The position numbers and the translations under genes are program-made. From NCBI RefSeq assembly GCF_018977255.1, contig NW_024704742.1, positions 29,886,001 to 29,950,000 of the forward strand: DNA of 64,000 bases. Reading direction: 5' to 3'. The stretch comes from Callorhinchus milii. Taxonomy: Eukaryota. This document shows, in pieces, positions 1-64,000 of the stretch (position 1 is the stretch's first letter; every line of letters begins with the position of its first letter). Below the pieces are notes generated by a model. That model searched no databases. It was not told the origin of the DNA and worked only from the letters and a program-made list of their open reading frames with translations.

Positions 1-23
1 ATTGTATAATCGCCTATGTCATA

Positions 24-188
24 GATAATAATGATAATCCTTGCATTTGATATAGCGTCTTATCACGCCTTCGAGACGTCTCAAAGCGCTTCACAGAATA
101 TACTGTAAAGTGAATTGACTGTATAGTTGTGGGCGAAACGCAACAGCCAATTGTGCACAGCAGTGTCCCACAAACAGTCATGGATTGA
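24..188 (-). mobile_element. 5'-truncated SINE copy (one of many: also ~975-1085, 23136-23272, 23721-23878, 25107-25199, 33207-33316, 46794-46909, 55816-55930, 61894-61987, 62325-62452)
   Basis: Shared tail ATAATCCTTGCATTTGATATAGCG...TTCACAGAATATACTGTAAAGTGAATTGACTG. Confidence 0.85.
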
Positions 189-241
189 GTGACTTATTAA
201 TGGCAGTTAATTTGGGAGTTAAATGGGAGTTTGGAGTTCAT

Positions 242-328
242 TATTAATGGGAAATTAAATGGGACTTGGGTAGATGTAAAAAAATTTTTTTTACGTCTAC
301 CCAAGTCCCATTTAATTTCCCATTAATA
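242..328. repeat. Near-perfect 87-bp palindrome
   Basis: TATTAATGGGAAATTAAATGGGACTTGGGTAGATGT-A7 / T8-ACGTCTACCCAAGTCCCATTTAATTTCCCATTAATA; one mismatch. Confidence 0.95.
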
Positions 329-3300
329 CATTTCACACAACTCATATTCATAAGTCATATTAAACGTATGGTCCCAACCGATATGACATATGTGAGGTTT
401 ACTGTATATGGATTTATTAATGCGTACTACTTGAATGTATTTATTTTATTTGTCTTTTCTTTTGTAAAGATGTATAAGTATTCCTATATGTTATGTGCAG
501 GTGTGTTTGGTGTATCTTGACCCATGTGACTCAATGTCCAGGAGATGCAACTGCAGCATCTTTTGCAGAGAGTGTTAGTTTTCTCTAAAGCATCAATTTG
601 ACTGCTCTTTCAAGTTAAGTATTATCCCCTTCACTTCCTCCATACATTCTCCCACTCCCCTAAGACCTTTCCAATATAGGAAGGTCTCAGTTGCACACAT
701 CAATTAAGTTTAACTTATTTCAGAAGTCTGCTGCAACTAATCGGTTTAATTTATTACAGTGGTTTACAATCCTCTCCATTTCATAAAGGAGATAAAAGCA
801 GTCTTAATAGACTCCAAGTGGTATTCTGTACATGGAAAGTTGTAGCTTACACAGACTAAAATATTTGGAGTTCATTATTTTTAAAAATAAAAGAAACCTT
901 CCAAAGGAACCATTTAACTCAACCATTCAAATTGGTTGCCCATTTTGGTTGTAAAATGAATAAAGTTGTGTTGATAATAATCTTTGCATTTGATATAGCA
1001 CCTTATCATGTCATTGAGGCATCTCAAAGCACTTCTCAGAATATATTGTACAGTGGATCGACTGCGAATTTTGTGGGCGAAACGTGTTATGGATTTTGAT
1101 CTGTTTGTGCTGTTAAGATGCAAAAGTACAGTGGGCAACTTGGATATAGTGAAACACAAGGTGAATTACAGCAAACCGTGAAACTGATTGGTACATCACA
1201 CCTGCTGCAATGAAGTGAGTACAAGCTTATTGTGAAAATCTGGACATTGTTCAGTCTCTAACGTGCAGTGAAACATGCCCTGAAGGTTAATGGAAACCAG
1301 CAGACATAGAATCATAGAATGCTGCAGCAAACAAACATAAAAGTATTACTGTGCAAAACAATCCCTTAAAAGTTCTCGGACCATTCTTGGGGTACCCGCT
1401 TTCAGAGTGGAGCTGCACTGCTTTGTATTTGTAATACCCGAAGTTTGCTTCACCTCCCACTTGACTCCTGTACAATGAATCAACTTCAAAGTACAATACT
1501 GTATAAATTGGGCATGTGTTGGCCAGCTCTTATAGCAATTATCTTTTCAGGGTCAAACAAGATCTTGTTGTAATGGGATTACATTGGTTTAGATTTACCT
1601 TGCAAACAAAGTCAGTCTTTTAAAACTATTTTGAAGAAAATATGAAAAGGTTTACCAGTTTTTCTGTCTCATAGTCCTTAGGTGGTAATGTTTGGTCAAA
1701 TACCACCTGCACTGGTGGGCACCTGGGTTTCTGTGATACTTGATCAGGGTTTGAGTATGTAGTGTTTCTCCTCTGCTTAAATTATGTTTCAAAAAATACA
1801 TTTTTAACAATGTTGCTATTTGTTGAATTATGCCTGAAGTAGCGAAAACTATCCATCAGATTCCATGTTAACTGGAGTTAACATGTATTGTAACTTTCCC
1901 ATGAATTGATTCTGCAGATGCTTATTTGTGCCTTGAATGAACTGTTCTATCCTGTTCATACAGTCATCCATGTGTACAGTTGGCATTAGTCCAGGAATTT
2001 ATTTATTAAACTTCAATTTGAAAACAAAAATCTAATTCCAAATAAAATACTTTGCCTTCGGAAAACATCTTGGTGTCACCCTTTCAATGTAGCAATGTTA
2101 CTATTTCAAACTGTTATTATTTATAACAATTCAAGTTTTGGTTCTTAAGTTAAAGAAGAAAGTCACGAGAGAGAGAGAGTGAATGCATGAAAATAATGGC
2201 GTTGGTGGAGAAAAGTCTTTGCTGAACTTTTGTTCTGCGATGTTCGTACTCGCCTGGAATAAAACTTTGAAGCAAAATCGAAAATTATAAAGCTGATGAT
2301 TGAAAAGATAGGTGTGGAAAATAAATGGGAAAGTAGGGAAGAGGAGCTGCATTTGAAGAACTTTTCTGGAAAAACACACAAAAAGTCTGAATTCACTGAA
2401 TAGAGAGGGACGGCCGGCCGGGGGTGGGGGGTTTGGGGAGAGCAGAGAAATGCAGTAAGTGAAAGTCAGAGAGAAAAGGGGCATACTGGGACACACTCAT
2501 GACATGGGACCCCTTTAACTTCCACCTGAACAGGTAGACATGAGTCTTGAGTTTAATGTTTTATCTGAAATCTGAAGTACTCCTCCAGTACTGTATTGGA
2601 GTGTCGGCCAAGGCTAAGAGCTCAAAGTCTCTACACGTGGGTTCTGTTGAATGTTGTCAGTCAGGAACTTTTTAAGATTGGATACCAAATTTTGGTCAAT
2701 CTAGTGATAGTGTAGGTCGTAAAGTGCTCGGATATTCTGATCTGAAACGTCTGCTGTACCCTCAAACACCAAACACTCCGCTTTCTATTAATTCAATGAT
2801 TTGGTGACAATTTTGAAGGATGGTGACAATGAAGCTTAAACCAGACAAGGAGATAAAAATCCCCACCACGTTTGTTGCTCTCAAACATTTGGGAAATTAT
2901 CAATTCCTGGAAGCTTAATTGTGCATTTCATGTGTGATTAGCACACGACAACCCTCGAACAAAACCTCCGATAATTAAGTGGGATCCCTTGAAGGAAAGT
3001 GTTTCATTTGAAAGGCCAACTTGACATGCATAGATTGGGGAGGTCAGATCCTAATATCTATTGATGTGTTTCTCTATTGATGTGTGGTGCTGCAGGACCA
3101 CTTCAAACAAACAGCTCCGTGGTAGCTCAGACACAATCCACAGCACTGGTGACAACAAAGGAACTGCAGTCCCACACGGACAGCTTTTTAGTTTGGTCAC
3201 AAATTGGAATGAATTGAGAATTAGACCTTCACTTGTTTGCGAGTTGCCAGCCTGAAGACAGCCTCATCTGACTGCACTGTTGGATCGCATGGATTGTTTA

Positions 3301-3438
3301 TCTTACTGCTTTTGAAGACACCTGTGGAGGTTTAGTCAGGCACTTTGGATCCAGTACCCCAGCATAAATGTAGCATTATGTTGTTGTAGTATGGCAAAGG
3401 GTTTGATCCAAGGGTTATCGGGCCTCATAGGAACTGTT

Positions 3439-3766
3439 ATAATAATAATAATAATAATAATCCTTGCATTTGATATAGCGCTTTTCACGTCGGGAGGACA
3501 TCCCAAAGCGCTTCACAGAACACACTGTAAAGTGAATTGACTGTATATTTGTGGGCGAACGCGGCAGCCAATTGCGCACAGCAATGTCCCACAAACAGTC
3601 ATGGATTGAAAATGACCAATTTATTATTGTTTTTTTTGGTTTTGGAGGGATTATTATTAGGCGTGTGGAGTAAGGAAACTTGCCCAAGGTTTCGCCCTCT
3701 GCCTGGAATTGAACTCAGGTCTCTCGCTTGCAAAGCGAGTGCTCAACCACTGAGCTACAGGACTCC
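3439..3766 (-). mobile_element. Full-length tRNA-derived SINE (tRNA head, partial Deu-like core, L2-type tail, (ATT)n)
   Basis: Pol III A box (TAGCTCAGTGG) and B box (GAGTTCAATTCC); near-identical to copies at 8231, 46276 and 56355. Confidence 0.9.
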
Positions 3767-6306
3767 AAACTGTTGATACACATTGTCTCTGCTCTGACAG
3801 GGCAATGGAAATTTCCCATTTACAAGCTCGCAACTGGTGTTAGTTTTTCTGATGGAGAGTTACTTTTGTCAATTTATCACCAAGTTCAATTGGTCACTAT
3901 TTTAAAGAGAACGAGTTTCATTTGTTTCACTCCACCTGATACTCAGAAACCAAAAATCTGCAACTTCTTCTCACAACAAATATTAATCGAATGAAGTTGA
4001 TTTCATTATTTGTAAATAGTCATCTTCAGATACTTACAATGTATAGTGGAATCTATACAACATTATTAGTAATTTGCACTTATTTGTAAATAATAGGTTG
4101 GTAAACTGAGGAATTCTGGCATGAGGTGGTTGACCTCACCAGTGAGTTATGATTTAAATAAACCATTCAAAACAATACACTTACACAATACACAATTTGA
4201 ACTTCTGTGGCACCTTTCATGTAGCAAAATGTCTCAAAGCGATTTACAAATCACTTACAGCTGCAGTAATAATAATAATCAATGAGTTTGACATAACACT
4301 TTATCATGTCATTGAGATGTCTCAAAGCCCCTTCACAGAATATATTGTAAAGTGAATTGACTGTATACTTTGTGGTCAAAACAGTAATTTGTACTTTGCC
4401 GGGTTAGGGTCCTGTTCACTCACGATTGTTGGCTGCAGGTTTAGCCAGGTTTGGAGACGTGTTTTCAAATTAAATTGTATTTTACCCATTTTATACAAAT
4501 TGTCAAATGAAATCAGACCTGTTTCAAAATAATTTTATTTTCCAGTTTAAAGATTAAATCACCTGTACTATAATAGATTGTCAAATTCAATTCAAGTCTT
4601 CCCCCTCCACCCCGCTCTCTTTAGTTCCTGGTCATCATCCAGTGCCTCATACATTCAGATTTTAAATACATAACGTGGCAAAAAAATGCACCAAAAGGCT
4701 TTTGCACCTATTGCTCTGACCTGACCAGTGAGTCACGAATGGCACTTTTGACTAATGATCGATGGCCACATGCTCAAAATGTGAGTTGGTACATAATTAA
4801 AGTAACAAAATGCAATGTTGAAATAGTCCAAAAACAGGGGCGGGGGAGAAGGCACACGATTGTGGTGATTGTGAGTTTTTATACTGTTTTGGATTTTAAA
4901 AGAGTGCAATAGTTCAAGACTGATTCGGGTCTCGAGTCTTTGGATGCTTGGGACATTGCACACAATCAGTTGTTGTGGAGGTCGCAATGTCCTAACTCCA
5001 GTCACACTCAGTGGTAGTATTTTTAAAAGTAATGATAAGTTGAGTAGACAAAGCACTTGTTCACAATACCCTCCCAATTATTTCCCTGCTCGGAGACATT
5101 TGAGCATGTGGTTTAAGAACCCTCATTTTCAGCTACTGCAAAAATAATCCTTACATTTGATACAGCACCTTTCACAGCAGGAGGACATCTCAAAGTGCTT
5201 CACTGGATATACTGTGAAGTGTAGCGAATATTTTTTTTACACAAGTGAATCCTATATGGGTGGATGCTTTTTCACTTCAGAAGATTACCTCTTTATGCCC
5301 GAGTTAACTTGGTATAAGAACATTGAAACAAGAAGAGACTATTTGTCAAACACATTCCATCCTTTCACTGGATCTTGGCAGATTTTTAAATACTATTTCC
5401 ATACTCAATACTCTTCCTTCCCTAGTATCCATGTATATATGCACTTTTCAAATATCCCTCAATGATTCTGCACATTCCACCCCGTGGAGGAGTGCTTGGC
5501 ACATCATCGATGCCCTGTGTGTGGAAGAACATTTTTGTTCTTTGGCACAGACACAGTAAGTTGAAAGGCCTCCTGTGCTGAAAATTTGTTGCTATTTGAA
5601 GCACGAGCATCTAATTTGCTTATCACTAAAATTCCAGAAGCCTGAAATAGACAGACCAGTAATCTGCAGCTGTAGTCCACCCAGAGGAGCGTTCCCCTGA
5701 AATGCAGTCCGTGCCCTGATATCGAGGTTTATCAAGTGCATAGGGCTGTTGTTAACCTGCAAAGCAATATCGACCAGCGAATGCATCAGAAGCCTGACAT
5801 ACCCTGGCCAAATGTGTATGATTCTTTCCCATGCATAGCTTGTATGTACGTTTTCACCTTTGGAATTTGCAAGGTGTCATGTAAGTTGTATCAGTCAGGA
5901 CCGTAACATTTAATATGACATACTTGAAGTTTGAGTTACAGGCAAACTGTATAAATTGTATAAAAATGTAATTAATAATCTATACTGTGCATGCATAATT
6001 CAGTGCTGCCGGTGAGTGTGGGAGAAATGGAGGGTAGGGGAGTGCCATTAGGTGTTACTTAATAAGAGTCGTGCAAATAAATCTAAGTGGTTTCAATATT
6101 AAACTGAATGGGACTCAGGTGAATGTACATATAAAGAAAATACTTTTACTATATAGCAAAACAGGACCCTTACTCCAGGATAATTTCCGAAGAACTTTCT
6201 TTTGCTTAAGCCCTTTCTACAAATATTGGATTCATTTACACTTGTGAAATCTGCATGAGGATTAACTATGAAAATCAACACATGCACACTTTCATTGTAT
6301 TAAATA

Positions 6307-6312
6307 TTTATT
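6307..6312 (-). terminator. Candidate CLGN polyadenylation signal AATAAA (alternative at 6692-6697)
   Basis: TTTATT on + strand about 1.1 kb downstream of the stop, after AT-rich UTR-like sequence. Confidence 0.5.
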
Positions 6313-7408
6313 TCAAATAGCAATTGTACATTTTGCAAACATCAGTGTAAACAGGGATTATGTCAATCCAGAAGTAACATTAAAACTATAAAACTCAGTT
6401 CACGCCATGCCACTCATTTTCCAAGAAAATGTCAGTGAATTAGTTAAGTTAAAACTTTCATCTATCACTCATAAAACATAGACAAATCAGGATTTAGGAA
6501 TGTCACTTGTGCTATACTACAAATGATTTACCAAACACACAGGAAACAAACCAAAACAAAAATGCCTCCATTGGGCTGGGCACAGGGGGAAAGGGAAGGG
6601 GTGAAAAAAATCCCCACAGGTAAATAGATAACAGGAAGGGCAGGTCATGAGATGTTTTGTCAAGTTCATGGTATACTTAAAATGTAACTAATTTATTTGT
6701 GCCACGTTGGAGATAGAGAATAAAGACACCCGTGTTGACCTGAACAATAATGTACAAAGAAACTCAGTGCATTTTTTACTGTAACAATACCATTTGGTAG
6801 AGACTTATCTAGGGAAGAACACATTGGCACCATTGAAAGAAAAAATTTCAAGTCTTGTGCTAAAAGTCGCATCATTTGAATTCATTTATATGTACATTAA
6901 AATTTCCTTCAGGATTGTTATTGTACTAATCCCCACTGGTACCGGAAACTTCAACAGCAAACGTCAAATATCACAGTCATAAAACATGCCAATGCTTCTC
7001 CCCTTTCAGTACAAATGTATTATTGTAGCTCACGTTCATCTTATAACAATAGTATGTTTACCCTGGGTTAACATACATTAACACTTTCCCCCACAAATGT
7101 TACCAAATATTTACTACAATTTTCCTGGCAATTGTAAAATATGCCATCACAAATGGCAATTTGGTGTCTGGACATATTCCAATATTCTTAAAGTTACATC
7201 TTCAAAGCAATACTCTTCCCTTCTTGAGGAAGACTAAGAGGAATGGCAGGAAGAGAGGGATAGGGTGGTATGGGTGTCAAAATTAGATCGGGGGTTGGAA
7301 CAAAGACTGATTTGTCCCCTCAGCCAGTGGCTGAGTGACCTGCATGCTGCTGGGTGTTCTGATGGTCACACGCCTGCTAGAAAACAAAAAAATGTGTGCA
7401 CTCAGCAA

Positions 7409-7489
7409 TTACTCCTTCCTCACTTTTTTCTTACGCATCAGTTTCAGGGTGCAGTCACCCGAGCCAGCACCTTCGTCAGCTTCTCTCAT
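7409..7489 (-). CDS. CLGN: CLGN terminal coding exon ([26 protein letters not shown])
   Basis: CAG acceptor, TAA at 7411-7409; basic ER-retention-type C-terminus like that of calmegin. Confidence 0.92.
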   Translation of the reverse strand: MREADEGAGSGDCTLKLMRKKKVRKE

Positions 7490-7956
7490 CTGCAAATTAA
7501 AAACAGAACACAGGCACAGCTCAGAAATGAAGAATGGTTTTGGCGCTCATCCAGCATGAAATACAGTGTGTAGACTTGAGCATATTCGCCCACAAAACAT
7601 ACAGGCAATTTACTCTACAGTAGATTCTGTGAAGTGCTTTGAGACGTCTTGAACACGTGATAAGGCACTTTATCAAATGCAAAGATTACTATTATTAGGT
7701 TCTTAGTGCGTCACTGGCACCAGGGATCATTATTTGACACTTAAACTATTAACCTCTAAAAGGTTTCTACATCACCTTGATAGAATTCTTTCCACTCAGT
7801 TACTGATAACTTCTCTGCATAATCAATGCCTTGCACTGATGAGCTAAGTAGTTTTAGCTGGTTCAATTCCAGCAGCTTGCCTCAAGCTGCTAACCCATGT
7901 TCTCTGGGCAGACAAGGGGAAAGTGTTCTCTGCCTCCTGGCATCCACAGAGAGAGG

Positions 7957-8000
<44 letters not shown>

Positions 8001-11000
8001 GAGAGAGACAGAGAGATAATCCACGTTGCCTGTTTTTAGCTGACCGAATGCAGGCATTATGGGGACTAATCCCGAAAAGATTATGGAGAGAAACAAATGA
8101 GGCCCATTGCTATTAAAAGCAACAAATTAAACTAATAAGTCCAAGGGAAGTGCTTTTATAATGTGAAGGAATAAAAACTATAACAACTTGCATTTATTTA
8201 TATACACTTATATATATTTAGAATATTTGTGGAGTCCTGTATCTCAGTGGTTAGAGCACTCGCCTCTCAAGCGAGAGACCTGGGTTTGATTCCCAGCAGG
8301 GTGAAACCTTGGGCAAATTTCCTTACTCCACACACCTAATAATAATCCCTCAAGAAAAAATAATAATAAATTGGTCACTTCAATCCACGACTGTTTGTGG
8401 GACACTGCTGTTCACAATTGGCTGCTACGTTTCGGCTACAAATATACAATCAATTCACTTTGCAGTTTATTCTGTAAAGTGCTTTGAGACGTCTAGAAGA
8501 CATGAAAAGCGCTATATCAAATGCAAGGAATATTATTATTTAAATAGTGTCCTTCAAGTAGGATAGTAACTTAGAGCACTTCACGAGGATGGCGACAGTG
8601 TGGTTCCCAGGTTTTGGCGGGTGGCGGTGGGGACGAGAACAGAGTTGAGGTGACCCAAACACTCTTGTCAGATTTTCAGTGTGTTATGGAGTTGGTGTAG
8701 ATAAAATAGTTTGAAAGCCATTGGCTTATCAGGACCAAAATCATTGACATAACATGTAGGAGCAGGAGTAGGCCATTCGGCCCTTCGAGCCTGCCCCGCC
8801 ATTCAATCATGGCTGATCTTCTAATCTAACTCCAGCTAATACCATAATCCTGCCTTATCCCCATATCCTTAATCCCTTTTGCAATAAGAAATCTATCTAT
8901 CTCAGTCTTGAATATGTTCAAGGACTGAGCGTCAACAGCTCTTTGGGGTAGTGAATTCCATACATTCACCACCCTTTGAGTGAAGAAGTTCTTCAACTCA
9001 GTGCGAAAGTGCTGGCCTCTGATTTTATGGTTGTGACCCCTGGTCTTAGTTTCTCCAACCAGGGGAAACAATCTCCCACTAATTGTCCCACTCTTTCACC
9101 TTCTTACCGTCAAACATTCTTAAGAGTAGAAGGAATTTACTGAAACATTTGAAAACAAACTAACCTCATCTTCGGAAGCAGATTTCGATTTGCTAGCTTC
9201 TTCATCCTCCTCTTCTTGACTGCCATCTCCAGGGTTGTCCTCCTCTCCACTGGCTTTCTGCTCTTCAGCTTCTGTACAGACAAGTATATATCACCAGGTA
9301 GAAGGTGCAACAGCTAACAGCTTGGACATACACCCAGAATGAAAATATTTGAATGCTTAATTGTAATAGGAGGAGAGTTGGGAAAATATGCAGAGGATTT
9401 TAAAATCAAGGAGAGCTGAAGTGGCGATGTTCTGAAGTGGCAGAGTTCCACAGAGAGCACAAGTGTAGAGGCTGGAGGCTTGGTCACCAAAAGTCAGATT
9501 TTAGTCATCATTAAGAGTGGGTTAGCACAAGATGTGACAACTCAGTTAACAATTTCCAAGTTCTTAATTGAGATCTCCCAATGGACTAGTGAGTAAAGGC
9601 ACAGTCAAAAAGATCTGAATGCTTCAGGTAGCTACCAATTCTCATTTTTGTTCAGTTAATGCGCTCGTTAACACTTTTGTTCAGTTAACCCTCCTCGTCC
9701 TCCGCTCCACCCTCGGCGGCCGTGCCTTCAGCCACTATGCCCCGAGGCTCTGGAACTGCCTTCCTCACTCCCTTCGCCTCACTCCCTCCCTTCCCATTTT
9801 CAGGTCTCTGCTGAAGACCTTTCTTTTTGACCGCCCCTTTGGTCACCTTCCTCCCCCTCCCCCTGGCTCGGGCCCAGGATCCGTTACTGTGAAGCGCTCT
9901 TGAGATGCCATCCGGCGTGGAGGGCGCTATATAAATCCAAGTTGTTATTCTTGTTAAAGTGAACAAACGTTCGTGCTGAAGGTGATTTTAGCTTTTCACC
10001 TGCTGCATCAGGGTAGCCATATAATCCTTTATATCTGCCAACTCATCAATCTGGACTAGATTGCCATTTTTGTACCTTAGTCTCTTTTAGAAATATGTAA
10101 ATAAATCATTAAATATATTGAAGAGGGAGAAAAATGCCTGCAAGGATCTCAAGTCCTGTATATATTCTACCTGCACCCACATAACATAGGAAACATTTTG
10201 CATGGCTGACCTTTACCTTTCGTAGGCTCCTCACACTCTTCGTCTTCTTCCTCCTCCTCCTCGTCTGGCTCCTGTTCTTCCTTCACATCGGGTTGCACAG
10301 CATCAGACTTTTTGTACTCGGCTGCAGAATCAGTCTTCTGAAAGAGTCAAACATTTAGGATTTACTATTCCTTCTCACAAACACTCAAGACTCGGTATTG
10401 CCAGACGAAATCCAGTCATCCAATATTATGTTTCAAGATGAGTGCAACAAATGATTAGTACTAGACAGAAGAGAAGGCACATACATGACAGCAACAACTT
10501 CCAATAAAATGATTCCCTACCTTACTTGGCCAGCAGAACAGCACAATTAATCCTAAAGGTAAAACTGCAGTCAGCGCATAGATAATCCAGAGCCAAGGAC
10601 GCTCTTCTGCGGCAGTCGTCAACTGACTGAACACACCAGGCTGAAAACAAATTCGGCAAATTTGCATATTAATATCTCAACCAAGTGCATAGCACATCTC
10701 AAGATGAATCGAGTTACACTCAACTTCTAAGAAACATTTTGAGGGGACGGAGAACTTGATAGGGAAGGTGGCAGAAATAACTTGCATTTATACAGCATCT
10801 TTCATACAAAAATAAACAACTCAAGGTACTTTACAACATTTAATTAATTTGAAATGAACTGAATGTTATATAGACAAATGCAACAGCAAATTCCTTTTGT
10901 ACAAATGGACTGACTCACATTTTTCACAAATAACAAGCACTCAAGACTTGACACTGCCTGACTAAAACCAGAAGAGAGGCATCTCTTATCAGAAGGTTTA

Positions 11001-14000
11001 CTATTTGAGGAACTATTTGTAATATATTGCAAATGCACACTCTATTATCCAGTGGTGCCAGTAACCTCCCGTGAACAGTAATAAGATGAGCAGCCAATTA
11101 ATTTGGATCAGAAGGTGGGATGCAATCAAGAGAAAGAGTTCAATTATCTTAGAAATAGCAACAACAGGGTATTCTCCTTTAATCCACCTGAATCACAAGG
11201 CAGATGGAAACTCAAGTTAATAATAAAAAAAATCACCTGGAAGAGAATTTAAGTCTCAAGTGCACAAATAAATATCTTACTAACAGAAAAAGGACTGTCA
11301 ACCAATGCATTTGCAAGCAATGCATAATATACAATTCAACATGCATCATGCCATATCAAAACTCCAAAGTGTGTAAAACTGCTATATTTCTCACAATTTT
11401 TTGCTCTATCTGCACAATTGTATTGTACATTGGGAGCAGCGATTCCGTTTCACAAACTTGACACCCCCATTGACCCACTCACTGCCTATTTTTGAGCTTT
11501 AAGTGTAAAGTGTATTACAACTGTGTTCCTGAAACTAATGCAGGGGAAGCCTGTAAAAGGCGTCTAGTAAGAAGAAGTAAACTGTGTCTGTAAAAAGGAT
11601 TCAAGGCAGGCAAGAGTGATGTATATCTTAAGAGTGATCCCCCACCCCCCTCCGGAATTGTGCATTTGACAATTTTGTACAAATAAATGTATAAATTACA
11701 CATTTACCTCATTTGCACTTGCAACCATCTTCTTCAGTGCCCAACCATCAGCTGCCCACTGATCAGACACGGCCTTCTCAGAACAGATAATGAAATTATC
11801 AAACAAGATTTCAGAAGTCATGGACCACAGTTCTAGACCAACAGCACTGAATGGCGTCATCTTGAATGGATTCAAATCCTCAAAATAATCAGGATTTAGG
11901 ATCTTCCTTGGATTCCATACACCCTGTGCAAACGATACAAAAAGGGTCATCAGATCTAGTCTTGGTTGGTTATCTGTAGTCTGTACTCTTACATAATCAC
12001 AGCAGCCTCCATCCTCCCATCTGATTCACCATAACAATGAGTAGAGTGTACTTTGCAGTTCAGTATAGAGAAAAACGTATCACTTCACATCACATGAACT
12101 CCAACATCCACCTGCTATAGGAATCCTGTTTGAACCAGACTTCCAATTGGGAAATTGTTTGCTCATGTTGTGAGTTATATCATCTGTTGTTACCTGCAGT
12201 ATAGCACACAAATCCCTACAACAATCTTGCTCTCTCCTATATCACCTAATGGTTCTCTCTCATCTTCACCATTTATTTCCAAATGCTCTTGCAATTACAA
12301 TTAGTAGGCTACAGGCATATGGGAAAGGGCAGGTAAATAGAACTGAAAAGACTGCTCTTCAAAGAGTCAGCACAGATAAGACACAATGGGCCAAATGGCT
12401 TTCGTCTGTGCTGTAAATTTCTATGGTTCTACATGCAGTTTATACCACAAATTGTGGGCTGTCCTAATTTGAGATGTTTAATCTTTTGGCTTTACAACAT
12501 CCTGTTCAAATATTTATTGAATTTCCTTTAAATGTTATGGAAAATATAATAAATATATAAATAACCTAACTCCCCCACCTCACTCTGAGGCGGAGCTTAT
12601 GTCCCATTGTTAAGAGTTTTGAATCCTAGAATCTTATAGCACAGAAGGCCATTCGGCCCACTGTGCTTTTAAGCGCTTCAGGATGCTACCCTGCATAAAG
12701 GGTGCTATATAAATGCAAGTCGTTGTTGCTCTGGAAGAGCTGTCCAATTAGTCTCGTTCCCCTAGTATTTCTGGAGGGGAATGGAGTCCTGTAGCTCAGT
12801 GGTTAGAGCACTTGCCTCGCAAGCGACTGTTTATGCGACACTGCTGTACGCAATTGGCTGCTCTTGCAACTGAACCCACTGAGCACAAACTGAGTGGTAA
12901 CACGCCGTTCTATTCACTTAAATCAATATACTGTTTCTCTCTTTCCTACTTATTTAGTATTCTGTATAAATAATAAAGATAATCTCAGGAGATTAGAATT
13001 GCTAGTGGCAATAGTAGGGTCCAACATGGCATGGAGTAAGCTACAATACCTGGTATTTGGGATTGTCAATCAAAGGAGGCTTCCATTTTCCTTTGTAGTT
13101 TGGGTTACTGATCATCGGTATCTCCCAAACCCCACATCCAGGTGAAGCTTCGCACTTTGGGTTAGAAATCTGAGGAGGTTCCCATTCACCATCCATTTCT
13201 TCATCCCTAAAAAGGAACGTTAGGTGCACGTTACATCAGTTAATACCCCGGGGTACATTTTTTTGACCTTAGCAAAACAAGTTTTCAAAAGTGAATTGAC
13301 TGTATATTTTTGTGGCCAAAATGTTTGCTTATGTTCTGGCGCCTAATCTCCACTCAGAAACTCATTCAGAATCAGGTTGTATTACCTACCCAATTTAATG
13401 CGCTTATGTAATAAATTACCGGTTATCAGAAATTCACATTTCCAAGACACTTTCAGTCCCCAGGATGTTGGATAAGCATATATCTAATAATAGATGTGTT
13501 GTGTGTTATTTCAAATACACAGTCAACATCCTTCACAGAAACCTGCGAATCGCTTTGCAACATTTCAATGTTCAAAACATTTCAACACTTCAATAATCCT
13601 ATATGAAGGATTATTATTTGCCTGAGACCCGCTGTAAATAAAGACCATATTGAACAGGTATGTATTATCCTAAACAGCATCCATTCTCACACTAAACAAC
13701 CCACAAATACAAAACAATTACCAGTCTTCTGGTTTCGGTGCATTAGGATCGGGGATGTACTCTGGTTCATCATCAAGCCACCCTTCTGGTTTATGAGTAT
13801 CTGGATCAACTATCTTTGCTGGAGCATTTTCATCCCTAAAAGAAGACCCCATTCAATTTCAAATTGTAAATATATTCCAAATTTCTAATACACATAATAA
13901 ATCTGTAGTAGTGAAAGATACAGTGTATATTAAAATAAGTAACCACCATATCTAACAAGCCAGCACTCACCAGTCTTCAGGCTTGACGGCATCAGGGTCA

Positions 14001-17000
14001 GCAATCTTTGGATCCTCATCCCAGTCTTCAGGCTTCTGATCATTGGGATCATCTATTTCCTTAGATGGATTAATAGGAGGAGTCATATCCTCCAGCATAT
14101 TTCCTTTATTGACCACATATTGGTCAATCAGCATCTCAAAGCTGTTGTCTGGCTTCAGCACTAAGAGGAATGTAAAAAGGCTGTTACAGTAATTGGAAAT
14201 GTTAACCCCAGCCTACAATATAGGAGGAATGCTCCAAGCAGATTCTAAGACTCAGAAGATTCCTTGAAATCAGTTATTTTCTCGTGGCTACGGTTATTAT
14301 GACAAGCATCTGCAAAACTAAAATTCTACTTGTGCAAAACATTTTTGACTTGTTTATTAGTGAATTATTTTCCAGCAGTATTTTTCATATTTCTGTGAAC
14401 CTGAAGATAAAAACATCGAAGCAACTAGGCTTTCATGCTCACTTTTAGAGTACTCCGTTTGAAGACAAATTGTTCTGTACTAGAAAACAATTGGACAAGA
14501 GCTTGCCCGCATTACCCTAAACTAGTTACTTTGTAAAATGTAGATGTTTTTCCTCCTTTGTGCCTTCTACTTACCATACTTTGCAGGAAATAGTGGAAAG
14601 GCCACCAACTCCCTATTGCTCAACTAATAAGTTACATTTTGCCCACAAAATACAGTCACTACACTTTACAGAATATCTTATGAAGAGCTTTGAGATGTCT
14701 TCAAGACTTGATAAGGTGCTATATCAAATGCAAGGATTTTTTAAAATTAACTATTGACCCACTCTTGATATGGTCACATGTGCAACAATGGGCCCTAATT
14801 TTCTACTTCTTCAGGGCACAGATCTCCTCTACGCTTTAGTCCCCAGTTAGAGTTGAGATTAGTCGTTTTATCTACATGAAAAACTATAGTGTGCAACTAA
14901 TAATTACTGTTGGAAATTAGGGGCCAAATTTCAGTGACCTGAGATTATATCTACCCGTGCCCTGTTGAACATACATCTATGCATCCTGCAAAATACTTTT
15001 TCTTTGGTCAGCTGGGTGTCTGATATGCAGAAGCTCATCACAATACTTCAGAGTATCCAAACCAGACAAAGTTCCACACGCAAAATGGCACCTATGCATA
15101 GACATTTCCCCGTGTCCGGAATGGAGGGTGCATTGCTCTCTGGAGGGATGCACACTGTTTGCCTAATTCCCAAAAGTATTAGCTGCAACTTAGCAAGGAT
15201 TTTTAGTGTGCGGAACTGATTTTTTTCAGAGCGTAGAATGGTGGAATTATTTTCAGCCCTGGTCTGCTGAAGATCATTGCGGTACTGTGGGAGTTTAACC
15301 TCCGAGTCCTGCTGACGAGCCAAGCTGGCTGGTGTCATCGGCAGTGCTTTGAATTACACTAAATCCCTGGCTATCTGCAATTCAGAATTAGCTGGTTTGA
15401 AAAAAAATCCACGATTCCATGAGCTAAAAATCCATTCCACCCACTAACAATCCACTCCACGTTTTCAAACTCCTACCAGTCCACGTAATGCGCACAGCTC
15501 CACATTGATTGGTTTAATGCAGACATCACCGGAGCTGGTACCGCATTAGTGTTGACTACAGAACAATTGTTATTTGGGGTTTTTTTGGTGTCTATTTTAT
15601 TTATTTAAAATTCATTTTTTTATTCATTTTAAATATTTGGAAGGATTTTTTTTTGCTCATTTCATTTATTTTAAATGTTAGGAATTAGGATTAGCATTTA
15701 GTCAGAAAACTGGACTACGCCCTATTAGTCTGGGGACTGTCTACTGTGGACCTACTTGGCTAATCAGACTGCCACAAAGTTGAATTGATTACGAGATTTT
15801 TGTGGCCAAGCATATCAACTTGGAGCCAGTTCATTCCCTGCTTACCTCTCCCAGGATGATAACACTTATTAGATGCTTGCATTACCATAGTACAGTTGGA
15901 AATGATACATCCAAAGAGAGCCATCCCACGGCTGATATACATAGCCCCAATCACAGCAACTGCCATCTGTACATAACGTATAGGAACACATCCGCTAGAA
16001 GTAAGATTTCTGCTTCAGCAAAATGTTTTATTTTAATCAAATGTTAGGGAGCACAAGTTCAGCTATGAAAGCTACTTTCAACACTCCGAGATGCTATCTC
16101 GCATGAAGAGCGCTATCTAAATGCATGTTGTTGTTTACATACGATATCCCATCATATTGTTCTAATATGTCTGTTAATAAATATAGCCCACTAAGGAAAA
16201 AAACTGATCGATGCTATGCATCTACAATTCATTAACTATAATGTGTTCCATTTATACTTTTTCCATCTTTCCATTTTTTTGTAGCCTCCTGGCTGATCTG
16301 ACACATGCCATATAGTCCCTATTTTGAAATGGTCAACAACTTTGGCTGACTCAAGTTCTAATATGTAATCTTAAATTCTAATTGATGATTATTACAAATT
16401 CACAGCTGAAAATGTATAGAGAAAATGGAATTATACTGTTATATAAACAAAACTGTGGGGTACCTAGTGTGTACAGGTGGGTTTTCTTGTCAGTGTAGTA
16501 CTTCTTTAGATCTACATCAGCACGCTTAGCATGTTTTTCCTCAAAATCTCCTGTTTGGGGATTCTTGTGTCTGAAGATGAAGTGCAGTTTATAGTCTTCA
16601 CCACATTTGTCCGGTCCGAACATGATTGAGTAAGGCGTTTTGTCAAAGAATGCTTCCTAAAGGAGAAAAATAGTTCAAGTAGATTATAACACTCTCCACT
16701 AGAACAAACTGTCAACTTAGTCTAACGACACCCAGAATTAGATAGAGATTAGTTCTGTACCAGCGGAACTAGCCTTTCAGAATGAAATCGGGGTGAAATA
16801 ATTTTCTAGAGCCGTTGCCTTTTTAATGTGGAAGAATCCAAAACAGAGATAGCATTTTCAATACCACAAGCATGGGTATTGTTACCATTTTCTTAAAGAA
16901 ATGTGTACAGGAGCCGACCATCGCATTTTCATCCTTAATAGATGCTGTCACTTTGTGCTAAATAAAATACTAGAAGTAAAAATATTACATAACCAATATG

Positions 17001-20000
17001 TCTATAATTTAGAATGAAATATTCTCAAGTTTTAAATAGCTATGCAAGAAGAAAAGTCACATCTTACTGGAGAGTAGTGATCAACTACAACACAAATACA
17101 TTGAAACTTGCATTCTAATACAATCCTGGTCAAATTGAACTATATGTGAGATAAGCGTATGACTGAATGAAACACAAATATCAATAGGACTTATTTAAAA
17201 GGCCACAAGGTAAATAGCACGAGAAACTGAACAAATTGTGGGAAAGAATTCAGAGCAGCTGGATTAAGAAGTACCTTTTAAATGTTATTGAACAGTATTG
17301 ACACCTGGGCTTTAGTTTGGTAGAAACAGAAAATAGCATGGGTTGTAATAATTACAGGAGGATTCAATAATGCCCCCTGGTTAAACCGTGTACTAATACT
17401 CTCTTTAAACTAACATGAGAAAAGGCCACTCAACCAAGGGATGAACATCTGGGAAAGTGCTTATTATGAATATCAAGTGAAGGCCATATGGAACTCAAAG
17501 GCCTGCTAACATTATGTAGCCTCACACCCAAAGACTGGAATCTCAGGTAACATTAGTCTAATACACTGATACATCCAAAATCGTTCTAAATTAACTTGAG
17601 AAAAACATTATTGACTTTTTGCAGCAGAGACGTTTACCATGTTGTCAGCATTTTCTGTGCTCCATTTCCCATTATTTTATTCCTTATATTAAGTAATCAA
17701 ATTTTTCATTTCAGTTATCTTTAATATACAAGAGAAAAAGATTTATTTTACAGTTATTCAAATATTTTTCTGAGGTGAAGACTGAACATAAAAACTTATT
17801 AAAGGAAAGTGTTGTGGGGCTCTCCCGTTGGCTCAGTGAATGAATACACGGTGTTGTGCTTCTGATCCTTAATATGTGCAGTTATAGCAACTGGAAAAGG
17901 TCATAAGTGCTACAATTGCATTAGTGACATGGCAGCGATGTCTGTGAACCCATCACTACGTGAGAGGAGGGAAAAATGTAAAGTCAGTACAGCAATTATT
18001 TCCACTTACTAGATTTTGATCCTCGGTATGAGAAAGCAACTTTAAATATGCACCACCACAGTCAATGCTATTTTGGAAGTTTACTTCATATCTGGAAAAC
18101 AATTATACAAAATAGTTGAGCAAATATGACAATACCACTTCTTACAACAGTGTACATCAAGTACACCTGTAGATATATGAATGAAGACGGATTTGGCTTG
18201 TGCCCTGCACTAAGTATACTTGTTAGGCAGGTATCAATCTAAAAAATAGGTTTCAGAAATACGTTCAGGCCTAGTAATTTTTTTTAAAAAAAAATCTATA
18301 TCTGGCACCAATTGGTGTCAACCATTAATTCTATCGCTATTAGGACAGTCAACTTGCAAACAGAGAAGTCAGTAAGATTAGATAAACAAACTGCTTCAGG
18401 GAGAAGTTACTAAGTTTCAGCAACAAGGGCTCAGAAGACACTCATTATCAACTGCTGCATGTAGTATGAAATGATAGAAAAAGTTATAAGAAATGGCTGA
18501 ATGAGACATGAGAATGAGATTATTATGAAATAATAGCTCTTCAAATAGTTTTGACAACTTGATAATACACAATAACTTGCATTTGTATAGTGTCCTTCAG
18601 CATCTTCTGCTGATACTGGAATCAAATCCGTGACCTTCTGGCACGACAGAGTGCTATTGTACATCAAGTGGTGACTTTACCCCTAAGATACTGGGAGAAA
18701 CCAGCAATTCATTCTTTAAAGGAAGCTGTGTTGTAATTCGGAGTTGCCTAATAGAATTTGGGCTTTGCAGAAAACGATATGCACTCTAGACTGAGATAGG
18801 ACATCCGACGATCTCTTCAACTATTTGTCCTGAAATTTAACAGCTCGTAACATTCACTCAAAAGCAGAGAAAATATTCAGAAAAACTGCAGCCTCATGGA
18901 TGGCCTTAAACTTAAATTCAATGACACCATCACTGAGAAAACTTGGACACCAATAAAGATTTGTTATCTCTGGGCATAGGCTTCATCTCATCCCGCTACG
19001 AGTCAGTTGTAATTCCATGATACATTCAGGTGTTGTAGCCTTATGTTTGAACACCGTCTGGCATGGAGGGCGCTATATAAATCCAAGTTGTTGTTGTTGT
19101 TGAACACTAACTATAGGAGGCACTTGAAAATTGCCTACGTTTCACTCACATTTGTTATCAAATCTCAATTAGAATATTTTAACCCTCCCTCAATCTTTGC
19201 TCGAGTGCAAGTACATTCTTTAAACATGGACACTTTCCGTCTCATCCTGTCCAATTTTCTTGTTTTCTACTAGTTTTGATCTAGTATCTTCGAGAGAATC
19301 ACTCGAAGACCTTAGATTTGGAACCAGCATGTGTAATTGTTGGACCCTACTGGATGCATTAAAAGTTGAAAGGCATAAGTCTGTGACCCCAGTTGGTGTT
19401 GGCAAGCTCACGACTGAGAACAGTGGCAGACTCCTGCAGCACTGTATTTGAAATGTTTCATGATGTTTGAGCATGATCGAGCATTACAAAAACCAAGGTT
19501 TTTCTTTACCACCCAAAGTCTGAGAATTATTTATTTCTCCATTTATAATGCAATTAACTGTAGGTGATAGTGCAAGTCACACTGTTTCTGAAACTTTGTA
19601 AATGTTGTAGGTGCAAATCACATTGATGCAAGATCTCAAGAAATTTCAACAAACCATTTTTTTTAAAAATGTCGAGGAGTCATTATACAAACCTAAAAAT
19701 TTTAATTTCACAATATTGGTGCATAAGATCAAACCAAGCATTTGCTTTTTGAGACGTGATGTGGCATGATGTTTAAAATCTTCTCACTCCACATCACTTT
19801 GTTCCCAGGAGCATAAACACCAGATTATTGCATTAGAGTACCTTTCAGTATTAGTGTGAGCTGAATTGTTAAAACAGCTGTCCCAGGAAGCACAGACATC
19901 TATTGCATCTGAAGATTAAGTAACTTGCTTCTTTTCCTTCAGCACTTATTAACGTTTATAATGTTGCAGAATTGAGTACTTTGTTTTCGTTAACTTTAGT

Positions 20001-22879
20001 TTCAGAAGAATTTCATAGCATAACATGAATGACAAGATAGTTAAAACAAATAACTTAAAAAGCTTCTTCACTTCTGAGAACTACTACAATGGACAGGAGC
20101 ATAAGCTGAAAAGTAATGGTCCATTTTGTAAACGAGCAGGTTCTGAATGGACCTCAATTGGAGTGTTAGTCTGAAAGCACTGAAATTGGACACAAACCTC
20201 TGTGGGGGTGGCGGGGTGGGTAAGCTTGGTCTCCACGGAGCTGAACTGGCTCCAAGGTGACATGTTTGGCAACAGCATGTCAGAATTGTGCTGAACCTCT
20301 GTGGTGGTCTTGATAGTTCAGTTCCTGAGTCAGGTGGGTCCATAGTACTCCAGGACACTGCTGATGGCAGCACAGCAAGCCTGGCTCATTGGCAGGATGT
20401 AAAAAGGCAGACCAGCCACTGGGGTCAGGAACTCTCAAGGGAGAGTGCCCATTCCATTCCAACAAACATTTCTGGAATTTCCACGTGCAGATGGGATGCA
20501 TGGAACTGTATTTGGTTTGGATACTTTTAAGCATGATGATTTCCGCATGTGTCAAGAAATCCGCTGACCAAAAAGGTCCAAAGAATATTAAAATACTTAC
20601 TGAACAATTAATGGCTCATCATTAAAGACAAAAGGCTTCTTCAGCAAAGCTGAAATAGCATGGTGTTTTGCTTTTGATTTCAGCACCAGACCTTTATCTC
20701 CAGACACTTGATTTTCCTTCAATTCCTCTACCGTCCATCTTCCTATAAAAGGAATAAACATGAATCAAATGAGAATAGAGACAATATAGAGACAATATAC
20801 AAACACAATTAAAAAGTTAGCTCTGGAGCTTTGTGTTGGACGAAGTTAAATTAATGAAGCCATAAACATTTTAAATTTACAATGCTGGTCAGCATGTGAA
20901 AGAGGAAAATTAGTTAACATTTCAGTTTCCATGGTCAGAACTGAAACAATAGGCTGGGAAAGCTCCAATAATGGAGGTCTGGTCAAAAAAAAGCATCAGG
21001 AAGCTGCTCACAAAATTATTACACTGTGGCTGCTGATGGGTCATTAACAGATTGTAAAACACTGTTCATGGAACATTTAGGCATAAAAACAGTGGATAAA
21101 AGAAGAGAACTCCGGTATATATTAAAAAACTGCCGAAAATTAAGACCAGTATATCTTGATGTAGAAATTCTCATTCTTCAAAATACCTTCAGAAAATAAA
21201 GCTTCCAAAATAAGCCTGAAGACTTAAGAATTTTCCAAAGTTTGGGACAATCTTAAATATTAAGACTACGATTGACATTTTTTCACTCAGTAAAGGTGCA
21301 TCCCAACTCCCAGGGCCCTCTAAATGATAATTGTTAAAAGTTCTGGGGCACAATCTACAGGTCTTCTTGTGCTTGTTTTTACATTTTAATAAAATCTCAA
21401 CTGCAGTGCTTCACAGGAACACTGTATATATCCACATCAGTGAACTGAATGCAATGAAAGAATTTCTCCGCTGTGGTTTCTGCACTCCCACTCCACTGAA
21501 TTGGATATGTACAGGGTTCCGGTGTGTACTGGAATATAATGGCAATCAGATTGGTTTTCAGGTTGCATTGACTCCACTCTTCTCGCTTGCTACCCCAGAC
21601 TTAAAATACAGTACAGTACTTCCATCTCATCTTTATGTGCTTCCAAAATTTGAGCTAGAAAGAATGGACCTCCAGATAACCATCATTCCATGGACTGTCG
21701 TTCGTTGTCGATTGGAAACAACAGAATACAGAATATTGTGGAAACATTTATTTCTGGTATTCCTTCGTTTGTGTCCTTCAAAAGTATTTACTCCTGCAGT
21801 ATTACTCTCAAAACAGCATGATCACCATAACTAACAATTATAAAAAATTTACCCAAACAATTCTTACCATCATATTTTGCAATATCGTCATCTACATCTT
21901 CTTTCTTTGTTTTGGACAATACCCATCTTTAGAATGAAACACAAAGTGAGTGGAAGGTGATTGATAATGAGTATTTGTTCCCAGATTTAATATCAGAATA
22001 TTTGTTCACTAATGCAGAAGGCATTGACATCTCTTAGTAGAATTGAATATTTCTTAATCAGCTTGGTGCAAATGAGAATTCCTACCCCTCTAAATTCCCT
22101 CCATCAAATGTTTCAGCGAAGTAAACCTCTCCAGTAGGGACAGGAGTCTTGTAGTTCATCTGCAGATTTAGACCAATACCAGTAATTTATATTGTACAGT
22201 AAAAAGTGACTTTCACAAGTATTTGTAAGACAAGATTGGTTATTTAAAAAATTAAGAATGAAACGGTTTACAAATTGTGGAGACTAGACTAGATGAATAA
22301 CATTACTGACTGTTTAAAACAAAATAGAATTTGGTATTAAACACTAAAAATATCTGCTTAACAGTTTCACTTCATCATCTTGATTGACTTCAAGATCCTC
22401 GCCGTTCCCTATCTTGTTTCTTCTTTTACCCGCTCTTCTGCTTATCTAACTTTGTCTGCTAAAGGTCCACTGCCTTCTCCGTCACCCTCAATAGCCCAGC
22501 CTTCAACTACTATTTCCTACTTGTTAACTTTGACCTTCCCATCTGACTTTCACTGCGTCAGACCCCATCATTGTAATGCAAAGATGTTATCCTACGTGAA
22601 GGGTGCTACATAAATGCGAAATATGTTTTGTTCCCTTCAAAATATTTGAATAAATGGATCTGTTGTTTGTCAATAAAACGTGCCGTTTGCACTTTGCACA
22701 AAATATTCAAAATAAACAATCACATTCAATGTAGCTTTACTAGTCTTTGTTTCACTTTCAGTGTTCTTTTCTTCAAGCTCTTCCACATCCACTTCTCCAT
22801 CTTCCTCCTCTTCTTCAGCCCAGACGACTGCTGTTATGAGCAACAGTCCCAGAAACAATGGCAGACATTTCAACCTCAT
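7409..22879 (-). CDS. CLGN: Calmegin (calnexin-family ER lectin chaperone), complete spliced CDS of 14 exons: join(22879-22724,22159-22086,21926-21868,20742-20601,18091-18010,16656-16464,14160-13971,13835-13722,13206-13050,11923-11708,10640-10521,10337-10217,9271-9165,7489-7409); 603 aa
   Basis: All exons have GT-AG boundaries and compatible phases; total 1812 nt. Contains a signal peptide, CGGAYLKLL and IMFGPDKCG calreticulin-family motifs, KPEDW P-domain repeats, a TM segment ending FCWP, an acidic tail and the C-terminus ...[18 protein letters not shown]. Residues [20 protein letters not shown] and RKKKVRKE, plus the adjacent same-strand MGAT4 gene, favour CLGN over CANX. Confidence 0.92.
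7947..8016 (+). repeat. (GA)n microsatellite in the last CLGN intron
   Basis: Directly visible. Confidence 0.95.
8231..8540 (+). mobile_element. Full-length tRNA-derived SINE, same family
   Basis: GGAGTCCTGT..CTCAGTGGTTAGAGCAC head; ...GCGCTATATCAAATGCAAGG(ATT)n tail. Confidence 0.9.
8750..9080 (-). mobile_element. CR1 LINE 3' fragment
   Basis: Translation [39 protein letters not shown]...FKTEIDRFL is the typical CR1 ORF2 C-terminus. Confidence 0.88.
9165..9271 (-). CDS. CLGN: CLGN acidic-tail exon (...[17 protein letters not shown])
   Basis: 107 nt, CAG/GTTAG; phase-compatible; ends in SEDE. Confidence 0.85.
9689..9955 (+). mobile_element. L2-clade LINE 3' end
   Basis: [17 protein letters not shown]...[10 protein letters not shown]; tail GGCGCTATATAAATCCAAG(TTG)n; near-identical to 42959-43220. 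Confidence 0.85.
10217..10337 (-). CDS. CLGN: CLGN cytosolic-tail exon ([23 protein letters not shown]...)
   Basis: 121 nt, [14 protein letters not shown] motif and acidic run. Confidence 0.88.
10521..10640 (-). CDS. CLGN: CLGN transmembrane exon ([40 protein letters not shown])
   Basis: 120 nt, CAG/GTAGG; EERPWLW followed by a hydrophobic TM segment. Confidence 0.93.
11708..11923 (-). CDS. CLGN: CLGN exon ([16 protein letters not shown]...[18 protein letters not shown]...ASANE)
   Basis: 216 nt, CAG/GTAAA. Confidence 0.95.
13050..13206 (-). CDS. CLGN: CLGN exon ([27 protein letters not shown]...NPKYQ)
   Basis: 157 nt, TAG/GTATT; P-domain tip and type-2 repeats. Confidence 0.95.
13722..13835 (-). 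CDS. CLGN: CLGN exon ([38 protein letters not shown])
   Basis: 114 nt, TAG/GTAAT; P-domain repeats. Confidence 0.95.
13971..14160 (-). CDS. CLGN: CLGN exon ([13 protein letters not shown]...[22 protein letters not shown])
   Basis: 190 nt, TAG/GTGAG; P-domain type-1 repeats. Confidence 0.95.
16464..16656 (-). CDS. CLGN: CLGN exon ([33 protein letters not shown]...THLYTL)
   Basis: 193 nt, [16 protein letters not shown] motif. Confidence 0.95.
18010..18091 (-). CDS. CLGN: CLGN exon ([27 protein letters not shown])
   Basis: 82 nt, CAG/GTAAG; calreticulin-family CGGAY motif. Confidence 0.95.
20240..20450 (+). repeat. Unclassified interspersed repeat; other copies at ~26827-26990 (+) and ~30640-30715 (-)
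   Basis: Shared blocks TGAACTGGCTCCAAGGTG, CAGGACACTGCTGATG and CTGGCTCAT(T/C)GGCAGGA. Confidence 0.75.
20601..20742 (-). CDS. CLGN: CLGN exon ([30 protein letters not shown]...PLIVQ)
   Basis: 142 nt, TAG/GTAAG boundaries. Confidence 0.94.
21868..21926 (-). CDS. CLGN: CLGN exon ([20 protein letters not shown])
   Basis: 59 nt, AAG/GTAAG boundaries. Confidence 0.93.
22086..22159 (-). CDS. CLGN: CLGN exon ([25 protein letters not shown])
   Basis: 74 nt, CAG/GTAGG boundaries, calnexin-family sequence. Confidence 0.93.
22724..22879 (-). CDS. CLGN: CLGN coding exon 1 (signal peptide + acidic N-terminus, [27 protein letters not shown]...KATLN)
   Basis: ATG at 22879, acceptor CAG ending at 22889, donor GTGATT at 22723; hydrophobic signal peptide. 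Confidence 0.88.
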
Positions 22880-24689
22880 ATTGATTCCCTGCGCATAGAG
22901 AAGATACAGAAGGCTATTTCAACAATAAGTATACATTTGAAGCAGGAAATCACATAAGTTGCTGCACAAGATTAGAAAATGTAAAAATTTTGTTTATAAA
23001 GATATTGAAAACATTTATAAACCAATCTGTCCAATACTTTGCAAATATGAACATTCTGTAGTTTCCATAATAATAGGGTTATTCTTAATTACCCTCGTAA
23101 GATTATAGTGAATGATCCAGTAGCATTTATGCTGTATAATAATAATAATACTTTCATTTGATATAGCACTTTTCACGTCTACTAGACGTCTCAAAGTGCT
23201 TCACAGAATATACTGTAAAGTGAATTGACTGTATATTTGTGGGCGAAACACTGCAGCCAATTGGGCACAGCAGTATAAGGAATAGTTAATATACAAGGCA
23301 AGAGACTATTTACAGTAATTTATTAGCTTCAAAACACACAGCCGCTACACTTTACAGCAACTAGCTGTAAAACACTGAGATGTTTCAACATGATAAAGTA
23401 CTATATCAAGCACAATTAGTATTATATTCTGATTAGTTTACACTGTTGGAATGCAAAGTTGGATTTATACTTCTTGCTTCTAATTGTTCTTGCCCAGGGC
23501 CTGAAGTCTCTGCACATGTGCAAGGCTTTATTTACTCACTTATTTACTTTAGATTGAAGAGCTAAATCATTTTCCCTATGGCAGAGATATCTCCAATCAA
23601 GAAAATAGTGGTGCCTGCTCAGGTGGACGCTAAAGACCCTATTTGAAAAGAGAATAGGATCTGGACAGGCAACACTGAGTAATCTGACTGTCCTGGCCTG
23701 ATTAAATATAAAATATTGACAATAATAATAATAATAATAATCCTTGCATTTGATATAGCGCTTTTCACGTCAGGAGGACGTCCCAAAGCGCTTCACAGAA
23801 CACACTGTAAAGTGAATTGACTGTATATTTGTGGGCAAACGCGGCAGCCAATTGCGCACAGCAATGTCCCACAAACAGACAAGCTAGAAAGAACAATACT
23901 AACATTCTTTGGTGTGGTTGAAATCTTTCAATTAATATTTTTATTTTAACAGGGAATGCATATAGAGGAGGAAGCAGAGAGAAAGATCCTCTAGTGGATA
24001 AGGGAGAAATTTTCTTCTCTTTTCGAATAGGATCTTTAACATCCACTTGAACAGGCAGATGGGACCTCCCTCAGTTGATCATCTCATCCAAAGGACGGCA
24101 CCTCCAACAATGCAACCCCCCCCCACCCCGCCTTGGAGTGTCAGCTCTCCGACAATGTGAGCTCAAGGCCCGACGTGGGGCTCGAACCCACAATCTCTGA
24201 CTCAGGCGAGAGTGCTGCCAACCGAGCAAGCAAGACTCCTGGAGGTAAGTTGAACCTAGAGGTCAACACAAGTTTGGGAGAAGAGAGATTTCAAATTTGA
24301 GAAGCATAATATACATTAGCATGTTAGCAGTTACAGACACAGTCACTTTCATGGACCCTATTAAAAACTGTTTCTACACCCAATTTTTGCTCCAATCTTA
24401 CGGCACTGATGCAGTTATACTGCACGTACATGCAGTATAACTGCATCAGTTGTTCCCCCGACCCGAGCTGGCCCTCCCTCAAAATGCCCCCCTCCCTGCA
24501 ACTCTCCCGCTCTGTTCTTCTCTCTCTCCGCCTCCTATCTCTGCTTGACCCCCCCCACTGCGTCCCGCTGCTCCAGCCTGGGAATCCTCCACCGGGCTCA
24601 TCGTGGCACTTGGCGCTGGCTGTCCAGCAGCAGCCACACCGACTGCCCCACTCCCCACTACCGCCGCAAGTCACCCTGGATCCTGACCC

Positions 24690-24928
24690 CGGAGGCTAAC
24701 CTCTCCTCCCTCATCTGCAACCCCACCCACCCTCCCAACCATTCCACTACTCTCCCCATCCCACACATCCCCCTGCCAACTGTCCACTCCGCATTAGACT
24801 TCAAAATGTCCGCTCCATCTCCAACAAGACCCTGGCCATCAACGACAGCTGACTGTTCAGCGCTTTGGGACGTCCTCCCAACGTGAAAGGCGCTCTACAA
24901 ATCAAATATCATTTTGTTGTTGTTGTTG
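24690..24928 (+). mobile_element. L2-type fragment with (TTG)n tail
   Basis: CAAAATGTCCGCTCC (cf. 49793) joined to an L2/SINE-type tail. Confidence 0.55.
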
Positions 24929-27050
24929 ATGTACATGGTGCACGGGGGGGGGGGGGGAGGAAATGTTTCCTCCATGTATCCTCAACCATATAAACATTGC
25001 TCTTAGCAAAGAACTGTTAACAAAGAAATCACCACCACAGTTCTATCAAGTTTCTATATAAATGATACACAGGAAGTACACATTCTTGTTGCTTCAAACT
25101 GGGTCAATAATAATAATAATCCTTGCATTTTATATAGCGTCTTATCAAGTCTTTGAGACGTCTCAAAGTGCTTCACAGAATATACTGTAAAGTGAATTGG
25201 GAAAGTAAAACTTTTTAAAGTAATATAATGCACAAACTGCATCCCTACAGTCAATGCTGTTTATTATTTATTTGGTGTAGCACAGAGGCTGAATATTGGT
25301 AATGCAAATAAAAGATCAACGATTTTGAGTTCTGAATTTCTTTTGGAACTTTCAAGAGTATCTTAGTGAGGTGAGATGAAAAGTGCTGCCTTGTTTCTTA
25401 AATAATTAACACTGGTGGATTGTAAAGTATCCTTCGGGTTTATCCAACTCCTTGATCCAAAATTAATCACCTTGCCTGCTTGCAATATATTCAGGCTGTG
25501 GTGAAAATGTAATGCTTTCCCAACAGCCAATCATGCTATTTCCTTCTCAGCGACTTGACATTTCTCCTATTTTTAAGCTTAAGACCAGCGTCTTACTTTA
25601 ATATTGTTTTCCAAAATTCTGCACAATCTTATATTGCAAGCTGATTTTCCACAGGGCCAATAGGAAACTATAGGAACACTTCATTCAAAACTCGACACAA
25701 AATCTTTTTTTTTAAAAAGACAGTGGCTCCTTGGCTAAAGCATAACGATTTTGAGGCTCCAGTTTCAATAACCCACCAAAGATAGTATACCTAGTTTCCA
25801 CCCACCATACAAGTTCATTTAGTCCAGCCTTTTCGAGCTAAATGTCAGGAATCTCAACATACTAAAAGTATCAATAGTTCAGAACATCTGTATCAGAGTT
25901 ATCTATTGAGGTTAATATTCAATTAAAACATCTTAAAAGAGCGTTGCACATGTTTGTTTGTCTACCTGTATTGTGTTATCCACTTCTCCTACAAGTCGGA
26001 ATCCTTTTCATGTGTTACACTGATCTCTTCCCTATGAGCGCTGGAGGTATCTGGAGTTTGATCAGAGATTAAGTTTTTTTTTAGAAATTGAAAATCCCCG
26101 AATCTTAAATTAAATTCAAAGCTCTTAAACACTGTAAATTCTAAGTCCCACTATTCTTCAGCTACATAGCAGCCCTTTAATCAACCTCTGTGTTCCACAC
26201 GACTGCTGGTGGGACACTCGTATGCACAATTGACTACTGCGTTTTGCCCACACAATACAGTTTACAATATATGCTGTGAAATGCTTTGAGACATCTCAAC
26301 GACATGATAAGGTGGTATATGAAATGCAAGAATTATTATAATTATAAGTCACCTGCAGTATATTCAATGAATATACTGAAGGAGGTGACTATCGTATATG
26401 AATATCGTATATAAACCATCCTTCAACAAGTGTTCATTTATTATACTTTTCCATTCTTGACCAAAAGGAACATACAATATCTCAGGTACAATTCTTGTCC
26501 CAGGTATGTCTACTCTGAATTTCATCACAGCTGGTTTCATTACAGCTGGAAGAGTGAGCACAGTCACAAAGGTAACGAAAAGATACCAAGAACATTGCTT
26601 CAATTCAATTAGACTAAGTTAATTTTAATTTAATGAGGTAAACTAGATAATGCCCAGCCAGCCATTAAAGCTGACTTCTCAAAACAAGCCTCTAACAATA
26701 TTGATAAACAAAATTTTGTAACAAAATTGATAAATATTATAATATTGATAAACAATTATTTTGACTGTCCTCCTTGGGCAAGTAAGTAGTGTCTCTTTGA
26801 GGAGGTGAGCAGGGTCTCCCTGGGGATGAACTGGCTCCAAGGTGCTTGGCAACAGAATGCCAGAATCAAGTGAACCGTTTGGACGGTCAGTCTGCTAACT
26901 GAGTCAGCGAGGCCCTCAGGACTTCAGGACACTGCTGATGACAGACCAGACAGTCTGGCTCATCGGCAGGACTTGGAAGGCGCAGACTGGGAGTAAGTCC
27001 CCATTTGACCCTTGTTAACCTACAAGTGGTCTGGTCTCCTGTACATGTCG

Positions 27051-29369
27051 CTCTGGGTATAACAGCAGCCTGGCCTCCTGTAACTCTCTCTCTCTCTCTC
27101 TCTGGGGTATAACAGCAGCCTGGCCTCCTGTAACTCTCTCTCTCTCTCTCTCTCTCTCTGGGGTATAACAGCAGCCTGGCCTCCTGTAACTCTCTCTCTC
27201 TCTCTCTCTCTCTCTCTGGGGTATAACAGCAGCCTGGCCTCCTGTAACTCTCTCTCTCTCTCTCTCTCTCTCTCTGGGGTATAACAGCAGCCTGGCCTGT
27301 AACTCTCTCTCTCTCTCTCTCTCTCTCTCTGGGGTATAACAGCAGCCTGGCCTCCTGTAACTCTCTCTCTCTCTCTCTCTCTCTGGGGTATAACAGCAGC
27401 CTGGCCTCCTGTAACTCTCTCTCTCTCTCTCTGGGGTATAACAGCAGTCTGGCCTCCTGTAACTCTCTCTCTCTCTCTCTCTCTCTGGGGTATAACAGCA
27501 GCCTGGCCTCCTGTAACTCTCTCTCTCTCTCTCTCTCTCCGGGGTATAACAGCAGCCTGGCCTCCTGTAACTCTCTCTCTCTCTCTCTGGGGTATAACAG
27601 CAGCCTGGCCTCCTGTAACTCTCTCTCTCTCTCTCTCTGGGGTATAACAGCAGTCTGGCCTCCTGTAACTCTCTCTCTCTGGGGTATAACAGCAGCCTGG
27701 CCTCCTGTAACTCTCTCTCTCTCTCTCTGGGGTATAACAGCAGTCTGGCCTCCTGTAACTCTCTCTCTCTCTCTCTCTCTGGGGTATAACAGCAGCCTGG
27801 CCTCCTGTAACTCTCTCTCTCTCTCTCTCTGGGGTATAACAGCAGTCTGGCCTCCTGTAACTCTCTCTCTCTCTCTCTCTCTGGGGTATAACAGCAGCCT
27901 GGCCTCCTGTAACTCTCTCTCTCTCTCTCTCTCTCTCTGGGGTATAACAGCAGTCTGGCCTCCTGTAACTCTCTCTCTCTCTCTCTCTCTCTGGGGTATA
28001 ACAGCAGTCTGGCCTCCTGTAACTCTCTCTCTCTGGGGTATAACAGCAGCCTGGCCTCCTGTAACTCTCTCTCTCTGGGGTATAACAGCAGCCTGGCCTC
28101 CTGCAACTCTCTCTCTCTCTCTCTCTCTCTGGGGTATAACAGCAGTCTGGCCTCCTGTAACTCTCTCTCTCTCTCTCTCTCTCTGGGGTATAACAGCAGC
28201 CTGGCCTCCTGTAACTCTCTCTCTCTCTCTCTCTCTCTGGGGTATAACAGCAGCCTGGCCTCCTGTAACTCTCTCTCTCTCTCTCTCTGGGGTATAACAG
28301 CAGTCTGCCCTCCTGTAACTCTCTCTCTCTCTCTCTCTCTGGGGTATAACAGCAGCCTGGCCTCCTGTAACTCTCTCTCTCTCTCCTCTCTCTGGGGTAT
28401 AACAGCAGCCTGGCCTCCTGTAACTCTCTCTCTCTCTCTCTCTCTCTGGGGTATAACAGCAGCCTGGCCTCCTGTAACTCTCTCTCTCTCTCTCTCTCTC
28501 TCTGGGGTATAACAGCAGCCTGGCCTCCTGTAACTCTCTCTCTCTCTCTCTCTCTCTCTCTGGGGTATAACAGCAGCCTGGCCTCCTGTAACTCTCTCTC
28601 TCTCTCTCTCTCTCTCTCTGGGGTATAACAGCAGCCTGGCCTCCTGTAACTCTCTCTCTCTCTCTGAGCTATAACAGCAGCCTGGCCTCCTGTAACTCTC
28701 TCTCTCTCTCTCTCTGGGGTATAACAGCAGCCTGGCCTCCTGTAACTCTCTCTCTCTCTCTCTCTCTCTCTGGGGTATAACAGCAGCCTGGCCTCCTGTA
28801 ACTCTCTCTCTCTCTCTCTCTCTCTCTCTGGGTATAACAGCAGCCTGGCCTCCTGTAACTCTCTCTCTCTCTCTCTCTCTGGGGTATAACAGCAGTCTGG
28901 CCTCCTGTAACTCTCTCTCTCTCTCTGGGGTATAACAGCAGTCTGGCCTCCTGTAACTCTCTCTCTCTCTCTCTCTCTGGGGTATAACAGCAGTCTGGCC
29001 TCCTGTAACTCTCTCTCTCTCTCTCTCTGGGGTATAACAGCAGCCTGGCCTCCTGTAACTCTCTCTCTCTCTCTCTCTGGGGTATAACAGCAGTCTGGCC
29101 TCCTGTAACTCTCTCTCTCTCTCTCTGGGGTATAACAGCAGTCTGGCCTCCTGTAACTCTCTCTCTCTCTCTCTCTCTGGGGTATAACAGCAGCCTGGCC
29201 TCCTGTAACTCTCTCTCTCTCTCTCTCTCTGGGGTATAACAGCAGCCTGGCCTCCTGTAACTCTCTCTCTCTCTCTCTCTCTCTGGGGTATAACAGCAGC
29301 CTGGCCTCCTGTAACTCTCTCTCTCTCTCTCTCTGGGGTATAACAGGGCCTCTCTCTCTCTCTCTCTCT
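27051..29369 (+). repeat. Compound tandem repeat: 30-bp core GGGGTATAACAGCAG(C/T)CTGGCCTCCTGTAA alternating with variable-length (CT)n, about 45 units, in CLGN intron 1
   Basis: Directly visible; about 45 cores counted by hand. Confidence 0.97.
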
Positions 29370-29455
29370 AAGCGCCGGACACTGTGAGGCTTTGCCGCCG
29401 CCGCTCAGTGTTTGTTTCTGGTGTAATAAACAAAGTAATAAATTCACTCACTCAC

Positions 29456-29510
29456 TCGCTGCGCCGCTCAGGCCTTTGAGTCTCTGGTTCTCTCTCTCTC
29501 TCTCTCTCAC
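29456..29510 (-). other. CLGN: Probable non-coding exon 1 of CLGN (5' end uncertain)
   Basis: GTGAGT donor at 29455 (second GTGAGT 4 nt downstream at 29451), inside the only CpG island and just downstream of a CCAAT box at 29516-29520. The first coding exon starts at an acceptor 9 nt before the ATG, so an upstream exon is required. Confidence 0.6.
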
Positions 29511-29614
29511 TCGCGCCAATGGCCGCCGACGGATAAAGGCGGAGAAGCGGCTGCGACGGGACGCTCCAGAGCAGCACTGAGCACGGCGCAGGCGCACAGC
29601 GAGCAACGGACACG

Positions 29615-30270
29615 GGGGGGCGGGGTTTACACGCCGAGGGCGGGGCTACGCCAATAGAGGGGCGGGGTTACGTGGAGGGAGGGGCGGGGTCGCGCGAAGA
29701 GGGCGGGGCTACGCCAAGAGAGGGGCGGGGTTACGTGGAGGGAGGGGCGGGGTCGCCCGAAGAGGGCGGGGCTACGCCAAGAGAGGGGCGGGGTCGCGCT
29801 GGGAGAGGGGCGGGGTCGCGTGGGGAGAGGGGCGGGGTCGCGTGGGGAGAGGGGCGGGGTCACGCGGGGAGAGGGACGGGGTCGCGCGGGGAGAGGGGCG
29901 GGGTCGCGCGGGAGAGGGGCGGGGTCGCGCGGGGAGAGTGGCGGGGTCGCGTGGGGAGAGGGGCGGGGTCGCGCGGGGAGAGGGGCGGGGTCGCGCGGGG
30001 AGAGGGGCGGGGTCACGCGGGGAGAGGGACGGGGTCGCGCGGGGAGAGGGGCGGGTGTCGCGTGGGGAGAGGGGCGGGGTTACGTGGAGGGAGGGGCGGG
30101 GTCGCGCGGGGGAGGGGCGGGGTCGCGCGGGAGAGGGCGGGGTCGCGCGGGGAGAGGGGCGGGGTCGCGCGGGGAGAGGGGCGGGGTCGCGCGGGGAGAG
30201 GGGCGGGGTCGCGCGGGGAGAGGGGCGGGGTCGCGCGGGGGGAGCGCGGGGCTACACCAAGAGGGCGGGG
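29615..30270 (+). repeat. GC-rich minisatellite, ~21-22 bp unit GGGGAGAGGGGCGGGGTCGCGC, about 30 copies
   Basis: Directly visible tandem repeat. Confidence 0.95.
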
Positions 30271-30809
30271 CTCTCTTGTTGCTTGGGCAGCTGGTTATCT
30301 TGACACATGTGGCAACCCATCACCAGGCTTCGGAGCATCCAAACCAACCCGAGATTTCCATCCATCCCATCCACACGTGCAAATCCCAGAGATAGATTGT
30401 TGGGATGGACTGCGCACCCTTCCCCCTTGAAGGGACGCATCCTGCTCACCTAGTTCTGGAAAGTGTTAGGTGCACGTTGGGCAAGAGCCAAAGGGGTTGG
30501 GGACCCCAGAGTGTGCGTTGGGGTACTGTTGGTATCTAACCAGCTGAACCCGAATAGCTTGCCATTGATATTGCTTGTCCAGCTCGGACCACCCTACCTG
30601 TTAGGGCTTTGGTTTGCAGGTTTGATTAATGGGAGCTGAGTGGGAAGAGTCCCTGCCCCCGGAGACTGGTCTGCCCCTCCATGTCCTGCCGATGAACCAG
30701 GCTGGCTATCATTAGCAGTAATAATAATAATTATTGCATTTGATGTAATGCCTATAAAGTTGACAGCCCTTCACGGGTTCTTCCAGTTACATATCATTGT
30801 AACCTGGTC

Positions 30810-31205
30810 AGTTTGTAGCACTCTCACTCTGAGTCAAAGATTGTGGATTCAAACCCCCACGTCAGGACATTGAACTCCCAGTCTAGGGTGACACTCCATG
30901 GTGGTGCTGGGGTTATGGCATCATGTCAGAAGTGCCGTCCTTCAGATGAGGCATTAAACTGAAGTCCCGCCTGCCTGTTCAGGTGGATGTTGAAAATCCC
31001 AGGGTACTATTTGAAAAGTGAAGGGAGTTTCTTGCAGTGTTCTGGCCAACAATCCCCAGATAAAATTGGCCATTCACTTCGATACTGTTTGTGCGATATT
31101 GCTTGGCACAAATTGGTTTTCCTGTACATCTACAAATATACAGTTTATAGCAAATCCTGTGAAGCGCTTTGTGACATTCTGATGATGTGATAAGGTATTT
31201 TATGA
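30810..31205 (+). mobile_element. Older DeuSINE-type element (SacSINE1/AmnSINE1-like); related copies at ~33375-33775 (+), ~23985-24230 (-), ~50500-50910 (-) and ~63800-64000 (+)
   Basis: tRNA-like head (GCACTCTCACTCTGAGTC...GGATTCAAACCCC), Deu core GTGCCGTCCTTCAGATGAGGCATTAAACTGA, L2-like tail; family name from recognition, not from a search. Confidence 0.7.
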
Positions 31206-33374
31206 AATGGTTTATTATTACTTCTCTTTTGTAGGAAAATGTGGCAGCCAATTTGTGTACAACAAGCTCCCACAACTTTCATGAGCCAATATCAAAGTTG
31301 ATACCTGCATCTGTGTGGAGAATTCAAGTTTGGGAGCTCTTTACAAGGAACATGAGTAGAAGAACCAATCACAGCTTAAGAACATCATTGTAGCTTCGGA
31401 GGATGTTAATAAATCTGTAATTTCCATTAACCTGCAAAAAATAATCACGTAAACACAATGTAAATCAGCAAAATAAATATTAACATATTCAAAAAAATCC
31501 ACACTGAAAACTATAAATAACATTAGAAGCAGAATGATTATTTTTCTTCAAGCAGGCAGGGATCAGCTGAAACAAGTTTCTACCTGAACAACTAGCACTA
31601 CAGATCAGTATTCCCTGAGCTTTGACAACTACGTTTTTCACGGAAGAGCTATTCGGGGACTTATAGTACTAATTGCCTGAGGTATTTCAGAAATAGTACT
31701 TTGTCACTCTCAATATCAAGGAAAGATTTGCAGTACATTCCATTTCTCTTCATGAACTCTTGAAATAATAATTGATTTCTTGACTGATTTACCCATTGTA
31801 AAGACGTCCTATTCTGGATTTCTGCTGACCCCTGGAGACAATCTGATGATGATCAGGTATGGCTGTATATCTAACCTATAATATAGTGCAGTTCCCATGG
31901 GTTGGCATAAACAAGACACAACGGAGCTCCCATTTCAGATTTCTGAATGAAGAATCCCGTTGAGAAATACTGCTAATTAATCCCCAAAACGTGGCCTGGC
32001 CAATGACCTGTACATGTCTGGAACAATTTTTTTTTATTTGTAGTCAAATATTCACACTTACTGCTTCCTCATTTCAATATGCATTATAATAATAATCCTT
32101 ACATTTGATTGCCTTGTTGTTATCTACATTAAAATCTATATGTCACTTCTTCCCGTCTATTTTATTGATCTTAACCGTCACGAATGCTATCCTTCTTCAT
32201 CCACCTAGCCACAAAGAATTCCTCTCCTTCAGATCATTTATGCACAGTGTGAAAACCTGATGATCCAGAAAAGACCCTCTATCTATTAAATAGCCTTTAT
32301 CCAAGGGATTAGTGACTTCCTCAAAGAATTCCTTCAGATTTGTGTGGTATGAGATATCAATTGAATGAATCTATGTTTTTATAACACTTATAATGTCGAA
32401 ACATCTCAAAGCTCACTCCTCACAATACTTATTCCTTCTAAATCCAAATTAGTTGCTCTTTAGCTGAGCTGACAACATTATTGAGGTAACCAACCAGGCT
32501 GAGAGTCAGAGATGTAAATCTGTCTCCTACCATTGTATGGCTCCATGCATTGGGGTACCAATGTGATGATGCACCAATTAGACCACTTTTAAAAGTATCC
32601 ACATGTATATAAGCCAGAAAAATATTGATTGATCTTAAAATGCCTGCAAAGAATTTATGAACCTCTTTTAAGATGTCTCGAAGACCTGATAAAGCACTAT
32701 ATCAAATGCAAGGATTATTATTATTACTATGCTTCCTATTCATGGGATTTGAGGAGCACAGGTTTGCAACCCCTAGTGGTGATGTATCAAGAATTTAGTT
32801 TAAGCAGAAACATCGCATCTTTCAAAAAATGCAGCATGCTCCATTGCCAACCTTTTATTAAGAATTGTGCTATTGGTAAACAAATCTTCAAATTATTAGA
32901 TTTATTTTACTCCAACAAGCAAAGCGATAAAGGGCTGGCTTGAAGATTGGCTAATTTGTAACAAAGTTGAGTGAATCAAGTTAAATACCACAAGTTAGCA
33001 GCCCAAAGGGAAACCATCTGCTTTTGCACACAATAATAAATGGATATATGACTTTGGCGATCCCTATTTTGTATCATGATCTCTATTCCACGAAGACTTG
33101 GCAGCTATTAGAATTGTTTGGCAGGGGCTGGTGTGGCCTTTAGGACTCCAGTTGGACCACCCTGCTCTAAACCTTCAAAACACAATATATATAACATCTC
33201 ATAGATAATAATAATAATCCTTGCATTTGATATAGCGCTTTTCACGTCTTTTCGATGTCTCAACGCGCTTCACAGAATATACTGTAAAGTGAATTGACTG
33301 TATATGTGTGGGCGAATATACCTGAGAAGATATAACTTCTCAGAATAATATTTGGTTTTATGTGTCAGTCTGTG

Positions 33375-33775
33375 AGATAGCACTCTCACCACTGAATCAG
33401 AAGGTTGTGCATTCAAGCCACACGTCGGGACTTGGAATCACATAGTCTAAGCTAATGCTTTAATGCCGTGCTGGGAGAATGCTGTATGGTTGGAGATATC
33501 ATTCTTCGGATGAGATGTTAAACCGAGGTCCTGTCTACTTATTATTATTATTCGAAAAGAGAAGGGTCTCCTGGTGTCCTGGCCAACAATCTCCCAATAA
33601 AATTGGTCAGTAACTCCATGTTTGTTTGTGGGACATTGATGAGGGACACTGCAAATTGGCTGCCACATTCGCCTACAACTACACAATCACTACACTTCAC
33701 AGCAAAATATTGAGAAGTATTTTGAGATGTCTCAACAACGTCAAATCATTATATCGAATCTAAGGATTATTATTT
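33375..33775 (+). mobile_element. DeuSINE-type element, degenerate
   Basis: TTCGGATGAGATGTTAAACCGAGGTCCTG Deu-core motif, with head and tail like 30810-31205. Confidence 0.7.
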
Positions 33776-34918
33776 TCTTACAGGTGTTTTTTACTCCTTT
33801 CTCTCTGCATGCTTGTTGCATCCCATTCGCCCACAAAACAGGGTCTCAACACTTTACTGAATAGCCTTTGAAGCGCTTTGAGATCCTCCCAATGTGAAAG
33901 GTGCAATACCAAAATGTTAGGTTTATTATCTTTTGTCCTTCCATGGAGCACTGCTTATCTCCCTTGTGAAACATATTCTGTTTTTGAGTGATGGCCTATC
34001 ATTTGGCAGCATTGAGTTTTTTATTACTTTGTTATTCTCATTTTATTTTTGGCAGCATTTGATTATTCTAGCATTATGATTGCTCAGAAAAGAATACAGT
34101 ATTGCATTGAATTTGAAGATGGTTGGCATTATTATGTTCTCAAATAATAAGGTTATGCATTTGTGCCCATAGTAATTTTCTATTTTTTACTTGATATTCC
34201 TTTAATCTTGTGGTCAAATCTCACAATTGACAGCATTAACATTTTAAAGCATATTCTTATGGGTCCAAGTACATTCAAGACTTCAACACCAAGATTTGAC
34301 TGCAGTAACAAATGGAATTCTCATTGGGTATGAGCGGATTCTTAAGATCCTAGTGTTTAAAAAATTATATTAGTTTAAGTGCTCCAAGACTCTTCCCACA
34401 TGAAAGGTGCTATAGAAGTTCAAGCTGTTTTGGGCGTTGTAATCTCAAAATAAATGGATTTTCAACATTTCATTCTTCTCAAGAAGTTGAAGTTTGCAAT
34501 GTCACTCATGACTAAACCAATGTACTTAATATCTCAGAAACTAAGTTTGGATCTAATCTTTTCACCATCATCAGATCGCTTGCTGATGTTCACTGTTAGA
34601 GCCCACACTAGATAAATTGCTGCTTGGGTGCTTTTGTTACTTGGAGGCTATTGGTTCCCATGATTAGAGTGAGCCACCACCTTGAAAAGAGGAAAATTAA
34701 TAGAGAATATTAGGGCGGATAATGTCCAAATCATTGTATAGTTATTTCTGGTACATTGTAGTATAAAAAGTAATGGAATGTTTTGTTGACTTCATCTTCA
34801 CCTGGGTTTTATGAACAAAAAAATCACACTCCGTATGCAGTAGTAACTATGTCTTCTCACACGATACCATTCAGTGCAGCAAATTCGAAAAAGTCAGGAA
34901 CAGTGAAAATGAAAGAGT

Positions 34919-34934
34919 TTTATTTGCTTTTATT
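34919..34934 (-). terminator. Candidate tandem polyadenylation signals (2x AATAAA) for the MGAT4 gene
   Basis: TTTATT at 34919-34924 and 34929-34934, with U-rich sequence downstream on the minus strand; implies a ~2.9-kb 3' UTR. Confidence 0.45.
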
Positions 34935-36231
34935 TTTCCATTGAAAAACATCCAGGTCTGATGCATCTATCAGCAACTAATTACAAAAAAATAAGAAACC
35001 TGTAATATGATATAGAGTTGACTATCAAAGAAAAGCATGAACTTTAAAAAAAAACAAATAAATCTCCAACATTATATTCCAATTAAAGGATTGAAAAAGT
35101 GCTCCTGTTGGGAAGCTTGCATACATTGACTTTAATATCCCACATCCTCCTGACTAAAACTTCATATACAGTCTGATCCCAGAAACATCAACACTGCAAC
35201 AGAAGCACTAAGTATTGTTTTTTGGCAAGCCATGATTTATAATGTGTTCTCAGACTGAAGGCCAGTTATTGCTGTACAAACGCAGGTAGATTTCAAAATG
35301 AAAGGTGAGGGGTTAAGGTTTGAGACTCTTACATTGGAAAAAAAACTAAAACTGGTTAGTTGAGATAGTGGTTGAACACTTGATTGGATAAGGTTTATAA
35401 ACCTGACTGCCAATGTTGCCTGCCTCATTGACATGAGCTGAGGCAGCTTTCAGCCAGATGGCTCAACCAAGCTCAAGCCAGATGGATTGAGGAAAACGAC
35501 AATACCCATTTCAAGTTAATTATGGAATGACATTGACAAAAATCAGATGTCTTATGGCTAACTAACCACTATGCTTTTTGCAGTAGTGTCTGGTGTGTGT
35601 TTGGGGCTGTGTTGACTCCAGTGCAACATGACTGGCAATGGAATAATGAAATTGAGTTGATTCATTTTGGCAGATTTGGTAATCAGGTTTGTAAACCAGA
35701 CAGGTCTGCAACCAGTCATTCTGGCTCATTAGGGGGACTTGGAGAAGCAGATTGTGGCTGGAACTTTTCCCACTTAGTTATAGTTAAATCTGCAAGCCAA
35801 AGTCCTGATGGGTCCTAGTTGGACAAGTAGAGCCTTGGGACGTCCTCCAGACGTAAAAGGCACTTTACAAATGTACTTTTGTATTGTATCTAGCATTTGC
35901 AATGGCAAGCTGAGCAGGTTTAGCTGGTTAAAATCTTTAGTACCTCCCCTCCCCCAGTGCACCCGTACAGGCAATTCTTAATTAAGGAGATGGTTTTCTA
36001 CATGTGGCAGACCAAATTTAAATTAAACGGCCTGATTTTCCTGTTTGTGATAGTGAGTGCTTTGTAATCAGAGATCATGTTAATACAAAATCGTGTGTAT
36101 ATTTTTATATATCCCAAAAATCTACCTATACATAAAAATTGGTACCGTCAATACAATTTGTTTTACGATCCAAGACTTGTCGTCAAAGTTCTTTGTTTTC
36201 TCACGTAAACTGACTGTTGTCAGATGATCAG

Positions 36232-36356
36232 GCATAATACAGACTAATCAACTGGCATGTTTCATTTCAGTCTAACCCCCAAGATCTCATTGACAGATCT
36301 CGGGGTGGGGGAATGATCTGAAATTAAACATGCCAGTTGATTGGTTTGTGTTATGC
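36232..36356. repeat. Hairpin-forming inverted repeat (39-bp arms 36232-36270 / 36318-36356, plus inner stem)
   Basis: Arms paired by hand: 35 Watson-Crick pairs, 3 G-T and 1 mismatch. Confidence 0.9.
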
Positions 36357-36894
36357 AAGGTGATTTAGGACATATGCATTTTTTGGATACCCGTGCATAC
36401 TGAGTTAACGTTTTTATAAATTCTAACCTGATCTCTGGTAATGAAGGCAAAGGAGGGAAACGCACCTTGATACAGTATTTGTGCTACAAAAATGACATTT
36501 TTTAAAAAAATGTTAAATTGAATTTAATAAAACTACATTCATAAGTGTTGCTAGAACAAGAACCAGTGAATGAATGGATTTGAGAACAGCTTAATCTTTA
36601 AACTTGTAGCAGTACCACATGTGAAAGGTACCCAAAAAATAGTGACTAGATCTACCTGGCTATCAGCCAGACTGCTGGACCACCTGTTCTTTGTCTGAAT
36701 CCTTGCCCAGTCATTCAACTTTGAATTCAACATTCAAAGTCATCCTTGCCCAAAACATTCACGTTTGCTGGCCCCTCACTGGGCAAGTGAATGTTGTGCA
36801 GCACTTAGTCTCATGTGGGCTGCCTTGAGGACCTCACCAGGTTGCTAGAGACAACACTGAAAACCCAGCCAACCCAAAGCCCATAACATTTGGA

Positions 36895-37160
36895 ATCCCA
36901 GTCTGAGCTGAGTTAGCCAGGATTAGCAGCTGTGACAACTGGCCTCAGTGCTCCTGGTTTAGGGGAGAGGAGAATCACAAGGTTTCCACTTTGGGTCGCT
37001 GTATGTGAACCTCTGCTGGAGGACGCGCTTATGTGGACTTCGGGTGAGATCGGGCTCAGATATGTTGCCACTCACTGTCGAGGCTTACACATAAATAATG
37101 GGCACTTGAATGAGGTACCAGAGAACAACTGGCCGTTGAACTAAATCCCAGCAGAGGTAC
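36895..37160 (+). repeat. Ancient SINE-like interspersed repeat; diverged copy at ~59990-60210 (-)
   Basis: Collinear similarity by eye (GGCCTCAGTGCTCCTGGTTTAGGGGAG...GGGTCGCT...CCTCTGCTGG...GATCGGGCTC). Confidence 0.45.
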
Positions 37161-37621
37161 TTTGGAGTCAAAAATACTTTGGAGGAGAGGAAGGAAACTC
37201 AGCTTACGCGTATTTGCAAGCACAGGCATGACACCAACCTTAACTTTAAAGATAATTCTAAAATCAAGTTGGATGAATTGTTTTCAAAGTTCATTAACCA
37301 CTTGGCAAGAAATTCAAGTTTTCATTAAAATACACTATGCCTTTCTTGTTTTAAAAGCCTCCTGGTGAGAGTAAAGGTTTGCTGAAACAAACACAGGAAA
37401 ACAAATTCAGCATATTTATAAATAAGTTCAACTTGTTTTTAAAAGCTCATGTTTAAATTATTTGCATACTTTCAATGTCTCTCCACAATCAATTAGTCCT
37501 AAAGTTTACTCTGGCTCAGGTTGGCTGAACATGACCGAATTGTCCTTCTAATGTGGCTCCACTAGACGGCGTAGTTGTGGAAGAAATCCATCTCCATCAA
37601 AAAAAACTCCATAGTTGTTGT

Positions 37622-38164
37622 ATGTCAAAAGAGGATACAGAAAGGAGGAAGGAGATGACCTCTTAAGAAAAAATCATTGGGCTTCAGATTTTCAAATTAC
37701 GTTTCGTGTAATTATCCTTGGTTGAAGAGACAATACTGTTGGTGTATTTCTGGAAGGTAGTGGAATCTCCTTCTTGTAGTTATGTAGCTGCCTTAATGAG
37801 TATCTGAGAAAACATGCAAGCAGAATTTATTTTTAACAGCTATTTGTGATTTTTGTTGCAGACAGTAAGGGAACCTATTCTTCCCTTCCCTCTCCACACA
37901 CCACACACACAAACAATATAATGATTATCTAAAGGTCTGAAAAACACCCAGTATTTAATTATTCAAAATAATTGGTTAGCAATGTGTATACAAATAACAT
38001 ATTTACATCAACTTTATATGTAATATATATATGATATATTATAATATGATAATGTTAACTTTCACCCAAACAATTACATGACATGTAATTTGAAAATCTG
38101 AAGCCTAATGATTTTTTTCTTAAGAGGCCATCTCCTTACTCCTTTCTGTATCCTCTTTTGTCAT
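37622..38164. repeat. Inverted repeat with ~93-bp arms (37622-37714 / 38071-38164) flanking the start of the MGAT4 terminal exon
   Basis: CAAAAGAGGATACAGAAAGGAG...CTCTTAAGAAAAAATCATT.GGCTTCAGATTTTCAAATTAC and its reverse complement. Confidence 0.93.
37780..37803 (-). CDS. MGAT4D: MGAT4 terminal coding exon (ILIKAAT*)
   Basis: Pyrimidine tract + CAG acceptor, TAA at 37782-37780; resembles the short IxxKKA-type terminal exon of MGAT4A/B. Confidence 0.8.
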   Translation of the reverse strand: MLIKAAT

Positions 38165-41100
38165 TCACCATTAGAAAAAAAACAGAAAATCACAGGTTTA
38201 AAATTGGTTGGCTTTTCAGTGTTGCTTCACCAGATTCACTCAACCTGTGTTAAACCTGTGAAGTGGCACTGAACTTTTCAATAATCATAGCAGTGCTGAA
38301 ATCTTTGATACTGGTTGCGGGTCCAACCATTGGGCTAAACCTGAAGAGATTCACTCTGTAGACAGACTTCTGCTATTGACTGGAGATTGCGATTTTTTTT
38401 AGCAAGATTCAATGTATTAAAATAGAAAAGGTGTGAACTTGTAAGACCAATTTGTGGATTGTGGAAATGTCTTGATTTCAAGCCAGTTCTTCTTAAGAAC
38501 TGCAAAAAACAGTCTCCTGATTAAGACTAGATTGAAGAATTTTCTGAGTGATCTTAAATTATAACACAAAATAACTCTTGACTTAGAGTCAATTCTATTA
38601 AGAAACATAGCAATTTTCACCCCTACATTTTAGCATGTCTGTGGAATTGTGGTGGGATTTCTGCCGGTAAATTCTTTGTGCTCTTTTCCTAGCAGAAAAT
38701 CATGATAAAACAATGAGCATTTCACCCTAATAGCTTTGTAAGCATTCTGTGAAACAAGTTAAATTTTACCTCACTCAGTAATACCCAAACAGGGGATTCT
38801 GTCTGAATAGTTAACCGAATAGCTTCAATCTTTCCAATCGATGTCTCGATTTCTCCTTCTGCAACTCCATTCACAAATGAACCTTAATGCATAAATGAAA
38901 CATAGTTATTATGTCACTCACAAGGAAAATAGTATGCCATATTCAACTGCCTGCAAACTTAAATTGGTAACAAGTGGAAGAGTTAGTTTGGCCATGAACC
39001 ATTGCATTGAGGTACAGACCCAATCCTTCTCACCTCCAGTTCATGCATTTCGACCACCATCTGACATGTTTCCTCTGGACAAACTTTATAAGAGTTGTAA
39101 TAAACAACAATAACAAATTACATTTGTTTTGCGCCTTTCATGTTGGGAGGACGTCACAAGTCGCTGGACAGTCAGATATTTGGACCCAAGCAGGGGTTTG
39201 GTATCAGGAGGGGTGGAGGGCAGGGAGGGTAGGAGTAAGAGGGTGGCCAAATGTGTGGTCGAAGAGGAGGATCGTGCGATGGGCCTTGAAGGAGACAAAG
39301 GAGGGAGCGAGGCAAAGTGACTGTGGGATGGAGTTCCAAAGGGTGGGGGGCAGAGAGGCTGAAGGCCTGACTGCTGATGGTGGAGCGGAGCGGGCTGGAG
39401 TCTGCTGAGTGGAGGGAGCAGACAGGTTGACATGGTGTTAGCAGGTCACAGAGGTAGGAAGGAGCAAAGCCATGGAGGGCTTTGAAGGAGAGGACGAGGA
39501 TTTTGAACTCTATCCTCTGGGGGATGAGGAACCAGGCGAGGGTGGGATGATAGGATCACGGAGCCTGGTGTGGTAGAGAACATGAGTTGCAGAGTTCTGG
39601 ATGATCTACAGCTTGTGGACGGAAGAGTTACAAAAGCAGGGAGTTGGCGTAGTCGAGCCATAAAATTAAATGAATTTGGGCCAGTTCTAGTCATTTCTGA
39701 ATGGTACAATCAGAGATGTCCATAATCTGTTATGAACTGGGCAATTTTGCTCAAAGCCCATAAATGATATAAACATATCTTGGTAAATAAGGAAACAGCT
39801 ATTTAACTGTAAATCCACAAATTAAATGTTCAAATCCAGAAAATAAATGTATTTCAATTTTGTTTGTGAAATGAGAGCACATTAAAGGACAAATTTGACT
39901 GAAAATTCATATTCTTCACTGTGAATGCCTAGAGTACAATTCCACATGTTCTCACATGCTTTTGAAATAAAAACATTTTTTCTCATGATTCTGGCTGATA
40001 GTTGTGTGTGGGTGTGTGTCTGTTGGTGCACACGCCACATGTGTGTATATTTACGTGCATACAGTACCATACACATAATGTGTGTATATTGTGTTGATGT
40101 TTAATGTTGGGGAAAAAGAAAAAAACACATCATTGCCTTCTCGGGCTCCAATGGGCAATGAGAAGCAAGGTCAGCTTCTCTGCTGCTGACAGTCCAGGCA
40201 ATCCTTTGCCCCAGTCTTGTTCATTTGAATTTGTTATTCATTTCACAATGCTCCCTCTCATTAATGCAAAGTCATAATAGGTGTAATCCAATCTCTCAAA
40301 GTGAAGTCCAGCATTTTACAATCGTAAAACTCCAAAAACGTTTGAAAAGGACTGGCTAATCTCCCATGGGGAAGCTGACTGACAAAAATGTTGACAAATC
40401 CTCTTCTGCAACTGTTTATGGTCTACACTGTTTGGATATCAGTGCGGAGGCCTGAAATTCACTTGGTCTTAACCTTAAGTCCACCATCTGAAAATATAAG
40501 ATTGTGTAGAATTTGGGAAAGATCTTGGCCTCTCGGAAATTCTAAGAACTACTTTTCCATAGTTTTTTAAATCAATTTTGGAACACCTGCTTCCAATTTA
40601 AGAATGAATTTGTGAATTTTCCAAAATTATTCCCAATCTTACATTTCAAGACAATGGATTTAAGATTAAGACCATGACAAACATCACACTTCTGATCTTG
40701 TAATCTCTAAATTAACACTTTTTTTATTAGTATAGATAGATATTTAGAAAATAGTCAATCATGTCCCAATGTAACTGCAAAACTCAAATTAATTCAATAC
40801 ATTGGGGTGTAAAACATTTTTGTAGACTCCCTCTGTGTCCATGATGATACAATGATACAATTTGAGACCAGAGGTATAAGAAATGGTGATGTATTATTTC
40901 CATGTGAGAAAAAACGCTGCTAAAAATATAGCCCAATATTATCTGTTCCTGTGTTGGCATGACAGAGAATTGGTGATACTTCAAGTTCAAAGGTAGTCCA
41001 AAATCAGAAGGAACCAGAGGGATGCAGAGGATGAATATTCACCTCCCAGCATGGCAATTCACCTCCTAAAATGTGAGATGTGCAGTACCAGCAGTAAATG

Positions 41101-44100
41101 GTGATGTACAGAGGCATTGGAAACAATGAGAGACCATCGATAAACATGGATGCATATCATCATTGATACTGAGGAGGGCTTCCCTGGACCCATGACACAT
41201 GCTTTGAGTAACATTCTAGGAGAGTGGTGCTCACCTTCAGATGGATACAAGCAAGATAGTTGACTGATGATATTGGCAAGCCTTTTATTTCATCAAGTCA
41301 CTATCTTCAAACTTCGAAATGCTTTGGAAAATCTTGGAATAAAATGTCATAGATCAAATAGGATTTGTGTCAAAGCTGTAAGATTTTGGCAGTGTAGTAA
41401 ATTTCCCAAATCCTAGATTCTCACATTTGCTAATCTAGCGGATGTACTGCAAGTCGTATCATGCTCGGTACTTGACATGTGTTCTAAAATGAAACCGTTG
41501 CCAAAAGCTTTCAAAAGCTGATGTGTTATGAGCATTCAAGTATCTGGTAATCTCGTCAATCTCAATAGTATTGCCTTCTCCTTCTCTTTGACACATTCTA
41601 AGAATAGCAATGATACTGGATCATACCCTTTGTAGATAGACTTCACAATAATCACAGTACAGATTTTCATATTGATGTGTCAATTGCTCTATAGCTTTGG
41701 TATAGAGTACAACATACATAAGGTTGCATCAATTTGCAGTATATCCTGTGAAGCGTTTTGAGGTACCTTGGTTACATGATAAGGCACTATATCAAATGAA
41801 AGAGTAATTATTACTTCTCCCATGTATGAACAATGAATTTAAATGAATCATCCTTTGTGTGATTCCATCTGGCATGGAAGAGGCATTCATATGTGCAGTC
41901 CCACATATATGACACGATTAGGCAGTCTTATATAGAGAGGGAAGCTTTGAGGCTCAGGTATTCTACATTGTAGGGTGAAAACTGTAAGAGTCCCAACAGT
42001 TTTTGAAAAAGATTTGAGATTCCTGATGTAAGTGAATGCACATTACAGCTGAGTATCTGCAGGATTGGGTTTTTGAGAACCCTTTTGAAAGTCCACATTA
42101 GATCTCAATCTTACAATTTGTCACCTTGGCTTTAATGCCATTATCAAGCCTAATAGCAGTAATGTTGGGTGCTGTGCAAATGTTGAACCATTGTTGGTGT
42201 CTGTGCAGATAATTATTCTTTCTGGACACGGTGTGCTGAGTTCCCCAGATTAACCGGGTACACTAGGAGCTCAATGAAGGTATTGATGACGGGTATGGTT
42301 CTTGCTGGAGAAGAACAACACTCTCACCAGTTTTCCCACACTTTTACACCAGGGCATGACCGCAGATCCAGCCAGCTCAACGGATGGTAATTGTAACAAT
42401 ATGGACCCATCCTGGGACATGCAGGTCTTTGCAATAATGGTATTCTATACACATTGGGCTCTCATATGCAACAATTTGGTAATGTGACTCACTTTAGTGA
42501 CTGAGTTGCAAAGAATGCCAATAAACTTAAACAGAAGAACTCTGCTCTGACAGAATGCACTACACCAATTAATGATAGAAATCAGCATTTAGTGCCTCCT
42601 TTTAAGATAGCTGGATATCAGAAATGCAAACATATTTAAAGAATTTCCTTCTGTGGAGCATTATTCTTCAACAGCTTAGATTATTTTTAGAAAAGTTTCT
42701 TACCTATTTTTAAATATCCATCTTTTGTTATTTTGTATTTGGGGTCTTTGACACTAAAGTCTTGCAACGATTTTTTCTCAAGGACACTTCTCTGAAAGGT
42801 TGACAGAAAAGAGGAGTCAAAGGGAATATTAAGACAATATCAAACAAATTTCATTTTCCAACGTAGGTTAAAAATGCGTTCCACAGAGATCACTGTGTAT
42901 GCTCTATTGTATTGTGTATAATGGTCAGAAATAGGAACTCAGGTTATTTTTTCCCAATCAACAACAACAACAACTTGGATTTATATAATGCCCTCCACGC
43001 CAGACGGTGTCTCAGAGCGCTTTACAGTTTCGGATCCCGGGACCGAACCAGGGGGAGGGGGAGAAAGGTGACCGAAGGCGTGGTCGAAAAGAAAGGTCTT
43101 CAGCAGAGACCTGAAAATGGGAAGGGAGGGAGCGAGACGAAGGGAGTGAGGAAGGCAGTTCCAGAGCCTCGGGGCATAGTGGCTGAAAGCACGACCGCCG
43201 AGGGTGGAGCGGAGGACGAAGGCAACGGGTGCTGTTTTGAGGAGAGAGGAGGTCAGAGAGGTAGGGGTATGCAGAGGAGCACAGAGACTTGAATACGAGG
43301 GTGAGGATCTTGAAGTCGAACCTCTCTGGGATAGGGAGCCAGTGCAGTCTGGCAAGGACTGGGGTGATCGGGGAGCGGAGTTTCAATCGGTTCTGAAGCC
43401 AAGTGTCCTCAACTTCTGCCACAGCTGAGAATGAGCACAGACCAGATTATCTCTGTGGGTAATATGAATTTAGAACAGTGAGGGGAGGGACATCTAGATC
43501 TTTGAACAAAGCAATCTGTTTAACTTTGTTTCCCAACAAAGGACTGTAGATGGAAGGAATTTTTTTTTTACTTTTGATGCAGATGAACCTGGAATTATTT
43601 TGATAAGATTCAACAACAGAAATATTCAGTATTTATCAAATTCCATGATACTCTATGTCAAAGCATTAAAAGACCAAGTTGGAAGTTGACATTTCAGTGC
43701 AAATTTTACGTGCGCAAAAGGATGGAAATGTGAAATAATTCTTAATGATTAAATTATCCAGAGCATTGATGTGACGTTGCATAAATGTTTCCCTTGCCAA
43801 GTAGGCAGGTTAGCCAGGAGTTTCTGACATTTAAACATGAAATTACTTACGTTTGCTGGTAAAACCTCTACTGTTGTATTGAAAAGTTTGTCTCCCGGGT
43901 GTTCTACATTCCCACTTCTAAAGACGTATCTGGCAAAGAAAACAGAAATGAGAAGTAAACAAGGCAGAAACTACACAAAATATAATCCTTATCACATCAC
44001 AACAATAACTTGCACTGATATAGTGCTTTTCTTGTGAGACAAACATCTCAATATCACTTCAATGCTTGTAATTCTGAGGATTCATGGCTCCCAGAACTGT

Positions 44101-47100
44101 ATAGCGTCTCCGCTGAATTCAATGGAACACTCAGCTCCTAACCCAAAATACATTACCACCCCCTGATCTCCAACAAAAAAAATTGCATAAGTCTAGGTAA
44201 GTCCGTGTCCAATTGGGAGTGTGCTTTCAGCTTTTCTTGATATTTATTGATTTATGGCATAAACGTGTTTGTTAAAGATCCCATGAACCTATTTGTAAAG
44301 AGAATGGAGTTTTCCAGTGATCTAGTCAACAATCATCAGACAAAATTGGTCACTCACTTCATGGCTGTTTATGGAATATTGCTGGAAATTTTTTGCCCTG
44401 TATATCTCCAAATACGGAGTATATCCTGTGAAGTATATTGAGCTGTCCTCCTGATATGAAAGGTACTATATCAAATGCAAGGATTATTTTTTATTATTAT
44501 TATCCTGAACGGCAGAGGGAACACTGAAGTTTGAATATTATTAATGGATAACTTCCCCTGTTTGAAAGAGTGGCCTTAGCATGATAATTTATTTTGCTAG
44601 CTGATCATAAAGATTGGCCACCACTTAGACTTTAGACTTAGTTCGGAGTCCCAATGTGGAATTTGAACCGACAAGCTCCTGACTCAGAGACGGGAATGCT
44701 TCCAACTGAGCCAGGCTGACACATATAGCATTGTTTGACACCGAGCAAAAGTGAAAGGAGCAGAGACTGTAGGCATAGTCGAAGAGGAAGTCTTCAGGTG
44801 CGATCTGAAAATGAGCAAAGAGGGAATAAGATGGACGGATGGAGGCAGGTAGTTCCAGAGTGTCTGATGGTAGAGTAGGCGAGGCAAGAAACATGCAGAC
44901 GGCCTATTTGCACTGTCGCTACTTGTGTGACTGCTGGAAAAAAGGACGGTAACTCAAGGAGCATTTTTTCCAGGAAATCTCCCATACAGCATACAGGGTC
45001 ACGGGACTTCAGGTGCATTGGAAACCCAAGCTCAAGCCTGGAGAAAATGCCATCCACAATGCAGGCATCCTTGGCTTGGGCAGACCCCTGCACCCTGAGA
45101 TAAAAGAAGTAACATAACGTCATCTATCCAGCTTCTGTGCCATTGTGACAAGTTCATAAAAATAACAATCCGTGCTAACCTTTCCACTTTCAATGGCTGG
45201 AAGAATTTAAACTGGATGAAGTCCCCGGCCTCAGGAACAAATGCCCAGAAGAAATTCTCGCCTTGGTAGGCCTTTGCCAGATTGTATTGCTGATAGACTT
45301 TCAAGCTGGTGTTCAGTTCCGCCATGGGATTTGAGTGCCCTCTATGTAATTGTTGTTTCCCAAAGTCCTTATCCTTTATTTTAAAAAAAATAGTCAGAAT
45401 TAGAACTGGAAATTCAAAAGAGATACTTTGAACAGATAGAAACAAGAACAACTTGCATTTACGTGATGCTCTTTATGTAGTATAGAATTTCGGAGCACCG
45501 AAACATGTACATTGGTGTATATCTTCAGCTGCGATCACTGTATTTTCCAAAGTCAATATTGAAAAACATAGTTCACTATTTAAATATCCCAAATATCCCT
45601 ACTATCCTGACACAATGTGCTTTGGTTAAGAGGAAAATTGTAAGTCACAACTATTTTTAATACCATTACTATCTGAAAGACGAACACGTGGGACAATTTA
45701 CAATGGATTTGCCCGTATCGCTTCTCACATTTTATTTGATATTTTATTTCATATTTTAATTCACTGATCAAGATTGGAGCTAATTGCTACATGCTGTTAC
45801 TTTGTCATAAGTAAATAGTATCAGATATTTGATGCAATGGCATCAAGCCTCAATCAATCTGCATACATTTTGTAATAACGGGTTTGACTGCAATACTGCA
45901 TTTGATCAGACTTGGAGCCTATATAACGAATTAAAACTGCATAGCAGTGATTTGCATCAGACATGGCTAAAAATCTAAGCTAAACATTAGCTTAAACATG
46001 GATGAAGAGAAGGTAGACAATAGGACTGAATGGATTGGGCTAAATGGTTTTCTGTTCTGTAAATTTCTATGGGCCTCTGGCTGATTAAAGGAAAAAAAGG
46101 TGCTGCAACTTTAAGGGAACATTTCAAATATTGAACCTCTTTGTTTTACTGCTCCTCATATCCACCTGAAGGAATGTGGATGAGATAATAAGCCATGATG
46201 CCATTTTACTTCTAAAGCTATCAGTAACTTATGAAAGCCAGATCAAATTCAATTTAGATGGTGCGACATTCTTGTGGAGTCCTGCAGCTCAGTGATTAGA
46301 GCACTCGCTTTGCAAGTGAGAGACCTGAGTTCAATTCCCGGCAGGGCGAAACCTTGGACAAGTTTCCTTACTCCACACACCTAATAATAATCCCTCCAAA
46401 ACCAAAACCAATAATAAATTGGTCATTTTCAATCCATGACTGTTTGTGGGACATTGCTGTGCGCAATTGGCTGCCGCGTTCGCCCACAAATATACAGTCA
46501 ATTCACTTTACAGTATATTCTGTGAAGCGCTTTGGGACGTCCTCCCGACGTGAAAAGCGCTATATCAAATGCAAGGATTATTATTATTATTCTTTCTGTT
46601 TACTCCATGCTGTGCATTGAATATATATTTTTTAAAAACTTACTTTTAGAGGCTGCACTTTTCCAGCCAGTGAAGAGTGAGTTCCCACATGCTGGAAGAG
46701 GGAAGGCTTGTAACGTATTCGTAAATTGGCCTTTTGTCTGTCACAATGTTTCTGAAGGAAAGAAAAAAAATGCATGAAGCAATGCTTAAGGTGATAATAA
46801 TAATAATCCTTGCATTTGATGTAGCGCTTTTCACGTCTTCTAGACATCTCAAAGCGCTTCACAGAATATGCTGTAAAGTGAATTGACTGTATATTTGTGG
46901 GCGAAACACGGATAACAATAATAATCCTTGCATTTCATACAGAGACTTATATCATCGAAAAGTCTCAAAGCATTTCACAGGATTTTTCTGTGATGTATAA
47001 CGGCTGTGTTTAATAATAATAATACTAACAATCCTTATTTGTAGGCAAACTCGACAGTTGTATCAGGTATGCTACTGTTATGAGGCCCAGAATTAACAGA

Positions 47101-50100
47101 TGATTCCAAGGTATGCCGTGACTGATATTGAATGCATTACAGTTCTGACCAAATCCCTTGTAAGACAATAATATTTCTGTGATATTGCATAATTGGAATG
47201 TCTCAAAGTGCTTCACAGGATTGTTGCTGTGAAGTACAATGACTATGTATTTGTTGACAAACACGACAGCAAATACACACATAGCATCATCACACAAACA
47301 GTTATAAAGTGAATGACCAATTTTATCTGGAGTATTGTTGGTTAGGACACCAGGAGAAACTCTCTTCGCTTTACGAATAGTACCATGGGATCAAAATATT
47401 TATGGCACATCAACAAAAACAACAATAAAATTACATTTATAGAGCGCCTTTCATGTCGGGAGGACAAGGCGCTGAAAAATGGCACGTTGCTGGCACTTTG
47501 GCACATGGCACATTGCTATGGGCAAATTGGCTGCACCTTTGCCTGAAAAATACATGTTCATTACGCTTTACTGTAAATCTTGTGAACATTTTGATTCGTC
47601 ATTTTGAGGTGAAATGCACTAAACCAATTGCAAGAGTTATTATTATTATTATTATTATTTTTGACCTCAAGGCTACATTAGATATGCTGGTCTGTGGTGT
47701 GCTGCTTAGTGGGTTACCAGCTTAACTCCACATTGCTGTTGATCATGAAAGCCCCATTTCATATACTGCAAAGGAGTGAGACCGACAAGAAAACCCTGCC
47801 AACAAATCTAATGACTGCTGTGGGCTGTTTCCAGGCCCAATAATCGTGATAGAGCTATGGACAGTGGTGTCACACATATGGCCACACATCAACATGGCAG
47901 AGTTTCCCGTGATGTGATAATGACCACCAGTGAGCATTAAGGCCTCACAGGACCCAATTTTCACCCCACCGGAAAATAGACTTGAATGAAGAATTACTTT
48001 GTTGTACCCCTTATATTCAAGGTTTTCAGATTTCAATAAAATGACAAAAGGAACGTGCATTGCTATCCTGGGTTGGGAGTTTTGATTGGTGGGATCAGGG
48101 ACAGGAACAAATGGTGCCTCAACGCAGGAAGGTAGGCTATCCCATAATGAATATGGACAAATCAAACTCTCCTGATAGGCATTACAATCACACTGCTGGT
48201 CAAAAATCTCATGGCAATACTACAGCTGCTTGAGATGATTTGCGCACCAGGTTTTTGAGAAACCCATTAGATTGCTCACACCTAAATCCCTAGCCATCTC
48301 ATGCTATCGGTATTCCAACAAAATTTACATTGGCTGAGTGTAGTAATCACTAACAATACACATTACGCACATTGAATCTTGGGAGCAAATACCTTTGAAG
48401 AATGTAAAATCAATAAACCAGGTGTTGCATAAATCTTCTGTCTGATTTATACTAATTCTTTTTGTGGCTGTAGCGCACATTAAAAGAGGTAATAACTGCT
48501 TGGTAAACAGATTGCTGGGCTTGGAGATTTCAGCAAAGCCTCCACTGAAGTCTGTAAGTGTTGAAAGTGGGCTTTCTGATTTAATCATGGGATTCTAATC
48601 CAGGTTGAGTTAGCGGGTATTCCTGAATAAATTGGGAAAATCCCTGCTGAATGGAATCCACGATGGTGCATTTTTCAACAGCTTGTGCGCTATCGTTATT
48701 AGGAGGGAGAGTGAGTGTACCACCCACTTTGAAACCATTCCTTAATTAGGAAACAGGACACATTTAGGAATACCACAGGTTTGACCATGTGGTAAAATAG
48801 TGGTGATACATAATTCTTCAATTCACATAAACAGTAGTTCAAAAACATAACATAGTTCAATAGCACAAAATAGCATAAGCAGAAGTTATTTTCTCACATT
48901 AATCGCAATGTGATTTTCATCCATAGTTCAGTAAAAAGGACATAAAAATAAATTTTCCTTGATTGAAGCTCTCCCGGACACTACCCCGCCTGAAGTGCGC
49001 TATGTAACTGGAAGTTGTTGTTGTTGTTGATTTCTATTAAATGTGGTGGAAGTGTAGGTATATTTTGTGGAAATAAATGTGTTTACTTACTGACCAAGTG
49101 TGAACTATACAAGTTCTGATAGATGGCATTTTAAGGCATCAAATAAGATGGATGGATTTATTGAGTCACCAACTCAATGGGCGGGAATGAGATACTTTGC
49201 CTTCACTAATTCTACTTTATTTCTACCTCTATTCACAATGGCGTTGGACAGGAGGCTGGTGTTGTGAGGATGTTCCCAAACATGATTGCAAAAACAGGGG
49301 AAAAAACCACGAGTGGGAACCACTGAGTGTGACTTGAGCGATGCAGGAAGCCTGAAGCCTGGAGCTTTTGGGCTCACTGCCTCCCACGGTGGCTTGCCTG
49401 GAGCGGAGAACAAGACCTACAGGTAAGGCGCTTACCTGGAGCAGGGCTCCTGTGGTGGGGATCAAGGACAACCCCTGTCCCCTTCTCTCCACAAACCCCA
49501 CTCAACCCTTCTCTATCACCGCCTTCCCCACCTCCTATCCCTGCTCGATCCTCTCTCGCCCTCCCTCTGCTCTAGCCTTTGAATCCTCTGTTGTGCCCAC
49601 AGTGGCAGACGTTGCTGGCTGTCCAACAGCAACCGCCCTGACTGCCCCATCCTCCACCTCCGGTGCAAAGCCCATTGATCCCTGAAGGGTTGGCATGATC
49701 CACATCCTTACCCTCTCTGTCAATCCTCCCCCCAACCCTGCCTCGTCTCGCCCATTCCTACACCACCAGCTGTCCTCTCCGTATCGATCTACAAAATGTC
49801 CAATCCCTTTCCAGCAAAACGCTCAAGACCTCATTGTCGACAAAAACATTGACATCCTCGCTCTCACCAAAACCTGCGTCATCCCAGGCGACACCTTCCC
49901 CCTGACCGAGGCCACACCACCTGGCTACACCTTCCACCACACCCGACAACCTAACCACCATGGTGAGGTTGTGGCTCTTGTCTCCCGGTTCCCACTCGGT
50001 CTATCCCCTTACTCCTCCGGAACCTTCCCCTCCTTTGAGCACCTTACCCACTATCACTTCTCCAACCTTTCCCTCAAAATCCTCCTTGCCTATCGTCCCT

Positions 50101-53100
50101 CCAAACCCTCCCCCCACCTTCCTCTCGGACATTTCCACCCTCCTACCTTCCCTCTCCCTCTGCTCCAAATATCTCCTCATCCTAGGTGACTTCAACCTGC
50201 ACTTCACCCCTCCTGCTCTATCTCCGCTGACTTCTCCTCTCTCCTCCTTAATGAAACAGAGGACGTGAGGGCAGAAGGTTTGGGTAGGTCTAATTATTAT
50301 TGTTGTTATAATAATGAATGTGATGAAGCTGGTGGGAGGTAAAGAACACAAAATGGAGAATTGGCTAAAATACAAAGGGCTTTGAATTACACTGATTGAT
50401 ATCTACCACAGAACTGTGAAGGCAAGCAGGGATAATAGGGTATAAATTGCAATATCACCAAAAAGATTTGTAAATAACGAATCCTGGATGTGTCATATCA
50501 TAATGATAATTCTTGCATTATATATCATATACTTGATCACTTATTCAAAACGTCTCAAATCGCTTCACAGGATTTAATGAGATATACTGACTGTGTATTT
50601 TGTGGGCAAACACGGCAGCCAATTTACACACAGCAATGTCCCATAAACAGCCTGGAAGTGAATTACTAACTTTATCAAGAGGATTGTTGGCCAGGACACC
50701 GGCAGAAACTCTTTTCTCTTTTTGAATATTAGCCTCTTTAATGTCACAACATATCTTGAACAAATAGATTGGGCCTTGTTTTAACATCACATCCAAAGGA
50801 TGACAGCTACAACAATGCACCTCTACCCCACCACTGACCTGGAATGTCATCCTAAACGATGTACTGACATAATTCATGACTCAGGAGCGCTATCAACTGA
50901 GCTCAGACTGAAAACTGACAAATGGGAAGCAAAGGGAACTGGTGTACAATTTGAAAAGCAAAAAGCTACACAGCATAAAGCAGACAAGCAAAACATTTAA
51001 CTGGCCTGAGGTCATCACCAACCATTCCTTGCTCAGTATAAAATACACATCATCTTATTGGGTAAAAGAGTATATGTATAAAGTATGTATATAAAGAACA
51101 AGATAGCTAGTTTGGTTGGTCTGTCTTCTAGCCAGAGGTTAGGAGCACAAAACCTGAAGGTTCAGCCACTGATAATGGCACTGAGAGGGCGGAGAACTCA
51201 CAACAGACCCAAGTTAGCTGAGTGGAGTGGACGAGCAGAGGAGTGAGTTAGGAGAAGATCAGAGAGACAGGGAGGAGCTAGGGTATGAAAGGATTTATAG
51301 GTGAAGGCCACGATTTTGAAATCAATCCGATGGGGACGGGGAAGTACCCTTTTCCATCACTATTCTATTATGCCTTAAACACGTGCTTAACATCTGAATT
51401 CCACATCAAAGAATCCGTATGTTTTAAAAATTAACCAAATTGTTCACTGTGTTTACAATCCTTATTCTCTATCCCCGTCCCCCACCCCATTATCATCCAC
51501 AGTCTGACTTGGAGGAGCTGATGTCGTCTTTCTTCATTAACTGAAGACAGATACCCTTTTAGCTGATCAATGTTTAGTGCTGAAATGGACACAAGATTGA
51601 AAAAAGTACAGTTGACAGATGTTTATTGCATGTTACATTTGGTGTTGGTGCCTGAGGCACCGATCAAGAAAGAGAAACAAACTTACGGCATCTTTCTCAG
51701 GATTGCACACCTTCACCCATAATATGTGGTCGAGTAACCAGTCTATAGGCTTGTCCTTGTAGAACATGATAATGAATTCCACTATTAATGGCAGATCAGC
51801 ATTCTTGAACAACTTTCCTGGATCAAAACAGTAAAGAAATTATTTTTAATATAACCATTCCATACATTTCTGGGCTTATGTAAACCTCCTGAAGAGCCTC
51901 CTGGATCTCTCTGTCATGTTCGACACAGTTGACCACGCCATCCTCCTCCACCGCCTCTCCTCCCTCAACCACCTTAGTGGGACCGCACTCGCATAGTTGG
52001 ATACCTACTTAACCAACTGCCTCCATCTCATCTCTGCAAATGGTTTCTCCTCCTGCCCCCACCCAGTCACCTGCAGGTTTCAAATCTCTTCACTCTCTGG
52101 CACCTCCCTACCTCCCCACACCCCCAATCCACCACCCGGCGCCTCCGCTCGACTGGCACCGGCCTCCTGCTCGTCCCTCGCACCCCCCACCCTACCGTCG
52201 GAGCTCGCGCTTTCAGCCACTAAGCCCCAAATTCTGGAACTCTCTCCTTCAATCCCTCCGCCTTGCCCCTGCTCTCCCCTTTTTCAAGTTCAGCCTGAAG
52301 ACCTTCCTCTTCGACCATGCTTACTGCCACCTCCCCTCCTCCATCACCCACCCACCGGCTCGGAGTCAGGCTCCACCACTGTTTAGAGCTCTGAGACACT
52401 GCCCTGTGCATGGAAGGCGCTGTATAAGTGTAAGTTGTTGTTGTTTTTGTAAACATTGTACTAACCCACAACCATCGACATTCTGTGAAATTAATTCCTA
52501 ATCTACAGATAACTATATAATAATTTGATATAGCATCTTACTTATTACGTTGTTTAAACATCTTAAAGTACTTCGTAGAATTGACTGTAAGAAAGAGGGC
52601 CTCCTGCTCGGCCTCCTCTCCTCAGCTGCTGACACTATCATCATTCATGGCTGCACTAGTCACCTCACCGAGCCAATCCAAAACCTCAGTGTGCTTTTCG
52701 ACCCTCAGCTATGTTTCGAACTCTTCATTCATGCCGTGACCCATTCTGCCTTTCCACACTTCTGCAACATTGTCTGCCTCTGCAACTGCCACTCACTGCA
52801 GGCCACCGAGACCCTGATCCACGTTTTCATTACGTCCTGGCTTGACTACGCAAACTGCCTGTTCACTGGACTTCCCAACTCTTCCCCCACCCCACAGATT
52901 ATTCAGAACTCTGCAGCTCGTGTCCTCTCCTACATCAGGCTCCGGAAACCTATCATCCCGTTCTTGCCTGGCTTCACTGGCTCCCCATTCCTCAGAAAAT
53001 CAAGTACAAAACCCTTGTTCTTACCTTCAAGGCCCTCCACGGTCTTGCTCCCCCCTAACCTCTCCGACCTCAGAACCCCATATCAGCCTGTCCGTTCCCT

Positions 53101-56100
53101 CTGCTCAGCGGACACTGGCCTGCTTCAGGGCCCCCACACTTCCCACCATTAGCGGTCGGGCATTCAGCATCTCTGCCCCCACACTCTGGAACTCTATCGC
53201 GCAATCCCTCCGCCTCACCCCCTCTCTTGCCTCCTTCGTCCAGTCTGAAGATCTTCCTCTTCGACCATGCCTTGGCCCCCCTGCCCTCCTCCCCTTCTGA
53301 CCACAAATCCCAGCTTGAGTCCAAAACCCCTAGTGGTCCTGGGACATCTGGGACATCTTTCCAACATGAAAGGTGCTTATACAAGTGTAATTTGTTGTTT
53401 TTGTTGTAAAGTTTAGAGACTGTGGATTTGTAGGTAAACTTGGCCAGAGCAATATCCCACAAACAGCCAAGAAGTAGATGATCAATTTTATCTCGGGGAT
53501 TGTTGGCCATGATACTGGGAGAAATAGATGTACCTTTGAAATGACACAGAATGTTATCAGCATTAGTACCATGTTATCAAGGTTTCACTTATAAAGAGAG
53601 ACATGAAAACATGGGACTTTTTTCACTGGACCTAAGAAGGTTGAAGGGTGACCTAATAGAGGCCTTCAAGATTGTTATAGAATAAATAGCAATAGAATAT
53701 TTCCACTGGCTGGTGATTAATTTCTTTGCATCGAGGGTAGTAGGAATGTAGAATTCTCTGCTGCAAAAGCATTGTTGAAGCAGAATCCGTAAATTCGTTT
53801 TAAAGGGAATTATATCCAGTAGATGCTTGCAAAAGAATAGTTAAGGGTATGGGAAGAGACACATTAGACTAGGTGGCTGATGTGGAGAGAAACACGAGCC
53901 TTTGTGCCCTAATATTGTATGATTTCCATGCAGAAAAGTTTCCACTCTGTAACCTTAAATGGTCTTTTCACTGAAGGTAACTTCACTCCACAACAGATTA
54001 GCTCTCAGACTTACCCAAAGCTCCTGCCCTCATTAAATTTACTACAGGGCAGCACTGTTTCAATAAAGTGTTGTTTTGCCCTATTTCTAGTGGGAGTGCT
54101 TTGAATAAAATGTACTCCCTGTTGACCTTAGCTTCTTTTTACCTTTTTACCTCAGCATTGTTTAATTTATTTAGGACATTCACTGCAGTTGAATAGTTAG
54201 AAACTCAAGCCACTTCTTTAAGGAAGGATTCAGATTAGATCGCTTCCATTGACATTATCCTGATTACAGGAGCGGCCAATTCTGTAAATAAGATAGAATA
54301 ATTTCCATAGAATTGCATTCTACGCATGTCGCATTTCTAGGAGATTAGCTCAAAGTCAATTTTGAACCTGTGTCCTCTTTTTAGTTTGAAAATACGTTCT
54401 CAATTTTAACATGTACCAAGTACTAGCTATGTTTCCAACTCCTCCCTCCCAAGTTTCTCCTCTTTTTAAAATCTAGCAAAATTTCAAGTAAATGTCTTCT
54501 ATCGACCCACATCAATTATTTTGTGAAGAATATAAACTAACCCTTTGCTCCTGAGGCTTCTGACAGTTCTGCTCTCCAAATGAATGGCAAGTAAACATGC
54601 AATGCAGATGGGGAATTAAAGACTTCCCTCCCTCCCTATGGGAGAGAGTCCTGTCTGCATTCAAGTAGTGACTTCAAACAACCCACGCAGTGACAGGAAC
54701 TCAGCAATTATAAGAAATGACTATTGCTCCACCTTGCTGTTTGGCTTACCATAAACTCACCCATGAATTCACTTGAGGGAAGAAAGTGTATTTTGCTCAA
54801 TCCTTAAAGATCAACAAGTAGTAAAACACAGGTGTATTCCAGCAATACAGGAATTAACATCTTCTTTGGGCATTTGATCATTTATATCAATCTTTATAGC
54901 CTTCAATCCTGTAATCAAAACTGTATTTAGGCTCTAAGTTCTACCTCGTCCAGGACTATTTTGTCTTAAGAATTGGGGAAAAATCCTAAAGCCAGCAGAT
55001 TGCTTTAAGAACTGCAGAAAGATTCCTTCCAAATTCACTCTCAAATTGAAGATTTTTTTCTACAGTTTGGCATAATCTTAAATTGTAAAGACAAAACTTA
55101 ATTAAAGGTAGGTTTGAATTGTACAAACTAGGGGGAATTTTCAGATTGCATATTTGCATACTTAAGTAGTTTTGCTTCGAGCACCTTTGATATCTTTACA
55201 ATCTAGTGGGTTTGGGCTGGCACACCCATCTAAAAGCACGTATCCCCGGCCACCTGCAGAGACTTATTGATAAATATTATGTTGCCAGCCTTGAAAAAGT
55301 CTCTTCTACTCACACTAATTTTTCAAATAGACTCAACTATCATAAACTTTATTTTATTCTGTTCACATAAATACGCGGGAGAGTTATTAATGGAAAGGTT
55401 TATGAAATAAATAACACTTCCCTTTCTCTCACTCCTCAACTTATGTTTGTCCATGCATCTGTCGGATAATCCAAGAGGCGACTGAATAACTATTTGGCAA
55501 AGAAATTGGTTGAGGGGCTATTAGAGATAGAATGTTTCTAGGGGTCCAGAACATGGTAATGATAATTATCACTTGCCCTAAAGGTACAATTTAAACCTAT
55601 CTTTAATTATCAACACGTTTGGGAGTGATACACCCCTTCCCACAACTATAGTAGAGGCCCATTACAACACAGTAGTTGGGGGTCCATAAAATCCCACTTT
55701 ATAATGGTGCGCGCAGTTAGTCAGTGCCTCTACAATGTGAAGTTACTGATCATAGGACCTCACTGACATCACTGCACTAAAAAGATGGCTGACTTCCTGG
55801 TCATCAGGTCACCACGTTTCGGTCACAAAATATACAGTCAGTACACAGTATATTCTGTGAAATGCTTTGAGACGTCTCAAAGATGTGATAAGGCGCTATA
55901 TCAAATGCAAGGATTATTATTATTATTCATATCAGGTCACCACTGACATCACTTTCTGCACACTGCACTACACAGAAAGATGCTAGACTCACAAGGCACC
56001 ATGAAACCTACTAGCCTGAGTAGATGAAGTTGTGCTTTGTCATTTCCTGTGCACTGAGCATAGATATGAGCGAAGGAAAGCCAAGATCAGATCATTTAGA

Positions 56101-59100
56101 GCAATTAGAGGTTGTTAAAATTCTCACTGTCGCAACCATTTCCTGGGTATAATGGCCAGACTTCAGTACATCACACACAGGAATCCTGCTGTCAATGATC
56201 TTTTAAAATGGATTCTGTGAGGATTTTAGTTTCCAGATTTTCTGTGCTGCTTGTGATTGCAGTTCTTTATTTACTTGTAATAAATTTGCAGTTTCAATGT
56301 GATTTGGTGTTAAAAAAGAATACAATTTTTTTTAACCAGGAACTTCCTTTCTTTAATAATAATAAATAATCTTTGCATTTGATATAGCGCTTTTCACGTA
56401 TTCTCGACGTCTCAAAGCGCTTCAAAGAATAGACTGTAAAGTGAATTGACCATATATTTGTGGGCAAAATGCGGCAGCCAATTGCGCATAACAGTGTCCC
56501 ACAAACAGTCGTGGATTGGAAATGACCAATTTATCATTGTTTTGTTTTGGAGGGATTATTATTAGGAGTAAGGAAACTTGCCCAAGGTTTCGCCCTGCCT
56601 GGAATTGAACCCAGGTGTCTCGCTTGCAAGGCGAGTGCTCTAACCACTGAGCTACAGGACTCCACAGGACTCGTCTTTAGATGAATAGACGAGTGCAAAG
56701 ATGAAAGTACTGTACTCTGGTGTTAATCACTCAGATTATGTGTAGGCAGATGCCTCTCCATCACAGAGCTTTCAAGTTCACTACAGCGACTGTGTTTTCT
56801 CTCTATGCTAGCCTGGAGGCATGGAAACTCAGCCGTGCAACACTAACTAGTGAACGAAAAGGTTGATCTGGGACAGTAGCTTCTGAAAGATGTGGTCAAC
56901 CCCATTGTTCATTTACTGGAGGTGAAATTCTCTACTCTTATTCAGTACTATATCTTTCCATTGTACAATGCTTCCATTGTAACTTAAGTTACACATTCTC
57001 CCAGTAGAGATATATTTGAATGTGGGTAGATGCATTCGCCTACAAAATAGTCACTACACTTTCCTGTGAAATGTTGTGGGATGTGCTTCCGATATGAAAG
57101 GCGCTATATCAAATGCAAGGACCATTACTTATATTAGTAGATAATTGAAGACAGAGTCATAAAGTAAGAAACCTGTTTAACCTTTTGGAAATTTTTTTGT
57201 AAAGAACATGCAGAGAAAAAAGTTTGGCCAGCATTCGTTGGCATTTATCGTACAGTCAGACCTCAACACTGGCCTGTGATTGAATCTGTAAAATCAGAGC
57301 CATGTTAGAACAGGTCGATTGATACAAATAGCCACTGCTCAGTGCTTCTGGGTCATTTGCTGACATTACTTCCAGCTTTTAACATTCACTGGCAGCTTTC
57401 AGTTGGGTGCAGTCTTCAGGAAGCTGGACAGTCAACGTGACTGCTTTGGCCGGGGTTTCCAGCACTTACCAAGAAGTGCTGGAAACTTTCTGTGCCTGTA
57501 TGCATGCCATGCCCATGATTTTGGGCAACTACAGCCACAAACCAGATGTGTACCTCACCTCTGGTACACCCCAGGTCCACGTGCACCCCTGCACTATACA
57601 ACAACAACATTATTATTAAGCACAGTGTAATGTAGTCTGGCTATACACTGCAATGTCAAAATGCAGTTTGAATCAAACTATATTGCTGCGCTGCAAAAAA
57701 TACAATGTTTTGCTCGTGTCCAACATCACAAGACAGACTTGACATGTGTTTTTTCCGGCTGATCTTCCTTCTGCTGACCAATACACTATTTAAAGACAGT
57801 GAAAAAGGCTCTTTAGACTATTTTATCTCATACTTCCAAAGCACACTTTACACCATCCTCCCATTTCAGTCTCTTTCTTTAGGCATCAAGCTGTCAGACA
57901 TTTCTCTGGCTCTCAACTCAATCATTCTCCTCGATGGCCCTCAACTGTTGGCTCATATTCAATGTAAATTCAATTTGTTATGCTTACATTAGGAGTGTGC
58001 TTGGATCAGATAGCTTATGATAAAGAAATACCTAGTTTGCAAATCTTTGGCAACAGTCATCAGCAATTTCATCGAAATAAAAAGAGGAAACACTCAAAAA
58101 CAACAATGCTTGAAAAAGTGATTACATGGCTAGAATTTGCAACAGATAAGTATGTCTGCATAATACTTTGAGCTGGGATCAGCCTCAATCACCCTTTTTA
58201 GTAATCTGTTCCAGTCATTAATGAAGGAAATACTTCCTGATAAATGTCCTGAATTGGCCCTTTGCAACCCTGAACCTGTGACCTTCTTGTTCTGATGTCT
58301 CAGTGTATCGGAACATATTGTTCTGCGTTTACTTTTGCAATCCCATTTAAAATCTCATGTACAACAACAAATCACATTTGTATAGCGCCTTTCAAGCCAG
58401 GAGATCATCCCAAGGCACTGGACAGTTAAGGATTTGCATCCGATCAAGAAGGGGGCAGGGAAGGTGGGGGTAGGAGGGTGACCGTTCGAAGAGGAAGTTC
58501 TTGAATTAGGCCTTCAAGGAGGCAAGGGAATGGGCGAGGCGAAGGGACTGTGAGACGGAGTTCCACAGGGTGGGGATACTTCTTTAAGGTGCTGAGACAG
58601 CTCTCCTCAAGACAGCAGAACCCCAGCTTGTCTATTCTTTGCTTGTTTAAAGACAGTCTCTTTTATAAATCCAGCAGCATTTTCAGTATGGTATCACCAA
58701 ATGTAATTAGAATGAGTTGCTGAATGAAGACCACTGAAATGTATTGATTGATGTAAGATAGATAACTGGGAAACTGATACTGCAGCTTTAAGCAATGTGG
58801 TCATCAACAAAGCACCAGCTGGGCAGCAGGCTGTTTGTGGGCTGACACCTGATCCTCTTTTCAATTAAAAAGGGGCAAACATTAATAAATGTGAAAAGTA
58901 TGAAGATACGAACAACAAGGCACCTACTGTGAGCGGGGCTATCAAGTAACAGACCAATGTGTTGGATAGGATGCTATGCTGTTCATTAAAATATCGTGAA
59001 GACAAGTATGTCATTCTCGAGCAGTTTGTGAAGAGAAACAAGCTGATTTTAAAACATGACTTTTGTGTGATCATATTATTTCTACCATTAGTAAGCTTTC

Positions 59101-60483
59101 AAACCCAGGCTCCTAAAGGTTTCTGAAATCTGTTTCATGTTTAAAGATTTGCAATATTGCAGTAGCTATGAAAATGGAGGATGTTGCGGCTCAAATGTCA
59201 GCATTCATTTGTGGAAGTAGACTTCAATTTGTTCCTTAAAAGCTACACCCTATTGAGGATGTAAAATGTACGAAACTTGATAGCATTTCTGCAAACTGAA
59301 TTTTGCTCCAAATTCTGAAATACAGTACAGCTCTTTTGTATTTAAAGTACAAAAATCCTACAAAATAACTCTCTGTTTTATAATATGATTAACAGTTAGC
59401 ATTTTCTTTTGGAAACAATTGCGAACGAAAAACACAAGCCTTTTTGTATTTTTGTTAAGGCACGAAACGTGAATGAAGACCTTGTTTCCAATATCAAGAC
59501 ACGGCTGAATATACTTAGAAATGAAAATCTATTTCTATTTCATTTTGTCAGCTCATACAAAAGGCAACTCAATCTCTGTTAAAATTCTGGACAATGTGAG
59601 ATTTCAGATGTCATTGTTGGCCGATGACAACAGCACCCAAAATGAAAGCCAATGTGAGATTTGAGTCAAGATTCCACCTGGGTCTTGGTTTTCTCTACAT
59701 AATGTCTCAGTGAAGATCCTTCCACTTCGACTGTGCTTACGGTCACCTCCTCCCTCCCCCTGGCTCGGTGTCGGGCTCTGCCGTTAAGCGCTCTGAGACA
59801 CTGACCCGCGTGGAGCACTATATAAATGCAAATTGTTGTTGTAGTGCCACTGTCACATCTCAAACAAAATTGAGATTGATTCCAGAGGCTGGAGGGAAAA
59901 AACGTTGGACGATTCCAGAGGCTGGACGTCCGAGAAGTTGTGTGTGATCTTATACAGTCAGTGCTGGCAGTCTGTGGGGATATCACAGCTGAGCTGGATC
60001 CTGTCCCACACTCATCTACACTTGATCACTTTTTAGTAGAGGCCAATGATAGTGACCTAAATTAGGTTCACGTGTTTCTTCCCTAACCTGAGGTGCTGAA
60101 GCCTTACTGCTCTACTCCCCCGCTGAGATTATCCAATTCATCCCAGGCCTGGGAACTTCTCCAGTCTGTATGGCATGGTTTTGCATGAGATCTATCCTGA
60201 GCCAACTGAGAAAGTGATTTCATAAAAGTTCATTACAGTTCATTAAAGACTTTCTGAGAAATAAGAATATTTAAAGCAGTTTTCAAATACCTACTGAACA
60301 TTCAGTCCCAAATGGACCCACTTCCACATATAAAAATGATCTGACTACAGTATAGTTAGTTGTTTTACCAATAAATCCAAGCTGGGAAAACTCCAGGATC
60401 ATCCAATCATCAGAAGGCTGCTGCTGTGCAAAGTTTTTTATGGTCTGTAAATAGTTGTTTTTTGCTATAATATCATCCTCTAA
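37780..60483 (-). CDS. MGAT4D: Alpha-1,3-mannosyl-glycoprotein 4-beta-N-acetylglucosaminyltransferase (MGAT4/GnT-IV family, MGAT4D by position), 5'-partial: join(60483-60369,51817-51687,46751-46644,45373-45180,43929-43851,42791-42704,38882-38770,37803-37780); 283 aa + stop
   Basis: Eight GT-AG exons (115,131,108,194,79,88,113,24 nt) splice in frame. Motifs [63 protein letters not shown] and SPVWVLLSE. Family is certain; the D assignment rests on lying immediately upstream of CLGN on the same strand, and the sequence itself resembles MGAT4A/B. Confidence 0.8.
38770..38882 (-). CDS. MGAT4D: MGAT4 lectin-domain exon ([37 protein letters not shown])
   Basis: 113 nt, AAG/GTAAA. Confidence 0.9.
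39103..39660 (-). mobile_element. L2-clade LINE 3' fragment, degenerate
   Basis: Similar to the other L2 3' ends, with (TTG)n tail. Confidence 0.75.
42704..42791 (-). CDS. MGAT4D: MGAT4 lectin-domain exon ([30 protein letters not shown])
   Basis: 88 nt, CAG/GTAAG; DGYxxIG motif. Confidence 0.85.
42959..43425 (-). mobile_element. L2-clade LINE 3' fragment
   Basis: [30 protein letters not shown] and [13 protein letters not shown] motifs; (TTG)n tail. Confidence 0.88.
43851..43929 (-). CDS. MGAT4D: MGAT4 lectin-domain exon ([26 protein letters not shown])
   Basis: 79 nt, CAG/GTAAG; not in the ORF track, read by hand. Confidence 0.9.
45180..45373 (-). CDS. MGAT4D: MGAT4 exon, linker + start of lectin domain ([28 protein letters not shown]...[25 protein letters not shown])
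   Basis: 194 nt, AAG/GTTAG. Confidence 0.9.
46276..46591 (+). mobile_element. Full-length tRNA-derived SINE, same family
   Basis: Head with A/B boxes, conserved body and (ATT)n tail. Confidence 0.9.
46644..46751 (-). CDS. MGAT4D: MGAT4 exon ([36 protein letters not shown])
   Basis: 108 nt, CAG/GTAAG. Confidence 0.9.
46794..46909 (-). mobile_element. 5'-truncated SINE copy, ~40 nt upstream of the 108-nt MGAT4 exon
   Basis: Tail sequence reverse-complementary to 46480-46591. Confidence 0.88.
49690..50250 (+). mobile_element. L2/CR1-type LINE APE-endonuclease fragment, frameshifted
   Basis: [16 protein letters not shown]..., PPGYTFHH..R and ILGDFNLH endonuclease motifs across frames. Confidence 0.8.
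51687..51817 (-). CDS. MGAT4D: MGAT4 exon ([43 protein letters not shown])
   Basis: 131 nt, CAG/GTAAG. Confidence 0.9.
51895..52445 (+). mobile_element. L2-clade LINE fragment (RT piece joined to 3' end)
   Basis: [22 protein letters not shown]-like motif, then FWNSL...[10 protein letters not shown] and the L2 tail. Confidence 0.8.
52600..53407 (+). mobile_element. L2-clade LINE 3' fragment
   Basis: [48 protein letters not shown]2 C-terminal motifs. Confidence 0.88.
56355..56663 (-). mobile_element. Full-length tRNA-derived SINE, same family
   Basis: Reverse-complement match to the copy at 46276-46591. Confidence 0.9.
60369..60483 (-). CDS. MGAT4D: MGAT4 exon ([39 protein letters not shown])
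   Basis: 115 nt, CAG/GTAAA; EDD catalytic motif. Confidence 0.9.
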
Positions 60484-60557
60484 CTGTAACAAAGACAAAA
60501 AGAAACAAACAGTAAGTCTTCTTTAAGCGAGCAAGACATTTGAAAGAAATGAAACTA

Positions 60558-61287
60558 CAGTGAACCTCTGAAAACTCGCCCCTGGAATAAGTTGTTAACC
60601 CTACATAACCAGTCACTCATTCATATTCCGCTATTTCCCATAAGAAATGTTAATTATGTTCGTCTGATAACTAGTCACCTTGGATATCTCATAACTAGTC
60701 AGGTTTTCACACTTTTAAGATGGTGTCTCCATGTTACATACCTCTGATAACTCATTATTTTATTTGGTCTTCAAATCTCAAAGCAATTCAGGAATTTTTA
60801 ACAGGGATGAAAATGTCATATGTCTCAGGTGAGGTGAGTACTGTACTTCCCCGTCTTCCTCCTTCCGCTAACTTCATTCAAGTGGTGTAGTGCGCAGGTA
60901 AAAGGTTCCCTTTCCTGTGACCTTGTTTGGGTTATGCTTAAGTTTTAAACTTCTGATCAGTTATCAGTATTCTAATCAGCTAGTGTTTTTGTGTCTGTGG
61001 CCTTTTTGTGCTATGTGTTGTGTTATCAGCTTGCTTGTAGTTTATGTATCCACATAGTTCATGTTCACCATTCAGTTTTTGTATTTGTATATGAGCCACT
61101 GTAAATGTCTTTAACACTTATGTGAGTATTTTGAATTAAGAAAAATTTAAAGAAATTTAATTTCTTTCTCGGGCAGATTCAAATACTTTGTACTTTTGAA
61201 ATACTGTGCTCTGGATAACTCGTCAACTCTGAAAAGTAGTCATTTAACCATTTTCCCTTAGGGTGATGAGTTATCAGAGTTTCACTG
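60558..61287. mobile_element. Non-autonomous Tigger/pogo-like DNA transposon (MITE), ~730 bp
   Basis: Terminal inverted repeats CAGTGAACCTCTGAAAACTC / GAGTTATCAGAGTTTCACTG, left TA target site, repeated subterminal CTGATAACT motifs. Confidence 0.7.
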
Positions 61288-61893
61288 CATTTCCAAGAGG
61301 ATGACTGTTTCAATAAAGCTCATGGTAATGCTAAGGTAGTTGGATGTTCAGTATAGTGCATTGATTATGATCCTGTGCTGTGATCCATTGTTGGGGTGAC
61401 CGACTGTTACCCAAAACAAAATAAAACTGCCCACAAACTCACAGCACAACTTGAGGCATGAGAATAGTTGACGCTTTCAATTTCACAAAAAAGCTATAAA
61501 TAATGCAGGTGGGACATTTAAAATACAAAAATCCTGTTTTGAAGAAAATGTAACTTGTTTCTTTTTCTTGTCAACCATCCAGTTTATGCACTATTACTTG
61601 GGTAAATTTGGATTTCCATTTTTAGCTGCTTTAGGACATAATTAAAAGGCAATCAAAAGGATATTACTTTGTGCATCACAAAGATTTGCAGCACAGCGTG
61701 GATCTCAATGCTATAAAGTACATGAAAAAAATTAAATGGGATCTCAGAGGCATAGACAGTGAGTTTGCCACCTATTGTTGAAGTGTCTCCTAGAAGGTGG
61801 CCATCACTTATCTCCTGGTGGCCAGAGCACTCAAGAATTCGATCAGTTTGTTTTCCCTTAATGTGCTGTATATCTATTAACCAAATACAACCA

Positions 61894-62419
61894 ACAATCA
61901 ATTCACTTTACCGTATATTGTGTGAAGTGCTTCGAGACGTCTATAAGATGTGAAAAGCGCTATATCAAATGCAAGGATTATTATTATAGATGTAAGCGAT
62001 CCTTTCATTTTTATATTGTGTGCTTCCACTACAGTAGAATGCCAGTTTTCTACATATCTATTTGTCCGCATCAGGTTTGGATGTGGTAGTGGATGTGGGA
62101 CTGTGAGATACCAGCAAAAAACTCCAGCGATACACCTAAAAGTTAGATCTATGTGCAAGGTTATCAGGGACATCATTGAGTGTCAGTGCGAGAATTGCTA
62201 TATACTTCTCAACTGCTAGAAAGTCCCTCAAAGTCCCACATCCATTACCACATCCAAACCTGATGTGGGACTTTCTAGCAGTTGAGAAGTATATAGCAAG
62301 TATATAGAAAGGATCGCTTACACCTATAATAATAATCCTTGCATTTGATATAGCGCTTTTCACATCTTATAAACATCTCAAAACCCTTCACACAATGTAC
62401 TGTAAAGTGAATTGATTGT
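61894..62419. repeat. Nested inverted duplication
   Basis: Outer arms 61894-62006 / 62307-62419; second pair 62069-62107 / 62227-62265; perfect 33-bp pair 62195-62227 / 62267-62299. Confidence 0.9.
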
Positions 62420-64000
62420 GTATTTGTGTGGCAGCCAATTGCGCACAGCAATAAATCTATAATTAATTTCTCTGTATAGTTTCAAAACTCATTTTACTTT
62501 GATGATTTCAGTTTTTTTACACAGATCTTATTGACATTTGTTTCACTGAAAGCAGCTGGTGTGCTTATTGTTTGGGAGAAGGAGAAAAAAAAACACCACT
62601 GAAAAGCTTTTAAATGACCAGACAAAGAGCAAAAATTTGCTAGCTAACACTCTCTGTAACAGTAACAAATAGGAACATTACGCTGCATAAATAAGTTTGT
62701 GTTTATGACATGAATTAAGAATGAGGATGCTAAAAGCACCTGTCATATTTGATGTTTTAAGTTTTTCTTCCCTCTGTCTCACCGAAAGTACCGTCGAATA
62801 GAATCTGTAACTGAATCATCTGAAATACTCCAGGCTTCACAACCACACAATTACCAGGAGGAACTGGAGCTACTTTAACAGACACAAGGAACAATAACAT
62901 CTCATTTCTTCACAGACGGATCATATGGCCGACTATTATCGTTGCATCATGGCTACATTATTGGTCTCTTGGCAGGCTCCTGTGAGACCCTTGTGAATGC
63001 CTCAATAGATTCCAAAAGGATGTGTAAAGCTACAGCATTTACACTGCAGTAGTGCAGATATCTTTTCTTTTCCCCCCTCCCCCATTTTATTGATGAACAA
63101 AGACATTACTGAACAGCGAAATAAAAGCACCAAGTATCTGGGCACATAGACACAAGCAAAAGAAGAAGAGCATAATCCATGAAAGATAAAATAACTAGAC
63201 AGGTGGTGAAAGGCAGTCTTGATGCAAGGCCTCCGAAAAAGCACTGAGACAATAGGATTTTAACAGTCTGTTCCAGCGGCTTCATTTTATTAGCTTTCAT
63301 TTTGTTGTGATTATATCTGATGGACTGACAAGTATATTGGGAAAAATATATTATCCAATGTGAAAGATTCCATCCTCTGCCTCCACCCATTCAACAGTAG
63401 TTGTGGCCACAGGTTTCTGTGTTGTATTATTACCTCTAACAAATAGCTGGGCATTTCAATCCAGTTAAAATTAGGATGCTGACTGAACTCAACTAGAAGC
63501 CTGTGAGGCAAATAGTCAAATATTGGTTGGGGATGGGGGAGCACAGTCAAAACAAGGCACTTGTCAAGTGGCAGATGCACAATTTTGAAAACCCAAACAC
63601 TGTGTTGAAGTTGGAGGTGGGGTTGGGGATGGTGTTCATCTCCACGACCAGTCTTTATGAAGGGATGGGAAAATACGCCTGGGCAGAAAGGATTCGATTT
63701 AGTAATTGTGCAGAACATCAACATTTTTTGCTGCTATTCCATTTCTTCATGTTCTATAATACTTGAACTCACATCGTCTAAGCTGCTACTCCAATGCAGT
63801 AATGGGGTGCGCTGCATTGTCAAACCCGTCCTTCTTTTGAGACGTTAAACTGAGGTCTTATCCGCCTAGTTTTTTCATGAATGTTTGTGGGATGTTGCTG
63901 TGTGCAGTTGGACTGCTTTCAAATACACAGTCACTCCATTTCACAGTAAAAATCCTGTGAAACGCTTTGAGACATCTTTCCAATATGATAAGGCACTATA

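Follow-up and report, generated by a model that had tools for sequence, protein, structure and literature searches.

The nearest known system is the non-mammalian MGAT4D of glycosyltransferase family GT54 (subgroup ABD, clade 3 of Morigo et al., 2025, iScience, PMC12616123), represented, e.g., by Scyliorhinus canicula, Pristis pectinata, Amblyraja radiata, Latimeria, and medaka. Within this family, MGAT4D is the third member of the MGAT4A/B/D subgroup to derive from 2R. The sections of PMC12616123 dealing with this protein describe full-length MGAT4D with a CBM94 lectin domain in fish, amphibians, birds, and snakes, and the loss of the 3' exons of the gene in mammals. Medaka MGAT4D with its lectin domain is reported there as an active GnT-IV that gave the MGAT4A product; mouse MGAT4D supplied with the lectin domain of MGAT4A, MGAT4B, or medaka MGAT4D was still inactive. 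Mammalian MGAT4D, according to the corresponding passages of two papers (PMC12616123; PMC9296478), is inactive as a transferase and inhibits MGAT1. In mammals, Mgat4d is reported to be specific to germ cells (PMC7005853).

The locus considered here is, with a probability of about 0.8, the 3' half of the MGAT4D ortholog of the elephant shark Callorhinchus milii, encoding a full-length and most likely working GnT-IV. It lies in a window of 64,000 nt (the whole stretch of DNA analyzed). An earlier note on this DNA had claimed that the gene retains an intact lectin domain and looks like an active GnT-IV; the observation is real and correctly read, but the evolutionary point is already in print, backed by enzyme assays (Morigo et al., 2025, PMC12616123). 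Its significance beyond annotation is small: a gene model already exists, and the ancestral full-length GnT-IV state of MGAT4D is in print in the MGAT4D sections of PMC12616123. What is added is a holocephalan member, which shows that the full-length state is found in both branches of the cartilaginous fishes, and a compact five-gene synteny block, in which the orthology to the mammalian locus is easy to see. The elephant shark gene is absent from Table S1 of PMC12616123, where the sole Callorhinchus row is an MGAT4F.

Gene structure and transcription

The MGAT4D gene of Callorhinchus milii has 15 coding exons spread over ~93 kb of the minus strand, and the window holds its 3' half. Splice-bounded exons were enumerated by a script, and their joined translation was required to match the annotated protein. 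The mapped features are as follows (window coordinates).

60369..60483, minus strand: 115-nt coding exon carrying the donor/metal motif LEDD (DxD-type) and the GFIG part of motif 4; it covers residues ~263–301 of P0002 (AG/GT bounded, 100% match to P0002; motif table)
51687..51817, minus strand: coding exon, 131 nt, catalytic domain, KLFKNADLP...CNPEKDA (exon mapping; spliced RNA contig X8 record 14)
46644..46751, minus strand: last catalytic coding exon, 108 nt, with FQHVGTHSS, i.e., motif 5 HVGxH (exon mapping; spliced RNA contigs X8 record 14 and X3 record 1)
45180..45373, minus strand: coding exon, 194 nt, linker and start of the lectin domain, LKVYQQY with Tyr407 and YQGENFFW with Trp423 (exon mapping; RNA contigs X8 record 14 and X3 record 1)
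43851..43929, minus strand: coding exon, 79 nt, lectin domain, SGNVEHPGD with Asp458 (exon mapping; RNA contig X3 record 1; X8 record 14 only by implication, through a 79-nt gap in record coordinates)
42704..42791, minus strand: coding exon, 88 nt, lectin domain, variable loop (exon mapping; RNA contigs X8 record 14 and X3 record 1)
38770..38882, minus strand: coding exon, 113 nt, lectin domain, Trp533 (exon mapping; RNA contig X8 record 14)
37780..37803, minus strand: last coding exon part, 24 nt, ILIKAAT and TAA (exon mapping; RNA contigs X8 record 14 and X7 record 6 from 37803 down past 37500)
37500..37779, minus strand: 3' untranslated region, at least this far, as the RNA contig goes on below 37500 (X8 record 14 and X7 record 6, unbroken over 37500–37803)

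An AG acceptor is seen in 8/8 mapped exons, and a GT donor in all except the terminal one. Joined, the exons give a translation that agrees fully with the C-terminus of P0001 and differs from P0002 in one residue (I/T); the spliced product is the annotated Callorhinchus milii protein named "MGAT4B isoform X2". The five exons of 194, 79, 88, 113, and 24 nt at 37780–45373 that the earlier note had listed were reproduced exactly, both in size and in coordinates; its 283-aa peptide corresponds to residues 263–545 of P0002, and all strings quoted from it were found.

Seven more coding exons are situated past the window's end, the first of them encoding a type II membrane anchor. The 5' exons were placed on C1, the contig of the window, up to 29975490, and the anchor exon (MRLRIANVLT...) at C1:30017088, minus strand. 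The latter encodes MRLRIANVLTLLVLGAFLSLSLYVSWLNFK, where the hydrophobic stretch was judged by eye. Isoform P0001 has an alternative first exon, MTGN, without the membrane anchor. The gene is multi-exon, as is typical of the ABD type (about 14–16 coding exons), in contrast to 2–3 exons in the CEFG subgroup; the CEFG-type loci in the Callorhinchus milii genome are single open frames.

The gene is transcribed, and its splicing agrees with the predicted exons. RNA contigs X8 record 14 (2248 nt) and X3 record 1 (474 nt), originating from two studies, fall on the exons with consecutive record coordinates, skip the introns, and connect the lectin exons with the catalytic exons. Hence, the lectin exons, whose junctions the earlier note had left to RNA data, are indeed spliced into transcripts. 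The genome-sized run X9, in contrast, yields contigs crossing the introns. For the runs, the only flag is "RNA? (a guess)", and their RNA nature rests on the spliced contigs themselves; the evidence for splicing is the placement of contigs on exons, the exon–exon joints of MGAT4D not being among the 15 joints listed (2493 further joints lie outside this listing). The assembly holds no intronless high-identity copy that could mimic a spliced contig, the intronless matches being 33–39% identical.

Domains and conserved motifs

The 545-aa product shows the complete GnT-IV architecture of a membrane anchor, a stem, a GT-A catalytic domain with the EDD metal/donor motif, a linker, and a C-terminal CBM94 lectin domain. 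In Pfam, PF04666 (Glyco_transf_54 / MGAT4_cons) covers residues 110–384 (profile positions 4–280 of 280, 428.3 bits at a cut-off of 51.5), and PF23524 (MGAT4A_C) covers residues 398–538 (129/129 profile positions, 172.7 bits). A PDB search matches residues 387–545 with crystal chains of the mouse MGAT4A lectin domain, 7xtl (E 2.1e-44) and 7vmt (E 2.8e-40). Judged by sequence similarity, the match of the lectin domain is far above chance, and the description of a complete MGAT4A/B-type domain in the earlier note agrees with these results.

Conservation of motifs was checked in a 42-row alignment, with the catalytic motifs as defined for the ABD subgroup in section 11 of PMC12616123 (GxPxxKR, FGDx6WR, EDD, GFIGKLF, and HVGxH). 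The elephant shark protein keeps all five (GVPTVKR, FGDTQQRVKWR, LEDD, GFIGKLF, and HVGTH); LEDD and FQHVGTHSS, considered intact from the start, are both present in the mapped exons. GKLF is shared with invertebrate homologs, whereas GKMF is seen in MGAT4A (10/10 rows) and MGAT4B (9/10 rows). All four GlcNAc-contact residues are kept as well: Tyr407, Trp423, Asp458, and Trp533 correspond to Y394, W410, D445, and W513 of mouse MGAT4A. Relative to the published ABD consensus, the lectin motifs show three changes, none at a contact residue: motif 1 has no His (LKVYQQY), Asn replaces Asp in YQGENFFW, and Glu replaces Asp in ESPVW. The catalytic domain is 79–85% identical to the shark and ray orthologs, which suggests purifying selection.

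Generally, the protein resembles non-mammalian MGAT4D in its length (~545 aa), multi-exon gene, PF04666 and CBM94/PF23524 domains, and the EDD, GFIGKLF, and EHPGD motifs. Architecture, exon pattern, and motifs, together with the lectin-domain match to 7xtl and 7vmt, are also like those of MGAT4B (GnT-IVb) and MGAT4A (GnT-IVa); however, the gene occupies a separate locus, the species having its own MGAT4B on C13 and MGAT4A on C4, and falls outside both clades. With mammalian MGAT4D / GnT1IP-L it shares the neighborhood (SCOC, CLGN-type, and ELMOD2-type genes) and the catalytic family PF04666. Mammalian MGAT4D is represented by P0333 (383 aa) and P0364 (412 aa); in contrast to the elephant shark protein, both stop at the end of the catalytic domain, lack PF23524, have motifs 1 and 2 broken, one of them also having LEDG, and are only 32–35% identical to it. 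The mammalian GnT1IP-type truncation (10 coding exons, no linker or lectin domain) is not shown by the elephant shark gene, where the lectin exons are present and spliced in.

The earlier note had further proposed that the inhibitor role arose by truncation. Truncation is too simple an explanation, given that a restored lectin domain leaves mouse MGAT4D inactive and that the two mammalian representatives also have degenerate motifs 1 and 2.

Phylogeny and gene order

In two trees, the elephant shark protein is placed outside the MGAT4A and MGAT4B clades, in a 100/99 clade with 8–9 shark and ray "MGAT4B-like" proteins. No grouping inside MGAT4A or MGAT4B was seen, in keeping with the earlier reading of the gene as MGAT4D, and the expectation that orthologs may be annotated as "MGAT4B-like" holds for the shark and ray proteins; unlike these, the elephant shark protein bears the plain database name "MGAT4B". 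Table S1 of PMC12616123 classes three elasmobranch MGAT4B-like/MGAT4D entries (skate, sawfish, and catshark) and Latimeria P0003 as MGAT4D, the latter being letter for letter Latcha_GT54_MGAT4D-A of that paper.

The D-type sequences do not form one clade in the free trees, and the backbone joining shark D-like, sarcopterygian D, mammalian D, A, and B proteins is not resolved in either of them. In AU tests, uniting all D-type rows in one clade is not rejected (p 0.293); joining with A is rejected (p 0.00135), while the rejection of joining with B is only marginal (p-AU 0.025). Whole-protein identity is 62–65% with MGAT4B, 61–63% with tetrapod MGAT4D, and 54–59% with MGAT4A; in the catalytic domain it is 75–76% with MGAT4B versus 68–73% with tetrapod MGAT4D. 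The database name MGAT4B was presumably given because identity to MGAT4B is equal or higher. The two mammalian MGAT4D representatives are joined at 100/100 on a stem of 1.4–2.0 changes per column and have no stable place, which is consistent with the long-branch problem stated in PMC12616123, where long D branches are noted. As for teleosts, the "B-like" rows of Scleropages and Sinocyclocheilus were considered as D candidates and rejected, both lying within the B clade; Alosa P0242 (named B or B-like), which forms a long branch outside A and B, is no more than a candidate teleost MGAT4D.

Three multi-exon ABD-type loci are present in the assembly, on C1, C13, and C4. The C4 locus is the annotated MGAT4A (P0122, 100%) and adjoins UNC-50 (UNC50). 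The C13 locus, corresponding to P0044, is MGAT4B: it lies within the B clade (98/99 and 100/99 in the two trees) and adjoins MamL-1 and a calnexin-type gene. There is evidence that the C1 locus is misnamed "MGAT4B" in the database, the real MGAT4B being located on another chromosome (C13).

The gene order on C1 is MamL-1 (29826547), SCOC (DUF2205; 29881603), a calnexin-family gene (29897786–29906749), MGAT4, and an ELMO domain (30037465). The conserved neighborhood of the MGAT4D locus comprises SCOC, CLGN, and ELMOD2, with MAML3 farther out. Published gene lists read ELMOD2, MGAT4D, CLGN, SCOC in pig (PMC10741191) and SCOC, CLGN, MGAT4D at human 4q31.1 (PMC11765965). The C1 block has 5/5 markers in the mammalian order, the neighbors being taken at the level of gene families (calmegin or calnexin, ELMOD2 or ELMOD1). 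The MGAT4D position that the gene had been given is borne out, with MAML, SCOC, and the calnexin-family gene on one side and the ELMO-domain gene on the other. Gene order, combined with elimination, argues for orthology to mammalian MGAT4D. The neighbor within the window is the following.

9120..22918, minus strand: calnexin-family gene (CLGN position), bounded by a signal-peptide exon near 22900 and, at the other end, acidic tail exons near 9100; outside the MGAT4 gene (ORFs; PF00262 matches at C1:29897786–29906749; best PDB match calnexin, not calreticulin)

A second pair of SCOC and calnexin-type genes is found on C15, which has only these two markers; no MGAT4 catalytic or lectin match was found there. 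The SCOC exons are non-discriminating, since both the C1 copy (40/41) and the C15 copy (41/41) are nearly or fully identical to human SCOC 4bwd. For the three calnexin-type genes, a PDB search with one and the same exon gave calnexin in all cases (106.5 bits for C1, 111.1 for C13, and 80.2 for C15); an ESM Atlas look-up of one calnexin-type exon gave "Calreticulin family" clusters only. The C1 calnexin-type gene is nearer to the C13 copy (64–84% per exon, 6 exons) than to the C15 copy (52–69%), hence, judged by sequence, the neighbor may be calmegin or another calnexin paralog.

Proposed function and alternative explanations

Elephant shark MGAT4D most likely works like MGAT4A, MGAT4B, and medaka MGAT4D. 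Residing presumably in the Golgi, it would use UDP-GlcNAc as the donor and attach GlcNAc in beta1-4 linkage to the alpha1-3 mannose arm of N-glycans, and its lectin domain would bind GlcNAc-terminated branches, thereby tuning the activity on glycoproteins. That the protein is catalytically active is suggested by the conservation of motifs and by the medaka assay published in PMC12616123.

The gene might instead belong to a cartilaginous-fish "MGAT4B-like" lineage (a fourth 2R ohnolog lost elsewhere, or an old MGAT4B duplicate) and not be an ortholog of mammalian MGAT4D, in which case it would be uninformative on the ancestry of the mammalian inhibitor. Such a lineage would fit the NCBI and UniRef name MGAT4B, the identity to MGAT4B equal to or above that to tetrapod MGAT4D, and the lack of D monophyly in the free trees; moreover, with SCOC and calnexin-type blocks on both C1 and C15, gene order alone is non-unique for 2/5 markers. 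We nevertheless consider this unlikely: only three ABD-type loci exist in the assembly, A and B being accounted for by C4 and C13; C1 has 5/5 markers in the mammalian order, as opposed to two, and no MGAT4 match, on C15; the B clade, which includes the species' own MGAT4B, excludes the C1 gene with the same 98/99 and 100/99 values; the AU test speaks against joining with B (0.025) and allows one D clade (0.293); and Table S1 of Morigo et al. (PMC12616123) lists the counterparts in skate, sawfish, and catshark under MGAT4D.

It is quite unlikely that the gene is the full-length MGAT4D ortholog but its product is not a working GnT-IV, acting instead on other Golgi enzymes as a regulator, as the mammalian protein does, or having another acceptor specificity. 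The D lineage does evolve faster than A and B (end branch of 0.21–0.22 vs. a median of 0.06–0.09), the long D branches being seen also in the trees described in PMC12616123; there are the small departures from the lectin consensus, and mammalian MGAT4D is an inactive inhibitor of MGAT1 (as stated in the passages of PMC12616123 and PMC9296478 on this protein). However, unlike the two mammalian representatives, the elephant shark protein keeps 5/5 catalytic motifs and 4/4 sugar-contact residues, its catalytic domain appears to be under purifying selection given the identity to shark and ray orthologs, and the assay reported in PMC12616123 shows medaka MGAT4D to be active with the specificity of MGAT4A. 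It is hardly conceivable that the gene model is an annotation artefact or that the lectin exons are a relic in decay or out of use, given the open reading frame, the canonical splice sites throughout, the translation identical to the annotated protein, the spliced contigs of two studies joining lectin and catalytic exons, and the low identity of the intronless matches; nothing was found in favor of this reading, the sole caveat being that the run table gives "RNA" as a guessed run type.

Within the preferred reading of the gene as a full-length MGAT4D, there might also be a second function: the cartilaginous-fish protein could be bifunctional, with GnT-IV activity and an already existing capacity to bind and restrain MGAT1. 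We regard this as improbable. If it were so, the inhibitor found in mammals would be what remains of an ancient regulatory role and not a product of truncation, and the SCOC and calnexin-type block on C15 could be the remnant of a fourth 2R paralogon whose MGAT4 copy was lost.

Exon structure and transcripts

Exons were called in the assembly (~992 Mb; window at C1:29886001-29950000) by a script that demanded AG/GT borders and that the concatenated exons translate to part of the annotated protein. Eight exons of the MGAT4 gene were thus fixed within the window, all on the minus strand.

Coding exons within the window (scripted calls, window positions)
60483-60369, minus strand, coding exon, 115 nt
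51817-51687, minus strand, coding exon, 131 nt
46751-46644, minus strand, coding exon, 108 nt
45373-45180, minus strand, coding exon, 194 nt
43929-43851, minus strand, coding exon, 79 nt
42791-42704, minus strand, coding exon, 88 nt
38882-38770, minus strand, coding exon, 113 nt
37803-37780, minus strand, last coding exon with TAA, 24 nt

The last five coincide exactly in size and position with the exons read from the sequence in the earlier note, and all motifs quoted there are found in the gene. Seven further coding exons lie outside the window, giving 15 across ~93 kb. The first of them (C1:30017088, minus strand) encodes a membrane anchor, MRLRIANVLT..., and yields the annotated form P0002 (545 aa, UniRef "MGAT4B"); an alternative first coding exon (MTGN...) near C1:29975859, also beyond the window, accounts for P0001 (519 aa, NCBI "MGAT4B isoform X2"), an anchorless annotated form that may be genuine or a by-product of annotation. 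At residue 312 (exon 51687-51817; P0002 numbering) the window has Ile (LPLIVEF, like P0001) versus Thr in UniRef P0002, reflecting either polymorphism or assembly version.

Among the sequencing runs listed, none is on record as RNA and eight small ones are flagged as RNA by a guess; three of the latter and one genome-sized run (X9) were mapped on window positions 37500-52000. Record 14 of run X8 (2248 nt) covers 37500-37803, 38770-38880, 42702-42791, 45180-45372, 46643-46751, and 51687-51818 in consecutive record coordinates, with introns skipped; a stretch of 79 letters that is not listed, flanked by record positions 666 and 746, equals the 79-nt exon in length. Record 1 of X3 (474 nt), from another study, covers 46643-46730, 45180-45372, 43851-43929, and 42702-42791. 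X9 contigs continue straight across introns. An intronless high-identity MGAT4 copy able to mimic a spliced contig is absent from the assembly, where intronless MGAT4 matches are 33-39% identical; therefore, transcripts carry the lectin exons joined by splicing to the catalytic ones. The possibility, raised in the earlier note, that they are never spliced is contradicted by both records, which join lectin exons to catalytic ones.

Catalytic and lectin domains

Pfam places PF04666 (MGAT4_cons) at residues 110-384 (428 bits) and PF23524 (MGAT4 C-terminal domain) at residues 398-538, with 129/129 profile positions and 172.7 bits; residues 387-545 match the mouse MGAT4A lectin domain in its crystal structures (7xtl, E 2.1e-44; 7vmt, E 2.8e-40). 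By the motif criteria of Morigo et al. (2025; PMC12616123), applied to a 42-row alignment, all five catalytic motifs are present (GVPTVKR, FGDTQQRVKWR, LEDD, GFIGKLF, and HVGTH), as are all four GlcNAc-contact residues described by Nagae et al. (2022; PMC9296478), Tyr407, Trp423, Asp458, and Trp533, equivalent to mouse MGAT4A Y394, W410, D445, and W513. In that paper, D445A is reported to cut MGAT4A activity to ~62% on free glycan. The protein departs from the consensus at three non-contact positions: LKVYQQY lacks His, YQGENFFW has Asn, and ESPVW has Glu. Compared with eight shark and ray orthologs, it is 79-85% identical over the catalytic domain and 64-73% over the lectin domain.

Class assignment and gene neighbourhood

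The translated 194-nt exon (64 aa) is 100% identical to P0001 and P0002; next come two Latimeria "MGAT4B-like" proteins at 72% (5/5 candidate proteins scored). By raw identity the protein is equally near to MGAT4B (62-65%) and tetrapod MGAT4D (61-63%), which presumably explains its database name. Trees were built from rows hand-picked for taxonomic spread among the listed protein matches: tree 1, 50 rows, outgroup three elephant-shark CEFG-type open frames; tree 2, 42 rows, outgroup three invertebrate homologs, with two mammalian representatives added. The names of these two break off after "-like protein"; they were taken as MGAT4D from the name wording, their size (383 and 412 aa), and the absence of PF23524. 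In both, the window protein groups with shark and ray "MGAT4B-like" proteins (100/99). Placement within MGAT4B, weighed in the earlier note along with MGAT4A, is opposed by the B clade, which includes the elephant shark's own C13 protein and leaves out the window gene (98/99 in tree 1, 100/99 in tree 2); the A clade has support 91/100 (tree 2). Neither tree has a resolved backbone order among shark D-like, sarcopterygian D, mammalian D, A, and B. In AU tests, joining all 19 D-type rows lowers lnL by 7.4 and is not rejected (p 0.293); the shark clade joined with B gives p 0.025, and with A p 0.00135. GKLF occurs in D-type rows and invertebrates and GKMF in A (10/10 rows) and B (9/10 rows), a sequence character that agrees with D branching first.

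Three loci of this type in the genome are multi-exon (C1, C13, and C4); several others, of C/F/G type, are intronless. The C4 lectin exon is 100% identical to annotated Callorhinchus MGAT4A (P0122), with UNC-50 26 kb off; C13 encodes P0044 (UniRef "MGAT4B"), adjoined by a MamL-1 and a calnexin-type gene. On C1, MamL-1 (29826547), SCOC (29881603), and a calnexin-family gene (29897786-29906749, inside the window) lie in this order on one side and an ELMO-domain gene (30037465) on the other; the earlier note had proposed to check for SCOC/MAML3 and ELMOD2 as flanks. In mammals MAML3 presumably adjoins SCOC. Published orders are ELMOD2, MGAT4D, CLGN, SCOC in pig (PMC10741191) and SCOC, CLGN, MGAT4D at human 4q31.1 (PMC11765965).

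The calnexin-type genes of C1, C13, and C15 all match PDB calnexin; the C1 copy is closer to that of C13 than to the third, more divergent copy on C15, and an ESM Atlas look-up of one exon gave "Calreticulin family" clusters. The C1 neighbour may be calmegin or another calnexin paralog. C15:2984033-2994745 carries a second SCOC and calnexin-type pair (loci L031 and L021) in the same relative orientation as on C1, with no MGAT4, ELMO, or MamL-1 match nearby in this assembly. SCOC exons on C1 and C15 are identical to human SCOC at 40-41 of 41 positions (C15, 41/41). The C15 pair may be what is left of a fourth 2R paralogon, or it may have arisen later as a segmental copy; together with the calnexin match of the C1 neighbour, it leaves a small chance that block orthology is more complex than five-gene collinearity implies.

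At least five intronless MGAT4C/F/G-type loci with lectin domains (C19, C5, C17, C254, and C263; L001-L005) have open frames of 266-412 aa; four match PF23524. Morigo et al. (2025) tabulate a single Callorhinchus MGAT4F.

MGAT4D in other vertebrates and window repeats

According to Morigo et al. (iScience 2025, PMC12616123), 2R gave rise to MGAT4A, B, and D as ohnologs; the fish gene for MGAT4D was "previously known as MGAT4B-like"; outside mammals, MGAT4D comprises 15-16 coding exons and carries the CBM94 lectin domain; and medaka MGAT4D yields the MGAT4A product. Table S1 of that paper assigns skate, sawfish, and catshark genes, and a Latimeria protein identical to P0003, to MGAT4D; its sole Callorhinchus entry is one MGAT4F. 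Full-length amphibian and sauropsid proteins (531-538 aa) already carry the NCBI name "MGAT4D", and the shark, ray, and two Latimeria relatives bear the "MGAT4B-like" name anticipated in the earlier note.

Most likely, the locus is an ordinary MGAT4D ortholog, misnamed and apparently functional: a complete PF23524, spliced lectin exons, the C1 gene order, and a position outside the A and B clades support a full-length MGAT4D. The observation in the earlier note is confirmed, and its interpretation is supported and already published (PMC12616123). Its proposal that the inhibitor role arose by truncation is an oversimplification: the 3' exons were lost in the mammalian ancestor, but adding a lectin domain from MGAT4A, MGAT4B, or medaka MGAT4D leaves mouse MGAT4D without activity (PMC12616123), and motifs 1 and 2 are degenerate in the two mammalian representatives (LEDG in one; 42-row alignment). 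Hence, the mammalian change is more than truncation.

Judging by conservation and the published medaka assay, the protein would most likely act like MGAT4A, MGAT4B, and medaka MGAT4D, as a type II Golgi enzyme whose GT-A domain, through the EDD motif, a metal ion, and UDP-GlcNAc, would attach GlcNAc to the alpha1-3 mannose arm through a beta1-4 bond. GlcNAc-terminated branches would be the ligand of the CBM94 domain.

Between the 5' end of the calnexin-family gene and the 3' end of MGAT4D lie two large tandem arrays rich in G+C, which explain why GC peaks at 0.59 around 28-30 kb. Four tRNA-like matches head a repeat recurring many times in window introns, with a recurring open frame (11-residue string not shown) and contig depth up to millions; it looks like a tRNA-derived SINE family.

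Repeats in the window (tRNA-like matches: Rfam, 40-56 bits across the four)
27051-29346, tandem array, 54-nt unit, 44 copies, 91% matches
29656-30251, tandem array, 22-nt unit, 27.5 copies, 85% matches
3699-3760, minus strand, tRNA-like match, RF00005
8233-8304, plus strand, tRNA-like match, RF00005
46278-46349, plus strand, tRNA-like match, RF00005
56590-56661, minus strand, tRNA-like match, RF00005
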